Shown here: positions 1 to 64,000 of the stretch, one piece after another
Layout: the number at the start of each line of letters is the position of its first letter
How positions within the stretch are numbered: the stretch's first letter is position 1
DNA from: Candidatus Heimdallarchaeota archaeon
GTDB taxonomy: Archaea > Asgardarchaeota > Heimdallarchaeia > JABLTI01
Reading direction: 5' to 3'
Length of the DNA: 64,000 nt
NCBI GenBank assembly: GCA_019056785.1
Contig: DXJV01000059.1
Span: 1-64,000 of the forward strand
The notes under the pieces: model-generated
The model's input: the letters and a program-made list of their open reading frames with translations, nothing else
Databases searched by the model: none
Told to the model about the DNA's origin: nothing
Made by a program: the position numbers and the translations under genes

Positions 1-225
1 GAGTTCGTGATCTTCTTTTCGAATGAATTCGCGATACATATAATAGAGGTCCAAATTTTCCTTCTGATTAGCGAACCAATCAGCATCATAAATTACCTCT
101 TTCATATCAAACAGTTTTCTAGTTGTATAAGTGGGGTTTTCCACGCCCCCTTTCACAATCTTCCCTGTTTCACTGTCAACCACAAGTTCAAAAGGTACGT
201 AAGAGCTTAAATCAATTTCAGTCAT
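1..225 (-). CDS. Cupin-type (archaeal) glucose-6-phosphate isomerase, N-terminal part; runs off the left edge
   Basis: Not in the ORF track. Manual translation from ATG at 225 is open to position 1: MTEIDLSSYVPFELVVDSETGKIVKGGVENPTYTTRKLFDMKEVIYDADWFANQKENLDLYYMYREFIRKEDHEL. RKLxDMKEV.YD...LYYMYR resembles the N-terminus of cupin PGIs. Confidence 0.65.
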   Translation of the reverse strand, partial: MTEIDLSSYVPFELVVDSETGKIVKGGVENPTYTTRKLFDMKEVIYDADWFANQKENLDLYYMYREFIRKEDHEL

Positions 226-415
226 TTCAGATCATATCCAAACTTATTCTTAGTAGAATATCAGTTTTTTGATTTATTTTTCTTTGTTAGTTTATTTTCT
301 AAAGTAAAAATGAAAGGCTTATTTTTAATTTAAAGGAAAGCTTTTTCATTAACCTTTAATCTATTAAAAACCAGATGTAATTTAAATATAAATCCAGGTT
401 GAGGATTAATTAACG

Positions 416-1846
416 TTGGATAAAGAAAGTAAGGAATTCTTTTCGATTGATACCGTTATATTTGACGAAGAGCCGGCAGAGGAAGATAATGATGAGGTTG
501 ACCTTGACCTCCTTGAGCCAGAAGAAGTCTTTGAGGAACTCTTTGAAAAACTGAATCCATTAACAATCCCGGCAGTTGTGTTGGGAGTGATTTTATTAAT
601 AATTAACTTCACCAAAGTTTTGGATGGTTTCCCAATAAGTAAAATGGTTATTGGCTTTGTTGGAGGGTTGTCATTTGTTTTTGGATGCTCTGAATTGATC
701 ATATTTGGTGTGAAAGGCATTGCAAAGAAATTTAATTGGTCGTCCTATTTTATGGGTATTATTGCTGCCATCGGAGCAGACTCGAGTGATATTGTTGTTG
801 TCTCTATTCTATTGCTTCGTGCAAAAAAATTGCTTGCTACTGGTGATGCTGATAATATCGTTTTAGGGAATGAATTAGCCCTGACCAGCATTACCTTTCT
901 TTTAACAACGGTCCTCATCAATTTGCTGATTTTGGGCATTACAATGATTGTTGTGTCCCGGAAAAAGCCTTTCAAGTTGCCTCCAGAGCTTTCTAGTACA
1001 GAATCTAATTTAATTTTAGGAATGGCTATTTTTTCCTTTATCTTGATCACTTTTGGCTTTACTCACAATTCAATTGGTATTGCAGAATTCGACCGCGTCT
1101 TTCAAGGTGTGATTGGTTCAGCGTTACTGCTATTTTACTTTATGTTCATTCTATTCCTTATTGGTGATACGAAGCAAAAACGCTCGTCAAAAATAGGACC
1201 TCAAGTTCTTATCTCAGAATATTTCCCAGAAGAAGAGGAACTGGAAAAATTACCTTTAGCACAAAAGGATCAAAGAAAAGAGCGTTTCATTCAAAGAGTG
1301 AAAAAATTCTTCAAGAAAGATAACGATCAAGAAGAAAAAGAACAATACATTGCTCTTCGAAGGTTTCCAATTTACGTTTTAATTCTTACCTTTACAGTGG
1401 GTATTGCTGGCATTTTCTTTGGAGGTAAGATGATCTCTGAATCTATAGAATTTGCATTAGTGCAGTATAAGCTCCCCATCCTCCTCTACAGTGTTATTGT
1501 AGGGTTTGTTTCTACTGCACCAGAAATGAGCATTACCTTTCGTACCATTGTTAAGCCGGAAGCAGAAGATACAAAGATAGGCTTAATTCATCAAGTTTCC
1601 TCTGTTAACCAAACCTTTTTCCTACTGTTTGGCTTTCCTTTCCTATTTGCTTCTATTGTGAATATTTATATCCCTGTTGCTCTTGATACAACATTAGTTT
1701 TTACGGGAATTTTTGCCATTTCTCTCGCGCTTCATTTAATGATCATTGATGATAACCAATTTGACCGTGTTGAGGGGACATTGATTCTCATTGCTTCTAT
1801 AGCTAGTCTCTTGTCTTTAGCAATAATCGGTGGCGCACTCCACTAA
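416..1846 (+). CDS. Ca2+:cation antiporter (CaCA) family membrane protein, paralogue 1
   Basis: Two hydrophobic halves around a hydrophilic loop. Alpha-2-like motif VSTAPEM, degenerate alpha-1 AIGADSSD, acidic N-terminus. Confidence 0.75.
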   Translation: MDKESKEFFSIDTVIFDEEPAEEDNDEVDLDLLEPEEVFEELFEKLNPLTIPAVVLGVILLIINFTKVLDGFPISKMVIGFVGGLSFVFGCSELIIFGVKGIAKKFNWSSYFMGIIAAIGADSSDIVVVSILLLRAKKLLATGDADNIVLGNELALTSITFLLTTVLINLLILGITMIVVSRKKPFKLPPELSSTESNLILGMAIFSFILITFGFTHNSIGIAEFDRVFQGVIGSALLLFYFMFILFLIGDTKQKRSSKIGPQVLISEYFPEEEELEKLPLAQKDQRKERFIQRVKKFFKKDNDQEEKEQYIALRRFPIYVLILTFTVGIAGIFFGGKMISESIEFALVQYKLPILLYSVIVGFVSTAPEMSITFRTIVKPEAEDTKIGLIHQVSSVNQTFFLLFGFPFLFASIVNIYIPVALDTTLVFTGIFAISLALHLMIIDDNQFDRVEGTLILIASIASLLSLAIIGGALH

Positions 1847-1967
1847 AAAATGGCATGAAATTACAAAAACAAGAATACCAAATGATAAATTATTTAAACA
1901 AGAATGATTTGTTTCTAAGCAGAATAGACGAATTATCTTTGTTTCACATTGAGGTAATCAATTACCA

Positions 1968-3488
1968 ATGAGTAAGAATGATAAGGAAGCAGAACCTCTC
2001 CCGAGTGATTCTGAGGAATATTATGAGCCTGAAGATTGGGACTTGCCTTCAGTTATAACAGAAGAAGAAGAAGAAGAAGAATGTCCTGAGATTCTTGAAA
2101 TAATTGAACCGGAAGAAGCAATTGGCACTCTTTTCGAGAACATTCACATCTCAACGATTGTAACCTTTCTATTAGGGATTTTCACAGCGATATTTTTCTA
2201 TCTTGCAAAAACCGTTTTCTCTCACATCTTTCCAGGTTGGTCACAAGTTTTGCTTGGCTTTTTAGCTGGGTTATTAATTGTCTTTGGCGCTTCGGAAATT
2301 ATCATCCTTGCAGTTAAAGGAATAAAAGATAAACTCAATTGGAACCCTTACTTGGGCGGTATTCTTAGCGCAATTGGCGCAGCACTCGCAGAACTGGTTG
2401 TTGTTACTGTCTTGTTAATTCGTTCTGAGGTTGATAACAATCCTGATCTTGCAATAACATCCATTACTTTAATTCTCACCACTGTTATCATCAACATTTT
2501 CTTTCTGGGCCTTTCGATCATATTTGTCTCGAGAAAAGAGCCATTCGAATTGCCTAAAGAATTAACACTCTTCGAGTCCAATCTCGTCTTAGGAATGATG
2601 GTGTTTACATTTGTGATGTTATTATATGGATTCTATTATAAATTTACAGCCGGAGGACTCATTGAAACCTCTTTTAGCCGAGGGGTGGAAATCGTCATTG
2701 GCGTTGCTTTATTATTAGTCTATGGCATCTTTATAATCATCCTCGTGAAACGATTGGGTAAAAAAACATCTACGCCCCAGACTTTAATCACAGAATTCTT
2801 CCCTGATGAAGACGAGGTAATTATCAAAGAACCCTCTACTGATATTATCGAGATGCGGTTAGTAAAAACCAGAGCTGCAAGAACAGTGACTGCCCATAAT
2901 CCGCGTCCTGCTCCAGAACCTTGTGAAGTAGAATCAAAAAGTCACACCAAAAATGGCTACGATCGCCATACAGCTCTTGCTACGTTGCGTAGGTTTCCTT
3001 GGATAATAATTGTTCTCTTATTTATTGTGGGCGCTGGTGGAGTCATCTGGGGTGGCGAACTCCTCGCTTCTGCAATTGAAAAAGGACTTTATGTATTAGA
3101 AGAAGATTACAAGTTAACGGTTCCCATCCTTGTGTATGCTGTTGTAGTCGGAACTATTTCTTCTGCACCAGAATTGATCGTAACATTTCGTGGTCTCTTA
3201 AACCCAGATAAAGAAATACGTCAAGTAGGGTTAGTAAATCAGGTCTCAGCAATTAATCAAACCTTTTTCATACTCTTTGGCTTTCCTTTCCTCTTGAGCG
3301 GGATAATTGGCATCGGAATTCCGGTAAGCATAAATATCACCATTGTCATGGGTGGCATCTTTATCATGGCGGCGGCAGAGGTTCTGATGATCATTGATGA
3401 CAACAAATTTGATATTCTGGAAGGGGTAGTAATTACCATCTTGGCAAGTGTAAGTTTGCTGGCACTTGCGCTCATGGGTGGTGAATAG
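1968..3488 (+). CDS. CaCA family membrane protein, paralogue 2
   Basis: Alpha repeats AIGAALAEL and ISSAPEL. Shares blocks with the upstream gene (ESNLxLGM, ALRRFP, QVSxxNQTFF, MIIDDNxFD). Confidence 0.78.
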   Translation: MSKNDKEAEPLPSDSEEYYEPEDWDLPSVITEEEEEEECPEILEIIEPEEAIGTLFENIHISTIVTFLLGIFTAIFFYLAKTVFSHIFPGWSQVLLGFLAGLLIVFGASEIIILAVKGIKDKLNWNPYLGGILSAIGAALAELVVVTVLLIRSEVDNNPDLAITSITLILTTVIINIFFLGLSIIFVSRKEPFELPKELTLFESNLVLGMMVFTFVMLLYGFYYKFTAGGLIETSFSRGVEIVIGVALLLVYGIFIIILVKRLGKKTSTPQTLITEFFPDEDEVIIKEPSTDIIEMRLVKTRAARTVTAHNPRPAPEPCEVESKSHTKNGYDRHTALATLRRFPWIIIVLLFIVGAGGVIWGGELLASAIEKGLYVLEEDYKLTVPILVYAVVVGTISSAPELIVTFRGLLNPDKEIRQVGLVNQVSAINQTFFILFGFPFLLSGIIGIGIPVSINITIVMGGIFIMAAAEVLMIIDDNKFDILEGVVITILASVSLLALALMGGE

Positions 3489-3494
3489 TCAGCT

Positions 3495-3524
3495 AAAAAA
3501 AAGAAGAGCCTAAAAAAGGCTCTT
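3495..3524 (-). terminator. Hairpin plus U-tract terminator-like element between convergent genes
   Basis: AAGAGCCT(3504-3511)/AGGCTCTT(3517-3524) perfect 8-bp stem. The flanking A-run reads as a U-tract on the minus strand. Confidence 0.55.
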
Positions 3525-3537
3525 TAATTTTACTTTT

Positions 3538-4794
3538 TTAAAAGAGGTATTCTTTCTCCATATCATAGACTTCTTCGCCGTTAATGAATACTTTTGCTGC
3601 CTTCGATTGGATGTCTAATGGATCGCCGGTGAAGAGAACAATATCTGCATCTTTATCCGCTTCTAATGAACCAATGCGTTTTTCTAATCCAAGAATTTTC
3701 GCGCCATTGATGGTTATGACTTCATAAGCACCTTGTCGCGGGAGCCCTTCTCGCATTGCCAAAGCGGCGTAAAGAGTCTGGAATTGGAGCGGAACCACGG
3801 GATGGTCAGCAGTTAATGCTACAAGTACTCCTGCTTTGTACAATTCACCAATGGTCTTCCAAGTCATATCTTTTAGTTCGATTTTTGTACGAAAACCAAA
3901 GGTCGGGCCAACAATGGCAGGAATTTTATTTTTCACAAGAAAGTCGATAATTTGATGCCCGTGAGTACAGTGTTCAATAGTTATTTTTACTCCAAATTCT
4001 TTTGCTAAGCGAACAGCTGTAACAATATCGTTGGCTTGGTGTGCGTGGGCTCGCAATGGCACCTGCCGTTTAAAGACAGGAATCATTGCTTCATATTTGA
4101 TATTTACATCAGGTTTTGTGGGTTCTTGCGGTTTCTTAAGGTCCTTGTCTTTTCCTTCTTTCTTCTTTTTCTCGTATTCCTTTAACTCTTCTTTATAGTC
4201 CTTTAGTTTTTGTTCGTAGGCAGACCATTTATTCATATAGTTCTGTGTTTCAATCATTAACTGTCGAAAGAGCCCAAGATTACCCATTCTGGTGCTTGGT
4301 GTTCGATTTAAACCACCATAAACACGTTTCGGATTTTCACCGAAGGCACATTTCATACCTGCATATTCTTGAAGAACCATTTCATCGACAATTTTGCCAT
4401 GGGTTTTAATTGTCGTCATTTGCCCACCAACAACGTTCGCGCTTCCCGGTGCAATACAAAGGGTTGTTAAACCACCACTTATTGCTCGCCGTAATCCCTT
4501 TTCCATAGGATTAATTGCATCTAGGACCCGAATGTGTGGGGTGATCGGGTCTGTCATCTCGTTGCCATCTTGTAGCCCAAGGCCAATCTCTTCTTCGAAA
4601 ACAGTTGCATGACAATGGACGTCAATCAAACCTGGAAAGGCGACTTTGTCCTTGGCATCGATAATCTCAGCGTCTTTCGGGACATCAAAGCCTTTCCCAA
4701 CAGCTTTAATCTTCCCCTTCTCAATAAGAATGTGCCCATTATCAATGGGTTCTTTTGTAACCGGAATAATCTTTCCGCAAAGTATCGCTTTCAT
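3538..4794 (-). CDS. Metal-dependent amidohydrolase (imidazolonepropionase-like family)
   Basis: PGLIDVHCH, KCAFGENP, AHAH, EHC, TADHP, GSLEADKDADIV motifs. Confidence 0.9.
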   Translation of the reverse strand: MKAILCGKIIPVTKEPIDNGHILIEKGKIKAVGKGFDVPKDAEIIDAKDKVAFPGLIDVHCHATVFEEEIGLGLQDGNEMTDPITPHIRVLDAINPMEKGLRRAISGGLTTLCIAPGSANVVGGQMTTIKTHGKIVDEMVLQEYAGMKCAFGENPKRVYGGLNRTPSTRMGNLGLFRQLMIETQNYMNKWSAYEQKLKDYKEELKEYEKKKKEGKDKDLKKPQEPTKPDVNIKYEAMIPVFKRQVPLRAHAHQANDIVTAVRLAKEFGVKITIEHCTHGHQIIDFLVKNKIPAIVGPTFGFRTKIELKDMTWKTIGELYKAGVLVALTADHPVVPLQFQTLYAALAMREGLPRQGAYEVITINGAKILGLEKRIGSLEADKDADIVLFTGDPLDIQSKAAKVFINGEEVYDMEKEYLF

Positions 4795-4908
4795 GAAATA
4801 ATCACTTCGAACGAGTTATTATTCAAAACTAATTAAACATTTTGTGAGTACCTAATATTCTCTTTTTTTAAATTATTGGGGGCGTTATTCGAGAATTAAA
4901 AAGCAAGT

Positions 4909-6171
4909 TTAAAACAGCTCTTCACCATCTTCTAAATCAAAGGCTTTTTGACCGTTGATATATACTCTCATAACTTTGGTTCGCGCATCAAGTGGGTCGC
5001 CATTCAAAAGAAGAATATCAGCATCCTTTCCCGCTTCCAAAGAGCCTATCCGCTGCTCTAAGCCGAGGATTTTTGCGCCGTTGATGCTCAAAACCTCATA
5101 GGCTCCTTGCCGAGAAAGGCCTTCGCGATGGGCTAAGATGGCATAAATAAATTGGTATTGGCAATGAGTGACTGGATGATCGGATGTCAATGCTACAAGT
5201 ACTCCTGCCTTGTAAAGAATGCCGAGAGTTTTCCAAGTTTTCTTTCGAGTCTCGATTTTCGATTTGAAACTCATTGTCGGGCCTACAATGGCAGGCACTT
5301 GTTCCTTGACAAGAAAATCAGTTATGTAATGGCCTTCGCTACAATGATCGATGCATATTCTTACGTTAAATTCCTTGGCAAGACGTACAGCTGTAATGAT
5401 GTCATTAGCTTGGTGAGCATGTGCCCGCAAGGGTACTTGTCTTTTAAAAATCGGAAGCATTGCTTCATATTTAATGTTAATTTCAGGCTTGGTTGGTTCT
5501 TTTGGTTTTTGCACATTCTCCTCTTTCCCTTCTTTCATCTTTTGCTGATAGCTCTTCAAATCAGTTTTGTAGTCCTTTAATTTCTTTCGATAAGCAGCCC
5601 ACTTTTCAAGGTAGTTCTGTGTTTCAATCATAAGCTGTCGAAAGAGTCCCAAGTTGCCCATCCTCGTTGACGGGGTGACGTTTTGGCTACCATAAAGGCG
5701 TTTCGGATTCTCACCGAAGGCGCATTTCATGCCGGCATTTTCCTGCACAATCATTTCGTCGACAATTTTGCCATAGGCTTTTATTGTCGTCATCTGCCCA
5801 CCTACAACATTGCTACTCCCCGGTGCAACACAGAGGGTTGTGATCCCCCCTGCAATGGCCCGTCGTAAACCACGATCGTCGGGGTTGATAGCATCGAGTA
5901 CACGAACATGTGGTGTGATAGGGTTTGTACTTTCATTACCATCTCCCAACCCTAGCCCTACCTCCTCTTCGAATATCGATGCGTGACAATGCGGGTCAAT
6001 GATTCCTGGAAAAGCAATCCATTCCCTTGCATCGATTATTTCAACGTCCGGAGAAAAGTTGCTTGTCGTTCCAATGTCTTTTATTTTCCCGTCGTCATCA
6101 ATTAAAATGAACCCATTATCTATGGGTTTATGAGTGACAGGAATGATTTTTTTACAGAGAATAGCCTTCAA
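4909..6171 (-). CDS. Metal-dependent amidohydrolase, tandem paralogue
   Basis: PGIIDPHCH, KCAFGENP, TSDHP, GSLEAGKDADI. Colinear with 3538-4794, with long identical stretches. Confidence 0.9.
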   Translation of the reverse strand: MKAILCKKIIPVTHKPIDNGFILIDDDGKIKDIGTTSNFSPDVEIIDAREWIAFPGIIDPHCHASIFEEEVGLGLGDGNESTNPITPHVRVLDAINPDDRGLRRAIAGGITTLCVAPGSSNVVGGQMTTIKAYGKIVDEMIVQENAGMKCAFGENPKRLYGSQNVTPSTRMGNLGLFRQLMIETQNYLEKWAAYRKKLKDYKTDLKSYQQKMKEGKEENVQKPKEPTKPEINIKYEAMLPIFKRQVPLRAHAHQANDIITAVRLAKEFNVRICIDHCSEGHYITDFLVKEQVPAIVGPTMSFKSKIETRKKTWKTLGILYKAGVLVALTSDHPVTHCQYQFIYAILAHREGLSRQGAYEVLSINGAKILGLEQRIGSLEAGKDADILLLNGDPLDARTKVMRVYINGQKAFDLEDGEELF

Positions 6172-6239
6172 TCTTAATCAAGCAAACACTACATCTTGGT
6201 TGTAATTAAGTGTTTTCAAATTATTTGTTAAGACTTTCT

Positions 6240-7898
6240 TTAATCGTCTCTGCCGGGTAGCCATACCAAATTATTCTTATAATCTTCAATTTGCTGTGTT
6301 TTTTCTTCTTTATCCCAGTTTAGAATTGTTGCCATCACATCAGCAACTTTAGAAAGGCAGTCAAGCCCTTGATTCTCAAGTAATTGTAATTGTGTGCGTC
6401 GTAAGAGGAAATCACTGACTGTATAACACATTTCTTTTTCAATAGCATGCCGGATTTCAGCAAGAATGTACGGACGGTTGTCAGCTAATCGTTCCTTCAT
6501 TTTTTCATCTTCTTGTAGAATTGTGAGGATATGTTGATGGGCTGTTCCATAAGTACGAACTAAGTGGTCAGCAATATCAAACGGCAAGTCGAATTTCTTC
6601 ATAATTTCAGGAACGTGTGTCTTAAGGTAATCGGCAAGATTGGTAATGCCTGTGCCACCATGGAGAACTGCTTTCTTTGTTTTGCAACGAAAATCTTTCT
6701 TCTTTAAACTGAGAAGTTTAATAATTTTATCCACCGTTTTTTCAGCCATGTGACGAAAAATGGTGAATTTGCCACCGGTAATGGTTAATAAATTGGCCCG
6801 TGTCGAAAGGATCTTGAAGCTTCGAGAGGTCGCGCTTTCACTTTTTGCTTTTGGCGAAAGAAGGAGAGGACGAACACCCGAGTAGGCACTTAAAACGTCG
6901 TTCTTTGTCACAGCACCTGGTAAATCGTTATTAATGGCCGAAAGGACATAATCAATGTCTTCCTTTGTCACTTCTACATGGTCCAAGTTGCCAGTGAAGT
7001 CTGTATCTGTTGTACCAATCAAGGAATATTTTTTACGAAATGGTATGACAAACATTCCGCGCTTGTCGTCAGCAGTGATGACTACAACTACATCACTTTT
7101 TACTAATCGTTTTGTAATTATATGTATGCCTTTAGTTGTTCGAAGTAATTTTCTTTGATCAGCAAATTGCTGTAAGAGAGTATCTGTCCAGGGCCCAGTA
7201 GCATTAACAACAACTTTAGCTTGTACAATAAAACGCTCGCCTGTGAAAACATTCTCAACTTCGACTCCCTTAACAATTTCACCTTTCTTTGGGTGGCTGT
7301 CAATTTGAAATGAAATTGCCTTAACATAATTTGCAACAACAGCTCCAAGCTCTTGTGCTGAGAGAACCGTCTCAAGGGTCACACGTGCATCATCCATAAT
7401 TCCATCCCAATAATATAAAGCACGTTTTAATGGTTCTTTTTTCAAGTTAGGAACGAGGGCAAGTGTTTCTTTTTTATTGAGGAAGGCATGGTTCTCAGTA
7501 TTCTTAAAATTGGCAAGCAAGTCATACATTGCGCCGGCAAAAATAAGCTTCAAAAAGCTATTCTTTCCTTTCTTATAATTCGGAATGATAAAGGGAATGG
7601 GCGCAGTTTGATGAGGGCAGGCTCTAAATAACCATTGACGTTCTAAAGAGGCAATATGTACCAATTTGAATTCGCCATAGGCAAGGTAGCGAATTCCCGC
7701 ATGGACAAGCTTCGATGAACCACTGCTTGTTCCAGCACCAAAGTCACCTTTGTCAATAAGCGCTACTTTGAGGTTGCGCATTGCTGCATCCCAAGCAATT
7801 CCTGCACCGGTGATTCCTCCACCAATAACTAAAACATCAAACACTTCAGTTTTAAGTCTCTCTATATTTTCTTGTCGTTGGTGTTTTTTGCTTGCCAT
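6240..7898 (-). CDS. glpD: FAD-dependent glycerol-3-phosphate dehydrogenase/oxidase (GlpD/GlpA family)
   Basis: FDVLVIGGGITGAG, GTSSGSSKLVHAGIRYL, DDAR, NATGPW, GTTD, SGVRPL, GGKFT, LRRT. Confidence 0.9.
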   Translation of the reverse strand: MASKKHQRQENIERLKTEVFDVLVIGGGITGAGIAWDAAMRNLKVALIDKGDFGAGTSSGSSKLVHAGIRYLAYGEFKLVHIASLERQWLFRACPHQTAPIPFIIPNYKKGKNSFLKLIFAGAMYDLLANFKNTENHAFLNKKETLALVPNLKKEPLKRALYYWDGIMDDARVTLETVLSAQELGAVVANYVKAISFQIDSHPKKGEIVKGVEVENVFTGERFIVQAKVVVNATGPWTDTLLQQFADQRKLLRTTKGIHIITKRLVKSDVVVVITADDKRGMFVIPFRKKYSLIGTTDTDFTGNLDHVEVTKEDIDYVLSAINNDLPGAVTKNDVLSAYSGVRPLLLSPKAKSESATSRSFKILSTRANLLTITGGKFTIFRHMAEKTVDKIIKLLSLKKKDFRCKTKKAVLHGGTGITNLADYLKTHVPEIMKKFDLPFDIADHLVRTYGTAHQHILTILQEDEKMKERLADNRPYILAEIRHAIEKEMCYTVSDFLLRRTQLQLLENQGLDCLSKVADVMATILNWDKEEKTQQIEDYKNNLVWLPGRDD

Positions 7899-8127
7899 GA
7901 TTAACCATTTGATTAAATACTTCTGCTAAATTAAGATTTTTCCTTTCTTTTCTCTTTTGTTTGTTTCAAATGTTTTTATTTTTATAAGAAATCGTTCCTT
8001 AAAATCATCAAACTTCAATTTAAATCGAGAAATTTATTTTATTTATTAATTCATTTTTTGAAAAATTAAAGAGTATATTTAAAAAAGATGCAACAAAGAG
8101 AAAGATGAAATAGGAGAATCCAAAAAA

Positions 8128-8592
8128 ATGACAGCACTAGAAGAAATAAAAGATTATTTGCTAAAAGAATTGAAAGCAGAATTTTCTGTGAATGAACAAG
8201 TGAATTGTTTCAAAGTCTCAAAAGATAACTATTGGAAAGCAGCAAAATATCTGCAAGAGCAAAAATTTCAGCGTATGCTAACGATAAGTGCAATAGATTG
8301 GATAGAGAAAGATCTCTTTTCGGTTTACTTTATTGTACATAAGTTTCCCGAAAACATTTACGTAAAAGTTGAAACAGAGATACCACGAACCGAACCAAAA
8401 ATTACCAGCATTCATGAATTATGGCCAACTGCTGGGCTGAAAGAACGAGAAACATGGGAAATGTTTCAGATCACTTTTGAAGGTAATGATGACCTCAGAC
8501 CTTTGTTCTTAGAAGAGGAACCGGAAATCGCACCTTTTCGAAAAGAGTTTGATTGGCGAGAATTCTATAAGGCAAGCCTGACTGAAAAATAA
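8128..8592 (+). CDS. NuoC-like (complex I 30 kDa / MbxK-like) subunit
   Basis: TISAIDW, SIHELWPTAGLKERETWEMFQITFEG, PFRKEF. Confidence 0.85.
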   Translation: MTALEEIKDYLLKELKAEFSVNEQVNCFKVSKDNYWKAAKYLQEQKFQRMLTISAIDWIEKDLFSVYFIVHKFPENIYVKVETEIPRTEPKITSIHELWPTAGLKERETWEMFQITFEGNDDLRPLFLEEEPEIAPFRKEFDWREFYKASLTEK

Positions 8593-8608
8593 TAGGTATG
8601 AGAAGTGA

Positions 8609-10624
8609 GTGCAAATGGTTAAAAAACAAGTAAAAGGAATAGTCGATGTTTTTAGAGGTGGCGCAGCATTTCTGGCTGAAAAGCCAATAACTTATAATTT
8701 TCCACCTGAATTTACTGTTGCAGAGAAAGCAAAAGGCCGACACACCCTAGATATGGAAACATGTCGTCATTGTGGGTTGTGTGCAAATGTTTGCCCGAAT
8801 CATGCTATTGAAATGGTTAAGAGAGAAGAAGGAACCGATGATTCGAAAAAAACAGTTCGTTATCCGCAAATTGACTTCAGCAAATGCTGTTTCTGCAGTC
8901 TATGTGTTGAGATTTGCCCCACAAAATCTCTGAAGATGACAAATGCATCTGTAATGGTCGCTATGGATACAAAACAATTTCTCTTGCCACCAGAAGAATT
9001 AGCAAAACCCCCTGAATTGCAGATGCCAGAGCCATTAAAAATCAAAGGAGCAAAGAGCTGGGCACGTTCACGAAGCTTATGGGTAATGAACTATTTTACC
9101 GGCTGTTGTTTTATCGAAGCAGTGCCATGGGTGGGTAGTGGCTTTGATATGGAGCGCTTTGGTATGATTGTTGCTCGAAACCCCAGAATGGCTGACGTAC
9201 TCCTTGTTGGTGGGTATGTGACAGAAAAAACAGTTAAACGAATCATCAGAATTTACGAGCAGATGCCTCTCCCCAAATTTGTAATTGCTCTTGGAAATTG
9301 TCCAATGGGTGGGGGAACATATTGGGATAGTTATAATACTATCAAAAGAATTGACGATTACATTCCTGTAGACATTTGGATTGCTGGTTGCCCACCAAGA
9401 CCTGAAGCAATTGGATTTGCTGTTGTAGCGGCAATCAACCACATTCAAAATGGCTATGCAGGGAAAGAGGAAAAGGTGAAACTTACAAAGAAGCTACAGC
9501 TTCCACCAGTGCTTCCAGAAGATAATCTCGACCCAAAAGAACGAATCTTACCTTTTGGTCCACAACATCCCGGTACTGGAAACTTCAGCTTGAAGTTGAC
9601 AACAAATGGCGAGTTGGTTACAAAAGCTGAACCACAAGTTGGCTATCTTCATCGAGGTTTTGAGAAATTAATGGAATACCGAACTTGGTATCAAAACATA
9701 ATGCTGGTGCAACGAATTTGTGTGTTGGATGGTGGAGCATATGAATTGGCATATTCAATGGCTGTGGAACAATTGGCAGGAATAGAAATTCCAGAACGAG
9801 CCAAGTATCTGCGGACAATACAGGCAGAATTTTCAAGGATTCAAAGCCATCTTCTTAATTTGGGTTTAGTGGGTGGAGCAACTGGTTTTCATACTATGCA
9901 AAATATTACTTGGGGTGATCGTGAAAAAATCCTCAAGTTATTAGATGAAATGACCGGTGCACGGATATATCATATTTATAACCCCCCTGGCGGCGTTTTC
10001 AGAGATATACCTGATAATTTCAAAGATCATACAATGAAAGTAATAACCAATTTCAGGAAACGACTGAAAGAATATGATAAAGTCTTCATAGAAAACCCCA
10101 CTTTCCAAGCAAGAACATTAAAGCTTGGGGTTCTCCCCCGCGAAGTTGCAATAGCTCATGATATTACCGGTCCGAACATTAGAGCATCGGGAGTGGATTT
10201 TGACGTCAGACGGGCGATACCTTATGCTGCATATGAGGCGCTTGATTTTGAAGTGCCAACGTTCAAAGAGGGCGACGCTTATCATCGAATAGTGGCACGA
10301 AGACTCGAAATTGAAGAGAGCTTCCGGATAATTGAACAAGCACTTGAAAAGCTTCCCAGTGGACCAATTCGAGCCAAATTTGGATCCTATAAACATAAAA
10401 TACCAGAAGGCGAAGCAATCAGTTTTATTGAATCTGCTCGTGGAGAACTGGTATATCACCTTGTGAGCAATGGCGGAAACAGTCCCTATCGTGCAAAAGT
10501 TCGCGGACCTATGTTTGATGCAATAGTGGTTTTATTGCCAAAATTGCTTGTAGGAACATACATCGCAGATGTCCCAGTGATCTATTGGAGTTTAGATAAT
10601 TGTCCGGCAGATCATGACAGGTAA
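8609..10624 (+). CDS. Fused NuoI-like 2x[4Fe-4S] / NuoB-like / NuoD-like subunit of a complex-I-related (MBS/Mbx-like) oxidoreductase; start may be ATG 8615
   Basis: CRHCGLCANVCP and CCFCSLCVEICP. TGCCFIE, GNCPMGGG, GCPPRPE. FGPQHP, GYLHRGFEK, RICVLD, ESARGE, C-terminal DNCPADHDR. Confidence 0.88.
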   Translation: MQMVKKQVKGIVDVFRGGAAFLAEKPITYNFPPEFTVAEKAKGRHTLDMETCRHCGLCANVCPNHAIEMVKREEGTDDSKKTVRYPQIDFSKCCFCSLCVEICPTKSLKMTNASVMVAMDTKQFLLPPEELAKPPELQMPEPLKIKGAKSWARSRSLWVMNYFTGCCFIEAVPWVGSGFDMERFGMIVARNPRMADVLLVGGYVTEKTVKRIIRIYEQMPLPKFVIALGNCPMGGGTYWDSYNTIKRIDDYIPVDIWIAGCPPRPEAIGFAVVAAINHIQNGYAGKEEKVKLTKKLQLPPVLPEDNLDPKERILPFGPQHPGTGNFSLKLTTNGELVTKAEPQVGYLHRGFEKLMEYRTWYQNIMLVQRICVLDGGAYELAYSMAVEQLAGIEIPERAKYLRTIQAEFSRIQSHLLNLGLVGGATGFHTMQNITWGDREKILKLLDEMTGARIYHIYNPPGGVFRDIPDNFKDHTMKVITNFRKRLKEYDKVFIENPTFQARTLKLGVLPREVAIAHDITGPNIRASGVDFDVRRAIPYAAYEALDFEVPTFKEGDAYHRIVARRLEIEESFRIIEQALEKLPSGPIRAKFGSYKHKIPEGEAISFIESARGELVYHLVSNGGNSPYRAKVRGPMFDAIVVLLPKLLVGTYIADVPVIYWSLDNCPADHDR

Positions 10625-10648
10625 AAAAATATTCATATTAAAGACAAT

Positions 10649-10700
10649 AGGAGCACTTTTCCAAATGTAAGTGTAAAAGGTCTCCTTTTTTCTTCTTTTA
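10649..10700 (+). terminator. Imperfect hairpin followed by a T-rich tract downstream of the Nuo-like fusion
   Basis: AGGAGCACTTTT ... AAAAGGTCTCCT followed by TTTTTTCTTCTTTT. Confidence 0.35.
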
Positions 10701-10866
10701 TTATTAAATGAACAGCTGTTTGTGCTGATGTAAAAATAATAGTTAGTAATCCTTTTGAACCTAAAATTGAATTTAACGATTATCTTTCAACAAAACACAA
10801 AGAATTATAAAAACTACCATTTTCGTATTTGCTGTAAATGGCATTTTAAAAAAGGAATTTAAAACA

Positions 10867-11865
10867 ATGGCAAGAAAACAGCGAGATAGTTCGAAAAGAA
10901 TTCCAGAATTAACAATTAGTCCGCAACTTAAGCAAGAGGTCGATGCATTGGTCCAGGCGACTTATAAAACCAATGTAAGGCATTGGTCTCCTACTATTAC
11001 GCGAGAATTTTATGTTCCAATAGGAGAAGTAGGAGAAATACGTGTTCTTCATGTTAAACCCAAGCAACCAAAAAACACTGCACCAGTGCTTTTCATTCCA
11101 GGCTTTGGTGTTATTCAAGAAGAGTTTAACGATTTATATGAAGCCTTACAGGAAGATATTGAATTCTACTATATTGAAACAAGAGAAAAAACCTCGAGCA
11201 AGATAAAACGGAGAAAAACAAAATTAACGCTCTCAGAAAAAGCCAAAGATATTCAAACAGTTATTGACTTTCTTAACCTGTCGCAAAAAGACTTTCTTTT
11301 GGTTGGGACTTGTTGGGGGTCTTCTGTAGTTTTAACAGGGCTCTACGAGAAGACCTTAACGGCTCCGAGAATTCTATTGTTCGATCCGGCTTTTGAACTT
11401 GCCTTTAGTAAATTTATTGTGAATATATCGATACTTCTTCCAACATTTATGGTCTCCCTACTCAAAAGAATTTTCAAATTCTTTGCCTTGATGGGTATGA
11501 AAGAAAAACGGCAGAAAGAACGGACTTCAGCTTTTATTGATAATGCTGTTGTTTGGAAATGGAAACGGGCTGCCTATCAAAACCGGAAGTTAAATCTCTT
11601 TAAAATTCTGCCAGCAATTGAAAAAGAACTTTTCATAGTAAATGGAAGCAATGACAGATTTCATAACCAAGAAATCTATCCGATGGAGGCAAAGGCTTTA
11701 CCACATGGCCGGTTCTTTTACTTGGAAGTCGATGAGTCAAAAAGAGAACGAATGATGGCTGCAGTTATCCGTGAATTTGCGTTAGGTACACAAGTTCAAC
11801 CTGTCCCTCTTGTTATGCAAAAATTCGAAAAGAATCTTAAAAGAGAAGAAAATCTTGCATTTTAA
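10867..11865 (+). CDS. Alpha/beta-hydrolase fold protein with a Cys at the nucleophile elbow
   Basis: PVLFIPGF oxyanion segment, LVGTCWGS elbow, IVNGSND acid loop. Confidence 0.7.
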   Translation: MARKQRDSSKRIPELTISPQLKQEVDALVQATYKTNVRHWSPTITREFYVPIGEVGEIRVLHVKPKQPKNTAPVLFIPGFGVIQEEFNDLYEALQEDIEFYYIETREKTSSKIKRRKTKLTLSEKAKDIQTVIDFLNLSQKDFLLVGTCWGSSVVLTGLYEKTLTAPRILLFDPAFELAFSKFIVNISILLPTFMVSLLKRIFKFFALMGMKEKRQKERTSAFIDNAVVWKWKRAAYQNRKLNLFKILPAIEKELFIVNGSNDRFHNQEIYPMEAKALPHGRFFYLEVDESKRERMMAAVIREFALGTQVQPVPLVMQKFEKNLKREENLAF

Positions 11866-11960
11866 CTTTAGCCTATAAATGGCGCTCTTCTTTCAGACTG
11901 AAAATTAATATCTCAAAAAGTGATTGTTTATTGGCGAAAGCTCAATAGTTGGCGAACTAA

Positions 11961-13181
11961 ATGGTCACTGGAGTATCACAAGAAGATGACTTACCAATCG
12001 ATGTAGGTTATTTAAGACGACTTTTAGAAGAGATGATTAAAATTCCTTCTGTAGTTGGAGAGGAAAAAACACTTGCTATCTTTCTCGAAGAAGAAGTGAA
12101 AAAACTTGGGTTGCAAACGGAACTTGAGAGAGTAGAGTTTGAACGCTTTAATCTCTATGCAGTTCGCTCTTTCCATGAACGTGGAAAAACATTAACTTTC
12201 AATGGGCACTTAGATACTGTTGAGAGTTGCTCTGGTTGGGAAACAGATCCCTTCTCACCCATGCTAAGAGGTCAAGAGCTTTATGGGTTAGGCTCTTTGG
12301 ATATGAAAAGTGGTCTTGCTTGTGAATTAGCAGCAATTAAAGCTCTTGTCAACTCAAATCTCGAATTAGTCGGAACAATCCATTTTACTGCTGTAGTAGA
12401 TGAAGAGGGCTATGGAAAAGGAGCACGAAAAATGTTACACAATCCTTCTTTTGGTAAAGGACGTACAGATGGGATTCTGATAGCCGAACCATTTTTTGGT
12501 GATAATGAAACAAATGCCCTGCCACTTGGAATGACAGGCAAAGTACTTTATAAAATCACAATTCACGGTCGTTCAGCTCATGCCTTTACGCCTGCCAAAG
12601 GAATAAACGCCATTGATGTTGCTGGGAAAATTATTGCCAACATGCAAGAACAACTAGATAGCCCCTCTAAGAAGCGTTTGTTTGTTTTACCAAGCGACAA
12701 TGCATTTGGTTCAGGAACAATGTGTTTCTTAAAAGTCGTTGGTGGTTATAAAGTCTATTCTGTTGTTGTCCCTGACCGGTGTGAGTTAATACTAAATCGA
12801 TTGTTAGTACCCGGAGAAACGAAAGAAAGTGCCTTGAAAGATATACAAGAATTTCTATTACAGCTCGACTTGCCAGCGGAGGTTACACTCGAGATAGTTC
12901 CACCATTTTACGTCCCGTATAAACTACCTCAAACAACACCGCTAGTAGCCTCTCTCGCGAAAAGTTACCAGGCTATTTTTGATTTTCCACCACAGTTTAA
13001 TTATCGCAAGATGATTACAGATGCCAATATCTTTTATGGAGAAGGTAAAATCCCAACTGTTCTTTTTGGCCCAAAAGGAGGAAACATTCATGCTGCAAAC
13101 GAATATGTCGACCTCTCATTATTGTCAGCTATTGCTCAAATCTATTGTCAGTTATTCCTTTCTTTTCAAAAGCAAATCTAA
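11961..13181 (+). CDS. M20 family metallopeptidase (ArgE/DapE-like)
   Basis: FNGHLDTV, GLGSLDMKSG, VDEE, AEP, GRSAHA, GNIHAANE. Confidence 0.9.
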   Translation: MVTGVSQEDDLPIDVGYLRRLLEEMIKIPSVVGEEKTLAIFLEEEVKKLGLQTELERVEFERFNLYAVRSFHERGKTLTFNGHLDTVESCSGWETDPFSPMLRGQELYGLGSLDMKSGLACELAAIKALVNSNLELVGTIHFTAVVDEEGYGKGARKMLHNPSFGKGRTDGILIAEPFFGDNETNALPLGMTGKVLYKITIHGRSAHAFTPAKGINAIDVAGKIIANMQEQLDSPSKKRLFVLPSDNAFGSGTMCFLKVVGGYKVYSVVVPDRCELILNRLLVPGETKESALKDIQEFLLQLDLPAEVTLEIVPPFYVPYKLPQTTPLVASLAKSYQAIFDFPPQFNYRKMITDANIFYGEGKIPTVLFGPKGGNIHAANEYVDLSLLSAIAQIYCQLFLSFQKQI

Positions 13182-13621
13182 GAATCAATCGTAGCACACC
13201 AAAAAGATGTTGATGTAGTTGTTTTTGCTACACCTGGCAGTGGGCGAATCTTATCTAAAACCATTTCCCCGATTTTTTCGAGTGTTGCTCCTCGAACTTT
13301 CACGAGAAGGTCCCATTCTCCGGAGATTAAATGAACTTCTGAGACATTTGGAAGTCGAGCCAGCTTTTCAGCTAATTTCCGTTGTGTGATCTCAGCGTTT
13401 TGTGCAAATTCAATAAAGACAAAGGCTGTTACGGGAAGACCGATTTTTTTAAAGTCTTTCTCAATAGTGAACTTTCGAATGACCCCTTCTTGTTTCAATT
13501 TTTCAATCCGGGAATGAACTGTTACTCGAGGGATGTCAAGCTTTGTTGCAATCCTTTTGGTTGGCATACGAGCATCTTTTTCAAGTTCTTGAAGTATTAG
13601 TCTGTCCTTTTCATCGAGCAT
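13178..13621 (-). CDS. Lrp/AsnC family transcriptional regulator
   Basis: LDEKDRLILQELEKDAR HTH and RIEKLKQEGVI. C-terminal RAM domain with ISGEWDLLVKV. Confidence 0.92.
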   Translation of the reverse strand: MLDEKDRLILQELEKDARMPTKRIATKLDIPRVTVHSRIEKLKQEGVIRKFTIEKDFKKIGLPVTAFVFIEFAQNAEITQRKLAEKLARLPNVSEVHLISGEWDLLVKVRGATLEKIGEMVLDKIRPLPGVAKTTTSTSFWCATIDS

Positions 13622-13729
13622 GAAAATATCTCCTTTATTAAATTATATTTCAATTTAACAGCTTATTTTTGTTTGAAAAATCTTTTGTCAAAAAAAAGAG
13701 GAAAGAAAAATCCTCCCTCAAGATTTACT

Positions 13730-15445
13730 TTAATTAGCTATGTTTTTATTTTTCTCTTCAAATTCTGCGACTTTCTTTTCATAGCGTTCGATTTCAATTT
13801 TACTGGAATAGGTTGCCAAAGAATAAATTGCAAGGCCAATAAGTCCGACCCCGAAAGCACTAATTACAAACCCAAGAACATAGCTTCCTATACGTGTTTT
13901 TATGCCATCAACTACAAAACCGAAATCATATCCATAGAATTCTGCGTTTGGAACTGCTATGTAGTCAATTATCAAAAGAACACAATAAAAAGTTGTTTTT
14001 GTTGAAGCTTGATATGAAATACTCGGTGTAGTGAGATCATCATATGAGGTAAAAGTCTCGATAGGAACTTCACTGAAAATCAATTTAGCTATCGAGTCAT
14101 TAAGAAATTCTTGAGCCAAATTAAAATAATTCAAAATTAATTGCCTGAAAAGCGCAGAATCATATGGTGCTTGATATTGTTGAGCTGCCCACAGAAACCA
14201 CAAATTTTGACAACTTTCAAAGAATTTGGTAAAAGTACTTTCATTACAAAGAACAAGAGCAGCTTGAAAAGATTCTTTATTTGAAGAATAGCCATATCTT
14301 GGCATAAATCTTAAGCTGTCATTTTTCCGAACAGTAAATCTTTCCATTGTTCCCCAACCCATGTCATTTACTGAAGGTTTTGTATTTGTTCCAGGGGTAT
14401 ACCAACTCCAGTTCGGAAGGATAGTAATATTTGTTATTGTAGAAGAATAATAGGCTTTTTTCATACCAACAACAGGACCCAATGTCAAGCCAACAGTCAA
14501 GAATATTATTCCAAAAGTTATGAGATAGGAACGAATTTCTTTTAAATAGTATTTCCATCCGCCCGGTCGTTTCCCTGCTTTGTATGGTACTCGTAATCGA
14601 TCCCCTTGAAGAATGGCCCAAGATAAGACGATGGAAACAATAATTACTACAAGCAATACGACTGAAAAAGTAAGCGCTTTTGCCGGTGAACCAAGTTTAA
14701 CAAATCCATCCGCATAGTTCCCTGGGAAGACTGCTGGCGACTCACTATTACCATATTCATTTATGGGGTAAACTATTAGCGATTTTATGTAATAAGAGAT
14801 AGTTAGGCTACGCAGCGTTGGCGAAAAACTTGCAAATACAAATTCCCAGATAAAGACGAAAAATAACCCGAACCACAGAGGGTTTTTGAAAAGAAGGCCA
14901 ATGAGCATGAAAATGGCTCCATACACTACTGCTGCTATAAAAGCAACGAACATAAAACGTAGAGCCATATCAAAATACATCAGCCCCGCTAGTATGCCAA
15001 AGGAAAGATAGTTCAATAAAGTGGCGACAATAATAAAGAAAGGGACGACGGTGAGGTAACCCAGATATTTTATTATCACAAGTTCAAACCGATGAATGGG
15101 TCGGGAAGTCAAATAAGTGATAGAGCGATTGTTCTTTTCATCATTAAACATTGTGGAGGCAATGTACATCGTAAAAAGTGGGATGATAATCCCAAAATAC
15201 CCCCTAAACATGATGTCAGAATAAAGAGAATAAAATTCGTTCGCTAACATATAATTGACCGAAAAAGCAACGATAGGACCTGCAATTATTGGTAGAAGAA
15301 TCAGCGCATTGAAGATCCAGCTTTTTCCTTGCTTAAATAACGTTGAAATTAATTTGCTAAGGTAGAGCCGGTAAATTGGTCCAAATCTCCGTTTCCAGCT
15401 GAACTTTTTTTCGTATTTAGTTAGGTTTTCGTATAACTTTTCCAT
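13730..15445 (-). CDS. ABC-2 type transporter permease with an extra C-terminal extracytoplasmic domain
   Basis: DEKNNRSITYLTSRPIHR motif and multiple TM helices. A roughly 200-aa soluble region lies between two further TMs. Confidence 0.8.
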   Translation of the reverse strand: MEKLYENLTKYEKKFSWKRRFGPIYRLYLSKLISTLFKQGKSWIFNALILLPIIAGPIVAFSVNYMLANEFYSLYSDIMFRGYFGIIIPLFTMYIASTMFNDEKNNRSITYLTSRPIHRFELVIIKYLGYLTVVPFFIIVATLLNYLSFGILAGLMYFDMALRFMFVAFIAAVVYGAIFMLIGLLFKNPLWFGLFFVFIWEFVFASFSPTLRSLTISYYIKSLIVYPINEYGNSESPAVFPGNYADGFVKLGSPAKALTFSVVLLVVIIVSIVLSWAILQGDRLRVPYKAGKRPGGWKYYLKEIRSYLITFGIIFLTVGLTLGPVVGMKKAYYSSTITNITILPNWSWYTPGTNTKPSVNDMGWGTMERFTVRKNDSLRFMPRYGYSSNKESFQAALVLCNESTFTKFFESCQNLWFLWAAQQYQAPYDSALFRQLILNYFNLAQEFLNDSIAKLIFSEVPIETFTSYDDLTTPSISYQASTKTTFYCVLLIIDYIAVPNAEFYGYDFGFVVDGIKTRIGSYVLGFVISAFGVGLIGLAIYSLATYSSKIEIERYEKKVAEFEEKNKNIAN

Positions 15446-15462
15446 GCTCTTTTTAGCTCCTT

Positions 15463-16401
15463 TTATTTTCTTTTCGTTAAATAATCAAAGATTGCTTCCA
15501 AGCCTGCATCCAATGTTGCCATTTCAAGAATTTTCACTTTTGATTCAACTGCAAGCTCTTGGATGAGTTTGTAAAAAGCATTTGAATTATTTGTTCGAAT
15601 ATTGATGTATTCGAAATTTTCTATATCAGGTGCAACATTAAGGACGAAATCGTAGTCTAACAGAATCGTTGCGAGTCGCTTCCTATCGGGTGTTTTAATG
15701 CGAATTGTAAAAGGAATCTTATCCATGAGTTCACGAATTTCGCTAATGCTCCCTTGGGCAATAGCCCTACCTGAATAAATCAATAGAATTTTGTTGGTAA
15801 TCCGTTCAACTTCGTGTAAAATATGACTCGAGATAAGAATGTTCTTCCCAAAATCTCTACCCAATTTTTGAATCAACTGAACTAATTCTCTACGGACAAG
15901 TGGATCTGTCGATTGGAGGGGCTCATCAAGGAACAGAATTTCAGGGTCATGAACAATTGCTTGAGCAATTTTAATACGTTGGCGCATACCCTTGGAATAC
16001 CCTTTAATTGCTCTATCCATTGCCTCAGTCAACCCGACGAGTTTGATAGCTTCAACTGCAGCTTTATTTGCAGCCTCGCGAGATAAGCCACTGATTTGTG
16101 CCAATTCACGTACGAATTTGCGCCCTGTCATCCATTCAAATAGAATTTCTTGTTCCGGGCAAAAACCAAACCGCTTCAAAATTTCGGGATTGTTCCACAC
16201 TTCACTTCCTTCAACATAAATTTCTCCCGAGCTTTGCCGGAGTTGTGCAGTGGCAATATTCAAGAATGTTGATTTTCCAGCACCATTGGGCCCCAGTAAG
16301 CCAACGATCCCTCGATCGATTTTTACTGTAATTTTGTTTAGCGCCATAACTTCTTTGTACCATTTGTTCAAATCGTATGTTTCTATGAAATACTCTTTCA
16401 T
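15463..16401 (-). CDS. ABC transporter ATP-binding protein
   Basis: GPNGAGKST, YSKGMRQR, LFLDEP, SSH. Confidence 0.95.
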   Translation of the reverse strand: MKEYFIETYDLNKWYKEVMALNKITVKIDRGIVGLLGPNGAGKSTFLNIATAQLRQSSGEIYVEGSEVWNNPEILKRFGFCPEQEILFEWMTGRKFVRELAQISGLSREAANKAAVEAIKLVGLTEAMDRAIKGYSKGMRQRIKIAQAIVHDPEILFLDEPLQSTDPLVRRELVQLIQKLGRDFGKNILISSHILHEVERITNKILLIYSGRAIAQGSISEIRELMDKIPFTIRIKTPDRKRLATILLDYDFVLNVAPDIENFEYINIRTNNSNAFYKLIQELAVESKVKILEMATLDAGLEAIFDYLTKRK

Positions 16402-17303
16402 TAGCTAACCTCCTCGCGATACAACCTGTTAATGGTCATCAGCAGAAAAATAATGCCTATTGTAATCATTAAAGTGATTGCAACACCACCACTTAGTGTT
16501 GATTCAAAGAAATTCATCCCAAACATTGATGTTGAAGGGCTACCAAAGATTAGAAAGACAGCTGCAACAATGATTAAGGCGATTGAGAAGTATTGAATCC
16601 AATCAGCTTCGATGAATTCAGCTATAAGGCTTGCGACGAGCGATGGTAAAAATAGCACTAAAATAGAGAGGATGCCTCCTAAAACACTTTGTTTACTTAT
16701 CGATGAGAAATATAAAACAATGGAACCCATGAAAAACACTATTAGGAATCCAGAAGCAAAAGTTGAGAGATAAGTCATGATCACTGTTTTAATAGCAAGA
16801 CCACTAACACCTTCAAGTAAATTAAATGTTACTAAGAAAACAAACCAAGGAACAAATGTTACAAAACTTGAGACCATATAAACAGAAAGAGCTTTTCCAA
16901 TTGCGTAGTCAATGCGAGTTATGGGGCGGGAGAAGTATAATGCCAAACTATTGTTCTTTTTATCATTAGCGATGGTTCCAGAGTTTAAAGCACAAATAAA
17001 GACTATCGGTAAAAAGATCAATCCGGGATTGAAGGAGAAATTAATGATGGTATACATTGTTGCATCCACCCCACCTAATCCCCCCAAGAAGAATTCTCGC
17101 ACGAAGGCAGGGAAGAAAATAGCGGAAAAGATAAGCATCAAAGTAAATGATATCACAGGCAAATTACAAAGAATTAAGAGAAAGATGATTTTTTTGCCTG
17201 AAAACTGCACCCGGAAAGTTTGGGTTGCAATTGACCAAATTCTAAAGAATCGTCCTTTAATTTCACCTTTATATTCTCTATAGCTGCGATTAAAGACACT
17301 CAT
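16401..17303 (-). CDS. ABC-2 type transporter permease
   Basis: ANDKKNNSLALYFSRPITR and about six TM helices. Overlaps both neighbouring ATPase genes. Confidence 0.85.
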   Translation of the reverse strand: MSVFNRSYREYKGEIKGRFFRIWSIATQTFRVQFSGKKIIFLLILCNLPVISFTLMLIFSAIFFPAFVREFFLGGLGGVDATMYTIINFSFNPGLIFLPIVFICALNSGTIANDKKNNSLALYFSRPITRIDYAIGKALSVYMVSSFVTFVPWFVFLVTFNLLEGVSGLAIKTVIMTYLSTFASGFLIVFFMGSIVLYFSSISKQSVLGGILSILVLFLPSLVASLIAEFIEADWIQYFSIALIIVAAVFLIFGSPSTSMFGMNFFESTLSGGVAITLMITIGIIFLLMTINRLYREEVS

Positions 17304-18316
17304 TTTGAAACCTCAATTTTTGTTTCTTTTGTTGGCAAGCCGTTTTTATTATTCATATCAGCAATACGATGCACGAAAACATCTTCAAGAATCGCTTCGC
17401 TGGGAACCATCGTCCGGATCTGGATGTCATTTTCATATGCAAGTTTTAATAAAACGGTACTAATCTCCTCATCAGAATACTGCACCAAAATAGTATTCTC
17501 AAAGAGCTGAAAAGGAATCCCCTTAGTTTGTAAGGCTGCTAAAAAGCGCTCTAAATCACCGCGAATTTCAACTTTCATATTCTTTTTCTCGACGCTTCGG
17601 GTTTCTTGGTAAGTTAGTTCTGAAATCTTTCCTTGAGCAACAACAGCTCCTTTGTTAATGATAGTCGCAAATTCACACGTAGCCTCGATATCAGGGAGTA
17701 AATGAGAAGAGACAATCAAGTTTATTCCATGTTCTTTGCTAATCTCTTTCACCAATTCAATCATATCGATACGACCATTTGGATCCAGACCATTTGTGGG
17801 TTCATCGAGAATAATCAACTCAGGATCATTTACGAGAGTCTGCGCAAGTTTTAATCGTTGAAGCATTCCAGTTGAAAACTCTTTCACCTTTCGGTAGCGC
17901 GCTTCATTTAAGCCGACGTATTGTAATGTTTCATGCGCTCGTTGCATCGCCTCTTCTTTGGGAAGGCCGGAAATACGCCCCAAAAGAGAAACTTGTTTCA
18001 CAGCATTTACTCCAGGAATTATCGCAAAATGTTCGGGCATATAGCCAACTTTCTGTCTAATTAACATGCCTTCCTTGAAAATGTCATGCCCAAGTAACTG
18101 TGCTTCACCTTGATCAGCTTTAAGATAGCTAAGAAGAATCTTAATCAAGGTACTTTTACCGGCGCCATTAGGGCCAAGGAGGGCATTTGCTCCAGCATTC
18201 ATTTTAAAAGAAATCGCATCCAAGGCTATAATGCTCTGAGGAGAGTTTTTTTTCCCGAATATTTTCGTAATCCCTTCAACGCAAAGAATTTCCTTTTGAT
18301 GAACCAAAGATGACAC
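17300..18316 (-). CDS. ABC transporter ATP-binding protein
   Basis: GPNGAGKST, FSTGMLQR, ILDEPTNGLDP, SSH. Confidence 0.95.
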   Translation of the reverse strand: MSSLVHQKEILCVEGITKIFGKKNSPQSIIALDAISFKMNAGANALLGPNGAGKSTLIKILLSYLKADQGEAQLLGHDIFKEGMLIRQKVGYMPEHFAIIPGVNAVKQVSLLGRISGLPKEEAMQRAHETLQYVGLNEARYRKVKEFSTGMLQRLKLAQTLVNDPELIILDEPTNGLDPNGRIDMIELVKEISKEHGINLIVSSHLLPDIEATCEFATIINKGAVVAQGKISELTYQETRSVEKKNMKVEIRGDLERFLAALQTKGIPFQLFENTILVQYSDEEISTVLLKLAYENDIQIRTMVPSEAILEDVFVHRIADMNNKNGLPTKETKIEVSK

Positions 18317-18556
18317 CCACTAGTTTTATCTTGAAAGTTCTAACGAGAAATGACTCGTAATTTTTATACAAAGAATAAAGGCTATATTACTTTAAGAATA
18401 TAACTAAATGCTTCAATAATAAGCGTCATTTTTTTAAATAAATATTTTAAAATAAGCATTAGTAATATAAAGAAAAAAGGCAAATGTTGAAATACAAATA
18501 ATTTAAAATTGAAATTATGATTTATTAAATAATCAACTTTTTTGGTCGTTGCTTAA

Positions 18557-20449
18557 ATGAATGAACTAGGAAGTATAAGAAAAAAAGATTCTAAAAAAAT
18601 AAAAACTTTAATTGATGCCTTTCTTACTGAAATCAAGAAGGTGAAAAAACTTCCATATATTACTCCCTTCGAAAAAATCCGATTAAGCATTATCAATGAA
18701 AATGACGAATTAGTTTACAATTCAGAGAATTCCTTACAAGTTATTGGTTATTCAACTTCAGATTTTGGCCTTTTAACAACTTTCGGGTACATTCATCCGG
18801 ATGAACGCGAAAAAGTAATTTCAAATTATCATTCATTTGACAATGGCTCAAGCAAACCAATTATTTACCGCATTTTTACACCACAAGGTGAATTAAAATG
18901 GATACGTGGTGTGGCAGTAAGAATAATTGACCCTGATACAACAACTAATATTGCAACAGCGATTTTTGAATTAGACATATCTACAGAAATTTCCTTTTAT
19001 GAAGACGTCATTAAATCAAAAGAAAAACCATTATTCGAATCAATTCTCAATTTAATATCTACGCCATTTGTTTATATGAGAAATACAGTTATTGTGTGGG
19101 TTAATCATGCATGGGAAAGAATTTTTGGTTATACATTAAAGGAAGTCAAAAACCAATCTTTGGAGATCATTTTCCCTGAGAAAAAAGACTTTGCAAATTT
19201 TCTTTTAGCGTTAAATAAAGAGCAAATAAGGGATAGGCATTTATACCTCCCTGTAAAGCTTGAAGATAAAAACGGGGTAAAACATTCCAGAACACTTTCA
19301 ATTATAACCCAAAATAAGGATGACTTCTCAGAAGGCCTTTTGATCTTTTTTCTCGATGTTGCCAAATTATCTTCAGACTTGAAGATTGAAAACGAGGACC
19401 TGCACTTTTTCCGAAGTATTTTCGATAATTACGATGGTATTATTATTCAAATTGCGAAAAATCGAATTAAATATGTCAATAAAACAATTGAACGAATGTT
19501 GTTCTATACTGAACAAGAGGTTTTAGGGCATGAGCTTGCAATTTTTTTCAATACAAAAGATGCCTACAAGAAATTCCTTGGAAAGTTGCGTACAGAGTTT
19601 GCAAGAAACAAAAATTTCAATGATGAAGTAGTCTTATATCGAAAAGATCGGAAACCGGTGCTTTTCACTGCCCGAGTTTCTCCGGTAAGTTTTGACAAAA
19701 CGGAAGACTTTGTTGTTGCTTTAAACCCCATTTCTGCCTTAAAGGAATTGGTTAATCAACTTCGATTTGAAAAAAGCGAACTGGAGAGCTATAATGATTT
19801 ACTATTTCACAATATAAAGAACCTATGCCAAGATGCACTTTCGCAACTCGAGATAAGTATACTACAATTAAATGACAAACCCGAGGTCGCTAAAGAGCGG
19901 CTGGAGAAAAGCAAAGAAGCAATCTATCAGATTGCTAAGATAACGACCAATCTCGAGAATTATCTCCAGATTGCCCGAAAAAGCAATGACTTTTATGAAT
20001 ACGATCTTTACAAAGTTTTTGCTCAAAGTGAGGAAAAAATAAACAAAGAATATCACCCACGTGCCATAAAGATTGTCCATGGTCTGAAACCAAACAAATT
20101 TTTGGCACGAGGAAACGAGCTTATTTATGAGCTCTTCTTCAATATTTTTGAAAAAACCCTGGCATATAATAATAAGCCCTTAATAACTGTGGAAATTACT
20201 GTTAATGATTCTGCCAATCTTGATGATTCTTGGGAGGTGCGTATTAAAATCCCTGACCCGCGATTAAACAAAGAGCTACAATCATTCTTCGAGTTTGAAC
20301 CGGAGTTTGATCACGAACTAAAAGGCTCTGACTTTACCCTTAACATTATTACATCCATAGTTAATAGTTTCCAAGGAAAAATTTCATTTGAACATCAAGA
20401 AGATAACGAGTACGGACAATTGATCATTAGTATGCCGAAACAGCTATAA
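18557..20449 (+). CDS. Multi-PAS protein with a degenerate histidine-kinase core
   Basis: Three PAS-like segments (IHPDERE..GELKWI; VNHAWERIFGY; VNKTIERMLFYTEQEVLG). H-box-like LLFHNIKN and an eroded HATPase domain. Confidence 0.75.
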   Translation: MNELGSIRKKDSKKIKTLIDAFLTEIKKVKKLPYITPFEKIRLSIINENDELVYNSENSLQVIGYSTSDFGLLTTFGYIHPDEREKVISNYHSFDNGSSKPIIYRIFTPQGELKWIRGVAVRIIDPDTTTNIATAIFELDISTEISFYEDVIKSKEKPLFESILNLISTPFVYMRNTVIVWVNHAWERIFGYTLKEVKNQSLEIIFPEKKDFANFLLALNKEQIRDRHLYLPVKLEDKNGVKHSRTLSIITQNKDDFSEGLLIFFLDVAKLSSDLKIENEDLHFFRSIFDNYDGIIIQIAKNRIKYVNKTIERMLFYTEQEVLGHELAIFFNTKDAYKKFLGKLRTEFARNKNFNDEVVLYRKDRKPVLFTARVSPVSFDKTEDFVVALNPISALKELVNQLRFEKSELESYNDLLFHNIKNLCQDALSQLEISILQLNDKPEVAKERLEKSKEAIYQIAKITTNLENYLQIARKSNDFYEYDLYKVFAQSEEKINKEYHPRAIKIVHGLKPNKFLARGNELIYELFFNIFEKTLAYNNKPLITVEITVNDSANLDDSWEVRIKIPDPRLNKELQSFFEFEPEFDHELKGSDFTLNIITSIVNSFQGKISFEHQEDNEYGQLIISMPKQL

Positions 20450-20461
20450 ATTCATGTTTCA

Positions 20462-21175
20462 TTACAATTGCATTTTCTTAAGGAGCTGGGGCAATTGACT
20501 GATGTGGTCAATAAGGAAGTCTGGTTGAAATTGCTTCAATAATTGTTTCTTTTCTTTTTTCGCAGCATTAAAATTGACAACTGCACAGGTTAATGTTCCT
20601 GCTCGTTTTCCTGCTTCGATATCATGGGGTAAATCGCCAACATAAAGCGTTTCTCGAGGTTGTAAATTGAGTGTCTTTATGGCTAAATTCAATCCAAAGG
20701 GGTTAGGTTTAGTGTATTTTAGGTCATTCCTTGCAACAATCAGGTCAATGTCTTTCAAATGAGAAAATTCTTGCTGCGCTCGTTTGATTACTGCTTTTTC
20801 AGCATGAGTGACAATTGCTGTTTGGTAATTCTTCGTGATAAACGCTAAAACTTTATCAGCATGTTCTTCCGGGAAAATTCTGTTGTGGTTCTTCTTGAAG
20901 AGGATTAAAAAGTTCACAGTGAATGGTAGTATGTGTCGTTTTTTAAGATTTAATAGCACACTAATTTTGAAAATGATCTTCGGAACATAGAAAAGCCCTT
21001 TCTTTTCTGATCTTAAATACAGTTGAATAACTCTTTCAAGTACTGTCAAAATTTCTCTTTTTGTTATTGATGGTTGAACTTTCTTTAAGGCATGATAAAA
21101 AGGCCAACCAATTCGAGCAATAAGCGATGATAGCACTCCATCAAAATCCAGAAATATGCCTTTTATTCTGGTCAT
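20462..21175 (-). CDS. HAD-superfamily hydrolase (phosphoglycolate phosphatase-like)
   Basis: FLDFDGVL, VT, TKPNP, YVGDLPHDIEAGKRAG. Confidence 0.9.
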   Translation of the reverse strand: MTRIKGIFLDFDGVLSSLIARIGWPFYHALKKVQPSITKREILTVLERVIQLYLRSEKKGLFYVPKIIFKISVLLNLKKRHILPFTVNFLILFKKNHNRIFPEEHADKVLAFITKNYQTAIVTHAEKAVIKRAQQEFSHLKDIDLIVARNDLKYTKPNPFGLNLAIKTLNLQPRETLYVGDLPHDIEAGKRAGTLTCAVVNFNAAKKEKKQLLKQFQPDFLIDHISQLPQLLKKMQL

Positions 21176-21348
21176 TCTTACCTCCCAATTGTAGTAGTAA
21201 TTCTCATTTCATTGCTTAGCATTTTTTATTTAAAAAAAGCTAAATCCTTTACGAATCAAATGGAAGTATTAAAAAAACATTTCAACCATAATTCTTTATC
21301 ATTGAGAGTAATCTTTTCCATAGATCAACAAAAAGTGAGAAATTCACC

Positions 21349-23202
21349 ATGCAGGAAGAGGATCAAAAACAATCAAAAGAGCTACCCGAATCAGAAGGAG
21401 AAATAAAACCCGAATCAACATCTGCCTTCCAAATTTGCTCCCATTGTGGAGAAAAATCCCCTGAGGGGACAATTTTCTGTGGGCACTGTGGTAAACCCTT
21501 TAAGGAAAAAATTCCTTGCCCTGGGTGTGGAAAGGAAATTCCAGTGTATTATTCATTTTGCACTTTTTGTGGAGCGGTTGTAAAACCAAGTTTTAGCCCC
21601 CGTCAACAAGAAACTTCTACTGCAATTGTTCAAACTGCATATAAACCCCCTCATCCAACAAGCATTACTTCTTATCAACAAATTCCTCAACAGCTGAGAA
21701 TAGAGGAATTTGAAAGACAGCAGCAACAAATAAAAATTGCGAGTCGTCGAACAAGTGCAAGAATCGTGGGAATAATTGCTTTGGTCTTTGCTGCTTTTAA
21801 TCTCTTATCAATTATTCTCGCCATTCCATTATTGTATTCAGATAGCTATTTTCAAGACATTTTAAATGATGCCGGGCTCTCCATGTCAGTTGCAATCGCG
21901 AGTATTTTAGCTGTAATGTTACCAATAATAATAATACTTGTCGTTATGGGTATCAGTTTAATAAAACCGAAAGAATATAATAGACCTTGGAAGAGCCTTT
22001 ATCAGAATTTTCGTTATCTCTTCCTTTCTTTCTCAGTATTTCTTGCTGCTTTAATTTTCCTAATAGTAATAAGTTGGTCTTTTTATTTTCCCAAGTCCCT
22101 CTACACAGATCCTGAGCTTTTTTGGCTCTTCAAAGTTTTTTTGGTCCCTCTTAATGCGAATATCTCCGTTCTTTATCTTATCGATCTTTTTGGTTTTATT
22201 ATAGCAACGATATTATTAATTCTACCAACAGTCATTGTTGTTATTAAGAAAAAAATCAAACATCAACAAGACGAACAAAGTAAAAAAGAAGAACAAGAAG
22301 AAGAGTTAGGAACTGGCAAATTAGCAAAACAATTCCCCGGCAACATTCCAGGAACAACACAGCAAACACAAATTCGGTTGGTATACAAGTCACGAAAGGA
22401 ACAGCTACAAGCTGCAAAAGCAAGAAAGGGGCCAATGCCAATCATTTTTGAGCGGATCAAAAATGTCCCTTTAATTCAAACAATTGAATTGCTAGGTGCA
22501 ATGAGTTTGGTATCAATAATTTTGGTACAGATTCTTGCACCCAAAGCAGATGAATCAATCGGTTTGCCCGAAGATCCTTTTAAAATTACCTTTCAAGTAG
22601 GCTGGGCAGGGATTTTTGAAGAGCTTAGTTTCAGATTAATCCTTATTGGCGGACCAATGATAATTGTGATTATTTCCCGTTATTTCCTACAAAAACATCT
22701 CAGTCAAAAAATGCTTGTGAAAAATCCTGAAACAACAATCCCCATTACACAAGAAAGCCTTCTCATAAAGAGTTTCAAAAACCAACCCAAATTAGGGCTA
22801 AAAGACATCCTTTTGGCTTTTCGCGGGAAGTATAAGATTGTTGGCCTACCCGAATGGATTTTAATCTTCTTCTCTTCCCTTATTTTTGGTTTTGCTCATT
22901 GGGAAGCTTGGACTGGGAGTTGGGGTGCTTGGAAGATTGTACAAGCATCAGTCTCGGGTTTCTTTCTAAGTTATGCCTTTGTTAAATACGGTATTGAGTC
23001 ATCTATTTTCATTCATTTTTGCAGCAATACGATTAGTGCTTTAATTTATTATGCACCAAAAGGAGGGGCAGAATGGCTTGGAGTGTTTGCAGCCGGCTAT
23101 TCTTTTCTAATACTTCTTGTCGGACTAATGAAAGGCGTTAGCTTTATTATCAATCAAGTTTATGTGCATCATATCGTTTATCAGCCACCACAAAAATATT
23201 GA
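21349..23202 (+). CDS. Double zinc ribbon plus multi-TM CPBP (Abi/Rce1-like CAAX) intramembrane metalloprotease
   Basis: Four CxxC pairs at the N-terminus. GIFEELSFR, FGFAH and HFCSN are CPBP motifs. Confidence 0.85.
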   Translation: MQEEDQKQSKELPESEGEIKPESTSAFQICSHCGEKSPEGTIFCGHCGKPFKEKIPCPGCGKEIPVYYSFCTFCGAVVKPSFSPRQQETSTAIVQTAYKPPHPTSITSYQQIPQQLRIEEFERQQQQIKIASRRTSARIVGIIALVFAAFNLLSIILAIPLLYSDSYFQDILNDAGLSMSVAIASILAVMLPIIIILVVMGISLIKPKEYNRPWKSLYQNFRYLFLSFSVFLAALIFLIVISWSFYFPKSLYTDPELFWLFKVFLVPLNANISVLYLIDLFGFIIATILLILPTVIVVIKKKIKHQQDEQSKKEEQEEELGTGKLAKQFPGNIPGTTQQTQIRLVYKSRKEQLQAAKARKGPMPIIFERIKNVPLIQTIELLGAMSLVSIILVQILAPKADESIGLPEDPFKITFQVGWAGIFEELSFRLILIGGPMIIVIISRYFLQKHLSQKMLVKNPETTIPITQESLLIKSFKNQPKLGLKDILLAFRGKYKIVGLPEWILIFFSSLIFGFAHWEAWTGSWGAWKIVQASVSGFFLSYAFVKYGIESSIFIHFCSNTISALIYYAPKGGAEWLGVFAAGYSFLILLVGLMKGVSFIINQVYVHHIVYQPPQKY

Positions 23203-23239
23203 GAAAAGGGTAACAACAATACATCAGGAATTCCTCTCT

Positions 23240-23740
23240 ATGACGCAATTTGAACAGAAGTTCATACATATCATTGGTATTGGCAACCTCACCAGGCAAG
23301 ATGATGGGGTAGCAATTCGAGTACTTCAGCAATTAGCAGAAGAAAAGGAACAATATCCGGGCATAAAAATAACCGATTTAGGAATAGGAGGGGTGGATAT
23401 TGCTTTTATGCTCGATGGCTGGCAATTCGGAATCATAATTGATGCCATACACAATGAAAGCCTTATACCAGGAGAAATAATCGAATTTACATTAGAAGAA
23501 GAACAATTGCCGGAAATAAAGGGTTTTAGCTCAACTCATGGGTTTGATGTTCTTTCCGCCTTGAAACTTGCATATGTTTTACGAGAGTTCCAGTTACCAG
23601 AGAAAATCTTTGTCATTGGCATTCAAGTTGAAACATTCTCCGGCTTCGGCTTAGAATTGTCACCAAGAGTGGCAAAAAGTGTTCCAAAAGTAATTGAAAA
23701 AGTGAAGAAAATAATTTTTGATTTGACTCAACAGTCCTAA
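23240..23740 (+). CDS. Hydrogenase maturation protease (HycI/HyaD family); start moved to ATG 23240 to avoid overlap
   Basis: IIGIGNLTRQDDGVA, IIIDAI, STHG, LELSPRV. Confidence 0.88.
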   Translation: MTQFEQKFIHIIGIGNLTRQDDGVAIRVLQQLAEEKEQYPGIKITDLGIGGVDIAFMLDGWQFGIIIDAIHNESLIPGEIIEFTLEEEQLPEIKGFSSTHGFDVLSALKLAYVLREFQLPEKIFVIGIQVETFSGFGLELSPRVAKSVPKVIEKVKKIIFDLTQQS

Positions 23741-23762
23741 CTGAGTTAAACGGTTATTGATT

Positions 23763-24287
23763 TTAATCGTCAGAAATTTTCCCAAGAGCAATTCGTGCAA
23801 TTTCATTGAAAACAAGATCAACGCCTAAGCCATTTGCAGAAGAAGTTTCAATATATCTTATGGCATCGTATTTCTTAATGGCCTCTTTTATGATTTCCTC
23901 TGTTATCAATGGGTCTCGCGGAAGATCACTTTTTCCTCCGACGATAATTATTTTGGTGTCAGCTTCCTTATCAATGAAATTATGCCAGGTTTCTAATCCT
24001 TTTATTGAAAGCGCCCGAGTTAAATCGAACATTAAAACAGCTACTACCGCGCCTTTTAAATAATTGTCAAAAATCCCCATCGATTTGAATTGTTCTTGTC
24101 CACCTAAATCCCAAACACTTAGGGAAATATCTTCTCCTTGATAACTCATCTGATGAATATAGAATCCCACGCCGATAGTTATTTTTGTTGTGTCGATGAA
24201 TTCCCCTGTCAGATACCGCTGGATTAACGTTGTTTTACCAACACCTCCATCGCCACCAAATACCACTTTTGCAATGATTTTTGACAA
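23763..24287 (-). CDS. Rab-like small GTPase
   Basis: GDGGVGKT, ITIGV, WDLGGQEQF, GGKSD, ETSSA. No C-terminal Cys motif. Confidence 0.9.
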   Translation of the reverse strand: MSKIIAKVVFGGDGGVGKTTLIQRYLTGEFIDTTKITIGVGFYIHQMSYQGEDISLSVWDLGGQEQFKSMGIFDNYLKGAVVAVLMFDLTRALSIKGLETWHNFIDKEADTKIIIVGGKSDLPRDPLITEEIIKEAIKKYDAIRYIETSSANGLGVDLVFNEIARIALGKISDD

Positions 24288-24427
24288 ATAACTATTCTCC
24301 TAGAACCGTTGATCGTGATTGTAATTAATATAAAAAATAATGCTTTCTCCTTAATTATAAAGCTATTTGTTTTTGCATCAAGAGAGAAAAAAAGTGCTAT
24401 ATAAGCACAGGACCACTTTAACAAGTA

Positions 24428-25240
24428 TTAGTGAATTTTCTCAATTGTGACATTTAATCTATCGAGAATTTTAGACATTTCGCTAATTTCTGTCACCGAG
24501 ACGACTTTCAATTTGTTTTTAAACACACTCGAGTTCAATTTGGAAGCGCTTTTATAGATTTGTCGTCGCCGCCAAATAGAGGGGTCAGGATGATAGAAAA
24601 GTATCGATAAGGTGTTTTTATTTTTATCAGCAACAAGGAACACATCGCTTGCTGGTATCTTTTTCCCAATCAATTCTTTTGGTGAGCCATCATCTAAAAT
24701 GGTGAAAATCCTTGGTAATTTGCCTGAGAAAAGCAAGCCCATTTTGTAGGATAGATCTTTCAAGTTTGCTTGAGTCAAATCACTCTCTTTTGTAATATCT
24801 CGAACAATTACTGAGAAATAAGGTTTAATTAGCCCGTAAGCATCCAGAATTTCTCGTGTATAATCCTCTTTAAAGAGGAGAAACATAATGCATTTCCTGC
24901 CAAATTCCCTAATGCGATGGTCGGCTGACTCTTCAGATTCAACATCAAATGTAATTGCTAGCGCTCGGTAGCTGGGTGCATCTGGTACTGGCAAAGGACC
25001 AAACGACCGTTTATCATCCATTGTGTCAAAGATTTGTGTTTTCTTCTCCTTTAGGGTCTTCCCGGAAGAACCTTCATCCAATCCAACTATGGTCATCCCT
25101 TCAACTGCTAAAGTCAAAGTTTGTTCTTCAGTCAAGTCTGTATCGTTGTAAATAACTGTTGGTCCGCTATCTTCGAACGTTACAAAGACAATTCCTAGCA
25201 AATAATCCTTCATTGATTCTGATTCAGCCATGTTCATCAA
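24428..25240 (-). CDS. Putative uDENN/longin-like N-terminal domain fused to a gelsolin-like C-terminal domain
   Basis: N-terminal IVFVTFEDSGPTVIY...FGPLPVP...ALAITF...DHR resembles uDENN/NPRL2-type longins. C-terminal DVFLVADKNKNTLSILF...SIWRRRQIYKSASKL resembles single Asgard gelsolin domains. Pattern recognition only. Confidence 0.5.
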   Translation of the reverse strand: MMNMAESESMKDYLLGIVFVTFEDSGPTVIYNDTDLTEEQTLTLAVEGMTIVGLDEGSSGKTLKEKKTQIFDTMDDKRSFGPLPVPDAPSYRALAITFDVESEESADHRIREFGRKCIMFLLFKEDYTREILDAYGLIKPYFSVIVRDITKESDLTQANLKDLSYKMGLLFSGKLPRIFTILDDGSPKELIGKKIPASDVFLVADKNKNTLSILFYHPDPSIWRRRQIYKSASKLNSSVFKNKLKVVSVTEISEMSKILDRLNVTIEKIH

Positions 25241-25350
25241 CCTTTTTTTCTAACAATTTTTCTCCTTCAATTCTTTTAATTGTATTCACTTATTGTTTTA
25301 CAATTATAAATCTGTTTTTCTTCAGTCATATAACTGCATTTACTTTGCTT

Positions 25351-26313
25351 TTAACTTATCACTTCTTCGTCTTTTTTACTCTCTTCAATGAGATTTTCAA
25401 TTGCTATGCGACCATTTTCGCCTTCTGTTAAGAAGATATCAAGAATCATTTCAGCAATTTGTTTTGCTTTACCCAAAGCATCACCACGTTCTACAAAAAG
25501 ACAACAAATTTTCTCTTTGCGAGTGACTAGGACCATTGAATAGTCACCAACAGTAACAACATCGAGAAAACTTGATTCTTTGAAAAGGGTTCTCGTCATG
25601 CTATTTAATGCAGAGAGAAGGCCGGTAATAAGAACGGCATCTTCGCTTTTATTAATAATGTTTGAGAATTGTGCATCGAAATCAAGCAAACCATTTACAT
25701 CATAAATTAATACTCGATGAACAGTTACACTCTCATGATATGCTTCGTAATCCATTAGCTTTGAAACGAACCAGTCAAATGCTCGATAAACACCATCACC
25801 GGTCAAAATGGTGCAAATCTCAAAGTGGAAGCTTCGAGGATCGTTTGGCGAGGAAATTTTCCCAAGGTCAAAGAAGGACAATGCCTTATTCAAATTAATC
25901 TTTCGCTCGGGATTGCGTTTGTTTATCAATGTTAATAAAGGAATGTTGGAAGGAATTTTATCAATGATTTTATGGAAATTCTCAGTAGAGTTCCGCAAAG
26001 ACTCGTCAGTCTCACCATTGATAACATAAACCACTCCATCTGCAATATTAAGAAAATACTCGATTATACGCTCGTCATTCAAGATTTCTTTACCCAAATC
26101 AATGAGTTTAAACCATTCAGTACCATAGGAAATGTCAATCCAATTGAATGCCGTTTCAGGAAAGACTTTGTCTCTGTTTGATGATAAGAGATAGTAAAGT
26201 AAAGTGGTTTTTCCGGAACCTTTTTCTCCCAAGAGAAGAACCCAAGGAATGGAATGCTTTGCATTCTGAAGAAAAGCAGTAAATGCTTCAACGGACTTTT
26301 TCAGATTTTTCAT
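25351..26313 (-). CDS. Degenerate Arf-like small GTPase fused to a C-terminal longin domain
   Basis: GEKGSGKT intact, G3 DLGKE, G4 NKRN. C-terminal VLIYDVNG...LITGLLSALNSM...VTVGDYSMVLV longin pattern. Confidence 0.75.
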   Translation of the reverse strand: MKNLKKSVEAFTAFLQNAKHSIPWVLLLGEKGSGKTTLLYYLLSSNRDKVFPETAFNWIDISYGTEWFKLIDLGKEILNDERIIEYFLNIADGVVYVINGETDESLRNSTENFHKIIDKIPSNIPLLTLINKRNPERKINLNKALSFFDLGKISSPNDPRSFHFEICTILTGDGVYRAFDWFVSKLMDYEAYHESVTVHRVLIYDVNGLLDFDAQFSNIINKSEDAVLITGLLSALNSMTRTLFKESSFLDVVTVGDYSMVLVTRKEKICCLFVERGDALGKAKQIAEMILDIFLTEGENGRIAIENLIEESKKDEEVIS

Positions 26314-26432
26314 AAGAGTCTCCCTTTCATCTTTGTAAATTATATTTACTTCAAAGTTTTTTAAATGTTCTTTTTGATAGTTTTGAAGGAAAAATCTCTT
26401 CTTTCGGTTTAGGAGAGGTTTTTAACCTTGTT

Positions 26433-27395
26433 TTAAGAGATAGCATCTAATGGGAAATAATTGGAAATAACTTTTTCGAGTGAAATTTGGTGCCCCTTTA
26501 AGTAATCCATCTCAATTGATTCGAAAATCCTGCTTGATATTGTTAAAACTCTACTAACAGGATCATTAACATCAATTAGAATCCCCATAACAAATAATTT
26601 GTTTTTAGTGATTACCAGTTGAAAGTCATTCATGATTTCCAGAACGGTCACTGCTTCATTATAGTCTCGCATTTGTTTAGCAAACCGTTCGGTTTCTTTT
26701 ATTGATTCCCTGTAAGCATTTGCTATCTTTGCCTGTTGGGTTGGGTTGCCAAAAATGGCATGATCTAACTCTTTAGCATTTGCATCAAAAATTGCTGCGG
26801 CATATATTTTAACATGCCAGGTTGGGATACTGCTATCTTTTGAAACGACATCAACAAGCCAATCCCAGGCTGTAAACAATCCTTCACCGGTTAAGGCTGA
26901 GCATCGAAACAGGTTGAATGGTCGTTCACCTCGGGTCATCTTATGAAGCTCCAGTGCTTCCATGACCTCTAAAGTTGATGCAGCTTCCTCTTTGTCTGAT
27001 TTATTAGCCAGGAACAAGATGGGTGCATTTGGGTCAGTGTTAGCCAAGGATTCATAAAAGACTTCTTTTGCAAGGTGGAATCGTTTTTGGTCTGCAGCAT
27101 CCACAACAAAGACTATTACAGATGCTTTTGTGACGAATTTCTTCCACAAAGTCTTACGTATTGGTGCATGCCCACCAAGGTCCCAAACAACGAATTCGAG
27201 TGTTCGGTAGCGATAAACCTCAATATTAACCCCAAAAGTTGGTTTAGAGAGTGTGTACTCTGATCGGAGAATGCGTTTCATAATGGTCGTTTTGCCAGCG
27301 GCATCTAAACCAATGATTGCTACATGTTGCTTAGCTTGCTCGCCCTCTTGGGCTTTTTTTCTGTCAGCACTTATTAATCTTCTAAGGAAACTCAA
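26433..27395 (-). CDS. Arf-like small GTPase with an N-terminal amphipathic segment and a C-terminal longin/roadblock-like domain
   Basis: GLDAAGKT (Arf signature), PTFGVN, WDLGGH, ANKSD, CSALTGEGL. A 125-aa alpha/beta extension follows. Confidence 0.85.
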   Translation of the reverse strand: MSFLRRLISADRKKAQEGEQAKQHVAIIGLDAAGKTTIMKRILRSEYTLSKPTFGVNIEVYRYRTLEFVVWDLGGHAPIRKTLWKKFVTKASVIVFVVDAADQKRFHLAKEVFYESLANTDPNAPILFLANKSDKEEAASTLEVMEALELHKMTRGERPFNLFRCSALTGEGLFTAWDWLVDVVSKDSSIPTWHVKIYAAAIFDANAKELDHAIFGNPTQQAKIANAYRESIKETERFAKQMRDYNEAVTVLEIMNDFQLVITKNKLFVMGILIDVNDPVSRVLTISSRIFESIEMDYLKGHQISLEKVISNYFPLDAIS

Positions 27396-27578
27396 TCTAA
27401 TTTATCTCCAGTAACTACGATCCAGATTTGTTATTAGCGTATAGCTTCTAAGTCTTATATTATATACCCATATTAGTAATTTTTCCCTTTTTAAATATGT
27501 TATTGTTGTACGATTTAAAGGCTTAGTCAAATAATTAAACTTAGTTACTCTTTATAAATTTTAATCATTAAACAAACG

Positions 27579-28700
27579 TTAACTTTTTAAATGCTTTCGA
27601 ACATCCCGCGCAATCATTTCGGGTGAAGCGGCTGCAATAGGTTCGCGGTGAAGCAGCTCCATGAAACCTGTGTCGTTGGTATAATTTGGCATTAAAGTTG
27701 GACGACTAATAATCCTCAAATTAAGTCGATAAAATTTTTCGAGGGATTCATTTATTGGCCCACAATAGAGTGCCATATTAACTGCTGTTACTCCTCTACC
27801 ATGATATAATGCCCTAAATACCTGCACAAGCTCCTCTGCTAAAGCACCAACTTCTTCGTCCGAAAATTTTGTTATATCTGTTTTGGGGATTTTGATGATT
27901 CCTGTCAATTCATCTTTTCCAATGGGCGAAAAGGTTGCCGTCCAAGTCATAAAATCATTTTCAGTTATAAAGCGTTGATCTAATTCTTTCTCAGACTCGA
28001 GTAAATCCAACCAGTAATTCCTCCCTTTTGTTTCAGGAGTAGTTGTTGCGTTGTAATAATCCAGGCTTTTTGTAAGGAGCAAATCGGTGAGGTAAGTTGG
28101 TTTGTCATCAAGAATAATTTGAATGTGGGGATGAATAATTGATGAAGCGGAAGGTGGGAGAAAATTGAAGTTTATACTCGGGAATTTCAATTCCGGATTT
28201 AATTTATACACTGCCTTGAAGTATTTTATTGATCCAAGAATTGCATCTCGCCAAATAGCTGGCGAAAAATCTGGCAGGTTCGTAAAATGTTTTGAGCCGA
28301 GGGTAACTACTGCATGATTCTGTGAGAAAACAAATAGATTGGGGAAGACTATAATTTCGCCTATGCTAATTCGTTCTTCAAGAGCCAATTCCTCAGGAAA
28401 TTTAGGCGTGCTTTGTTTTAAAAAATTGGAACAGAAAAAGCATTTCTTGCTGGAAGCCTCAACGATTTTTTGTAAATTTGCTTCAAAATTTTCTCCTGGG
28501 AGTGTGGCTTGTTTCACGCGTTCTGCTCGTAAGGCATTTATTCGGGAAGGGATTTTCAGTAATGGATCGTATCTTCGCTCAATTTTTTGCTGCACAAGCT
28601 TAAATCCTTCCAAAGGGCTTCTAATTGTTGCTATAGCAATATCTTTTTCAAAGAGGATTTTTCCTTTTCCTTTCACGATTTCTTTCTTTGATGCTTCCAT
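27579..28700 (-). CDS. galT: Galactose-1-phosphate uridylyltransferase family (HIT-like)
   Basis: RYDPL, CFFC zinc site, VFPNLF, ASSIIHPHIQ (HxHxQ). Confidence 0.8.
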   Translation of the reverse strand: MEASKKEIVKGKGKILFEKDIAIATIRSPLEGFKLVQQKIERRYDPLLKIPSRINALRAERVKQATLPGENFEANLQKIVEASSKKCFFCSNFLKQSTPKFPEELALEERISIGEIIVFPNLFVFSQNHAVVTLGSKHFTNLPDFSPAIWRDAILGSIKYFKAVYKLNPELKFPSINFNFLPPSASSIIHPHIQIILDDKPTYLTDLLLTKSLDYYNATTTPETKGRNYWLDLLESEKELDQRFITENDFMTWTATFSPIGKDELTGIIKIPKTDITKFSDEEVGALAEELVQVFRALYHGRGVTAVNMALYCGPINESLEKFYRLNLRIISRPTLMPNYTNDTGFMELLHREPIAAASPEMIARDVRKHLKS

Positions 28701-28885
28701 TGTATTATTACGCTCCTTCTTGGTCTGTTTTGTAAACTCCTTGTTCGTTTTAAAAAATCTCTGATGAAGTCAGTCTTTAATAAGGCTCTTTTTCATTAAA
28801 AGCACAAAAAAAGGCGAAAAAAATAAAGTTCGTGAGAAAGTAGTCTATAGCTAAAGTGAATAGTTAAAGCGAATACAACCGCCGG

Positions 28886-29203
28886 TTGACGTTTATGCCT
28901 AAAATGAAAATCGAACGTTCTGAAGCCATTTTGCGGAAAAAGAGGAATACTCGCAAAGGATTGCTAATGCGCAATATTATCTTGAAATTCCTTTATGAAT
29001 ATAAACAGAAGCGTTTTACCATTGCAGAGATTGCTGAGAAGAATGGCTTAACATACTCTGCAGTTTCTTACCACCTCAAAAGTATGCTCGAAGAAAAAGT
29101 CGTCACACGGGAAATCATGGAACGACGTTCTCTCTGGCAAATTACCGGGCTCGGCCAGCAAACGATTAAAAAATGGTTAGAAAAGTCCACCGAGAAAAGC
29201 TGA
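28886..29203 (+). CDS. Winged-helix DNA-binding protein (ArsR-like); start possibly ATG 28895
   Basis: TIAEIAEKNGLTYSAVSYHLKSMLEEKVV HTH and wing. Confidence 0.8.
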   Translation: MTFMPKMKIERSEAILRKKRNTRKGLLMRNIILKFLYEYKQKRFTIAEIAEKNGLTYSAVSYHLKSMLEEKVVTREIMERRSLWQITGLGQQTIKKWLEKSTEKS

Positions 29204-29326
29204 GGTACATTATTTCTCTTCTCGGAACATCTAGTAATCCTTCTACAAATAGCTGGGAATAAATCTTAGAAAACAAAGCATAGATTTTTTAATTACGTTC
29301 ATCCTTAAAAAAATAAGGTCAGAAAA

Positions 29327-30820
29327 ATGAGCGAAGAAGTTAGCTGGTATCCTCGAACCGCAAAAGAACGAAAGAGTTTCTTTTGGCGTTCCTTTCCTAT
29401 GTTTGTTGTTCTAATAGTTTTCCTGTATTTTGGTTTGGATTGGATAGGTGCATTTGAATTTCTCGAGATATTAGTTCGTGACAATTCCAGTTGGCTCTTA
29501 CAAGTCATTTGGGGATATGATTCATCTGATATTGTTGCAGCATATTTCCAACGAGTTGATCAGGACCCCTTAAAACCCGGCAATGTCTTTTTCGGACAAC
29601 CATATTTCCCCGGCATTGACTTAGCTACTTATCCGCGAATTTTATTGATCATTCGTGCTTGTACGGGAATGGAAGCCGGAGCACTATTGATGGCATTGAT
29701 CCTCGTCACACCAGCAAAATGGCAGAAGAAGTTAGGAGCAACAGTCACTAATTTCCTTATGATGCATATTGGCAACACTTTTCGGGTTGCCTTTCATTTT
29801 TGGTATACCCAACACTTATATATAAAATATATTGACTTGGGAATGGCTTCTGATGCGGCAGCTGATAAAGCTTTCTTTTTAGCGCATGACAGCTTGAGTA
29901 AAGTATTCGGTTTTGTTGGTATTGTTATTTTCACCCTTGTAATTGAACGACAAGGAGTCAGGATAGTTTCAACTTTTGGCGCTTGGATTGACTCTTTTGT
30001 TGATTCTATGCAACGAGTGACAAAGAATGTGGAAACAAATGCCTATTATTTCAAAGCGCGAGTTTCGTATGAAGAACTTGCTCAGGCGGATGAAACAATA
30101 CCATCGCGAGTGGAGATAATTGATAAGATTAATTACTACCCGCGGCAAGAAATTGAAAACAACAAATGGAAATTTTTCACAAATACTTTTGTAGTCTTTG
30201 CCTTGATTGCCGGCGGGTTGGCCATTATAGGTTTGATTCCACAAATAAATCAAGGGATTGGAGTATCATCTGATGCCCTTGCGCTAAAGATGGGTGCAAG
30301 ATTTGATGAGCGAACAAAGTTAGGGACTTTTTGGTGGCTCAGTGTTGTTGAAAATGTCAATCAAAGAAATTTCGTGATCTCTATTTTGACTTCCGGTGTT
30401 CTTGTTTTTAGTCTTATGATGGCTGGGATACTTGTCACGCCTGCTTCCTGGAAAAATCGGGGAATAGCAATGGCAATTACTCCTGTAATTATTTTCCCGC
30501 TAAATATACTCCATCTTGGCTTTAATAAGTGGGCAACCTGGAAAGTTGCGAATGGTCCATTTGAAAACAACCGGCCGCTCCTGTATCTTAATCTTGCAGA
30601 CATTGTAAAAGTTTGGATCCCCCTCTTTTTCTGGGTTGGAGTGGTAATATTGCTCTTGTATCTCTATAAAAAATTACAGGTGAACTTTTTCGCGGTGATC
30701 TGGGCTTGGTTGCATCAAATTACTTTCACTTTGGGTTGGCTAATAGGAATTAAAGAACGCCCCGGAGCCAAAAAGAAAGAAGAACAAGCTGAAGTCAGCG
30801 ATGCAAATGCTCGCAAATAA
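29327..30820 (+). CDS. Archaeosortase/exosortase family protein with two tandem domains
   Basis: Domain 1 has the triad RACTG / NTFR / AHD. Domain 2 repeats it (ILVTPASW vs ILVTPAKW) but lacks Cys, Arg and His at those positions. Confidence 0.75.
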   Translation: MSEEVSWYPRTAKERKSFFWRSFPMFVVLIVFLYFGLDWIGAFEFLEILVRDNSSWLLQVIWGYDSSDIVAAYFQRVDQDPLKPGNVFFGQPYFPGIDLATYPRILLIIRACTGMEAGALLMALILVTPAKWQKKLGATVTNFLMMHIGNTFRVAFHFWYTQHLYIKYIDLGMASDAAADKAFFLAHDSLSKVFGFVGIVIFTLVIERQGVRIVSTFGAWIDSFVDSMQRVTKNVETNAYYFKARVSYEELAQADETIPSRVEIIDKINYYPRQEIENNKWKFFTNTFVVFALIAGGLAIIGLIPQINQGIGVSSDALALKMGARFDERTKLGTFWWLSVVENVNQRNFVISILTSGVLVFSLMMAGILVTPASWKNRGIAMAITPVIIFPLNILHLGFNKWATWKVANGPFENNRPLLYLNLADIVKVWIPLFFWVGVVILLLYLYKKLQVNFFAVIWAWLHQITFTLGWLIGIKERPGAKKKEEQAEVSDANARK

Positions 30821-30874
30821 CTTTCTTCCAAAAGTTGTTTCTTTATTTTTCTTCTTGTAAAAAAAGGGGGTATT

Positions 30875-31072
30875 CTAACAAGCCTTTTTTCCGAAGAGAT
30901 GATGCCCTCTCCTACTTTCTGTATTCTCATGATTTTTGCAAAGAAAAAACTCACAATCACGTTTTTTATTGACATTTTTAGTCAAAATGTATTTTTCTTT
31001 CACCAGACAATAATTGTCAACTCTCAAATGCTCACAATTTTCACAACAATTTCGTTGCAACGGACTTAACAT
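30875..31072 (-). CDS. Small Cys-rich putative metal-binding protein
   Basis: CCENCEH...YC...C.FFLC in 65 aa. Fills the gap downstream of 31115-31954 on the same strand. Confidence 0.45.
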   Translation of the reverse strand: MLSPLQRNCCENCEHLRVDNYCLVKEKYILTKNVNKKRDCEFFLCKNHENTESRRGHHLFGKKAC

Positions 31073-31114
31073 AAAAAAACATTACTAGTTGATTATTAAA
31101 ACCCCAACAGAAAA

Positions 31115-31954
31115 TTAACTTGGTTTTGGGAAAGCTTCCTGTGTTTTTTTAAGGCTCAGCTTTGCCATGGTCATTTTTAGATGTGCATTAAACGCTCTTT
31201 GCCAGAGAAAGTCAAGAACGAAGTTTATTGAAGTAAAGAGAATAACAATGGCCAAAATGCTCCAAAATAGGGGTGGGATGGCCTCACGAATATTAATGCC
31301 AGTAGCAAAACCGACAATAGTTGGGATTAATGCTAAGAGATGAGAGGAGATAAGAGGGAGCATATACCAAATTGGTCGTGGAACTTTGTAGGGGGCAGTC
31401 TCTTTTTTTTGCTCTTTCAAATGGTCATAAAGACTCGCGTACTTTTTGTAATAGATCCACCAGAGGATGGGAATGAAGCCAAAGCAAATAGCAACAAGAA
31501 AGATCATCATCGTTTGAGAAGTATTAACATTAATTGGTTCAGCACGTGAGTCAAGAGGATAATAAGAATGTCGTTCTAAATCCTCAATATTGATAAATAA
31601 ATAGATGAGAAAAATAATTCCCACAGTTCCGACACCTAATAAGAACCAAAGCCAGTAGCGACGTTCGGGAACAATTTCAAGGTCGACAGTCTGTTCTTGT
31701 AAAACTGTTTCTTCTGCTTTCTCGAGTTCCTCAATTGTTGGTGTGTGTAAAATAATCTCTTCTTCTCCCTCTGGTTCTGTTGTTATACCACTTGTCTTTG
31801 TTTTTGATTCTGGTTGCTGGAAAATCTCTTGGTGCTCAGAAACCTCTGGCTCGGGCATTTGAGGAAGGGTTGTCAGAGGTATTTTTGCATGACAAAAAGG
31901 GCAAACAGTAAGCCCGTCGTCAACTGAGGAGCCGCAATTCGGACAAAGAGGCAT
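31115..31954 (-). CDS. Zinc-ribbon plus DUF4234-like membrane protein
   Basis: CPNCG...CPFCH N-terminus, acidic linker, four TM segments (WLWFLLGVGTVGIIFLIY...; FLWQRAFN). Confidence 0.7.
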   Translation of the reverse strand: MPLCPNCGSSVDDGLTVCPFCHAKIPLTTLPQMPEPEVSEHQEIFQQPESKTKTSGITTEPEGEEEIILHTPTIEELEKAEETVLQEQTVDLEIVPERRYWLWFLLGVGTVGIIFLIYLFINIEDLERHSYYPLDSRAEPINVNTSQTMMIFLVAICFGFIPILWWIYYKKYASLYDHLKEQKKETAPYKVPRPIWYMLPLISSHLLALIPTIVGFATGINIREAIPPLFWSILAIVILFTSINFVLDFLWQRAFNAHLKMTMAKLSLKKTQEAFPKPS

Positions 31955-32104
31955 TTTCTATCACGTTTGTTTATTCTTAGCCATTTTTGAAGCCTTTCAT
32001 TCTTACTTATTAAACCTTTACAAATTACTGAATACAAGGATGCTTTTTGAGGATTTTTATCTCTTTTTAACTTCTTTAAAAACAAATGGTAAACTTACCA
32101 GATT

Positions 32105-33652
32105 TCATTCTTTTGCAATTTTCCGGACAAAAAGGATTGCCTTTGTGAAAAAGAAACCTAAAACGAGTAGAATTGCTATCGCAAAGCCAAAGCGCGTGAG
32201 CGCTTTCCGTTTTGGCGGGAAACTTCGTGGGTTCAATGGATCAGTAGAGGCAAAGTACTCTTCAGCATCCGTGTAACCATCAGCGTCTGTATCATTATTT
32301 TCTGGGTTTGTTCCGATTTTCTCCTCAAAGAAATTACAAAGACTGTCTCGATCATTGTCTAAAGAAAAAGTAAGAATAAGCCTTTTTAGGAAAAAATCAT
32401 ATCTATAGTTAAAGAAGCCTGTGGTCACAATTTCCTCATTTATCGAATAGTCGATGGCCAAGAGTTCCATAGAAAAATAGCCGCTAGTGGTTCGATACCA
32501 GATAGGTTCTAAAGAAGAATTGAAATAGGCTAGAAAGGGCCCGTCAAAAGCGCCACCAATATTTTCAGTTTGACCAATTACATAGAATTCATTTGCATGA
32601 ATTGAAGAAAGCCCCTGGACATCTTCATCTATATCGAATTTTCCCCACACTCTTTCAGTGAGAATTTCGCCATCCAAGTTAAGAGAAAAAATGCGAACAT
32701 CTTTAAAAATTCCATTTCCATTGTTTTCAAGACAATCACCAACAAGAATGAGCTGTTCTTTCTCGAGGTTAATACCCATGTCCTTAATTGTTGTTTGTTC
32801 TTCTCGTGTGTATTGTTTTTTCCAGAGGATAGTACCGTTCTGCAAAAGTCGTTGAATAACCAAATCGGTTCTTTTCTGATTAGCTTTAGATATCTGATTA
32901 AAAAAGAGAAATAAGTCGCCTGTTAACGGTTCTAGAACAATGCGGGGATAACTATCAATTGAGGGCGACAAAAATGCTTTTTGCCAAAGAATGGCCCCAG
33001 TAGAGCTGTTTATACAATAAAGTAAAGTGTTATCAGCAGAATTTTGGTTAGTTGGATCAGTTTGTAAAGCCGTTAAATATAATTTGCCTTTTGAGTAGAG
33101 TATTCTTTCACCTTGTTCTGCCAAGCTGGGGGTTCCTATTGTTGTGTTCCACAAAAATTCTTTTGAAGTATAGTTAAAACTAAATAAGAAAATATCCCAA
33201 TCATTAGAACTATTGAATGTTCCACCCACTGCAAATAATAATTGTTGTTGTTCATCAAGCACCAAGTTGTTTGCAGTGGTTGGTTCATCTTGTTGATAAA
33301 CCTCAAGCCAAGCCAATTTTCCTGAGTCATTAACCATGCCAATAAAGAAATCAGTTTGCGTGAAAAACTCGGTTTGAAGATTTCCGACAAAAAAGAACTC
33401 CCCATTTGAACCGGCTTTTATACTCATTCCTTTTGCTATGTAACCTGTTTCCCGCCAAAGAGTATAGTAACCAAGTAGATTGTCTAACGCTCGGGTGGTC
33501 TGCGGAAAAAGTTGGCTGGTTTCAATGGCTTTTGATTGTTGAGTTTTCGTTAAAATTACAGTCGAGAAAAGGGGGAAAAGGAACAAAACTAATAACAAAA
33601 GTAATTTTACACTAGTAGGGACTCTGGAGAAAGGAAAATGGTTCTTGTTCAA
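32105..33652 (-). CDS. Secreted/surface beta-propeller protein with Ca-binding TSP3-like repeats and a C-terminal TM anchor
   Basis: Signal peptide. Repeated blades ending in G...W (SGKLAW, TGAILWQK, NGTILWKK). DNDRDSL, NDTDADGYTDAEE, TDPLN. Hydrophobic tail followed by basic residues. Confidence 0.75.
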   Translation of the reverse strand: MNKNHFPFSRVPTSVKLLLLLVLFLFPLFSTVILTKTQQSKAIETSQLFPQTTRALDNLLGYYTLWRETGYIAKGMSIKAGSNGEFFFVGNLQTEFFTQTDFFIGMVNDSGKLAWLEVYQQDEPTTANNLVLDEQQQLLFAVGGTFNSSNDWDIFLFSFNYTSKEFLWNTTIGTPSLAEQGERILYSKGKLYLTALQTDPTNQNSADNTLLYCINSSTGAILWQKAFLSPSIDSYPRIVLEPLTGDLFLFFNQISKANQKRTDLVIQRLLQNGTILWKKQYTREEQTTIKDMGINLEKEQLILVGDCLENNGNGIFKDVRIFSLNLDGEILTERVWGKFDIDEDVQGLSSIHANEFYVIGQTENIGGAFDGPFLAYFNSSLEPIWYRTTSGYFSMELLAIDYSINEEIVTTGFFNYRYDFFLKRLILTFSLDNDRDSLCNFFEEKIGTNPENNDTDADGYTDAEEYFASTDPLNPRSFPPKRKALTRFGFAIAILLVLGFFFTKAILFVRKIAKE

Positions 33653-33807
33653 AAAAGCTCACCAAACAACTATATCAAATGCGATTTTTCCCTCTTAAAT
33701 TTATTTATTCCAAACCACGTATTTATATAGGAGAAAGTTAAGGTTAATACCAAAATAGTGTAATTTAAGTACTAAAAGGGTAATTATAATATATTCTTAT
33801 CATTATA

Positions 33808-34341
33808 ATGAAAAGAAAATTATTAGCTTTCAAAAAGAACTTTGTAGGAATGGCACTTATGAGCGGACCAGATAAGAAAAAATTAGATAAAATGATTTGG
33901 CAATTACGAGAGGGCTGGGGGGAAAGTACTCGTATTGAAGCCGCTAGAGATCTGGGATGGATAGGTACTGAAGCCGCTGAAGAAGCTGTCCCGGAATTAA
34001 TTAAAGCGCTATTAGAGGATAAAAGTGAGAACGTTCGAGTGGAAGCTGCAATTTCACTCCAATGGATCGGTTCGAAAGCATCTAAAGCAGTGCCTGCGTT
34101 AGTGAAAGCATTATTAAATGACCAGAGCGAAAAAGTTCGTGAACGGGCTGCAATTGTCCTTTCCGGCATGGGAAAATCTGTTCTAAAAGCTGTCCCTGAT
34201 CTTTACAAAGCAAGCAATGAGGATAAAAGTGTGCAAGTGCGAGAAGCGGCGATGAATACGCTTGAAAAAGTTGCACCAATCTGTGGGTTTCCTACTATCG
34301 AAGAGATGGTAAAAGCAAACAACGCCTCGAAAAAGAAATAG
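33808..34341 (+). CDS. HEAT-repeat (PBS-lyase-like) protein; true start may be 33850 or 33859
   Basis: Repeats AVPELIKALLEDKSENVRVEAA / AVPALVKALLNDQSEKVRERAA / AVPDLYKASNEDKSVQVREAA. Confidence 0.88.
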   Translation: MKRKLLAFKKNFVGMALMSGPDKKKLDKMIWQLREGWGESTRIEAARDLGWIGTEAAEEAVPELIKALLEDKSENVRVEAAISLQWIGSKASKAVPALVKALLNDQSEKVRERAAIVLSGMGKSVLKAVPDLYKASNEDKSVQVREAAMNTLEKVAPICGFPTIEEMVKANNASKKK

Positions 34342-34373
34342 CCGCTGGTAAAAAAAGCAGCATTAAAAGCTTT

Positions 34374-34477
34374 TTCTTTTCAAGTTTATATCTAAAAGGA
34401 TTAAAGAAGAAAAAGCGAATTATTCTTTTCAAGTTTATATCCAAAAGGATTAAAGAAGAAAAAGCGAATTATTCTTT
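34374..34477 (+). repeat. Tandem duplication of a 49-bp unit containing a TATA-like box, directly upstream of the S9 peptidase start
   Basis: CAAGTTTATATC(T/C)AAAAGGATTAAAGAAGAAAAAGCGAATTATTCTTT starts at 34381 and again at 34430, with one internal mismatch. Confidence 0.92.
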
Positions 34478-36658
34478 ATGAATCCCACAGAAAAACCTGC
34501 GAAAGAAAAGTGTGTTATAACTTTTAACGATTTGTATAATTTAAAGCAGATAACGCAAGTAACAATTCGCCCTAGAAGCGAAGAGATATATTTCGTTATT
34601 AATCAAGCAAATAAGCAAGATAATGATTATCGAGAAACTATCTGGCGTGTGAAAGATCAAGTCCAACAGTTTTCACAAGGACTTGGACGGGACAGTGCTC
34701 TAAAATGGTCACCAAATGGTAGCCAGCTTGCCTTCCTATCGATCCGAATTTCTCCCAAAGCCCTCAATAAAAAAGAGAATAAACAACCACCAAAACCACA
34801 GATCTATCTAATAGCCGCTGATGGAGGTGAAGGGCTCGCCTTAACGTCTATGCCTAATGGTGTGCTCCAGAATTTCGAGTGGAGTCGAGATAGTACAAAA
34901 ATAGTTTTCATTTCAAAGATGAATAAAGAAGAGCTATTTGGTCCGGCTGAAGAAGAATTGAAAACACTTGATCCTGATACGGCTATGCTCTTAGAGATGA
35001 AGAAGAAAAAAGCAGAAGAAAAAAAAGTCGAGCCACGAATCATTACTCGTGAGGTCTATCGAACGGGAACATCCTTCCTTGACGATCGAAAAGGACAAAT
35101 CCATGTCGCCGATGTTTCCACTAAAAAAGTTGAACGTTGGACAAACTCACTGGAAGATGACTATACTGTTGCCTTTCTACTTCCTGATAATTCAGCAGTG
35201 ATTACAAGCCGGCAAAAACCAGGTGAGGGTGATGAAACTCGCAATTGGGAATTTGTTAAGATAACTCCAGATGGTACTCTTGAAGTCATTGTGGAGGACC
35301 ATTACAATTGGGGTGGTTATTTCCAACTCTCACCAGATGGGGAGTATATTGCTACAACTATGGGAAAGCGAGAGTTGGGAACGCTGGGACAGACAAGTTT
35401 AGTGATTTATGAGGTCACAACCGGAAAAAGACATATTCTCGCTGAAGAAATCGATAATGAGAAAGTGTTTTTGAAATGGTCAGAAGATAGCAATTATCTC
35501 TACTTTGTTGTCATGGAAAAAGGTACGTCAGCAATCTGGCGAGTGGAAATCGCCACACGAAAAGTCGAGAAAATCATCAATGGCGATAAAATAATTTTCG
35601 GCTATGACATCTCAACAGATAACAGCTGGTTGGCTTACCAATCCTTCTATGTGAATGACCCCTCTCAATTGTACAAATATGCGATTTCCAGTGGTGAAGA
35701 AGAACTTGTCTACGCTCCGAACAAGGAATTTTTATCGGCAAAGAAACTCGGAAAAACAGAAGAGATTTGGTATGATGGTTTTAATAATGACTTTAAAATA
35801 CAGGGCTGGATTCTCACGCCCCCAGATTTCGATCCAGAGAAGAAATATCCTCTTGCTTTAAATATGCATGGTGGTCCACATGTTATGTGGACTTGCCACC
35901 AAAGCATCCCAATGTTCCATGAGTTTCAGCTGCTTGCTGCAAATGGTTATGTTGTCTTCTATTGCAACCCTCGTGGAAGCAATGGTTATGGACAGAAATT
36001 TTATCAAGCATGTGAAAAACACTGGGGCGACCCTGACTCTGTTGACATTCTTAACGGTGTGGAGTTAGTTGTAAATAAAGGGTTTATAGATGAGAAACGG
36101 ATGACCATTACCGGTGGTTCCTATGCTGGCTTCTTAACAGCATGGATGATCGGACATGACAATCGTTTTGCTTGTGCAGTATCTCAAAGGGGTGTTTATT
36201 TCCTTTCGGGTTTCTGGGCATCAACAGATGCTGCTCGTGTTTTAATAGATGACGAATTTGGCACTACCCCGCTGGATGACCATCTCTTTCTCTGGGAGCG
36301 TTCTCCTGCTGCTTATGCAAAAAATATCAAAACACCTTTGAGAATCATTCATAGTGAACTAGACTTTCGAGTCCCAATCTCGGATGCAGAAATGCTTTAC
36401 ACTGCTCTGAAACGCGAGCAACCAAAATTGGATGTGGAATTTGTTCGTTATCCAAAAGAAGGGCATGAGCTCTCACGTTCAGGGCAACCAACACGACGGA
36501 TCGACCGCCTGGAAAAAATCGTTGAATGGTTTGATAAATATTGTCAACCCAAGAAGTACAAACAAGAATTGGCTCTCAAGGAAAAAATAGAAAAAATAAA
36601 AGAACAAACATTGAAAAAAATGTCGGAAAAGATTAAAAACTTGCAAAAAAAGTCTTAA
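34478..36658 (+). CDS. S9 family (acylaminoacyl/prolyl oligo-) peptidase
   Basis: Propeller repeats (WSPNG, WSRD, LSPDG), HGGP, NPRGSNGYG, GGSYAG nucleophile, DFRVP, EGH. Confidence 0.93.
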   Translation: MNPTEKPAKEKCVITFNDLYNLKQITQVTIRPRSEEIYFVINQANKQDNDYRETIWRVKDQVQQFSQGLGRDSALKWSPNGSQLAFLSIRISPKALNKKENKQPPKPQIYLIAADGGEGLALTSMPNGVLQNFEWSRDSTKIVFISKMNKEELFGPAEEELKTLDPDTAMLLEMKKKKAEEKKVEPRIITREVYRTGTSFLDDRKGQIHVADVSTKKVERWTNSLEDDYTVAFLLPDNSAVITSRQKPGEGDETRNWEFVKITPDGTLEVIVEDHYNWGGYFQLSPDGEYIATTMGKRELGTLGQTSLVIYEVTTGKRHILAEEIDNEKVFLKWSEDSNYLYFVVMEKGTSAIWRVEIATRKVEKIINGDKIIFGYDISTDNSWLAYQSFYVNDPSQLYKYAISSGEEELVYAPNKEFLSAKKLGKTEEIWYDGFNNDFKIQGWILTPPDFDPEKKYPLALNMHGGPHVMWTCHQSIPMFHEFQLLAANGYVVFYCNPRGSNGYGQKFYQACEKHWGDPDSVDILNGVELVVNKGFIDEKRMTITGGSYAGFLTAWMIGHDNRFACAVSQRGVYFLSGFWASTDAARVLIDDEFGTTPLDDHLFLWERSPAAYAKNIKTPLRIIHSELDFRVPISDAEMLYTALKREQPKLDVEFVRYPKEGHELSRSGQPTRRIDRLEKIVEWFDKYCQPKKYKQELALKEKIEKIKEQTLKKMSEKIKNLQKKS

Positions 36659-36676
36659 TCTTTTTCTCAAACTTTT

Positions 36677-37882
36677 TTATTTATTTTTAGGTTCTAAACG
36701 TTCATAGCCATGTTGTTCTCGAATGAAGTCCCAATGTTCATTAACTTTCCTGATAATGTCATCTGAGATTTCGTGCACATTTGGTTTGTACGTTTCTTGT
36801 GATTTAATATAGCGAACAAAGGCATCTTTTGCTTCGTCAAAGCCATCAATGTCAAGCTCAGTATAGATGCGTTTGAGCTGAGTTAATGGATCCTTAATGA
36901 AATCTTCGTACTTGATATCAATTATCCGGTCTTTTGGAATCAATTTTCGCGTCTCATTAAACCGTTCGTACATTTCTCGAACATTATCAAGAATGCCTTG
37001 TTGTAATTCATCATCATCCCAGGTTTGGACTGCATAAATAGCAAACACTTCTCTAAAGAAACGTAAGGTAGAAGCATACATATTATAGGGATTACGATAA
37101 GTATGAACAAATTTTGCATTGGGGTACATTTTCAGTAGAAGTGGTATTCGATAAGTGTTTGCGGGGTTTTTCAAAATAAGCATTTTTCCATTATACTTCA
37201 AGGTCATTTTTTTCACGAAGAATTCGTATGTTTTACGCCACTTCTTAACATCGCGTTCCTTACAATCACCAATGGCGTTATAACTTGAGTAGAGTTTAAA
37301 ATTGCGGGGGAAGATGAAGCCATTGTAAAAACCATATTTGCTCATAGCACCAATGGCATATTCTTCTTCGGTTGGTTCCTCACTCCCCATTAAAACTTCA
37401 TCCATGGGTCTTTTCTCCGGAAGAGACATATCTATGAGCTTTTTCGTTATTTTTTCAAAAGTAAGGAAAAAGTGGGGTGCATAGGCTTCAAGGTTCGAAA
37501 CGTAACCTTTGTTCTTGTCTTTTGTAAGTAAAGACATCAGATAGGTTGTCCCCGTTCGATAATGTCCAACTACAAACAAGGGATCGGTTTTAACCTCAGT
37601 TTTCTTAATCTTCCGAGTTTTTGTTAACCACTCAATAGCGCGTAATGGCCAGGTAATTGCACAAAGCCAATAAGCGTAAGTAAAACGCAACCAATATTTC
37701 GGGTGAACTCGAAACTTATTTTGCCAGAGAAGTCGCCAAATGTTTATTAGCGTCATGCCACCAAGTGGCTCTTCTTTTACGATAAGATGAGTGCGATCTT
37801 TCTTTTTCTTTTCGCCTTTAATTTTCTTCTGTTTCGTCAATTGATGAATCCTCCTTAGGTAATTGAGGAAAAGATTTGCCAA
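36677..37882 (-). CDS. PAPS-dependent sulfotransferase (Sulfotransfer_3 / Stf3-like)
   Basis: 5'-PSB VGHYRTGTTYL, RPMD, LKNPANTYR, 3'-PB RNPYNMYAS, YEDFIKDP. Confidence 0.88.
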   Translation of the reverse strand: MANLFLNYLRRIHQLTKQKKIKGEKKKKDRTHLIVKEEPLGGMTLINIWRLLWQNKFRVHPKYWLRFTYAYWLCAITWPLRAIEWLTKTRKIKKTEVKTDPLFVVGHYRTGTTYLMSLLTKDKNKGYVSNLEAYAPHFFLTFEKITKKLIDMSLPEKRPMDEVLMGSEEPTEEEYAIGAMSKYGFYNGFIFPRNFKLYSSYNAIGDCKERDVKKWRKTYEFFVKKMTLKYNGKMLILKNPANTYRIPLLLKMYPNAKFVHTYRNPYNMYASTLRFFREVFAIYAVQTWDDDELQQGILDNVREMYERFNETRKLIPKDRIIDIKYEDFIKDPLTQLKRIYTELDIDGFDEAKDAFVRYIKSQETYKPNVHEISDDIIRKVNEHWDFIREQHGYERLEPKNK

Positions 37883-38066
37883 ACCGATTTATTCTTAACA
37901 ATCTAAATTATTAATCTTCTTGTTTAAATCGAATTTAGTGTAGAACAACATCAATTAATAATTTTTTTATTTGCTTTCTGGCGGATAAAACAACGAAACT
38001 ACCATGTGAGAGATACTAAGGGGTTGTTGAAAAAAAAAGAGAAAGAAAGAAAAAAAGGGTTGAAAA

Positions 38067-38618
38067 TTAACTCGAGTTTGGGATTAATCGTTCTTTCTCG
38101 AGATAGTCCAAAATAATTTTTACACTTTCTTCTACAGTTTCATGTTCTGTATCACAGACAATTTCAGGGTTTGGAGGTTCCTCGTAAGGATGACTCACAC
38201 CGGTGAAATTCTCTATCTCACCTGCAAAAGCTTTCTCATAAAGCCCTTTTACATCTCTTCTTGCACATTCTTCGACTGATGCTTTGACAAAGACCTCAAT
38301 GAAGCGCGCATTCTCTGCTTCAACCTCTTTTCGGGCTTGCTCACGGACAGAGATGTAGGGAGAAATAAACGAAACAAGTGTTGCCACTCCATGTTTGGCT
38401 AAGAGCCGGGTGACAAATGTTACTCGTTCAATGTTTTTCTTTCGATCTTCTTCTGTGAAGCCTAAGTCTTTTGTCAAAGATTTGCGAACAATGTCGCCAT
38501 CTAATCGTTGCACTCGGAGGTTGCGTTTTAATAGCTCCTCTTCGAGTTTAACTGCAATAGTCGTTTTACCAGCACCAGAAAGTCCTGTAAACCAAACAAC
38601 AAAACCTGGTTTATGCAT
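38067..38618 (-). CDS. cysC: Adenylyl-sulfate (APS) kinase
   Basis: WFTGLSGAGKTT, LDGDIVR, ISPY, RDVKGLY, FTGVSHPYEEP. Confidence 0.96.
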   Translation of the reverse strand: MHKPGFVVWFTGLSGAGKTTIAVKLEEELLKRNLRVQRLDGDIVRKSLTKDLGFTEEDRKKNIERVTFVTRLLAKHGVATLVSFISPYISVREQARKEVEAENARFIEVFVKASVEECARRDVKGLYEKAFAGEIENFTGVSHPYEEPPNPEIVCDTEHETVEESVKIILDYLEKERLIPNSS

Positions 38619-38653
38619 ATGTTTTAGTCTCCAATGTTAATGTGAGTGTTTCT

Positions 38654-39847
38654 TTAAGATACGAAGAGTTCTTTTTGACTGAGAAGATACTTCGCTACTT
38701 CAGGTCGGATATATTCTGTTAGTCCATCAAGTTGCTTATTCATGAGCATTGCTCTAATCTTTCGACCACTGATTAAATGTTGGTATTTTGTATTAACATG
38801 CGGGCAAGTCTTGTCTGAGACAACTCCATTGCATTTTTTACAGATGAAAAATGAACGGAAACAGATCGGTTGAATCCTCAAGTCAGGGAATTTGTCGAAA
38901 ATCGCATGAGCATCAAATGGTCCATAATAATTGCCCACACCTGCATGGTCGCGTCCTACGATAAAATGTGTACAACCAAAGTTCTTACGCATAATAGCAT
39001 GAAAGATTGCTTCCTTCGGGCCAGCATATCGCATCCTTGTTCGTAAGATTCCCAACATGGTTTTACTTTCTGGGTAATAATTCTGGATGAGAATTTTATA
39101 TGCTCCAAGGATAACAGGGTCGAGGAAATCGTTCTTTTTCTTCTTCCCAATAATTGGATTAATGAACAGTCCATCAACAAGATTTAAAGCAGTCTTTTGA
39201 ACAAATTCATGGCCAATGTGCGGGACATTGCGTGTTTGGAATCCAACAACAGACTTCCAATTGCGCTCCTTGAACATTCGTCGTGTTTCCTCAGGATAAA
39301 AAGTAAATTCTTTGAATTGTTTAATTTCAGTGTTAAGAAGGGAGATTTTTCCACTTAAAAGAATGTCATTTGCTTGCATAACATTGGCAACACCGGGGTG
39401 TTCCATATCAAGTGTTTGAAAGACACTTTGAGCAACTTCCCGCTTTTTATATGGGAATTTTTCTTCGAGATGAAGCACAGCGAAAACTTCAGAATTTCCA
39501 TTGAAAACGGCAATATCATCCCCCTCAGAAAACTGGTCAGCGATCTCCTCTGAAACATCTAATGTAATGGGAATTGTCCAAGGAATGTCGTTTGGCAACC
39601 GATCGAACTTAATTATTGACTCAACTTCATTTTCGCCCATAAAACCTTTAAGGGGGCTGAAAACACCATGAGCAATGTTGTTGATATCTTCAATAGTTTC
39701 ATTTGAGGCCTTTAAATAAGGCATTTCTCTACTTTCCGATAAAAGTCGCTCCTTTTTTCGCTTAGATGAAATCACTCTATTAATTAATTTACCACCATGA
39801 GGTCTGATCAATATCAACTTATCTCCATTTTTTGTTTTAATTTGCAC
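38654..39847 (-). CDS. sat: Sulfate adenylyltransferase (ATP sulfurylase)
   Basis: PHGGKL, FSPLKGFM, FQTRNVPHIGHE, MRYAGPKEA, GRDHAGVG, ISGRKIR. Confidence 0.96.
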   Translation of the reverse strand: MQIKTKNGDKLILIRPHGGKLINRVISSKRKKERLLSESREMPYLKASNETIEDINNIAHGVFSPLKGFMGENEVESIIKFDRLPNDIPWTIPITLDVSEEIADQFSEGDDIAVFNGNSEVFAVLHLEEKFPYKKREVAQSVFQTLDMEHPGVANVMQANDILLSGKISLLNTEIKQFKEFTFYPEETRRMFKERNWKSVVGFQTRNVPHIGHEFVQKTALNLVDGLFINPIIGKKKKNDFLDPVILGAYKILIQNYYPESKTMLGILRTRMRYAGPKEAIFHAIMRKNFGCTHFIVGRDHAGVGNYYGPFDAHAIFDKFPDLRIQPICFRSFFICKKCNGVVSDKTCPHVNTKYQHLISGRKIRAMLMNKQLDGLTEYIRPEVAKYLLSQKELFVS

Positions 39848-40192
39848 TTTTTGATAAACAATAGCTATTATAGGTGGTATGATGGTATTGAAAGAGAGAC
39901 AAATTCTTTCATAAACATACTAATAACAAGCTCTTTTTCATTAGCTACTTGAATTTGTGAGAAATTACACTTTGTTATTAATAAGTTTATTCAAAATAAA
40001 GATAAGATGAGAATCATAAAACACTCTTGCTACCAAAAAATGAGTAAAGCTTGCATTTTTCATGCCAGAAGCCAATTTTTTTCTCCAGAAGAAAGGATTT
40101 GTTTGTAGTTTAGCTCCAAATTTAACATATTTTTCTTGAAATTAGCCGTCAGTAGACATGAAATTTCTGTCATCAAAAGTTTAAAGCCAGTT

Positions 40193-42361
40193 TTATTTTG
40201 CTTTTTTCCCAATTTGTGTAATTTTTCGAAGGAATTGATCTTTTGGGAATAATATAACCAATCTTTTCAGTTCATTATAATATAGGTCAATCTTTTCTTT
40301 TTGTTGGAAAACTTTTGCAATCCCTAATAGAAATAGCAAGCCGATCGAGCCTCTCCGAGTAATTTCCTGTTGTTTACTATAAAGACTAATAAAATCTATT
40401 AGTTTATTCGAAAGCCAGTCGATTGTTTCTTGTTCTTGATTTGGGAAATCAAGGATAAGAAAATTCAAGGTGTCTAAATATTTCAGCTGAAGTTGTTCAT
40501 CGTACGAATGGACTTTTGCGATTTCTTCGTTAATTTCGAGTAGAATGGTTTTTTGCTTTTGATTTTTCGCTTCAAAAGATAAAATGCCTTCATTGATTGC
40601 ACGTGCAATTTTAAGGGGAATTTCTTCATCATTCAGAATTAATCGATTAGCAATTTCCAATTCTTCTTTAATTTTTAAGAATAGGGCATATTCACCTTTC
40701 CGTGCATAATAACTTAGCAAGTGTATTAAATTATCCACAAAATTATATTGTTGATAATACTTGTTTAAAAGTTTCAAACCCTTATGATTAAGGATTTTCA
40801 TGAGAACAAGGACTGCTTCACCATCAAAACGTGCTGCACGAAGGGTCACAGCTCGAACCAAAGGCTCAATGAGTTCAATGACGAATTTCTTTTCACAAAG
40901 TTTGTTCGTATGAGTTATAATCTCTTCTTTTGTTATCTTCAATTCTTTGGAATTAAATCCAAACATCCCCACTGCATAAATCAAGGCAAGAGTATGGAGC
41001 AAGTGGTTCTCAAGGTATATTTCATTATCAAAATGGAGTTGCCGTAAAAAGTTCACCTGGTTAACAATTGCGCTTTCTTTTGTTGCTGCAGTAGTTAAAT
41101 CATCCCGAAGTGAAATTGCATCTTGAATCTCGTTGATTGTTTGCCTATCAGGCGGGATTTGTCCGGTCTCTCTGAGATGTTCCTTCAGAGAAGCATCATA
41201 GTCAATGATCGCGTCAACTTCTTCGACAATAGTTATTGGGGTCAATGCATCCGGCTTTTGAGCGATGATTTGTCTATAAACTTCTTCAATATCATGGATG
41301 TTATTTAAATCGTAAGCAAGTACAATCCCCCGACGGCCTATTTTCAAGGCATCGTACTCCTCAATGCGCATTGTTTTCATGATTGACATGAGTTTTACTT
41401 CTGCTTCTCGTAAAAGCTGGTTTTTATCGCGTCCTTCTTTAAGTTCTTGAATGAGAGGGATGTCCATGAATTCATCCCAAAGATTAAATTGATCAAAAGC
41501 ATAACTAAGGCGATAAATATCCTCAAAAAGTGTTTTCCCTTTTTGTCGGAGCAAATATTCTGCATCTTGCAAAATATGCCGGATAAATTGAAGGCATTCC
41601 TTCTTCTTTTGTTTCTTATTCTGTCTTGCGAGATTAATTATCGCATTTATCGCTCCTTCCTGCAATATTTCATTTATATCCTCGCCAATTAATGAAGTCT
41701 TCAATCTATTTAGCAAAGGTTCTGCTTCAAGTTCATATTCGAAGTTGCTTATAGCGAAGCTACTGAGTTGCTGGTAGACTTTATTGATCAGTGAACAATC
41801 TTGGTCGTTTAAATAGAATAAGGTGTTCATGAAGACTTTTGCATCAAGAAGTTGAATGCTCTCAAGAAGAGGATGAAGAACAGCTTTTTCTTGAACGTGA
41901 TTCAAAATTTCTAAAATTTCAGTATCATCGCCCCATTTAATTAATTCTACGGCAGCAGCGGAAATTGCTTGAAAAACTTGCAACTTTTCCGGGAATCGTG
42001 CGAGAATCTCGAGTAAATCATTGAAAAAATTTGTTCGGGTTTTCCCTCGGACGGGGCGGCTATCAACAATCACTTGCGAGATAGCAAAAGCAAAAAATCG
42101 AAGAACTCCTTTGTTCTCCTTAGCAATTGCAACCACTTCAGCAAATTCGTTTAGAAGCATTTGTTCTGTTTCAAAATCATTTTGTTCACTAAAATGAAGG
42201 ATGACATTAAATAAAGTTTCAGCAAATTTAACTGTTGTTTGTTGATCCTTTTTCAAGTCGATTTTTTTTCGTAGAGAATGAATTTCAGTCAGAATCTCTT
42301 CTTTTGAAAGTTTATCTAGCTTGTCTCTGAGAGCGTTGATTGTTTCAGTCATGGTTTGCAC
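40193..42361 (-). CDS. Hypothetical all-alpha (solenoid-like) protein
   Basis: 722-aa ORF of amphipathic helices with recurring helical-hairpin patterns. No catalytic motif recognised. Confidence 0.6.
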   Translation of the reverse strand: MQTMTETINALRDKLDKLSKEEILTEIHSLRKKIDLKKDQQTTVKFAETLFNVILHFSEQNDFETEQMLLNEFAEVVAIAKENKGVLRFFAFAISQVIVDSRPVRGKTRTNFFNDLLEILARFPEKLQVFQAISAAAVELIKWGDDTEILEILNHVQEKAVLHPLLESIQLLDAKVFMNTLFYLNDQDCSLINKVYQQLSSFAISNFEYELEAEPLLNRLKTSLIGEDINEILQEGAINAIINLARQNKKQKKKECLQFIRHILQDAEYLLRQKGKTLFEDIYRLSYAFDQFNLWDEFMDIPLIQELKEGRDKNQLLREAEVKLMSIMKTMRIEEYDALKIGRRGIVLAYDLNNIHDIEEVYRQIIAQKPDALTPITIVEEVDAIIDYDASLKEHLRETGQIPPDRQTINEIQDAISLRDDLTTAATKESAIVNQVNFLRQLHFDNEIYLENHLLHTLALIYAVGMFGFNSKELKITKEEIITHTNKLCEKKFVIELIEPLVRAVTLRAARFDGEAVLVLMKILNHKGLKLLNKYYQQYNFVDNLIHLLSYYARKGEYALFLKIKEELEIANRLILNDEEIPLKIARAINEGILSFEAKNQKQKTILLEINEEIAKVHSYDEQLQLKYLDTLNFLILDFPNQEQETIDWLSNKLIDFISLYSKQQEITRRGSIGLLFLLGIAKVFQQKEKIDLYYNELKRLVILFPKDQFLRKITQIGKKAK

Positions 42362-42548
42362 CGAAATTAAACCAAACAGGCGCTTCTAGTTAAGTCAACT
42401 CTATGTTAATATAATAATATTCTTTTTCTATAGGCAATGTGAATAGCGGGTTTCCTTCAAAGCTAACAGAAAGAATTTAGTTAGCGTTACTTTGATCTTA
42501 AAACATGAAAAAAAAAGAGGAAAAGAGAAAAACTTTTCATTTGTATTT

Positions 42549-43100
42549 TTACAACATTTTTGATGGGAGTTCTGCCATTTTCTTTTTAATGAATTCTCGT
42601 CGTTCTCCACGGGACTTGAATTTGGTAATTTCGTCTTTGTATTTCTCCATGACAATTTGTCGTTGGAAGAAAGCATATAAGGTGTCATAGAATGGAAATT
42701 CCATCTCCAGTGCATCGTGGTCAGAATCGACAAGCAAGGGAGCACCGCTAGCAATAACCTCAAGGCCAAGAGCCAATGGTTCTTCCTCTAATTTGCCTGT
42801 GTCAGCGGCGCGAACAACTTTCTGAAGTCGGGCAAGGGCTTCATCATCTCCGAGTTTGTACTTTTTAACAATGGCATCAAAAGTACAAAACTTTTCATCA
42901 TTTTCTTTGTAGTGATCTAATTCAATGCCGGTGCCAGTATCATAAGGTATTGCGCCGGTTTTTTCGACAAACTCAGGAATCTCTTCACGTGGCAAGAAAA
43001 TGAATTGCGCTTTCAAATCGATAAAGCGTTTGATAAGCCAAGGAGAAGCGACTCGATCAACATGGACATAATCACGTGTAACCCAAAGCATAAAATTCAT
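42549..43100 (-). CDS. Chromate resistance protein ChrB-domain protein
   Basis: WVTR..HVDRVASPWLIKRFID..A.FIF, CTFD, VRAAD, YDTLY. Confidence 0.85.
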   Translation of the reverse strand: MNFMLWVTRDYVHVDRVASPWLIKRFIDLKAQFIFLPREEIPEFVEKTGAIPYDTGTGIELDHYKENDEKFCTFDAIVKKYKLGDDEALARLQKVVRAADTGKLEEEPLALGLEVIASGAPLLVDSDHDALEMEFPFYDTLYAFFQRQIVMEKYKDEITKFKSRGERREFIKKKMAELPSKML

Positions 43101-43316
43101 CTCTGAAGTGTTTTATCATTTAATTATTCTAATCATACATTTTTCTTACGAGTTTTAAGAATTTCTATGCCCTTTTTTTAAATTAGATATTTCTTTAAAA
43201 GATTAATCTAATAGCAAAATGCTTTAAAATTCATTAAAAAGCCTTCTTCCTTTAGGGATTAACCGTAATAGGTGAAAAAAAGAATGATAAAGAAAAAAAA
43301 AATAGTGGATAAGGCA

Positions 43317-46300
43317 TTACTGGTCATAATAATTTTGATCATCAGAATAGTACTGTGAATAGTCTTGCTGTTGTTGTTCTCCTTCTTGAGAGTATTGTTG
43401 GTCTTGGGAATATTGATCAGGGTAAGAAAAGTCTACTTCTTGATAATAATGGTCAATTGGGGGTTGTTGATAGAACTCTTTGCGGAAACCAAAGATGCTT
43501 TCAACTAGTAGCGGTGCGGCTGAAAACTCATTTAAGTCTATAAGTTCAGAAGTGAGTTGGTGTTTGAAAGTGACCTCAAATTCATCAAGGAATCGTAATA
43601 CTAGTTCTTTCAAAATTGGTTTTACATCATTCACTAGTAAAATGGCATTGCCAAAATAACCAATGGCAACAATTAACCGCTTCTCACCGAACTCAAGCAC
43701 TTGGGTTTGCTGTTCAAGATCCGTTTCGCCTGTAATTTCTCTAAGAATTCCAACAATGCCGGTGAGAGCACCACCAAAGAGTTGTTCGTCTTCAAACAAG
43801 TCTTTGGAGTAGGGAACATATGTAAGCGTCAAACCATTTTTAGTGACGTAAGCTACTGCTTCCAAGCTTTTTTGCCAGCCTTTATTAATGCGTTTTTTCT
43901 TTGTCGCAACGACCAAAATGGTAGAAAAGATGATTGCAATTATCAATCCCCCTCCCACCGGGAGAACAATGGTGTAGAGGTTCTCTTTCAACCATTGGAA
44001 TAAGGGGCTAGCCGACCCTCCGTTGTTTCCTGAAGCCATCTTCAACTCTAAGGGATAGGTAGTTGTTTGAAGGGAATTACCAGCGCTGTCTGTTATAATA
44101 AAGCTTAATGTAAAGTTCCCTTCGCCAAGAGTAGATAAATTAAGAGATGTAGTAAAAATATAAATGCCATTTAGTCCTTGGACCAGGGTCATCTGAATTG
44201 TTTCATTTATGCCATTCCCTGCAATAACTAAGCTAATTGATGCTACCCCATAATTGTCTTGAGCTGAGAGTGAAATATTAATCATATTTGCACTAGTGTT
44301 TGTAGAAAGTTCGAATTCATTTTTATAGTTTGATAATACACGATCGCCAAAGATGATGGAACCAAAAATGCTTGGATCAACTTTATCAATTATTACTTCA
44401 ATAACAAGTGTTCTTCCACGATCAGCGGTGTCATAAACAGTGATTGTAAGATTATGGTGTTCGCCGGGAGCAACGAAGTTATCTTCGGTGACATTTACTT
44501 CAAGCCAGAAAGGTTGGTCAAGGATGTTACCAACATAGCTCTTATAATAAACTACTACTTGTCCATCGGCTATTACCTGGACTTCTTTCACACCAAGCCG
44601 GGTATCAAAAACTGTGAGGTTTATAATGAAATTGGGGTTGTTAGTAACATAGCTTTGAGGAATATTCACAAAAAATTCAGGTGCCTGCGGATAAAGTTCA
44701 ACAGTGATTGTCGCTTTTTTAGTGTTATGTGCAGCATCAAAAGCTTCAACAGTAATGTTATGATGGCCATCAGCAAAAGAAGAAACGTCAAAGAATTGTG
44801 CAGTAGTCAAGTCGTTAAAGGTGCCCATGAAAGTAGTGTTAATCCAGACATTGTATCCTGCAATTCCTGACCCGGAATCAAAAGCAGACCATTCAACATA
44901 CAAATTATCTTCCAGAATTAACTCGAGGTTATTGGGAGTTAATATCGCAACGCTTGGCGCTAATTGATCGATCCAGACAAAACGCATGTCGACAAACTGG
45001 AAGCTACTTCCAATTAATACTGCAATTGTCACATTGAAAACGGGGAAGTCCGAGGGATTGATAGCTCCAAAATCCACAATTGTTGATAAAGTGGTATTGC
45101 TATATGCCCCATATAAGGTTCCATTAACAAAAACATAAAACTGGTCAACAAAGATGTTTTTCACATTCCAGGTGAAATTAACTGTTGTGGAATAAGAATA
45201 ACTCGAGAATTCTATGGGATCTATGATATTAAAGGAGGGGGCGAGAGTATTGTGTTGAACAGAAATTGTTTGTTCAGTAAAATGACCTATATAATCTATA
45301 ACTCGAATAGTAATAGTTGAAGAAGCATTAGCAGGAATGGTAAACTCATAAAAACTACTTGAGGGGTCAGTTAAAGTATCAATTTGGAGACCATTAAGGA
45401 AAACGGCATATTCTTTAATACCCGTACCATTGTCATTTGCATCCCAGAAAACCGTCACAACTTCCGAACTGGTAAGAAAACCATCTTCTGGTGAAGTGAT
45501 TTCTAAGGAAGGTGCGAAGGTATCAAGAGCAATTGTGTAGTAATCCAAAGCATAATTTCCTGCTTTGTCCCATGCCATTATTAAAATTTCATTAAAGCCT
45601 TCGGAGAGAGTAATTGTGTCATTAAAAATTGTGTTATCATAAAAACTGTAGAAGATATCATTAATTTCTAACTCGAAATAATCAATACCACTCCCACCGC
45701 TATTGTCGACGCCGATCCATTCCACGAATAGGGACAGATTGTCAGTATAATACCAATTGTCTTCTTGCGGTAGGGTTAAAGGTTCAAGAGCAACTGTGGG
45801 AGTGACAGTATCTCGTGTAATCGTTATTGATCTTGACTTGTTATGCCCAACAGCATCTGAAGCAACCACTTGAATTTGATATTGCTTATCAAAAGGCAAG
45901 TCTACAACAGTAGAATGTGAATCTGTAACGTCGATGCTTTTACCATCTAAATAAATCTGATAGAATTCAACCCACGACCATTCATCATAGCCATCCCACT
46001 CAAGATTAATTGATGAGGATTTAACTGCAGAATTATCGATGGGGGAAGTAATCTCTAAGTAGGGGGGAGAATTATCATAAATGATAAAGACAGTATCTTT
46101 ACCTTTATTGTTGCTTGTATCTTTGCCAATAATGGTTACATTGTAGATTCCTTCGCCGGCATCAAGAGTGAGCCAAAGTGAGGTGGCTGACTCGTCGCTT
46201 TTTTGTAGTGAGCCATTAACATAAGCATCAAAAAGAACATCGTCTCCTTCAGGGTCATAATAATCATACGAAACTTGAATCAGGTCGGAGTCGACGATAT

Positions 46301-48608
46301 CATCCCATTGTGGATCAGTAATCGTGACTTCAGGTGCACTTTGTGAGTATTCAATTGAAATGTAATCATGAGCAACAAAGCCAAGAACATCATAGGCATA
46401 TATTTCAATATCATTGCTCCCAAGAAGTAAACTAATATAGGCACCTCGTTGACCCGCACCAGCACGAGTTTGGAAGGCACCATTGATATAAATGTCGAAA
46501 AACTCCATTGGATTGGAGTCATTAGAGATAGACCATTGGATAAGAAGACTTTCTCGGTTGGAAGTGTAACCAGAGGAGGGAGAAGTGAAGGAGACGCTGG
46601 GAGGATTACCAATACCGAGAATGATGATTTGCCCGGTATAATCACCGATGATGGCTTCCAAATCATCATCTTCATCGATATCATAACCAATAATTGAGCT
46701 CTTGGCTCCAATAGTTGCTCCGAGATCTCCTGACCATTCTTCAGTATAAACCAAATCCTTTGCGTAGGGTGTAGCATTTAAATTCGTAACTTGTAAAATT
46801 TTCACGGTACCGTTAGAACAACCAATGATTAATTCATTGTAAGTATCGTCATCAATATCAAAAACGGCTGCACCACCAGCAAAATTGGGGTTACTACCAT
46901 CATTTACATTAAATTCTAAGGGGATGGAACTGTCATTAAAAGTAAATTGGCCGAAGATCTTTACAGTATTTCTTCCAACGATTACTGTCTCGTTTTCACC
47001 GTCATTATCTACATCTGCAACAACAATTGTATGGCCGAAATAGTCAAGTGTATTGTTATGTGACTCGGCTGGAAGATCATCTTCTGGAGTATAAACAGTA
47101 CTATTAGTTGGATTGTCATAATAGCTTGTGCCATCCATTTCGATGATTTGGAGCATTGTTGGAGAAATAGAATTGGTATCATTAATCTGCGAGAAGAAAA
47201 GCAATTCATTCCAAGCATCTCCATCCATATCAGCAATTTCGAGCTCATGAATTCTAGAGACTTCTTCGCGGTTAATTTTGTAAGGAGTTAAATAACCAGC
47301 TAAAGTGAATTTGTCCGGTGGTTTTGAATAAGTTAAGACTCCTATTTGTCCTGTTTCATCACCAAAAAGGATTTGTTTGGAGCCGTCATTTTTATTCATT
47401 GCATCTCCAATTGCAATATGCCCCAACAATTTATCGCCATAGTTATCAAAAATAACACTTGATTCATCAAAATCTTTTGTTACATCATTCCAGTCATATA
47501 ATCGACCGATGCGACTATCTGAACCGACACCGTAAAGCTCATCCTTTCCATCCTCATCGAAATCATAAGCAGCTATTTCAGTGATCTGAAAGAGATCGCT
47601 GTAGTGTTCCGATTCCCACGAACCCCAAATACGTGTAAGTTTTCCATTAACATAATCAAAAATAGCTATTAACTTATCATCTCCAGAGACACGACGATTG
47701 GAAACCACAACAAGCTCTTTATCTCCATCGCCATTAATGTCGGCAAGAGTCAAGTAGGTATTATTACCAGGTCCGATGGCACCATCTTTTATATTGAAAT
47801 TATCTTCAATGATATATTCTTCAAAGAAATGCTGATCACCTAAATGAATATCACCCCATTGGCTAGGGTCATTTGCGAAGGAAGCAATATTGTCAGGGAC
47901 AACGGGCCAAGTGATGAAATCACTAAGAGTGGAGAGGTCTGAAGTAGCAATAACACTCCAACCAAGAATTTTATCGTTCACAGGAGTGGAATAAGGAATC
48001 TTAATCTCATACTGTCGATGGGCAGTAAGATTGTTAAAGGCAGAAGTTGAAAAGCCAGTATCGACAATAATCCCACTCGAGGCGAGAGCAATGCCTGGAC
48101 CTGCTTCTTCGATAAAGACCCAGTCCTGTAAAACGTAACTATAACTGTATAAGTCAACAACTTCTATTCCACTATTGTAACGATACCTTAGTCGATAATC
48201 TGCTGTGCTCAGCCAACCATTATGGTCCAAATCAAGATATACCACCATCCCAAAAGTGGAAGATGGAACCTCTACTATGAAACTCGTACAATCCAAAGCA
48301 ATATACACCGTAACATTATCATTTTGAACAAGTAGTTTTCCTTCGGAATTTCCCTTTTCATTAAATAAATTATATACCGCTGCAGAGGTCCATTCTTGAG
48401 AGCGGTCATAAAGCTTGAAATCAATATTCCCGTCTATGGTCGGAGCGGTCTCATTCCAGATGGAGAAAAGCTCTATCGGTTCTGCAACAGGAGAATGTCC
48501 TTGAATATGAAACACTTGAAATTGATTGATAGTAAGAAAAGTAGTAATAAAGAATAGTGCAACACAAATTGCCAATTTTGATTCTCTTCTAATTTTAAAA
48601 TTATACAT
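43317..48608 (-). CDS. Giant single-pass surface protein: signal peptide, sugar-binding-like domain, 7x FG-GAP-like propeller, about 9 Ig-like repeats, TM, cytoplasmic longin domain, Q/Y/D-rich tail
   Basis: APTIDG N-domain. Seven DxDxDG-type loops. Repeats P.xxI(T)SP...W...D..G(N). TM IVLPVGGGLIIAIIFSTILVVA then KKKR. Longin pattern YVTKNG...QLFGGALTGIVGILREI...LEFGEKRLIV. Confidence 0.8.
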   Translation of the reverse strand: MYNFKIRRESKLAICVALFFITTFLTINQFQVFHIQGHSPVAEPIELFSIWNETAPTIDGNIDFKLYDRSQEWTSAAVYNLFNEKGNSEGKLLVQNDNVTVYIALDCTSFIVEVPSSTFGMVVYLDLDHNGWLSTADYRLRYRYNSGIEVVDLYSYSYVLQDWVFIEEAGPGIALASSGIIVDTGFSTSAFNNLTAHRQYEIKIPYSTPVNDKILGWSVIATSDLSTLSDFITWPVVPDNIASFANDPSQWGDIHLGDQHFFEEYIIEDNFNIKDGAIGPGNNTYLTLADINGDGDKELVVVSNRRVSGDDKLIAIFDYVNGKLTRIWGSWESEHYSDLFQITEIAAYDFDEDGKDELYGVGSDSRIGRLYDWNDVTKDFDESSVIFDNYGDKLLGHIAIGDAMNKNDGSKQILFGDETGQIGVLTYSKPPDKFTLAGYLTPYKINREEVSRIHELEIADMDGDAWNELLFFSQINDTNSISPTMLQIIEMDGTSYYDNPTNSTVYTPEDDLPAESHNNTLDYFGHTIVVADVDNDGENETVIVGRNTVKIFGQFTFNDSSIPLEFNVNDGSNPNFAGGAAVFDIDDDTYNELIIGCSNGTVKILQVTNLNATPYAKDLVYTEEWSGDLGATIGAKSSIIGYDIDEDDDLEAIIGDYTGQIIILGIGNPPSVSFTSPSSGYTSNRESLLIQWSISNDSNPMEFFDIYINGAFQTRAGAGQRGAYISLLLGSNDIEIYAYDVLGFVAHDYISIEYSQSAPEVTITDPQWDDIVDSDLIQVSYDYYDPEGDDVLFDAYVNGSLQKSDESATSLWLTLDAGEGIYNVTIIGKDTSNNKGKDTVFIIYDNSPPYLEITSPIDNSAVKSSSINLEWDGYDEWSWVEFYQIYLDGKSIDVTDSHSTVVDLPFDKQYQIQVVASDAVGHNKSRSITITRDTVTPTVALEPLTLPQEDNWYYTDNLSLFVEWIGVDNSGGSGIDYFELEINDIFYSFYDNTIFNDTITLSEGFNEILIMAWDKAGNYALDYYTIALDTFAPSLEITSPEDGFLTSSEVVTVFWDANDNGTGIKEYAVFLNGLQIDTLTDPSSSFYEFTIPANASSTITIRVIDYIGHFTEQTISVQHNTLAPSFNIIDPIEFSSYSYSTTVNFTWNVKNIFVDQFYVFVNGTLYGAYSNTTLSTIVDFGAINPSDFPVFNVTIAVLIGSSFQFVDMRFVWIDQLAPSVAILTPNNLELILEDNLYVEWSAFDSGSGIAGYNVWINTTFMGTFNDLTTAQFFDVSSFADGHHNITVEAFDAAHNTKKATITVELYPQAPEFFVNIPQSYVTNNPNFIINLTVFDTRLGVKEVQVIADGQVVVYYKSYVGNILDQPFWLEVNVTEDNFVAPGEHHNLTITVYDTADRGRTLVIEVIIDKVDPSIFGSIIFGDRVLSNYKNEFELSTNTSANMINISLSAQDNYGVASISLVIAGNGINETIQMTLVQGLNGIYIFTTSLNLSTLGEGNFTLSFIITDSAGNSLQTTTYPLELKMASGNNGGSASPLFQWLKENLYTIVLPVGGGLIIAIIFSTILVVATKKKRINKGWQKSLEAVAYVTKNGLTLTYVPYSKDLFEDEQLFGGALTGIVGILREITGETDLEQQTQVLEFGEKRLIVAIGYFGNAILLVNDVKPILKELVLRFLDEFEVTFKHQLTSELIDLNEFSAAPLLVESIFGFRKEFYQQPPIDHYYQEVDFSYPDQYSQDQQYSQEGEQQQQDYSQYYSDDQNYYDQ

Positions 48609-48770
48609 GGCTGTTTATCACCCTATATCTAGTTATTAACTTGATTGCTCCTAAACTCGACTTACAAATGGACTGAAATCTGTAAGATAGATTTTGTCGG
48701 GTTCAGTTAATAGCTGTTCCAACAAACCATAAAAAAGTTTACATTAAGGAAACCTGCATTAACTTTAAAG

Positions 48771-51700
48771 TCATTTAAAAGACAATTGCGAAATTGCTTT
48801 GCGAATTTTTTCGGCAGTATCTCTTGGTTCGTCCAAGACAAAGGCAAATTCCATTATTTTTTCAGTGAATGGTTCAAGATGGACAAGAGAGTTCAACCAG
48901 ACAATTAGCATTATACCTAAATCTACAATTGTGACTGTGCCGGTTGTTTTCTCTGAAACAAAGAAAGCGATGGATTGTTCATCTTTAAAGATGCGACTCA
49001 AAGCTTTCCCAAAGGGATTAAACGCTGTAAATTGTTGTTTCACTGCATTATGAAACCAGAGTTCTTTTTCTGCTTGAACTTCGACTTTTGTTCCTTCAAT
49101 TGTTCCTTGAAGGCCCACGTCACAAATAAACGTTCCAACAAAAGGCACTACTCTCGGTGTGGGGTTTTCAACTTTAAGTCGAATGAGTACTATTTTACTA
49201 TTTGGAAAAGTAAGATACTCAATTTCACACTTTAACCCTGTGAGAAACTCCTTGTCATTTTGTATGGTAAAGATTGATTTTGTTCCTTTCCAAACGCCTT
49301 TTTCACATTTAACTGTTCTAACTTTTTCTGGCTCAGTGAAAATCTCTTCTGAAGCGGGATGGAACATTTGGGGTTGAATCCCACCAAGATAATGTTCTAG
49401 GAAATACTTGGCTTTGATTTCCGGGAAACTATCGATAAGGTATTCTCGGCCTTGGTTGTCAGTGAGTCGGATAAGGTTCCCACCTTCTTCAGCGACAACA
49501 TCGAATGTTAGAAGACCATTTTGAACCTTGAACAATTCTTTCTTCTGATCAACAACTTGCGAAACTGACACTTCGCCTTGGGAGGCTACTAACACAAAAT
49601 TATCAAAAGAAATTTCGAATTCTCCTTTGTAAAGGACTTGAAGATTTTCAACAATATTAGAGTAGTTGGCAGGAATAATAACTTCAATTGGCAAAGTGAC
49701 TTTTTTAAGGAATCCCCCCTTGGGCACAGAGATCGTTCTTTTCAACCCGCTATTTGTATCAAACATTGCTTGCCAACCGGAAGGGGCAACTAAGGACAAT
49801 TCACCTTGAAATGGATAATTCGTTGCAAAATGAACCTCGAGAGATAATTTGTTTGTTTTACCTGCAAATAAAACTTGACTCTTTGCTAATGTAATGTCAA
49901 AGTCTTTAATGATTTCTGGGCCCATTAGCATTTCTTCGAATGGAAAGCTTGCCTTCCCAATAAGTTGGCTCCATCGTTGTCGAACCTGTTGAAGGTTAGT
50001 AAATCCAAAAGAATACCAAAGTTCAATGGGTTGATAACTTTTACCAGGAGAAATTTCTACAGCTTTACTTTCAAGGTTGTTTAGCATTCCTTTGCGTAGA
50101 TTTACTTTTTCAATGGTACTGGGATCCCAAATCCAGGCTGTAAGCTCGTTAGAGGCCAGCATTTTACTTGCGGACCAGCTTTCATGCCAGAGTGTTGCAT
50201 CTGTTGGAATCATCGGTGTTGTAAGGAAATTCGTAAATGTCTCAGTTTCAATTATTTTGCCTTCTAAAGGCGCATATCCTTTCGCCTTCATCAAATACGG
50301 ATTCATGCTAATACCATGATGGAACGCGCCTGTTTTTGCTGAGGTAAGAATTGTCTTTTGGGCATTTAGATTCGTATATTTGGTCCAAAAATGAACTTCT
50401 TCCAATCCTGCTTTTAATTCCAGAAACTTCTCAATAAGCAATCCTTCTATCTGCCGGCTTTTTGCAGTTAACTTTAGTAAAAGACCATCTCTTTTTCTCC
50501 TAAGATGGTAGTCAAATTTTAGAGTTGTGTCACGTGATAAACCATAGGGCGGCCCGGCTTGTAGCCTAAGTTGTGAAAAGCCATTCTTCTCTCCATGATA
50601 TATTTTCATGTTCCCCCCTTCAAGTGAAACCTCAACAGCTAACTTGTCAGTGAGGAGATAGAGCCGTTCTGTTTCTTGTATTGTAGCGTATTCAGCAAGA
50701 CCTGCAACACGAGCGAAAATTGGCAGTTCAAAAACAGGCAGTTCGATTGTTGTATCCTCATACTGTAGAAAAGGTATCATTGCAATTTTGTTCACATTAT
50801 GAGGGTTGGTTGCAGGAAAAGCGTAAGGAAAGGAAATGCCAGAAACATCGTTTGGTTTTAGCTCTACTGTGATTTTTCTTTCTTGGTTGCTACTTTTTTG
50901 CTCTTTGATTTGCACAAAACCTTGGATGGGTAAATCAGTGGTGTTTAGAATATCCAAAGAAATGGTGCTTTCTCTACCCTTAGGTATAACAACGAATTGT
51001 TCTTCCTCAAAAGTTCGAAGTTTGATTGGCGATTGTATCTTACCACTGGTAACAAACTCGAGGGAATACCCTCCAAAAGAAATGTTTGTAGTAATGCTCT
51101 TACAAGCTTGTTCTGCTCCTTTGTAAAGATTTGCATTTTTGTCAAGAGTGAATTTACAACTAACAATTTTTTGCTCGTCTTTTTTCACTCGAACTTTTTT
51201 TGGCAACGTGCCTTGCCAATGCAATCCAGGGAACTTTTGAACAAATAAAGAGCATTCAAAATCTTCTGCTAAACCATTTTGAAACTCGATTTTAAATTCA
51301 TTAGGAATGCCAATAAAGAGATTGTGATTTTTTAAGCGTGTTTTAATTTTTATTGATTGTTCACCTAATTTACTAAAGATGCCTGAAATTCCCCACCCAA
51401 ACCGATCTATTTCCACTTCTAAAAGGTCTGACTCTTCTTTAAATCGGTAAATGAAAAGTTCCATATTATCAATAACCATCTTGTCAGGTTCTTGATTCAA
51501 TTCTCGGTCGAAATTTGCATACCAATCCGGATGTTTAGAGAACCATTCTTTAGCAATGGGGTTTTGTTTTATACCAGGAATATAATCTTGCATATAGACA
51601 GCTGTTTCAGGGACCCAAAAAAGACCAACTTTTTTATAAAGAGGAACAGCATCCAAATTCCCAGACCAAGTATGTAAATCAACTCGTGTTATTCCTTTTT

Positions 51701-52040
51701 CTTCCGCAATCTCGAGTGCTTTAAGAAGAAGCCTCTTCCCAAACCTCTGTCCTTTGACTTTTGGAATTACCCCTAAAATAGAAATATAAGCTGCTTTCTC
51801 ATCACGCCAATGAGGATACAAACCACAATAGCCACAGAGCTCACCATCCTCATCAACTGCGAGAAGATCAGCTATTGCAGAGGTTTTATCCAACCAATCA
51901 TGTACTCTTTCTGCAGTGTAAGGAACTCCACCGCCAAATCCCCCAGGCCATAATTTGTTGAATTCATTAAACATTACTGCAGCTTTTTCAGCAAGAGAAG
52001 GGTCATAAAGAATAATTTTTCCTTTTTGTTGTGAGGTCAT
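48771..52040 (-). CDS. Large GNAT family N-acetyltransferase with a long beta-rich C-terminal region
   Basis: LGVIPKVKGQRFGKRLL, DLHTWSGN..AVPLYKKVG, followed by about 900 aa of beta-rich sequence. Confidence 0.8.
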   Translation of the reverse strand: MTSQQKGKIILYDPSLAEKAAVMFNEFNKLWPGGFGGGVPYTAERVHDWLDKTSAIADLLAVDEDGELCGYCGLYPHWRDEKAAYISILGVIPKVKGQRFGKRLLLKALEIAEEKGITRVDLHTWSGNLDAVPLYKKVGLFWVPETAVYMQDYIPGIKQNPIAKEWFSKHPDWYANFDRELNQEPDKMVIDNMELFIYRFKEESDLLEVEIDRFGWGISGIFSKLGEQSIKIKTRLKNHNLFIGIPNEFKIEFQNGLAEDFECSLFVQKFPGLHWQGTLPKKVRVKKDEQKIVSCKFTLDKNANLYKGAEQACKSITTNISFGGYSLEFVTSGKIQSPIKLRTFEEEQFVVIPKGRESTISLDILNTTDLPIQGFVQIKEQKSSNQERKITVELKPNDVSGISFPYAFPATNPHNVNKIAMIPFLQYEDTTIELPVFELPIFARVAGLAEYATIQETERLYLLTDKLAVEVSLEGGNMKIYHGEKNGFSQLRLQAGPPYGLSRDTTLKFDYHLRRKRDGLLLKLTAKSRQIEGLLIEKFLELKAGLEEVHFWTKYTNLNAQKTILTSAKTGAFHHGISMNPYLMKAKGYAPLEGKIIETETFTNFLTTPMIPTDATLWHESWSASKMLASNELTAWIWDPSTIEKVNLRKGMLNNLESKAVEISPGKSYQPIELWYSFGFTNLQQVRQRWSQLIGKASFPFEEMLMGPEIIKDFDITLAKSQVLFAGKTNKLSLEVHFATNYPFQGELSLVAPSGWQAMFDTNSGLKRTISVPKGGFLKKVTLPIEVIIPANYSNIVENLQVLYKGEFEISFDNFVLVASQGEVSVSQVVDQKKELFKVQNGLLTFDVVAEEGGNLIRLTDNQGREYLIDSFPEIKAKYFLEHYLGGIQPQMFHPASEEIFTEPEKVRTVKCEKGVWKGTKSIFTIQNDKEFLTGLKCEIEYLTFPNSKIVLIRLKVENPTPRVVPFVGTFICDVGLQGTIEGTKVEVQAEKELWFHNAVKQQFTAFNPFGKALSRIFKDEQSIAFFVSEKTTGTVTIVDLGIMLIVWLNSLVHLEPFTEKIMEFAFVLDEPRDTAEKIRKAISQLSFK

Positions 52041-52204
52041 AAAACGAGCACCTGCTTGTCAAATTCTTATCTTTCTTTCATTTGTTTATTAACTTAAATG
52101 TTCTTTTTTTGTAGCTACCAGTAAGGTCATTTGAAAGTTAATAAATGCACGATAGCTGGTCACATGTTAAATATTTATTGACCACAACTGACCATTTTGG
52201 GCTT

Positions 52205-55015
52205 TCATGTAATTTTTAATAATTTTAATTCAAACGGCTTAAATTTCAAGTTAAAATTACCGTTTGTGATTGTTAGTGTTTTTTTACAAACACCTTCAAT
52301 GGTTTTTTCCTCACACTTTTGGAATTTTGCAACTGTTGTAATTGGTAGTTCTACAGGGTTTTGATCAATATTATAAAGCAAAACAGTCAGTGCATTGTCA
52401 CGAATGCGCAGTGAGGAAATCTTGATCATTGATTCCTTAAAACTAATGAGGGGTTTCTGGAGCTTACTAACAAGTGTATTGTTAACAAAAGGATAGCTAA
52501 CCGGTGGAAGGGCGAAACTTTCTGCAGCATTTACTGTTTCATTTATAGGCATCTCTTTTGCATGAATTAACAAGCTATATTCGAATGTGTATTCTTTGTG
52601 AAGCTCTTGTGCTCCGGGCGTTTCTAGAAATGGTCCTGCATGCATCGGTCTCTCTGGGAAGTCTTGTCTCGAGAGAAAACCAACGGCTCGAATTAACGTT
52701 AGCGCCAATTTTTGTTTGTGTACTAATTCAACTTCTGGGAGCCCTTTATTAAATAATGAGAAAGCTGCTTGAGTTTTGGGGTCTTCAATTCGAATAAATC
52801 TTTTTTGCGGTTGGATTCCTGATGGCTGTTCCGCAAATTCCTCGAGTGAAACGGGTTCTCCTTGCCTTTCAATGAAACCAAAATGAGTGGAAGTTTTTGT
52901 GGTTGGGCTTTCAAAAGGCAATGGGAAACAAATGCGAAGACGATGGTCCTTTGCAGTATTTGTTAGTGTTATAGTAATGTCGATTCGTGGGAGGTCCCGA
53001 TAAAAACGAAAAGTGGTAGAAACAGGAATAATCGCCTTACCAGAACGTTTTGTTCTGTCCTCACTTAATTCAGCATAAACTTTGAGAAGCATTGTTTGTT
53101 CAATTTCTGCGAAAAGCGGTCCGACAGTTTTTAGTTTACGATGAACTTTTACCGCTCGTGCCTTGTCAGGTTTTACAGCGCTAAAAGTGTACTCATCCCC
53201 CCGGTCGCCAAGATCCTCGAAGGCATGTTGATTTGTGAAAAGAACGTTTCTTTGCTTGTCAAAAAGTGAAAATGTTCCATTGCGATTGAATTTTACCCAG
53301 TAGAATTTATTCGAAATGCTATTTTTTGTAACGGTTAATTTTTCCTTGAGGGTTTTCTTGGTTGGTTGATCGCTTAAAAGTAATTTTTCATAACTCCAAG
53401 GTCGTAATGGTACGAGAGCAAGATAAGAGCGTTGAGAACCCAGGGTTGCTTTTACATGAAATTTTTTATATTTGCCAGAGTCAACAAGGGCGAGCACTTT
53501 CTCCTTTAGTTTTTGCGTGTTAAGTTCTCCGATCAGCTTTTTACCAAGAATCATGGTAATATGGTAAAGAGTGGGATCAGCAACATCTTCTGCAAAGAAC
53601 ACTTCATTAAGGTAAACATCCATCAACTTTCTCCCAGGGAGCATTTTTATCCCGGTTTTGATGAAAAAGGGTTTGAAATTATTTTCAAACAGAATCTCTT
53701 CTGATGAGCTAATTGGCTGAACGGGAAATTCCTCGCCATTGGTTGTGAAGACTTTTTTCACGTTCATTTTTACAGGGGCTTTAAATCGAATCAAGCTGGG
53801 AGATGTGCCATTGTTTGAAGGGTTATAAGTTAGAAGGGAAGTACTGTTTTCAGTGGCTTTCTTCTGCAATTTTTCTTCCAATGACTCAAAAAGGCCTGAA
53901 CAAATACTTTCAGCCCACGAAAAGCGACTAATCATTTCATTATGTGTTTGGTCAACACTACAACCACATATGGAGTCATGGGGCTGATTTTTCAAAAACC
54001 AATTCCAAGCAAGTTCAATGAGGTTCTTTGGATAGTCGAGTATTTCAGCTAGCTTGAGAATTGTAAATTGTGGCTCGAGATAGTGGACCAGCAAATCTTC
54101 TATCTTGGCATTCCAAAGTTTAATCCACATCCGAGTAGAATAAGTATCTTGTAAAAGTGGTGCGCGAGCAGAAGAACGAAATTCGCCGGCATAAATATCC
54201 AATTGGACTTGTTCTTCAGTAATCCTTTCGTCCAGTTTTCGTATATACTCTTCCAAAAGCGACAGGTGTATCTTCATTCCTTTAATTTTCACTTTAGGAA
54301 GATTGGTGATAAGTGATTTGTTTGGAAATTGATGGTCAGTGCCATTCATTAGCAAAAAGAGGGGGAGAGGGGAGAAAGGTTCGAGATCTCGAACAATGCC
54401 GGAAATATCATTAGGAAGGACCGAAAGCTCACTTGAAAGATAGGCTGCATTTCCATAGCTAAAAGGGAGGTAATTCACTTTAATTATCGTTTCGGCTTTC
54501 GGGTGGCATTTCCAGAAGAAAGGCACTTTGGTAATCTCATTGCCAACGCCACGCCAGATAACAGCCCACCGAAGGGTAGTTAAATCACCTAAAAGTTGTG
54601 GTATTGCTCGAGTGTGTCCGAATTGATCAGGCAAATAACCAACATTCATTAGAGGGATCTGATACTTTTGACTAAGAGTAAGAGCGAATTCTAAATTTCT
54701 CACAAAACTCTCCTGACCAATTAACCATTCGTCAGGGAGAAGATACCAGGGGCCGACAGCAACCTTTCCGGCACGAATAACCTCAAGAAACTGTTCCTTG
54801 TGTTCTGGCTTCACTTCGAAAAAGTCTTCAAGTATGATTGTTTGTCCATCAAAAGTAAATGAGTAATCATTCTCTTCTAAAATCTCTAACAAGTCTTCAA
54901 TAAGCTCTACGAGTTTTAAACGAAACTCTTGAAACGGTTTATACCATTCACGATCCCAGTGGGTAGAAGGAACAATAAAGACTTCTTTCATAGCATTGGC
55001 TTTTTTTCCGGTCAA
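52205..55015 (-). CDS. GH38 alpha-mannosidase
   Basis: THWDREWY, FDGQ, GPWYLLPDE, YLPDQFGH, NGTDH, HDSICGCS, DHRLR, LTLIRAVG. Confidence 0.93.
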   Translation of the reverse strand: MTGKKANAMKEVFIVPSTHWDREWYKPFQEFRLKLVELIEDLLEILEENDYSFTFDGQTIILEDFFEVKPEHKEQFLEVIRAGKVAVGPWYLLPDEWLIGQESFVRNLEFALTLSQKYQIPLMNVGYLPDQFGHTRAIPQLLGDLTTLRWAVIWRGVGNEITKVPFFWKCHPKAETIIKVNYLPFSYGNAAYLSSELSVLPNDISGIVRDLEPFSPLPLFLLMNGTDHQFPNKSLITNLPKVKIKGMKIHLSLLEEYIRKLDERITEEQVQLDIYAGEFRSSARAPLLQDTYSTRMWIKLWNAKIEDLLVHYLEPQFTILKLAEILDYPKNLIELAWNWFLKNQPHDSICGCSVDQTHNEMISRFSWAESICSGLFESLEEKLQKKATENSTSLLTYNPSNNGTSPSLIRFKAPVKMNVKKVFTTNGEEFPVQPISSSEEILFENNFKPFFIKTGIKMLPGRKLMDVYLNEVFFAEDVADPTLYHITMILGKKLIGELNTQKLKEKVLALVDSGKYKKFHVKATLGSQRSYLALVPLRPWSYEKLLLSDQPTKKTLKEKLTVTKNSISNKFYWVKFNRNGTFSLFDKQRNVLFTNQHAFEDLGDRGDEYTFSAVKPDKARAVKVHRKLKTVGPLFAEIEQTMLLKVYAELSEDRTKRSGKAIIPVSTTFRFYRDLPRIDITITLTNTAKDHRLRICFPLPFESPTTKTSTHFGFIERQGEPVSLEEFAEQPSGIQPQKRFIRIEDPKTQAAFSLFNKGLPEVELVHKQKLALTLIRAVGFLSRQDFPERPMHAGPFLETPGAQELHKEYTFEYSLLIHAKEMPINETVNAAESFALPPVSYPFVNNTLVSKLQKPLISFKESMIKISSLRIRDNALTVLLYNIDQNPVELPITTVAKFQKCEEKTIEGVCKKTLTITNGNFNLKFKPFELKLLKIT

Positions 55016-55098
55016 TTTTTCCTACCTTGGTGTGTGTAAAATATGCTGCTATTTGTCTTAAATGTTCTTGTAGAAAAAAGAATTTGTGGCTATAGAAG

Positions 55099-56220
55099 TT
55101 ATTCAAATCTATTGCCACAATAGGGGCAAAATTTGATTGTCTCGGAGAGCGATATACCGCAGTAAGGACAGATTGGTGTTTCAGTAGATATTATTGAACT
55201 TTCATTTGTTTGTTCCTTTTCTTTCGCTTCTTTTTCATCCTCAAGGTTGCTCAATTCGTTTTCAGAGTGTGATGGACCTGAAGTTATGTCTGTTGATGGA
55301 GAAGAGAGCGCTTTATTTGCTGTTGCTAATAACTTTGCTCGTCTCAAGAATTCATGTAATTGCAAATTTGTAGGTTCAAACATTACTGCTTTGCTTAAAT
55401 AGGCACATGCCTTATTATATTCCTTGAGATAGAAGTAACACAATCCTGCCCCTGTAAGAGCAGAAGAAATATTAGGGTTAAATGAAAGTACTTGTCGCCA
55501 AAGATTCAATGCCCCTCTAAAGTTTCCTCTATCCATTTCAATAACAGCCTGGTTCATTAAGAATGTTATTGATGCATTATTAGAATAAATTGTCTGGAAA
55601 CCGCCATAGCTTTGTTGCCCCATCATCGGATAAGCAGGCGCGGCCTTTTGTTTCCTAGAGTGGCGAACTGCAAAGATGACTATTCCGGAGATGAGAGCTA
55701 TGCCAACAATAGGAAGCCCAATTGCCAATCCCCAAGGAAAGTCGTCGCTACTGCCACCGCCTGAGGAAGGTGCGCCCATTTCAACAATAGACGCAGTGAA
55801 AGAAATCGTTGTGGTTTTGTAGCCTATATTCCAAAAGGTAATGGCCCAAACATCTGTATGGGGAAAACGAACGGTGCTGTAGTGCGATGATGCCGTACAA
55901 AGAACATGTTCCTCACAAGGGAGATTATTCTGCCAAGCATCAACCTCATCGCTTGGAATGAGAGTAACCTGTACGGTACAGCCAGGGTTGGTACTGAAAG
56001 AATACGAAATGCCGTACGATGAGCTAAAAGAACTTGTAGTTTCTAAAATAAGGAATTGCTCATGTTCTAAGACCTCACTGTCTAAAATTTCCATTAAGAT
56101 TACAGGAGAAGCAGCTGCTTTTGCCTTTGTTTGTTTAATGTTTGAAACCAAAAAAACAAATCCCCAAGTAAGAAAAATACAAAGAACTATCACTCTTATT
56201 TCATGTAAATATTTTCTCAT
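55099..56220 (-). CDS. Single-pass membrane protein: signal, beta-sandwich ectodomain, TM, cytoplasmic TPR and zinc ribbon
   Basis: Hydrophobic N-terminus, GS linker, TM WGLAIGLPIVGIALISGIVIFAV. TPR (GNFRGALNLWRQVLSFNP; EYNKACAYLSKAVMFEP). CPYCG..CPYCG. Confidence 0.75.
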   Translation of the reverse strand: MRKYLHEIRVIVLCIFLTWGFVFLVSNIKQTKAKAAASPVILMEILDSEVLEHEQFLILETTSSFSSSYGISYSFSTNPGCTVQVTLIPSDEVDAWQNNLPCEEHVLCTASSHYSTVRFPHTDVWAITFWNIGYKTTTISFTASIVEMGAPSSGGGSSDDFPWGLAIGLPIVGIALISGIVIFAVRHSRKQKAAPAYPMMGQQSYGGFQTIYSNNASITFLMNQAVIEMDRGNFRGALNLWRQVLSFNPNISSALTGAGLCYFYLKEYNKACAYLSKAVMFEPTNLQLHEFLRRAKLLATANKALSSPSTDITSGPSHSENELSNLEDEKEAKEKEQTNESSIISTETPICPYCGISLSETIKFCPYCGNRFE

Positions 56221-56368
56221 ATCTTTCCAAACCTGATTAAAAGAAGAGAGCTCAGTTTCTTCTTTTTATCCTCTTCCACAAACATCTTACTTTTTTATAA
56301 GATATTAATGGTTATTTTTAATTAGAAATTTGAGTTTTTCTATTTAAAGTTACAAAAAAAGAAAAAGT

Positions 56369-57193
56369 TTAATCGCTTTTCTGTTGCTGATGTAGTCGTT
56401 TCTCTTTCAAGAGATTGCGAGAACAGATATATGCAGTATAATGTTGAGGGCGACTAAAGCCCAATTTTAAAGCAAATCGGGTGGAGATTTCACTATCAGA
56501 ATCGAAATGCAATTTAATCCCTCGCTCCAAACATTCTCCTATTAATGCTGTTGCTGCAATGGTAGCAAATCCCTTGCGGCGATAATTAGGGTCAGGGTCA
56601 GTCACAACGAGCAGGTTAAATTCATCATCATAAATGGGCATTGCCGAAGCAGCAATGCTTACTACTAACTTTTTTTCGTCGTGAATAATACAATAGCCCA
56701 TCCCTCGCTCTATGAAATCAGCTGGCGACTTGTAAAAAGGTAAGATTGTTGGGGCAATTTTCGGATTGATGTTTTCGAGGATTTCATAAGAAATTTTCTT
56801 CAAGCTATACCCTTTTGGTAATTCCTTTTTGTGTAATTTTCTGTTCGCCTTTAGTAGGTTACTTTTTCGGGATAAAAATTTCGTTCTCGGAAAAGCCGTT
56901 AAAATCAGGTGTTTCCTTGCTAAGCGCAACCAGAAATCATTCGGAAAGAGTAAAAGTTTATTTTCTGAGATTTTGGCTATAACTTCCTTAGCATTTTTAT
57001 TCCGGCTCAACCCCCCGACGAATTCCATTACCTTGTAGGTTAATAGGGCGACTTTTGGTCGAGCTAAATTGTCCACAAGAATAACCCCTGTTTGATCCTT
57101 TAGGATGGTTTTAATCATGACGCGTAAAAATCTGTGTTTGTTAAACATTGTGAGAAGCTCAGCATGCCGTTCAGGGGGGAATTCGCTTAGCAT
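56369..57193 (-). CDS. GNAT family acetyltransferase
   Basis: DFIERGMGYC, TDPDPNYRRKGFAT, STRFALKLGF. Confidence 0.8.
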   Translation of the reverse strand: MLSEFPPERHAELLTMFNKHRFLRVMIKTILKDQTGVILVDNLARPKVALLTYKVMEFVGGLSRNKNAKEVIAKISENKLLLFPNDFWLRLARKHLILTAFPRTKFLSRKSNLLKANRKLHKKELPKGYSLKKISYEILENINPKIAPTILPFYKSPADFIERGMGYCIIHDEKKLVVSIAASAMPIYDDEFNLLVVTDPDPNYRRKGFATIAATALIGECLERGIKLHFDSDSEISTRFALKLGFSRPQHYTAYICSRNLLKEKRLHQQQKSD

Positions 57194-57275
57194 TCATAAC
57201 ACCAAACAACAGCTAACAAGAAAAAGAGCTTAAAAAAGCTATTTATTTAGTTTTAATTACTTTTTTTTGAGTATT

Positions 57276-59006
57276 TTACCAGCGCTTTTTTTCTGCTTCT
57301 CGTGACTTTCTTTTATCCTGTGGAAAGTCAACCAGCGCGACAGTTTCGCCATATTTGGTGATAGACTTTCGCTCTCTAAATTTAACCAGAATGGGGATTC
57401 GTAAAGCAGCACCCGTTAGAACACCTGTTCCTCGTTCCAGATAGGGGAGCAATCCCAAGTATCGGGTAGCAAATCCTGCAAGAATGTCTTTGGCGACTAA
57501 AAGATCTGATTGTTCTGTGATACGGAAAATTAATTTCGAATTGCATTGCGAAAGAATGTCTCTATCGAGTCCACTGGGTCTTTGACTAACAATGCCTAAG
57601 CCGGCTCCCATTTTTCGTCCTTCTCGGGCAAACCATTCAATAGCTTTCTTTGTTGGGGATTCACCTATGGGAATAAATCGATGCGCTTCCTCTATTAAGA
57701 GAAAGACCCTTTGGATATCTTTAATTTCCATTGATCTTCGCAGCCGGTTAAGATAACTCGAAACGAAGATTCTTCGCGCTCGCTCATCAAGCATGGGTTG
57801 GCTTACATCTAAAATTGTTGCTTGTTCAGGCGAAAAATGACTTTTCACACTTGTTAAACTTGCGAGTTCTTTCGTCTTATCACTTGTTTCTCTTCGACGA
57901 TATTTTTCATCAAATTCTTGAATGATTTGACCGGAATAATGACAAATTGCTCCATTAAGCTCTGTGAAGAACCCCATTTTGCGAAAGACTTCCAGTTTTC
58001 GTACTATGGGTTTTCGGCTAGCACCATCAATAATGCCATTTTCAATTCCAAAGCCTAGAAAACCATCGATATCATAGCAAATTGCATTTCCCAAAGAATC
58101 ACGGATATCATACCAGGTATTCTCGATCTTTTCTTTTTGGGTGTGGGTCAAGTCATACATAAAGCTAAACATTTCAGAGGTGCTAATTTCACTAAAGAGC
58201 ATGGTTATTGGTTCAATGGAGAGATTGACGTCTAATTTCTTTGCCATTTTTTGCATGTCTTGGAAATAGCGAGGTGGATATTTATTGGGATAAAGAACTT
58301 TTACAAAATATTTGGGTAGGGAATTGTCTCCTTTTGGTCCTACTGTTTGTGATAGCCCCCAATATTCACCATGGGGGTCAACAATTAACGAAGGGAGCCC
58401 AAACTCTGCAAACTCTTCAATAATAACTCCTGCAGCATACGATTTCCCGCTGCCTCGAGAGCCAAAAATCGCCAAACCATCTGAGCCCAAGACATTCGGA
58501 TTTAACTTTACAGGGATCTCTCCTGAATGTTCAGCAAAATAGCCAATAAACATTTCCCCCCGTTCTTTCCCAAAAACAGCCAACTCGAGTAATTCGTCAT
58601 TACATTCAAAAACCATCGACCCGGGGGAAATCCACGCATTTGGTGTTGTAATGTTCATTTTATCCGGAGCAATACTCGAAACCAGGACAATGTCAATTAT
58701 ATGAAATTCTGTAAATTCTAACATTGCACGTGATTCTAACGAACGTCGTAATCGATCCATCCAAAATTTGGCATACCGTTCATCACTCAATTGCGGGTTT
58801 ACAGCACGAATGTTCATAACGCGTCCAATAATTGTTTGTCCCGTTGCAAGAGGGATACTTACAAAATTCCCTTCGACAATGTCTTCATGCTCAACATTTT
58901 CATCGAGCCTGACAAGTAAGGTATCTTGCTCTGTTGATGCACCAAGAACGAAACCAATTTTTTTTGCCCGGGAATTCACTATGGAAACCTTCCAATTACA
59001 AAACAA
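57276..59006 (-). CDS. HerA/FtsK-superfamily ATPase (HAS barrel + DUF87); start may be GTG 58979
   Basis: N-terminal barrel (IGFVLG...GNFVSI...IIGRV), GSRGSGKS, IVDPHGEY, LLIEEAH, REGRKMG, SQRPS. Confidence 0.88.
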   Translation of the reverse strand: MFCNWKVSIVNSRAKKIGFVLGASTEQDTLLVRLDENVEHEDIVEGNFVSIPLATGQTIIGRVMNIRAVNPQLSDERYAKFWMDRLRRSLESRAMLEFTEFHIIDIVLVSSIAPDKMNITTPNAWISPGSMVFECNDELLELAVFGKERGEMFIGYFAEHSGEIPVKLNPNVLGSDGLAIFGSRGSGKSYAAGVIIEEFAEFGLPSLIVDPHGEYWGLSQTVGPKGDNSLPKYFVKVLYPNKYPPRYFQDMQKMAKKLDVNLSIEPITMLFSEISTSEMFSFMYDLTHTQKEKIENTWYDIRDSLGNAICYDIDGFLGFGIENGIIDGASRKPIVRKLEVFRKMGFFTELNGAICHYSGQIIQEFDEKYRRRETSDKTKELASLTSVKSHFSPEQATILDVSQPMLDERARRIFVSSYLNRLRRSMEIKDIQRVFLLIEEAHRFIPIGESPTKKAIEWFAREGRKMGAGLGIVSQRPSGLDRDILSQCNSKLIFRITEQSDLLVAKDILAGFATRYLGLLPYLERGTGVLTGAALRIPILVKFRERKSITKYGETVALVDFPQDKRKSREAEKKRW

Positions 59007-59070
59007 TACCTTTGCTGTTTAAAATTATTTTTTCAATATTTCTAAAAAACACCTCGAAAAAGAGGGAGAA

Positions 59071-59089
59071 AACCGAGAAAAACTCGGTT
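59071..59089. terminator. Hairpin at the stop of 59088-59411
   Basis: AACCGAG-AAAAA-CTCGGTT perfect 7-bp stem, followed on the minus strand by a pyrimidine/U-rich tract. Confidence 0.4.
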
Positions 59090-59411
59090 ACTTGTAAAAA
59101 ATTGAATAGAAGAACCACTTTATCATTTTCAAAGAGTTCACAAGTGACTCCTTAAAACCAATTCTTCCGGAACCACTGCAGCTATTCTGGCAGCTATTTG
59201 TACATGAATCCGCACATGATTCCCCACATGCACTACAGATGGCATTTGTCAATCCTGTTGCAAGTCCAGTTAATAACAAGACGAAAAAGACAATCACCAG
59301 AACAACAATGATTATTGGCAAAACAATCGCAAAAATGATGATTAAAATCCTCCTGCGACGCTTTTTCTTAGCCTCGAAGTCAGGATCCGGTACTTTAACT
59401 CCTTCGGCCAT
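59088..59411 (-). CDS. Small membrane protein with a CxxxC-repeat segment
   Basis: KKKRRRR, long TM, CSACGESCADSCTNSCQNSC, C-terminal IKWFFYSI. Confidence 0.75.
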   Translation of the reverse strand: MAEGVKVPDPDFEAKKKRRRRILIIIFAIVLPIIIVVLVIVFFVLLLTGLATGLTNAICSACGESCADSCTNSCQNSCSGSGRIGFKESLVNSLKMIKWFFYSIFYK

Positions 59412-59522
59412 TTAAATCAACCTTTTTATATGAGATTAATATGTTTTATTAAATACTAATTTACCCAATAAAAGTATTCTCCTTTTGCACAATCGCTTGG
59501 GAAAAAGGAATGTTTTTCTTCC

Positions 59523-60101
59523 TTATTTGAAGAAAACCCCTATAATCGTGTAAAAAGTCCATTTTAAGAGCTTGATTGAGCTGGAGGTTTTTTCTGCTTG
59601 TTGAATGGTGCTTCCACAATCGCAATTACAACTACTACAAGAATTTGCGCAGCTATCACCGCAATTACAACTAGCATTGCAAGAGTCACTGCATCCCTGG
59701 CAGCAAGAGTCTGAACAAGAATTTATACAAGAGTCAGAACAGTTTTGACAACATTGTGATGAACAACTTTGAAAAGCACCAACTAGAGCGAGAAAGATAA
59801 AGACAAACACACCGATGATGATGAGTAGTGGCAAAACTACTGCAAAAACAATAATGAGGATTATATTTCGCCGTTTTTTCTTTTTTCTCAGCTCGTCTTC
59901 GCTTTCAGGTTGTTGGTCTATTATTGTTCCTTCTAATTGCTCTTCTGGTGGTTCTTGTGATGGGAATTGGTCAACAGGTGTCGTTTCCTCGGCTCCTACC
60001 TTGTCATTTGGCGGAGGAGGAATTTTAGAAAAAGCCTCTTCAGTATCTTTGTAAGGCTCATCGATACCTTCGAAAGCTCCTTCCTCTTTTTTTTCTGCCA
60101 T
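59523..60101 (-). CDS. Membrane protein with an extended CxxxC-repeat segment (paralogue of 59088-59411)
   Basis: Acidic N-terminus, KKKKRR, TM, Cys-rich tract, C-terminal LKWTFYTI. Confidence 0.78.
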   Translation of the reverse strand: MAEKKEEGAFEGIDEPYKDTEEAFSKIPPPPNDKVGAEETTPVDQFPSQEPPEEQLEGTIIDQQPESEDELRKKKKRRNIILIIVFAVVLPLLIIIGVFVFIFLALVGAFQSCSSQCCQNCSDSCINSCSDSCCQGCSDSCNASCNCGDSCANSCSSCNCDCGSTIQQAEKTSSSIKLLKWTFYTIIGVFFK

Positions 60102-60197
60102 AAAAACTCAACTTCTAAGTCCAATACTGAACAAAAATGTGTAAAAATATAAAAAACTATTGTAAATAGTCAGAAGAGAATAATTAAGCTTTTTCTC

Positions 60198-60890
60198 TTA
60201 AGTCTTATTTTCCTTTTTATTTCTCTTTTGTGCGACTTGTTGTCGGGCTTTTTCCAGTTCCTCTTCGACTATTGCATAGACTTTCCGGACGCGGATATTA
60301 GTGTTCCGTTCTGGATCGCAACTATTGTTAAGGTGCAGTGGGCAAGTTCGACATTTCTCGCGATTGGCATTTCTTCCCCTGCTAATACCATATAATTGAT
60401 TTCCGAGAAATAAAAGAGCAAATAGGATTAATCCCAACCACCATCGATGCGGAATAAAAAAGGTTTGAATTATTAACGCAAGATAGGCTCCTATGCCAAA
60501 ACCAGAAACAAAGCGAGAGAAGGCTTTTGTCCATTTATTTTTCAATCCTATCAGACGATGAATGATTGCTAACCCAAATCCTGCAAATGGAAGAGAGGCG
60601 GTCACCCAATAATTGTAACGAAAAATGGTTGGCACAGTAAAAAAAAGCACCGCATAGATAAAAATTGCAGAATAAATCATTGAACAACCAATACAAAAAC
60701 CAAACTCACCAATCCGGAAAAAGTGATCTTCATATTCACTACACATGGGATGGTGGGCTAAAAACTTCCAGGCACGGAGTTTGAAAATCGCCACTTGTGC
60801 ATGAAAAGGAGTGCGTTTTTTTAAATAAACCTCCTCCGAAAGGTAGGGGGTTTTGATTTGTTCCGGTGATTTTTCAGGCAATGCAAACAA
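60198..60890 (-). CDS. DUF2085-like membrane protein with His/Cys clusters
   Basis: HHPMC...HFFRIG..FCIGC, four TMs, SRFVSGFGIG, C-terminal CRTCP...C. Confidence 0.6.
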   Translation of the reverse strand: MFALPEKSPEQIKTPYLSEEVYLKKRTPFHAQVAIFKLRAWKFLAHHPMCSEYEDHFFRIGEFGFCIGCSMIYSAIFIYAVLFFTVPTIFRYNYWVTASLPFAGFGLAIIHRLIGLKNKWTKAFSRFVSGFGIGAYLALIIQTFFIPHRWWLGLILFALLFLGNQLYGISRGRNANREKCRTCPLHLNNSCDPERNTNIRVRKVYAIVEEELEKARQQVAQKRNKKENKT

Positions 60891-60955
60891 CCATTCAATT
60901 GTAATATGAATTTTGAAATAATTGGTTAATGCTCTTAATTAAGATTTTCAAAGAT

Positions 60956-60995
60956 GTAGGGAATTTCCTTTGAGAAAGTAGGGAATATTCCTTTG
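60956..60995. promoter_or_regulatory. Pair of near-palindromic direct repeats in a divergent intergenic region (operator-like)
   Basis: GTAGGGAAT-TTCCTTTG (60956-60972) and GTAGGGAATATTCCTTTG (60978-60995). The core GGAATATTCC is palindromic. Confidence 0.55.
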
Positions 60996-61059
60996 TTACA
61001 ATAAGACTCATAAAGTAGAAGGACAAATAATAATTGCTTATCAAAAGGATGTGAGATAG

Positions 61060-61284
61060 ATGCCTGCAATTGATCGTTACGCAATTAAATATAGAGATGA
61101 AGTTAAACACTTCAATAATCATGTTGATGCAGTTTCTTACGTTTTGGGTCTCCCTTCAAGCACTGAAAAGATCGAAATTAAAAAATTCGGTAGTTGGCAA
61201 AAAGTCCTTATTTATCTTGAAGGAGAAATAAATGAAATCCAACGCTTAGCTTCAATTGTTCTTTCCTGGGAAAAGAAAGATTAG
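61060..61284 (+). CDS. Small hypothetical protein (74 aa)
   Basis: ATG preceded by a purine-rich GGATGTGAGA segment, protein-like composition, T-rich tract after the stop. Confidence 0.6.
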   Translation: MPAIDRYAIKYRDEVKHFNNHVDAVSYVLGLPSSTEKIEIKKFGSWQKVLIYLEGEINEIQRLASIVLSWEKKD

Positions 61285-61480
61285 CCTTTTTCTCTCTTCA
61301 AGATTTATTCTCTAGCAAATTTCTTCCAGCGATTTTTACTTTGTTTGGTTTTCTCGCACTAGTTTATGTAAGGCAAATATTTCCTAATTTTTTTAACGTA
61401 AGGAATACTCTGGATAAAAAAAAGTCAGGCAAAAACACACCCAGGTTGGATAAGCGTTGTTTCTCTACCAAAGTAAAAAG

Positions 61481-61763
61481 TGGCGATAAGGCGACCATTT
61501 CAAGCGTCTTGCAAACCTTCTGGGTTTTTAGGTTTACAATATTCTTTCGTGGTCTTTTTCCTTCAGAAATCCCATATAAAAGCATTACTTGACCCTTGCT
61601 TTTATAGGTCTTTTTGAAGGCTTTCTTATCGCCAAGTAAATAATAGCTCTTAATCTTAAAATACCTTTCATAAACATAGCAAAGGCAATTTTGGAAGGTT
61701 TTAACAGAAAAATGACCCCAAAAATAACATCTCGGTGTTAATTTTTTGGGGAAAGGTAAAACT
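61481..61763 (+). ncRNA. Candidate structured non-coding RNA or cis-regulatory leader (family not recognised)
   Basis: Nested helices: 61481-90/61625-34 (10 bp perfect), 61493-98/61549-54, 61509-18/61530-39, 61560-69/61611-20, 61575-84/61597-606 (10 bp perfect), plus hairpin 61716-61751. G-U wobbles mostly favour the + strand. Confidence 0.5.
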
Positions 61764-61881
61764 CGTTTGGTTATTCCTATTTCGCTCCTATCAATTTATT
61801 TATTTTCTTAGTCATTTTCTTTTTAAGTCGAAGCGATTACACACACAAAACAACAGATACTTTTGGATGTTTGAAACAAAA

Positions 61882-62190
61882 ATGAAGAGAAGATTATACA
61901 ATATTGACCCGAAAGAATTAATCCTCCGGGATCATCTTGCAATTGACCGGACTAAGCTGGCTAATGAACGCAATTTCCTGGCATTTGTACGAACTGCCCT
62001 TGCCTTTGTTGCGGGTGGTTTTGGGCTAATAAAGTTTGTCGATGAGCTTGCGTATATTGTTATTGGTTGGATCCTTGTGGGAATTGGAGCTATTGTTCTC
62101 GGTTTTGGTTTCTATCGTTACCTTAAATTCAAAAAAGTCATTGACAGTATGCAACATCCAGAAGAAGAAAGTACAACAACCTCAAATTAA
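61882..62190 (+). CDS. DUF202 (YidH-like) small membrane protein; start at ATG 61882 or 61867 rather than 61735
   Basis: LRDHLAIDRTKLANERNFLAFVRTAL and two TM helices. Confidence 0.88.
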   Translation: MKRRLYNIDPKELILRDHLAIDRTKLANERNFLAFVRTALAFVAGGFGLIKFVDELAYIVIGWILVGIGAIVLGFGFYRYLKFKKVIDSMQHPEEESTTTSN

Positions 62191-62241
62191 TGAGTATAAC
62201 AACAAAAACAAAAAGAAAAGGGAAAGGAACGTTTGTTCCCT

Positions 62242-63504
62242 TTAATAGTCTAATTTGTCGAAAAGGCGCATTGTGTCTGGCTCGATTTCCATCTCATCGA
62301 GGAAGCGCATAGCTGCCCTGTTTGGATCACTCGAGCGATAAATGTATCTACCCACGATAATGATATCAGCACCGGCTTTCAATGCATCATTTAATGGTTT
62401 GCCGGGTTTCAAACCTCCAGCAACTGCTGCCAGTCCGCCAGTAATCTTTTTGATTTGTTTAATGTCGCCCCAAACGCTTCGTGAAGCAGACGTGCCTTCT
62501 TTCTTTGCTGCGCCGGTTTTCTGAGCATCTTCTTGATCAATGCCACGATGAAGAATAACCACTTTTGGCTTTTCTTTTAAGCGTCCCAGCATCGCCAGAA
62601 ATTCTGTCTGTGTGGTATTAAGAGAGTCAATCCAGGCATGGACTCCTCGTTTATTACAGGCACGAATGAACTCGGCAATGGTGCTTTCCGGAGCAATCCC
62701 GGACACTACAACCGCATTTGCAGTGGCATCTGCAGCAGCATTTACTTCCGCTCGTCCTACATCGAGAGTTTTCATATCAGCAATAATGTACGCGCCCGGT
62801 TTGATCTGGCGCATTCGACCGACAGTTTCTTCAATGCCGTATTTTTTGATGTAAGGTGTACCAATTTCAATGATGATCCGCTCTGACTTTGGTAGTTGTT
62901 CAACAATTTTAACTGCTTGAGATAGCGAACCAACATCTAAAGCTATTTGTAAATAAGGCGGGTTCCAAAGAGTTTGTGGTTTGAATTTCATCACGGGATG
63001 CTTAGCACGGTCCTTTTCAGCAATGAGTTTCTTGAGTGGTGGATAGTCGCTTAGAGCACGCTTAATTGCTAAGCGGGTAGCACCATAATTGTAATAATAA
63101 ATTTTGGATTCATCTTCGGCTTTTGGATGAATGTATACACTAACAATAATAACATATTTGAAAAGCTTCTCTTGGGGAATGTCACCTTCTGCAGCGGCAT
63201 CGGCGACGGCTTTAGCAACAGCCATTTGTGCCGGGCCAAAAATCTTTCCCGCTTGGTCGAGATTTTCAATTGTTACTTTCGGGACAATAAGTGTACGGGG
63301 GTGCGGTTGCAAGTTTGGTTTTATTAATGCTAACAAGGGTGTGTGGCCTTGTGAAAGCTGTGTCATACCATTTGCAAAAGCATGACCAACCGGTCCATCC
63401 TTATCGCCGATCATTAGATCAACATGCGCAAGTTCATTTCCCTTTCCCTGTAAAGCTTCACCTATGAAAAAGTCTGCCAATTTTTTTAAAACCACCGGGG
63501 TCAT
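62242..63504 (-). CDS. fae-hps: Bifunctional formaldehyde-activating enzyme / 3-hexulose-6-phosphate synthase
   Basis: Fae: GEAL..GNELAHVDLMIG, GHTPLLA, VPKVTI, FGPAQ.AVAKAV, YNYGAT. Hps: LQIALD, EIGTP, ADMKTLD, HRGID, AVAGG, IVGR. Confidence 0.92.
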   Translation of the reverse strand: MTPVVLKKLADFFIGEALQGKGNELAHVDLMIGDKDGPVGHAFANGMTQLSQGHTPLLALIKPNLQPHPRTLIVPKVTIENLDQAGKIFGPAQMAVAKAVADAAAEGDIPQEKLFKYVIIVSVYIHPKAEDESKIYYYNYGATRLAIKRALSDYPPLKKLIAEKDRAKHPVMKFKPQTLWNPPYLQIALDVGSLSQAVKIVEQLPKSERIIIEIGTPYIKKYGIEETVGRMRQIKPGAYIIADMKTLDVGRAEVNAAADATANAVVVSGIAPESTIAEFIRACNKRGVHAWIDSLNTTQTEFLAMLGRLKEKPKVVILHRGIDQEDAQKTGAAKKEGTSASRSVWGDIKQIKKITGGLAAVAGGLKPGKPLNDALKAGADIIIVGRYIYRSSDPNRAAMRFLDEMEIEPDTMRLFDKLDY

Positions 63505-63772
63505 TTTTTTTACTTTGTGTGTTAACTTCGAAGGCTTAACTTTATTAAGTTATCTAATTTTGTAATAATTCCCAGATAATATTTTCAAGAGAAGAAGGCT
63601 TAGAAATGTTAAAAGCTGGGAGACCTGTTGCTCTTTTTTATTCTTTGATTGGAAATGCTATCATATTGAAACATAATCAAATTCGAGATTACTTTTTCAA
63701 GCAACAATGATGAATTCAGATTTTTTTCATAAGAATGTCTATGCAAATTGTCATTCATTTGTACCATTGTGA

Positions 63773-64000
63773 TTAATATTTCATGCTAATTCTCTTTTGA
63801 ATCTCCTTCTCGAAATTTGTTGTTCGATAGAATTTCTCGCGGAGCATAGAAAGAAGTATCTTTAGATACGCCTTTTTTACATCATAAAAATCTCTGGCCG
63901 GAACCTCAGAAATTCCTCCACCTGGGAAATGAATTTCGTATTTCTTAACTAAACCTAGAAATTTCTTCTTTAAATGAATGCTATTTGCAGCAATTTCATT
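63773..64000 (-). CDS. 3' end of a hypothetical protein entering from the right edge
   Basis: Manual translation is open from 64000 to TAA at 63773-63775: NEIAANSIHLKKKFLGLVKKYEIHFPGGGISEVPARDFYDVKKAYLKILLSMLREKFYRTTNFEKEIQKRISMKY. Confidence 0.55.
   Translation of the reverse strand, partial: NEIAANSIHLKKKFLGLVKKYEIHFPGGGISEVPARDFYDVKKAYLKILLSMLREKFYRTTNFEKEIQKRISMKY

Follow-up and report, generated by a model that had tools for sequence, protein, structure and literature searches.

Asgard archaea encode many small GTPases that resemble those of eukaryotes, and their partners and regulators are still to be found. At the locus described here two Arf-like genes stand one behind the other, and the initial annotation had read them as an active GTPase and a degenerate copy that would form an asymmetric heterodimer of one switch and one scaffold. 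Is the degenerate copy a conserved protein in its own right, and is it the partner of the active one?

Two Arf-like genes in a conserved locus

The window (the whole stretch of 64,000 nucleotides that was analysed) comes from an Asgard genome of the Heimdall group (2.87 Mb, 82% complete). Both open reading frames were found where the initial annotation had placed them, on the minus strand, each encoding 320 aa. The features of the locus are the following.

26433-27395, minus strand: gene B, 320 aa; active Arf-type GTPase with a C-terminal longin/roadblock-like domain
26436-26828, minus strand: C-terminal domain of B, residues 190-320, from the AF2 model
26390-26423, strand unassigned: inverted repeat with a T run directly after the B stop codon, a pattern match only
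25351-26313, minus strand: gene A, 320 aa; Arf-derived pseudo-GTPase candidate with a C-terminal domain as in B
25354-25746, minus strand: C-terminal domain of A, residues 190-320, homologous to the C-domain of B
24428-25240, minus strand: orf270, 270 aa; third conserved gene of the B-A unit
23763-24287, minus strand: Ras/Rab-like small GTPase, 174 aa (Pfam Ras, 3.5e-35)

The gaps between B and A, A and orf270, and orf270 and the Ras-like gene are 119, 110 and 140 nt. For comparison we used two families of the same class, the family of the window (family 1) and a second one (family 3), which includes the Heimdallarchaeaceae and Ca. Heimdallarchaeum endolithica records. The equal length of A and B had been taken as a mark of the pair. 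It is true of this genome but coincidental, since orthologue lengths vary: family-1 A proteins have 316-327 aa and B proteins 319-324 aa, and the second-family counterparts 329-335 aa (A-like) and 334-339 aa (B-like).

Gene B has the hallmarks of a working Arf-type GTPase

B matched Pfam Arf (PF00025) with an E-value of 2.4e-43 (148.1 bits, residues 17-183), and both B and A exceeded the gathering cut-off of 22.3 bits. Its best matches among PDB sequences were Arl1 and Arf1 (E 3e-30), and Pfam SRPRB was also matched (2.5e-13). The motifs are GLDAAGKT, PTFGVN, WDLGGH, NKSD and SALTG. We could thus confirm the reading of B as near-canonical Arf with His in place of the catalytic Gln: motifs G1-G5 and His76 were unchanged across 18 orthologues (68-95% identity). 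The second-family B-like protein (37-40% identity) retains the B motifs, including the His of DLGGH. Swaps between His and Gln recur within the archaeal family of B. Because the two residues interchange repeatedly, the His of B points to Sar1-like chemistry and is not evidence of Sar1 ancestry.

The AF2 model of B, built from a 69-sequence alignment, had a mean pLDDT of 88.9 and a pTM of 0.85, with a G domain at residues ~20-185 and a C-terminal domain at ~190-320. Superposition of the G domain on HodArfR1-GTP gave Z 28.1 and an rmsd of 2.5 A over 171 residues at 36% identity; Arf1 followed with Z 27.8 and Sar1 with Z 25.6 (superposed region, residues 19-188). Taken together, HodArfR1, Arf1, Arl1 and Arl6 matched B with Z 27-28 and rmsd 1.3-2.5 A over 163-171 residues. 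The N-terminus, MSFLRRLI, had been described as amphipathic. The segment SFLRRLI is invariant in orthologues and turns up again in the genome's small paralogues of Arf type. As to its amphipathic character, the helix is short, residues 1-18 have a model pLDDT <50, and the hydrophobic moment of 0.71 over 9-11 residues was matched by ~13% of shuffled sequences.

Gene A is a conserved paralogue with altered switches

A matched Pfam Arf at 3.3e-16 (59.7 bits, residues 24-185). A profile of its orthologues found Arf1 among PDB sequences at 4.5e-15, and the G domain is closest to Arf/Arl. Its motifs are GEKGSGKT, PETAFN, DLGKE, NKRN and TILTG. We found 34 close relatives with 54-99% identity (partial sequences counted), and in an alignment of 17 sequences the mean column identity was 76%, with 62 invariant positions.

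The P-loop (G-x4-G-K-T) and Asp72 are kept in the orthologues, where N131 never varies and K132 hardly does. The Gly of DxxG is missing in every one of them, the family-1 motif being D-L-G-[KQRA], and an acidic residue occupies the position of the catalytic Gln/His. The switch-I Thr is lost from its Arf position in all A orthologues, with E, D or H there in family 1. The second-family A-like protein keeps G-x4-G-K-S, NKxD and the G5 serine; in it E-A-D-E-E replaces DxxG, and P, D or A stands at the switch-I Thr position. The description of A as having an intact P-loop with altered G2 and G3 therefore holds beyond this genome, as no orthologue in either family has DxxG. Judging from these alignments, the switch defects are ancestral to the A lineage; since the same dead switches are seen in both families, the active/dead asymmetry predates their split.

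The altered G4 motif, also part of the initial description, proved to be of a different kind. NKRN is present in this genome but is a local variant: many orthologues carry NKRD or NKKD, and the Asp position may hold D, N, A, E or Q. The G4 Asp is thus variable and not lost, and guanine-specific binding by A is uncertain for this reason. The loss of catalytic and switch residues is conserved under purifying selection, which makes A a candidate pseudo-GTPase.

Selection was estimated as dN/dS (NG86) over ten orthologous loci, with dS near saturation, so that the ratios are approximate: A 0.08, B 0.05, orf270 0.05 and the Ras-like gene 0.06, compared with 0.25 for the upstream flanking gene. Within A, the C-domain was the slowest-evolving part (0.06, against 0.12 for the G domain). 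Decay of the degenerate copy had been named at the outset as an outcome that would speak against a functional pair. A is not decaying by this measure, and its orthologues occur in 10 of the 11 genomes of its family.

The C-terminal domains are longin/roadblock-like

The C-domains of A and B are mutually homologous alpha/beta domains of ~130 aa. In the AF2 model of B the order of elements (residues 197-313) is beta-beta-alpha-beta-beta-beta-alpha-alpha, the longin order, with pLDDT >90 over most of the domain. The model of A has the same element order at low confidence in this domain (pLDDT ~45). Neither C-domain matched a Pfam family at E <= 10, and a 17-sequence profile of the domain found no meaningful match among PDB sequences. 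The profile did detect >30 further carriers in the source genome, with paralogue matches at E 1e-9 to 1e-3. One relative reached Pfam Fuz_longin_1, exactly over the matched region (26.5 bits, cut-off 26.1); two gave weak matches to Intu_longin_1 and one a weak match to Robl_LC7. A language-model search with the C-domain returned weak leads, at 0.80, to Robl_LC7, Gtr1_RagA and MAPKK1_Int. Between the two families the C-domains share ~30% identity each, and the G domains 46% (B) and 28% (A).

In Foldseek searches the full A and B models aligned to Rag/Gtr chains and to 8yl2 over 283-322 columns; the TM-scores were 0.4-0.5 because the domain orientations differ. We assign the C-domain to the longin/roadblock group, within which it is probably longin-like.

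A and B are old paralogues but not sister copies

A and B can be aligned over 317 residues, C-terminal domain included, with 22% identity (E 6e-19). They are members of a large set, the source genome having 43 Arf-profile matches. Proteins of the same build and roughly 310-320 aa are C75, C57, C74, C78 and C84, none of them in tandem with another. The nearest paralogue of B in the genome is C75 (E 2e-76), whereas A is matched only at 4e-17; the nearest paralogue of A is C74.

In maximum-likelihood trees A grouped with P0146, the second-family A-like representative (99 SH-aLRT), and B with the unlinked C75 type. Constraining A and B to group together made the tree worse by 78.6 log-likelihood units (p-AU 3.5e-5; LG+G4, 32 rows, with the tested group defined only once a first tree had been inspected). 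As the AU test rejects this grouping, the pair is not a simple tandem duplication. Of the ancient duplication proposed in the initial annotation, the age survives, in that A and B are old paralogues and the pair is older than the divergence of the two families; the sister relationship does not. That A and B are not sister paralogues also counts against a heterodimer.

Among 1.84 billion representative sequences the A type comprised one 50% cluster and P0146, and dozens of clusters had the build of G domain plus C-domain, mostly with canonical motifs. Other proteins with a degenerate G3 were C57 and C84 of the same genome and the representatives P0164 and P0227. A shared junction (T-G-x-G...A-x-D-W) leading into the C-domain had been noted in both A and B. 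We found nothing special in it: it is the G5 loop followed by alpha5, a family-wide Arf signature, and the Trp of AxDW showed no variation in family alignments of 60 and 69 sequences.

The conserved unit is a trio of genes

When 400 genomes of the phylum were searched with a profile, the A orthologues of family 1 mentioned above came up, and 28 of the 31 second-family genomes yielded a distant A-like gene (E 1e-39 to 1e-55). No A-type gene was found in the ~357 other genomes of the phylum searched in this way. Four genomes of the two families gave no match. In three of these (G021, G027 and G088) the locus is cut by a contig end, and the fourth (G029) has its orf270 match from base 2 of a contig onwards.

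The order upstream gene, B, A, orf270, Ras-like gene, all on one strand, was found at 9 of 9 family-1 loci in public genomes. At 5 of 5 second-family loci the order is B-like, A-like, orf270-like, with 37-40%, 29-32% and 38-40% identity, respectively, to the genes of the window. At the B/A/orf270 junctions there, neighbouring genes overlap by up to 4 nt or lie at most 12 nt apart; with start and stop codons abutting or overlapping in this way, the three genes form a true operon in the second family. The Ras-like gene has 78-84% identity in family 1, where it is as conserved as B, but did not adjoin the trio at the five second-family loci and is a neighbour in family 1 only. The conserved unit is therefore the trio B-A-orf270, joined in the window's family by a Ras-like GTPase. 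The two genes first proposed as a pair are indeed co-inherited, and translationally coupled in the second family, but the unit is larger than the pair by orf270.

In family 1 the gaps of 110-140 nt and the hairpin and T run after B mean that strict co-transcription is not assured. A TATA-like AT-rich stretch (pattern match) lies between this inverted repeat and A, which suggests that A may possess its own promoter in the window's family.

The third gene, orf270, lies directly downstream of A at all of the family-1 and second-family loci given above. It had no Pfam, NCBIfam or PDB match, and an Atlas search led to no cluster beyond its own Heimdall one. Profile-profile comparison found no relation to the C-domain of A and B (probability 0.4%). 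Relatives of orf270 also occur in four further families of the class (f4-f7) and in one other (f33), where they are not beside GTPase genes.

A proposed heterodimer and its alternatives

B, A and orf270 stay side by side, are coupled, evolve under equal constraint and complement each other in design, and are most simply seen as subunits of one complex. The reading that we favour, with a confidence a little above even, is that B and A form a heterodimer through their C-domains, B being the switch, A a nucleotide-holding half that does not switch, and orf270 a regulator or effector. B would cycle between GTP and GDP as an Arf/Sar1-type switch with His as the catalytic residue, and its short N-terminal helix may bring it into contact with the membrane. 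A would be a nucleotide-binding, non-switching paralogue. It keeps the Lys and Thr of the P-loop and the N-K of G4, and so probably still holds nucleotide; having lost the switch-I Thr and the DxxG Gly, which sense the gamma-phosphate, it would be unable to signal the presence of GTP or to hydrolyse it normally. The two proteins would lie side by side through their homologous longin/roadblock-type C-domains, as Rag/Gtr pairs do, with A as the fixed scaffold half. Edge-to-edge dimers that carry GTPases are typical of longin and roadblock domains (PMC10933270). Judging from gene linkage and this precedent, A and B probably heterodimerise. A complex prediction for the C-domains (B 185-320 with A 187-320) scored 0.01, the mark being 0.32, and speaks neither way.

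The heterodimer has competitors among arrangements that keep both proteins functional. A and B might homo-oligomerise separately and act in sequence, with A regulating B through the G domains in the manner of Arl13B-Arl3, or orf270 might bridge or regulate A and B; taken jointly, we consider these forms unlikely. As the genome has more than 30 C-domain carriers, A and B could each pair with themselves or with another carrier. The title of the Asgard RagA-like entry 8yl2 gives a homotetramer, A and B fall into separate subfamilies, the other long paralogues (including the degenerate C57 and C84) lack a tandem partner, and the fold matches include the Arl13B-Arl3 complex. Against this, B and A are tightly coupled in the second family and strictly co-inherited, as one would expect if two subunits are to be produced in equal numbers; a complex fits this better than a cascade.

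Could A and B pair in order to build, from their two C-domains, a longin platform whose heterodimeric surface binds a third small GTPase and regulates it as GEF or GAP? In the window's family the Ras-like protein encoded two genes downstream would be the client, and the models for such a platform are Mon1-Ccz1, Fuzzy-Inturned and the TRAPP longin pairs. We hold this to be improbable. The C-domain does have the longin order of secondary structure, and its relatives give marginal or weak matches to the first-longin Pfam families of FUZ/MON1/HPS1 and INTU/CCZ1/HPS4. The Ras-like gene is syntenic and well conserved at all family-1 loci, with the low dN/dS noted above. However, it is not beside the trio in the second family, the longin matches lie below or barely above threshold and come from proteins other than A and B, and the platform would leave the fully canonical, strongly conserved G domain of B unexplained.

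More speculatively, and in our estimate quite improbably, the trio could be a self-contained archaeal forerunner of the logic "GTPase pair plus longin regulator" seen in Rag-FLCN/GATOR1 and SRbeta-SRalpha, built on an Arf-type G domain. A permanently loaded pseudo-GTPase A would then set the state of B across a longin-longin interface, and orf270 would stand for a GAP, GEF or effector of a new kind.

That A is a decaying or functionless duplicate, as its altered G2, G3 and G4 motifs by themselves might suggest, is ruled out, at the level of sequence, by its dN/dS of 0.08, by intact frames in all orthologues with the high column identity and many invariant positions described above, and by survival of the lineage in both families, whose A proteins share 30% identity, their architecture and their place in the locus.

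The genome thus offers a matched set, an active Arf switch, its dead-switch paralogue and a 270-aa protein, kept across two divergent families, and this set opens the way to a three-protein reconstitution. If the favoured heterodimer is real, a division of labour between active and inactive GTPase subunits would have arisen in archaea on an Arf scaffold.

Comparison with known systems

The closest published parallel is with Asgard GTPases that are annotated as Arf, are Rag-like in build and are fused to longin/roadblock domains (Tran et al. 2024, PMC10933270). An operonic GTPase pair from Prometheoarchaeum MK-D1 was predicted by AF2 to form a heterodimer via its C-domains, resembling Gtr1-Gtr2 (PMC10933270). 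A and B resemble that pair in being Arf-annotated G domains with longin/roadblock fusions, encoded by two genes in one operon, and differ from it by the conserved dead-switch partner and the constant third gene, orf270. Since the A lineage was found in only two Heimdallarchaeial families among the 400 genomes, A-B is not the MK-D1 pair.

The initial annotation had likened A and B to RagA/RagC, and in architecture this is apt. Like Rag/Gtr proteins they have a two-domain build of ~300 aa and are two paralogues encoded or used together, and the full-length models matched Rag/Gtr chains in Foldseek at E 1e-11 to 1e-10. The likeness does not extend to the G domains, which are of the Arf family; neither A nor B matched Gtr1_RagA (PF04670) at E <= 0.01, and the C-domain in the B model has the longin order and not that of roadblock. 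Both subunits of Rag pairs are active GTPases. A, unlike either Rag subunit, is not built as a working GTPase, the switch-I Thr and the Gly of DxxG being absent from all its orthologues. LokiRagO of Lokiarchaeota (8yl2) is likewise an Asgard protein of G domain plus C-domain and aligned to both models over 283-307 columns in Foldseek, but it is homotetrameric by its entry title and shares only 13-15% identity.

The G domain of B found its best fold match in the ArfR1 proteins (HodArfR1, 8ouk; GerdArfR1, 8oum; bioRxiv 10.1101/2024.02.28.582541), which have a similar N-terminal motif. These are single-domain proteins (~175-185 aa) with a catalytic Gln, whereas B has His and adds a C-domain of 130 aa; flanking domains have been noted in the ArfR papers. 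With Sar1 and SRbeta B shares DLGGH in G3, His taking the Gln position, but it scores higher against Arf/Arl than against either of them. SRbeta binds the longin-like SRX domain of SRalpha, which brings together an Arf-type G domain and a longin-type domain, the combination proposed here. Mon1-Ccz1, Fuzzy-Inturned and HPS1-HPS4 are similar in that two paralogous longin carriers are used together; they differ in having no G domain of their own, and the C-domains of A and B have no direct Pfam match.

Both the architecture and the concept of Rag-like heterodimers encoded in operons have been described before (PMC10933270), and for this reason the gain from the present locus is moderate. What is new here, on the sequence comparisons, is a lineage-specific and anciently asymmetric GTPase pair that is accompanied by a conserved third gene.

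The C-terminal domain of the pair is a common module

A profile search of the genome found that the longin/roadblock-like domain at the C-terminus of both the Arf-type GTPase B (26433-27395, minus strand) and the pseudo-GTPase candidate A (25351-26313, minus strand) is a common module, present in more than 30 proteins. Example carriers, by contig, are:

C94:29598-31781
C54:5860-6516
C49:97400-98275
C72:18256-19530

TPR proteins of about 700 amino acids carry the domain at the C-terminus and proteins with wHTH or V4R domains at the N-terminus; stand-alone proteins of 87-146 amino acids also consist of it. The window's large surface protein (43317-48608) gave no match to the domain profile at E <= 0.1.

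By their sequence motifs, two further long GTPase paralogues in the genome have a degenerate G3 and an altered G4, and neither has a tandem partner:

C57:12687-13616, G3 DIIDS, G4 SKAD
C84:157685-158641, G3 IPPGQ, G4 HKQD

Organisation of B, A and orf270

The gene directly downstream of A, orf270 (24428-25240, minus strand), has three clear paralogues within the genome (E 6e-86 to 5e-18):

C49:57821-58681
C4:117-896
C11:137587-138348

The closest of these is flanked by DUF389, pilin and Band-7 genes, not by GTPases. Almost every family of the class has members of the orf270 family, but they adjoin the GTPase pair in only two.

Sequence patterns were examined in the two intergenic regions around A:

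26314-26432, between B and A
25241-25350, between A and orf270

Pattern matching placed a 13-bp hairpin and a T run directly 3' of the B stop codon, and AT-rich TATA-like stretches with GGAG-type ribosome-binding sites before both A and orf270. The counterparts of these three genes in the second, Heimdallarchaeaceae-type family abut or overlap. The two families may differ in how B-A-orf270 is transcribed.

Flanking genes

The Ras-like GTPase (23763-24287, minus strand) equals B in conservation, despite having GGKSD at the expected NKxD, with the G4 Asn replaced. The upstream 373-aa gene (27579-28700), whose synteny is confined to the window's family, had no Pfam or NCBIfam match. It encodes CFFC and HPHIQ motifs, which we tentatively compare with two features of GalT/HIT-type nucleotidyl transferases, their zinc site and their His-x-His-x-Gln active site, respectively.

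Follow-up and report, generated by a model that had tools for sequence, protein, structure and literature searches.

Longins are a fold by which eukaryotes dock small GTPases, and to our knowledge the small GTPases and GTPase-longin fusions of Asgard archaea carry no lipid anchors. The locus described here raises the question as to whether a protein displayed at the archaeal cell surface could connect the outside of the cell with this machinery. Dozens of genes for small GTPases and longin/roadblock proteins are present in Asgard genomes, the roadblock/longin proteins having been described by Tran et al. 2024 (PMC10933270); as they are rarely paired in operons, gene context says little about the functions of either group or about the route by which the GTPases reach membranes (PMC10933270). 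The Asgard longins described so far occur as soluble proteins or in fusions with GTPase, roadblock or TRAPPC3 domains (PMC10933270; bioRxiv 10.1101/2020.10.19.343400), whereas the longin discussed below belongs to a type I surface glycoprotein of 1763 aa, of which it forms the cytoplasmic end, directly behind a KKKR sequence. A search of the literature on Asgard FG-GAP, integrin-like or TM/receptor longin proteins yielded no description of such an architecture, and the main text of a structural survey (Nat Microbiol 2026) mentions neither longin nor integrin.

The protein (referred to here as the receptor) is encoded in the window, i.e. the whole stretch of 64,000 nucleotides that was analysed, by a single uninterrupted ORF on the minus strand (43317-48608). 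In order, it comprises a signal anchor, an N-terminal domain, seven FG-GAP-type blades with DxDxDG loops, nine Ig-like repeats, a TM helix followed by KKKR, a cytoplasmic domain of 142 aa and a Q/Y/D-rich tail (Table 1). Hydropathy analysis identified two hydrophobic segments of membrane-spanning length, at residues ~9-33 and 1544-1569; the first is preceded by the basic residues K5, R7, R8 and K11, and the second contains a run of small residues, VGGG. All 33 NxS/T sequons of the receptor lie within residues 52-1498, and the last 265 residues are devoid of any. This distribution and the basic residues that follow the TM helix place the C-terminal domain in the cytoplasm. An earlier note on this DNA had proposed the single TM helix with its KKKR and the intracellular position of the C-terminal domain; both hold, and the cytoplasmic strings that it quoted were located at residues 1587, 1609 and 1638. 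Hence, it is strongly supported that the product is a type I cell-surface glycoprotein with a large ectodomain, one TM helix and a cytoplasmic domain of longin fold. The composition of the tail is kept among orthologs while its sequence is not (5-32% identity), and the oligo-T-rich stretch that follows the stop codon is likely to be an archaeal terminator, judging by its sequence. Among the public sequencing runs checked for expression of the gene, no RNA run is listed with this population, which is present in marine and hydrothermal sediments.

Table 1. Position of the features of the receptor gene in the window
Feature	Coordinates	Strand	Basis
N-terminal signal anchor or signal peptide, aa 9-33	48510..48584	-	hydropathy scan, translation
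N-terminal extracellular domain, aa 35-274	47787..48506	-	alignment A3
Seven FG-GAP/VCBS-type repeats, each with a DxDxDG-type Ca-loop, aa 275-668	46605..47786	-	motif positions, repeat register, Pfam, profile matches
Stalk of nine Ig-like repeats, aa 669-1535	44004..46604	-	Pfam, repeat boundaries
Single TM helix (aa 1544-1569) and KKKR stop-transfer (aa 1570-1573)	43890..43979	-	hydropathy
Predicted cytoplasmic longin-fold domain, aa 1574-1715, directly behind KKKR	43464..43889	-	AF2, VIA-align, profile match
Q/Y/D/E-rich low-complexity cytoplasmic tail, aa 1716-1763	43320..43463	-	translations
Oligo-T-rich stretch directly 3' of the stop codon	43270..43316	-	sequence reading

Each of the seven Ca-loops that had been reported was found, at residues 289, 348, 401, 459, 531, 583 and 642. 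The loops are spaced 52-72 aa apart and every one of them stands in a hydrophobic-DxDxDG-xxE-hydrophobic context; seven repeat units are thus present, and Pfam FG-GAP_3 scores 33 bits against a cut-off of 26.9. We infer that the seven repeats fold into a seven-bladed β-propeller. The stalk, for which about nine Ig-like repeats had been suggested, indeed resolves into nine units of ~96 aa; seven unit starts follow from a regular 'xP-x-hydrophobic-x-hydrophobic-xxP' boundary, and two (~941 and ~1410) were placed by eye. Pfam assigns Big_7 (four times), Glucodextran_B (three times) and Big_13 (twice) to this region. A stalk of this many repeats would be expected to project tens of nanometres beyond the membrane. 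The N-terminal domain has 30 invariant alignment columns, carries conserved W-N-x-T-x-P-T-I-D-G and HRQYE motifs, and gave no match in PDB or Pfam.

With its FG-GAP-type Ca-loop repeats, seven in number, its Ig-like stalk and its one TM helix, the receptor shares the layout of integrin alpha chains, and it had been called 'integrin-alpha-like' for this reason. As an analogy of layout the term is apt, but membership of the family is not supported. When the propeller profile (alignment A4) was compared with PDB sequences, CRTAC1 (E 8.6e-7), the PL11 lyases YesW/YesX (1e-4) and ITFG2 (4e-3) were matched, yet no integrin alpha chain at E<=1. The thigh/calf legs of integrins (Pfam Integrin_alpha2) are absent from the receptor at E<=1, the stalk being built of the Big_7, Glucodextran_B and Big_13 domains listed above, and the GFFKR motif is missing, with KKKRINKGW behind the TM helix instead. 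Furthermore, integrins do not have Ca-loops in all seven blades and possess no extra N-terminal domain, whereas the receptor has both of these features as well as a folded cytoplasmic domain. An Integrin_beta (PF00362) search of the receptor's own genome (82.5% complete) gave no match, and the control search likewise matched nowhere. In our judgement it is extremely improbable that the receptor is truly homologous or ancestral to integrin alpha chains. CRTAC1, YesW/YesX and ITFG2, the closest propellers by sequence profile, themselves lack the combination seen here, none of them being joined to a stalk of nine repeats, a TM helix and a longin domain.

The ectodomain could alternatively belong to a nutrient 'transceptor' that binds or processes glycans at the surface. 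Here, the propeller and the N-terminal domain would bind or cleave polysaccharide, while the longin would report the availability of substrate to cytoplasmic regulators or serve as a sorting tag in membrane-protein trafficking. That the closest relatives of the propeller at the sequence level include PL11 rhamnogalacturonan lyases agrees with this, as do weak CBM9 and Glucodextran_C leads from a feature search of Atlas with the N-terminal domain, the fusion of the same longin type to MFS-like transporters (see below), and the nearby genes for a GH38 alpha-mannosidase (52205-55015) and a syntenic GNAT-domain protein (48771-52040). However, the lyase matches span just 70-110 residues of repeat sequence, the Atlas scores (0.82-0.86) fall within the range of shuffled sequences, and synteny is limited to close relatives. 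We consider this explanation improbable, if less so than integrin homology.

The cytoplasmic domain was modelled with AF2. The single-sequence model reached a pLDDT of only 39, and the model obtained with alignment A1 (pLDDT 89.4, pTM 0.84) was used instead. Its elements (E9-16, E21-26, H35-53, E62-67, E70-76, E80-86, H91-113, H125-133) are ordered β-β-α-β-β-β-α-α, which is the order of longins. VIA-align gave its highest score to VAMP7 (Z 12.8, 119 aa) and also matched the Lokiarchaeal longin 8yqg (Z 11.9, 127 aa, rmsd 3.0), Sec22 (Z 11.9), CPLANE (Z 11.6), Mon1-Ccz1 and AP sigma. These longins match the domain over its whole length, from model residues ~1-8 to ~135, whereas roadblocks cover residues 4-113 only. 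A roadblock/LC7 (MglB-like) fold was considered and rejected: in place of an N-terminal helix, just a 4-residue turn (H5-8) precedes β1, and there are two C-terminal helices instead. MglB is the top Foldseek match of the model (E 6e-5), which reflects the shared core. Bet5/TRAPPC1 (E 0.0026) was the sole family in PDB reached by the longin sequence profile; no Pfam family matched the window's own domain at E<=1, and Fuz_longin_1, Intu_longin_1 and Sybindin appeared below threshold in 1-3 of 40 family members. For residues 1574-1715, the predicted structure thus strongly supports the longin fold that had been proposed for the intracellular domain. The fold by itself does not tell what the domain does, since several eukaryotic longins, VAMP7 and Sec22 among them, do not act on GTPases.

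Two such domains are predicted to pair. The homodimer scored 0.49 against 0.01 for the best of three controls, and thereby passed a mark that 20 of 30 proteins solved as same-chain pairs attain, as does 1 of 23 solved as single chains; this calibration is rough here, our own alignment having been supplied. At least 92% of contacts are common to the runs, the partner pLDDT is at least 82, and the interface is symmetric (residues 38-55 and 61-72). In this model, the two receptor longins would meet through helix α1 and strand β3, the interface of roadblock/longin GTPase platforms. The predicted interface is 36-68% conserved across paralogs, against 29-40% in the rest of the domain. The dimeric longin 8yqg, from a Roadblock-Longin protein of Lokiarchaeota, has the same fold and element order as the receptor longin, and the pass may reflect a memory of solved longin/roadblock dimers (8yqg, MglB, LAMTOR).

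A relationship to GTPases emerged from within the window. The earlier note had likened the cytoplasmic domain to the tail of the Arf-like GTPase encoded at 25351-26313, and profile-profile comparison (hhalign) agrees, at 95.2% and E 2.7e-8 over the β1-β5 core. The receptor profile reached 51% against the single sequence of this GTPase, and BLASTP of the cytoplasmic domain against both 320-aa GTPases gave no significant match. These profile data support a remote homology between the receptor longin and the C-terminal tail of the GTPase. The A1 longin profile matched neither the GTPase at 26433-27395 nor the 270-aa protein at 24428-25240 nor the 373-aa protein at 27579-28700. The Arf-like GTPases of the window match Pfam SRPRB.

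The further claim, that the receptor signals to the GTPase-longin proteins encoded at 23763-27395, finds no such backing. Their genes, which include one for a Ras-like GTPase at 23763-24287, lie 16-20 kb from that of the receptor, and the receptor family has no conserved GTPase neighbour, the sole nearby case being that of a paralog in the same genome, next to which an Arf-like GTPase with such a tail is encoded (contig C74, 713-1645); this arrangement is not conserved. The receptor's own genome encodes ~35 small GTPases and ~20 longin/roadblock proteins, which gives ~1 GTPase gene per 82 kb; the 228 kb examined around 27 distant loci for this type of longin contain six, and no clear enrichment is apparent. 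Co-distribution was also considered and rejected: all 13 genomes sampled from a sister family (f3) have the GTPase-tail family, yet the receptor profile gives only 3/31 weak matches there and no strong ones of the receptor type. A single anecdote in favour comes from a distant Asgard genome, where a Ras-family GTPase gene lies 13 bp downstream of one for a 1570-aa type I protein with the same longin type.

The receptor itself is conserved at full length at 12 further loci of Heimdall MAGs, with 35-51% identity over ~1750 aa; these were located with alignment A2, which is narrower than A1. The longin is the best-conserved part among orthologs (57-70% identity), and the TM helix is 40-63% identical. 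Strong matches in frames of ~1800 aa are confined to the window's own family, where they occur in 11 of 11 genomes, with two to five copies each, and weaker matches were found in 250 of 400 genomes of the phylum, the survey giving ~500 genomic matches in all. It is strongly supported, therefore, that the architecture is maintained as a multi-paralog family within one family of the Heimdall group. Beyond this family, 28 of 32 ORFs with this longin type (from the 27 distant loci; one of the 28, the FrhB-like L072 ORF, is doubtful) carry TM helices N-terminal to the longin, mostly at a distance of 2-28 aa. They encode 4-7-TM proteins, 8-11-TM MFS-like proteins and glycosylated type I proteins, and the same subtype also occurs on soluble proteins, such as an FrhB-like enzyme. 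These data firmly place the receptor longin in an Asgard-wide subtype whose usual position, in integral membrane proteins, is immediately C-terminal to the last TM helix.

This distribution bears on the suggestion that the receptor is a structural adhesin or surface-coat protein. Its ectodomain would then attach to cells, minerals or polymers, and the longin would only pair the molecules or tie them to a scaffold or the cytoskeleton, with no GTPase involved. Proteins with FG-GAP/VCBS and Ig-like repeats are common among prokaryotic surface proteins, and public annotations read merely 'Ig-like domain-containing protein'. Self-pairing of the longin is the sole interaction with in-silico support, and the non-conserved GTPase neighbourhood is in keeping with a purely structural part; several paralogs per genome, two types of which are convergent neighbours in sister genomes, are what would be expected of variable surface components. 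Against this stand the strong conservation of the longin and its presence on proteins devoid of an adhesive ectodomain, namely transporters and small multi-pass proteins, which argue for a general cytoplasmic function rather than an adhesin-specific one. We regard the structural explanation as unlikely, although it has more in its favour than the transceptor.

The reading that we tentatively prefer, with a little less than even confidence, is that of an adhesion or ligand receptor whose paired cytoplasmic longins dock or regulate a small GTPase. The head, formed by the N-terminal domain and the propeller and borne on the Ig-like stalk, would bind a ligand or mediate adhesion. Clustering or pairing of the receptor at the surface would bring two longins together at the inner face of the membrane, where the pair could act as docking site or regulator for a small GTPase or GTPase-longin fusion, possibly in a manner analogous to Ragulator-Rag, SRX-SRβ or TRAPP/Mon1-Ccz1.

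Several known systems resemble the receptor in part. TRAPPC1/Bet5-TRAPPC4, Mon1-Ccz1, Fuzzy-Inturned (CPLANE) and AP sigma match the fold of the receptor longin over the whole domain (Z 9.4-11.6), but these eukaryotic GTPase-platform longins are soluble subunits of multi-subunit complexes, whereas the receptor longin is tethered by a TM helix. As a concept, the proposed docking is shared by the SRα SRX-SRβ pair and by Ragulator-Rag, where a longin or roadblock module at the membrane provides the docking site for an Arf-like or Rag-like GTPase. SRX is structurally matched by the receptor longin (Z 10.1-10.5). Rag C-terminal domains pair with LAMTOR roadblocks, and the Arf-like GTPase of the window likewise has a tail that is homologous to the receptor longin. 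In the SR complex, however, the TM helix is on the GTPase and the longin is soluble, while Ragulator is anchored by lipidated LAMTOR1 and employs roadblock domains, not longins; unlike the receptor, neither system has an ectodomain. The R-SNARE longins VAMP7, Sec22b and Ykt6 are likewise part of TM-anchored proteins, but there the longin is followed by a SNARE motif and a C-terminal TM helix, all of them on the cytosolic side; the receptor shows the opposite order, its TM helix being N-terminal to the longin, and it has no SNARE motif.

That TM-tethered longins form a wider family points to a general design and not to an isolated fusion. More speculatively, and with rather low confidence, such longins may be a general Asgard device that recruits GTPases without lipid anchors to the membrane, a prokaryotic forerunner of docking of the Ragulator-Rag, SR and TRAPP types, of which the Heimdall receptors would represent the outside-in signalling version. 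If so, TM-longins on receptors, transporters and small multi-pass proteins would all serve this recruitment in Asgard archaea, and that by the Heimdall receptors would be placed under the control of extracellular ligands. The receptor longin is a concrete candidate for a link between the cell surface and eukaryote-like GTPase machinery and, attached to the cytoplasmic side of the membrane and linked through it to a large extracellular head, it provides a defined bait for interaction and structural work. Should it indeed dock a GTPase, membrane-anchored longin platforms and their control by receptors would predate the eukaryotes.

The receptor architecture described in the earlier note was confirmed, including its calcium-loop motifs, all seven of which are present, one per repeat. 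A hydropathy scan showed that the segment preceding KKKR is the only one of transmembrane (TM) length besides the N-terminal signal anchor. All 33 NxS/T sequons lie within residues 52-1498 and none behind the TM helix, where about four would be expected at the density of the ectodomain. This distribution and the positive-inside rule support a type I topology with a cytoplasmic C-terminal domain, as had been proposed. An oligo-T run is located directly 3' of the stop codon.

Positions of the receptor, its parts, its neighbours and related loci (C43 to C95, contigs of the same genome; L008 to L072, related loci)
Feature	Position	Strand	Details
Receptor ORF	43317-48608	-	1763 aa; uninterrupted single frame
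Signal anchor	aa 9-33		basic then hydrophobic (hydropathy)
N-terminal domain	aa 35-274		no fold assignment
Seven DxDxDG-type loop repeats	loops at residues 289, 348, 401, 459, 531, 583, 642		52-72 aa each
Nine Ig-like units	aa 669-1535		~96 aa each; Pfam Big_7 x4, Glucodextran_B x3, Big_13 x2
TM helix, then KKKR	aa 1544-1569		hydropathy
Cytoplasmic domain	directly after KKKR		142 aa
Q/Y/D-rich tail	C-terminal end of receptor		48 aa
Two adjacent Arf-like GTPases	25351-26313, 26433-27395	-	320 aa each, tails ~130 aa
722-aa ORF	40193-42361		
ChrB_C gene	42549-43100		
GNAT gene	48771-52040	-	1089 aa: N-terminal GNAT domain, ~950 aa without assignment
GH38 alpha-mannosidase gene	52205-55015	-	two genes upstream of receptor
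Type B partner of type A gene	L008-L012, about 6650-12400	-	3' ends 47-422 bp apart
Type I glycoprotein	L022:5209-14537	+	1570 aa; same longin type; span takes in the adjacent genes
FrhB/FdhB-like F420-dependent enzyme fused to same longin type	L072:1884-4551	+	Ras-family GTPase gene 560 bp downstream
Tandem pairs of MFS-like proteins	L024:3280-6780	+	9-11 TM helices
	L065:3012-6399	-	9-11 TM helices
ORFs of ~700-735 aa with C-terminal longin-type domain	C43:6138-8222, C94:29598-31781, C95:4483-6690, C74:34362-36548		among others

The term 'integrin-alpha-like', which the note had applied to this receptor, stands as an analogy of layout only. The propeller profile matched CRTAC1 (E 8.6e-7), the PL11 lyases YesW/YesX (about 1e-4) and ITFG2 (4e-3), with no integrin alpha chain among its matches at E<=1. 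Furthermore, Pfam returned no Integrin_alpha2 domain in the receptor, and the GFFKR motif of integrin alpha chains is absent. A search of this genome (82.5% complete) for an integrin beta subunit (PF00362) gave no match, and neither did its control.

The cytoplasmic domain yielded no Pfam matches. Of the 1.84 billion cluster representatives searched exhaustively with phmmer, only 44 were relatives, and most of these carry it C-terminally in proteins of 1500-1900 aa. The AF2 model of this domain, built with a 40-sequence alignment (pLDDT 89.4, pTM 0.84), displays the element order beta1-beta2-alpha1-beta3-beta4-beta5-alpha2-alpha3; such a beta-first order is that of longins, whereas the roadblock order begins with a helix. 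Foldseek matches to MglB, AP sigma, COPI zeta and LAMTORs (E about 1e-4) reflect the core shared by roadblocks and longins. In a VIA-align comparison against 48,161 chains, longins rank first and match the whole domain: VAMP7 (Z 12.8, 119 aligned residues), the Lokiarchaeal Roadblock-Longin protein 8yqg (Z 11.9, 127 residues, rmsd 3.0), Sec22 (Z 11.9), CPLANE (Z 11.6) and Mon1-Ccz1 (Z 10.8). Roadblocks among the leading matches (Z 10.3-11.6) cover model residues 4-113 only. The sequence profile of the domain matches Bet5/TRAPPC1 (E 0.0026), and a few family members have sub-threshold Pfam matches to Robl_LC7, the Fuz/Intu longin and Sybindin. The predicted element order and the whole-domain matches support a longin rather than a roadblock, in agreement with the fold claimed in the earlier note.

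Complex prediction with two copies of the longin and the same alignment gave a score of 0.49 (runs 0.46, 0.49 and 0.50) versus 0.01 for the best of three controls. The pass mark is reached by 20 of 30 one-chain-pair structures and by 1 of 23 single-chain structures, counts that hold only roughly because our own alignment served as input. At least 92% of contacts are shared between the runs, the partner pLDDT is at least 82, and the predicted interface is symmetric, comprising helix alpha1 (38-55) and strand beta3 (61-72), as in the classic roadblock/longin dimer. Since similar dimers have been solved (8yqg, MglB, LAMTOR2/3), the pass may reproduce these structures, and the prediction expresses likeness to known dimers, not binding. 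Conservation among paralogs is 36-68% in the predicted interface versus 29-40% in the remaining domain, while the TM helix (40-63% identity among orthologs) contains a run of small residues (VGGG here, SAGG in orthologs); both features are compatible with pairing.

The full-length receptor is conserved in 12 further loci, with 35-51% identity over ~1750 aa. Its relatives are named only 'hypothetical' or 'Ig-like domain-containing protein', and the longin is therefore unannotated in public records. In a scan of 400 genomes from the phylum, all strong matches in ~1800-aa frames fell within the window's own family, where 11 of 11 genomes have 2-5 copies each; 250 genomes gave weaker matches (E 1e-9 to 1e-18). 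Where public contigs with the domain carry a name, they are Heimdallarchaeota MAGs apart from one MAG labelled Bathyarchaeia; other annotations, at protein level, give Zixibacteria or Thorarchaeota. For clear family members under these three labels (loci L008 and L015, DATKZI010000014.1 and DATKZI010000020.1; proteins P0054 and P0055), mis-binning or mislabelling of the MAG contigs is the probable explanation.

Among orthologs, identity is highest in the longin (57-70%), followed by the propeller (47-61%) and the stalk (39-48%); among paralogs, the propeller ranks highest (44-48%). The longin is followed by an acidic, Q/Y-rich tail in type A (the window's receptor), by a ~130-aa helical domain ending in EKW in type B, and by another helical domain, unlike that of type B, in type C. 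The second copy in this genome, on another contig, has a type B end and a longin nearer to another subgroup. Five sister genomes have types A and B side by side in convergent, tail-to-tail orientation; the window has the ChrB_C gene and the 722-aa ORF in place of the type B partner. Synteny in five related loci (L008-L012) extends to the GNAT gene directly upstream. If the ectodomain is a glycan binder, the GH38 alpha-mannosidase gene may also matter.

Longin fusions as such are already known from Asgards (PMC10933270; bioRxiv 10.1101/2020.10.19.343400), and our literature search found no paper on receptor-type or TM-tethered ones. The Asgard survey proposed in the earlier note recovered the receptor architecture in the window's own family and TM-tethered longins in distant Asgard loci. 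In the latter sample (27 distant matches fetched, 32 domain-carrying ORFs), the longin lies C-terminal to predicted TM helices in 28 ORFs, usually 2-28 residues after the last helix, a count that includes the FrhB-like ORF, doubtful with its gap of 136 aa. The tethered proteins fall into three classes: proteins with 4-7 TM helices (345-420 aa), MFS-like ones with 8-11 (510-575 aa; P0044 and P0074 match Pfam MFS_1/Sugar_tr), and glycosylated ones of type I topology (564-1570 aa). The exceptions are soluble forms, including an FrhB-like enzyme fusion. Each member of the tandem MFS-like pairs ends in this longin type, 2-8 residues past its last helix. The longin of the receptor belongs to an Asgard-wide, mostly membrane-tethered subtype.

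In this genome, at least 21 ORFs carry the receptor's longin type, alongside at least 35 small-GTPase-like ones. Because the profiles of the receptor longin and of the GTPase tail match the same set of ~700-735-aa ORFs, a single broad, expanded longin family is suggested. The resemblance noted earlier between the receptor longin and the tail of the GTPase at 25351-26313 gave no BLASTP match and a probability of 50.7% for the longin profile against the single tail; against a profile of 25 tail relatives it reached 95.2% (E 2.7e-8, 83 columns, beta1-beta5), which points to a homology that is real but remote.

The tail family forms tandem gene pairs, which abut in the sister family f3 and recall Rag heterodimers. 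Its co-distribution with the receptor was ruled out, since it occurs in 13 of 13 sampled f3 genomes, where strong receptor matches are absent. No conserved GTPase neighbour of the receptor family was found. One Arf-like gene with such a tail lies 2.2 kb from a receptor paralog in this genome, with a lactate permease gene in between. At L022, which belongs to a distant Asgard genome, a Ras-family GTPase gene begins 13 bp downstream of the 1570-aa glycoprotein gene, followed by genes for a CxxCxxCC protein, a PAS/GAF histidine kinase and a response regulator; this adjacency counts as anecdotal, not statistical, evidence. Upstream lies a divergent gene for a soluble longin protein of 276 aa. Putative outside-in signalling from the receptor to GTPases, as the earlier note envisaged, is a reasonable inference.

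Follow-up and report, generated by a model that had tools for sequence, protein, structure and literature searches.

A three-way-junction RNA family with three paralogue sets in one family of Heimdall-group Asgard archaea

Introduction

Structured RNAs that combine strong covariation with a tertiary contact and have no known relatives are rare, and those that have been studied often proved to be ribozymes, riboswitches or the cores of ribonucleoproteins. Several described RNAs carry two arms on a helix that joins their ends. In junctions of the purine-riboswitch type (RF00167) a P1 helix supports two roughly parallel arms of about 7 bp that meet at their tips in a loop-loop contact, and the junction bases are conserved. 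The pRNA of phage phi29 (RF00044), encoded by the phage beside its packaging genes, has an end-joining helix, a three-way junction and two mutually complementary loops, whose pairing sequence differs between relatives and which pair between molecules. The Alu domain of SRP RNA (the 5′ domain of RF01857) consists of two short hairpins on a closing helix, with loops that pair via G-C, and makes up part of a 300-nt RNA together with the S domain. The end-joining helix of 5S rRNA (RF00001) bears two arms of helices split by internal loops, which point apart and have loops without contact. Eukaryotic Y RNAs and vault RNAs, about 100–160 nt in length, form a stem between their two ends, finish in a 3′ oligo-U tail and are encoded by several divergent paralogues in each genome.

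Here we describe an RNA element from a Heimdall-group archaeon, a member of the closest known relatives of eukaryotes, in a 64,000-nt stretch of chromosome (contig DXJV01000059.1 of assembly GCA_019056785.1, positions 1 to 64,000; hereafter the window). The element resembles the purine-riboswitch junction in its P1 helix, its two roughly parallel arms with complementary tip loops and its conserved junction bases, but its arms comprise about 25 layers, no riboswitch model matches it, and it appears to be a stand-alone gene with its own predicted promoter and terminator, no regulated downstream gene and three paralogues per genome. It has the elements of phi29 pRNA as well; in contrast to pRNA, its equal arms favour pairing within one molecule, it lies on an archaeal chromosome among housekeeping neighbours in conserved order, and the pRNA model does not match. 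The Alu domain differs from it in size and context, and the element has no UGUNR turn, while 5S rRNA shares its topology but neither its model nor its motifs. With Y and vault RNAs it has the general design in common but no sequence or model similarity, and the Ro60/TROVE protein (PF05731) was not found in 5 genomes, 83–93% complete, in a search that matched the control genomes.

Results

The element folds as a three-way junction of six helices

A preliminary description of the window had placed at 61481-61634, in a gap of roughly 580 bp without a credible open reading frame, a three-way-junction RNA of five nested helices with a possible kissing loop. The gap is real: the neighbouring DUF202 gene most likely begins at ATG 61884, and the element is not spanned by any conserved frame. 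Inspection of the sequence located all five helices at the positions proposed. The closing helix P1 has 10 perfect base pairs. On the plus strand, arm 1 comprises an outer helix (GACCAT 61493-61498 with GTGGTC 61549-61554) and an inner helix (TTGCAAACCT with AGGTTTACAA) whose single C/A mismatch is a G.U pair on the minus strand, and arm 2 comprises an outer helix (CCTTCAGAAA 61560-61569 with TTTTTGAAGG 61611-61620) and a perfect inner helix (TATAAAAGCA with TGCTTTTATA). The plus-strand loops are GGGT(T) at 61522-61526 in arm 1 and (G)ACCC at 61591-61595 in arm 2. The count of five nested helices was one too low, as a short helix of 3 bp within arm 1 had been overlooked; this sixth helix switches between AAG/CUU and GAA/UUC among members of the family. 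Comparison with shuffled sequences, a check that had been suggested together with the fold, gave a clear result on both strands. The minimum free energy of the 154-nt element was −52.6 kcal/mol on the plus strand, against −28.3 ± 3.5 kcal/mol for shuffled sequences (z −7.0), and −55.6 kcal/mol on the minus strand (z −7.8), and in both cases 0 of 200 shuffles reached the native value. The features of the locus are listed in Table 1 as read on the minus strand, where arm 2 becomes arm a and arm 1 becomes arm b.

Table 1. Features of the RNA locus (window coordinates; transcript ends, promoter elements and terminator are predictions)
Feature	Position	Strand	Evidence and remarks
Predicted transcript, ~155-160 nt, ends inferred	61475..61634	-	covariance-model match; strand from G.U versus A.C counts, promoter and T-run
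P1, 5′ strand UGGCGAUAAG	61625..61634	-	pairs with 61481-61490; 95.3% of cells paired; double changes in 4/10 pairs
P1, 3′ strand CUUAUCGCCA	61481..61490	-	pairs with P1 5′ strand
Junction strand J1/2, AAAG (consensus RAAG, then invariant C)	61621..61624	-	at least 90% conserved over 28 sequences
Arm a, 61 nt (arm 2 of the plus-strand reading): outer helix, small internal loop, inner helix, 12-nt loop	61560..61620	-	double changes in 8/9 outer and 11/12 inner pairs
Arm a loop GGGU, putative kissing partner	61592..61595	-	complements ACCC 61522-61525; GG core conserved, flanks vary by lineage
Junction strand J2/3, AAAAA, then conserved GAC	61555..61559	-	GAaAaAGAc 70-90% or more conserved in all three paralogue sets
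Arm b, 62 nt (arm 1 of the plus-strand reading): 5-bp helix, loop NAA/RRAA, 3-bp helix, loop AAUA/GACR, 10-bp helix, 11-nt loop	61493..61554	-	double changes in 9/10 inner-helix pairs; internal-loop sequences conserved
Arm b loop ACCC, putative kissing partner	61522..61525	-	complementarity with arm a loop
T5 run directly after P1	61475..61479	-	predicted archaeal oligo-T terminator, 3′ U tail
TATA-like box TTTTAAGA	61654..61661	-	19 nt before first base of P1; in the window seen by eye
Upstream family-specific promoter element ATGTTTAT, consensus RTGTTAW	61670..61677	-	~46 nt before P1; distance kept in sets A, B and second genus

Covariation among homologues, which had likewise been named as a check, was assessed in an alignment (A6) of 28 distinct sequences and 49 pairs. 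Standard pairs filled 91.5% of cells, against 69.6% after shuffling and 35–48% with the partners slid, changes on both sides of the pair were found in 35 of the 49 pairs, and the covariation score was 0.584, compared with 0.199 for shuffled alignments (0 of 500 reaching the observed value) and 0.07–0.15 with slid partners, all of these pairing and covariation counts being somewhat inflated by the fitting of the alignment to the covariance model. Compensatory changes were already visible in a plain MAFFT alignment of nine orthologues. All six helices are backed by covariation, including the 3-bp helix of arm b. The conserved bases that remain unpaired lie in the junction strands (RAAG and AAAAA-GAC), in the internal loops of arm b (NAA/RRAA and AAUA/GACR) and in the apical loops (GG and CC).

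Homologues form three paralogue sets at fixed loci

A DNA search of 40 related genomes recovered orthologues with 70–80% identity in 9 of the 10 genomes of the window's genus. Conservation was confined to 61466-61684, which covers the RNA and its promoter region, and the remaining intergenic DNA was unmatched; at the DNA level the window sequence is single-copy in its own genome. Covariance models were then used, one (R1) built from the minus-strand alignment and one (R2) from 21 sequences. The window RNA matched at 61473-61640 on the minus strand with 168–180 bits, and each of the 12 genomes of the window's family, which span two genera, had 2–3 full-length matches. Applied to 83 genomes of the class, model R2 gave no convincing match among the 71 genomes outside the family, the best being a 69-nt fragment of 26 bits. 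A scan of about 185,000 species genomes with a degenerate pattern returned the same lineage only, plus chance bacterial matches that the model rejected; the records matched were titled Candidatus Heimdallarchaeota or Promethearchaeati, with one labelled Bathyarchaeia. The pattern scan of JGI metagenomes yielded the same lineage and four new environmental variants. The metagenome-assembled genome named Candidatus Bathyarchaeia archaeon SMAG_U14241 (DATKZI010000037.1 and DATKZI010000014.1; L084, L090) carries two copies of the RNA with bit scores identical to those of a genome of the window's genus (G009), and its taxonomic label is probably wrong.

The window's own genome encodes a second, divergent copy of set B type at G000:C90:37490-37659 on the minus strand (L059:1501-1670), with its own TATA box and T-run. 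A tRNA gene lies about 510 nt upstream of this copy on the same strand. Overall the homologues fall into three paralogue sets, each with its own conserved gene neighbourhood and with no gene family common to all three. Set A, which includes the window RNA, lies beside DUF202 and Fae-Hps genes and is followed by a convergent PolX gene; set B is flanked by genes for a HEAT-repeat protein and a convergent pterin-binding enzyme, and set C by two paralogous glycosyltransferase genes on the other strand. Each paralogue holds one fixed, syntenic locus, and the next gene downstream on the strand of the RNA is convergent in every set examined (set A orthologues, B and C). The different neighbourhoods of the three sets thus establish that the RNA is independent of its neighbouring genes.

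In the window the DUF202 gene occupies approximately 61884-62190 on the plus strand and the Fae-Hps fusion gene 62242-63504 on the minus strand, and among relatives the neighbours are conserved on one side. The distance from the element to DUF202 ranges from about 200 to about 900 nt among relatives, and the stretch between the two is not conserved. The small DUF202 membrane protein gene adjoins the fusion gene, whose 420-aa product joins formaldehyde-activating enzyme to hexulose-phosphate synthase (Fae and an OMPdecase fold) and is approximately 86–91% identical across the genus. Other families of the class have the Hps part only and, because they lack the fusion, the set A neighbourhood could not be traced into them.

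The RNA is probably read from the minus strand

The element had been written as a plus-strand RNA in the preliminary description, and this reading has to be reversed: an excess of G.U pairs, the promoter and the T-run all favour the minus strand, with the gene running from about 61634 to 61475. The evidence for the strand is indirect. A mismatch A.C on one strand is a G.U pair on the other, and over the 28 sequences we counted 104 G.U against 26 A.C on the minus strand (98 against 22 on an earlier set), in alignments whose fit to a minus-strand model favours G.U over A.C. In set A alone, two positions in the outer helix of arm a (61560-61569 with 61611-61620) are always A.C/C.A mismatches when read on the minus strand and would be G.U pairs on the plus strand; the corresponding positions of sets B and C form G.U or Watson-Crick pairs. 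The set A mismatches are possibly protonated A+.C wobbles or a recognition site.

A run of four to six T residues lies within 1–3 nt of the end of P1 in 27 of 28 members, and a crude scorer found an A/T box of the type TTTAAATA, TTTATAAG or TTTAAAAG 18–22 nt before P1 in 23 of 28. Besides the TATA box, the promoters of all three sets have in common the motifs RTGTTAW at about −46 and CCYAATA at about −18 (61640-61677 on the minus strand in the window; L012-L033). The layout is matched by the genome's own SRP RNA gene, which has a TATA box (TTTAAG), 21 nt, TGGC...GCCA paired ends and a T-run (CTTCTTT), while the RTGTTAW and CCYAATA motifs are absent from the promoters of the SRP RNA and RNase P RNA genes of that genome. 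That these motifs are common to the paralogues and absent at the SRP and RNase P promoters therefore suggests that a dedicated transcription factor may serve the promoters of the RNA family. As judged from these sequence signals, a self-contained gene with its own predicted promoter and terminator is supported, rather than a DUF202 leader or a segment of some longer transcript.

The loops of the two arms are complementary across lineages

The lengths of the arms are nearly constant, with 59–66 nt in arm a and 61–66 nt in arm b in all members, and the two are equal within a few bases across three divergent sets, which fits side-by-side packing. The kissing loop proposed earlier (GGGTT/GACCC on the plus strand) found moderate support in the homologues, in which complementarity is kept while the sequence changes between lineages. 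Nearly all members have GG(G) in loop a and CC(C) in loop b with flanks that differ between lineages, so that the pairing is GGGU/ACCC in the window, GGAUUGR/YCAAUCY in most of set A, GGGUAU/GUACCC in part of set B, AGGGUU/AACCCU in the second copy of the window's own genome, AGGGU/GCCCU in the second genus, GGGAG/UUCCC in set C (from an internal loop of arm a) and GAGAGA/UCUCUC in one divergent member.

Since the loops are aligned in different registers between the paralogue sets, a column-wise pseudoknot count was unusable; a generous anchored search for loop pairing picked up stem strands. Loop pairing was tested with per-sequence duplex energies and permutation. Among 12 representatives, cognate loops had a mean duplex energy of −7.4 kcal/mol compared with −5.3 kcal/mol for non-cognate loops, and 36 of 20,000 permutations did as well. 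The cognate loop was not always the best partner of the twelve, and three B-type members can form only 3 bp of loop pairing. The GGG/CCC core hardly varies, and a good part of the support for the contact consequently comes from conservation and not from covariation. With moderate confidence we predict from these patterns that a GGG/CCC-centred loop-loop (kissing) contact clamps the tips of the arms.

Known RNA classes and small proteins do not account for the element

No Rfam family was matched at the locus at E ≤ 10, in the whole window at gathering cut-offs, or at five paralogue loci, and no paper on such an RNA in Asgard archaea was found in the literature searched. Thus the novelty that had been suggested for the element stands, together with its homologues and their covariation, and an undescribed RNA family with a narrow distribution, limited in the collections searched to one family of Heimdall-group Asgard archaea, is well supported. 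The initial failure to recognise a 5S, SRP or RNase P RNA or a known riboswitch agrees with the model searches, and genes for the first three were found elsewhere in the genome: the SRP RNA gene (RF01857) at G000:C14:10244-10550 with 124 bits and the RNase P RNA gene (RF00373) at G000:C6:5822-6156 with 141 bits, both above cut-off.

The identical topology and the lack of any RF00001 match in 12 genomes (0/12) raised the possibility that the element is a 5S rRNA. RF00001 (gathering cut-off 38 bits) had no match at the locus even at E ≤ 10, nor at the paralogues, and the idea was dropped when the real 5S genes, circularly permuted, were found elsewhere via weak split RF00001 matches. In the window's genome this gene lies at G000:C80:82612-82796 (L044), with matching loci in three relatives (G005, G009 and G010), and its 3′ two-thirds (GGAAGTTAAGCC...GTACTGA...GGGAAC...GCTGCGT) directly precede its 5′ third (GACGCGGTCAAAGCTGGAGGG...). 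The permuted gene is flanked by an inverted repeat, as are the loci of relatives (L045-L047, L039-L041). Across the class the RF00001 cut-off is reached in only 4 of 83 genomes.

Other assignments were also rejected. Inspection of the alignment argued against a box C/D or H/ACA guide RNA, with UGAUGA occurring in set B only and internal loops of just 3–4 nt, and to read arm b as a K-turn would contradict the covariation of its 3-bp helix. A protein-coding function was discarded: stops occur in all six frames in 17 of 28 members, the open frames of the others differ in strand and frame, and loop indels in the alignment of nine orthologues, of 1, 2 and 3 nt, are not restricted to multiples of three. 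Three open reading frames of 45–83 aa overlap the RNA in the window, at 61341-61592 (plus), 61364-61585 (minus) and 61480-61617 (plus); their frames are not conserved in relatives, and they should not be annotated as genes.

Discussion

We consider it likely that the minus strand from 61634 to about 61475 forms a gene complete in itself, whose product is a structured, stable non-coding RNA of approximately 155–160 nt that acts in trans. A self-contained unit that lies in unrelated neighbourhoods and, in the sets examined, has no downstream gene to control fits a trans-acting stable RNA. Transcription would start from an archaeal TATA-type promoter about 20 nt before the first base of P1 and stop at the T5 run directly after P1. 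The product is expected to adopt a three-way junction in which the ends are held in a 10-bp helix and two arms of about 61 nt lie side by side, their tips presumably held together by the GGG/CCC-centred loop-loop contact. The purine-rich junction strands RAAG and AAAAA-GAC, the arm b loops NAA/RRAA and AAUA/GACR and the two loop cores could then form a binding surface. Conserved purine-rich junction strands and internal loops among variable stems make an RNA subunit or protein-binding scaffold of an undescribed ribonucleoprotein the most likely role, the three paralogues per genome giving three variants; this proposal is drawn from the architecture of the RNA, and we advance it tentatively, as one that may well prove wrong.

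The layout, with a loop-loop contact on a three-way junction as in purine-riboswitch or hammerhead-type RNAs, and the concentration of conserved bases in the junction and loops would also suit a ligand-sensing or self-cleaving RNA that acts in trans, with the junction and internal loops as its pocket or active site. The architecture of riboswitch aptamers and ribozymes, to which the preliminary description had appealed, is only one possible reading of the fold, but in the sets examined the element is not in the 5′ leader of a gene on its strand, no Rfam riboswitch or ribozyme was matched at E ≤ 10, and neither strand contains a hammerhead core (CUGANGA / GAAA), the junctions being AAAG / AAAAA / GC on the minus and GC / UUUUU / CUUU on the plus strand. 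A terminator directly after P1 and, in the sets examined, a convergent next gene on the same strand would leave nothing to regulate in cis, and three divergent paralogues per genome would be unusual for an aptamer, all of which makes such an RNA unlikely. We give slightly less credence still to loops that pair between molecules to form dimers or closed rings, as in phage phi29 pRNA and recently described RNA-only assemblies. The RNA has the structural elements of pRNA, with an end-joining helix, a three-way junction and a pair of mutually complementary loops, and within a genome the loop pairing sequence is particular to each paralogue; against this, equal arm lengths in every lineage fit intramolecular pairing, the common GGG/CCC core would permit cross-pairing between paralogues, and the context is chromosomal and syntenic rather than viral.

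It is very improbable that the element is a plus-strand cis-regulatory leader, or the 5′ domain of a longer transcript, running into DUF202. The set A element always lies upstream of DUF202 in plus orientation, the plus strand folds nearly as well as the minus strand, and in one helix of set A the plus-strand reading gives invariant G.U pairs, but sets B and C have no DUF202 neighbour, the variable distance of about 200 to 900 nt spans unconserved sequence, the wobble count (104:26) speaks for the minus strand, and promoter and T-run fit the minus strand in all members. Least credible of all is that there is no RNA and that the locus encodes a small protein or is a palindrome acting at the DNA level, be it a protein-binding site, an origin or the end of a mobile element. 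The two strands fold equally well, as would be the case for any inverted repeat, but a palindrome would leave unexplained the compensatory changes in 35 pairs, the strong G.U excess on one strand and the single fixed, syntenic locus of each paralogue, and the indels and the lack of a conserved frame tell against a protein.

The covariance model can be used to annotate these RNA genes, which current pipelines leave blank, and with three conserved paralogues, promoter motifs of their own and a clear fold the family lends itself to probing, pull-downs and structural studies. Were loop pairing to join separate molecules, the RNA would be self-assembling. Under our preferred reading as a trans-acting scaffold, the RNA may be part of a ribonucleoprotein that is as yet undescribed and peculiar to one Heimdall-group lineage, with the three paralogues conferring three specificities, a possibility that we hold a little more doubtfully than the scaffold role itself. 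If this is true, archaea would have an RNA that parallels eukaryotic small stable RNAs in design, with paired ends, a U tail and a multigene family.
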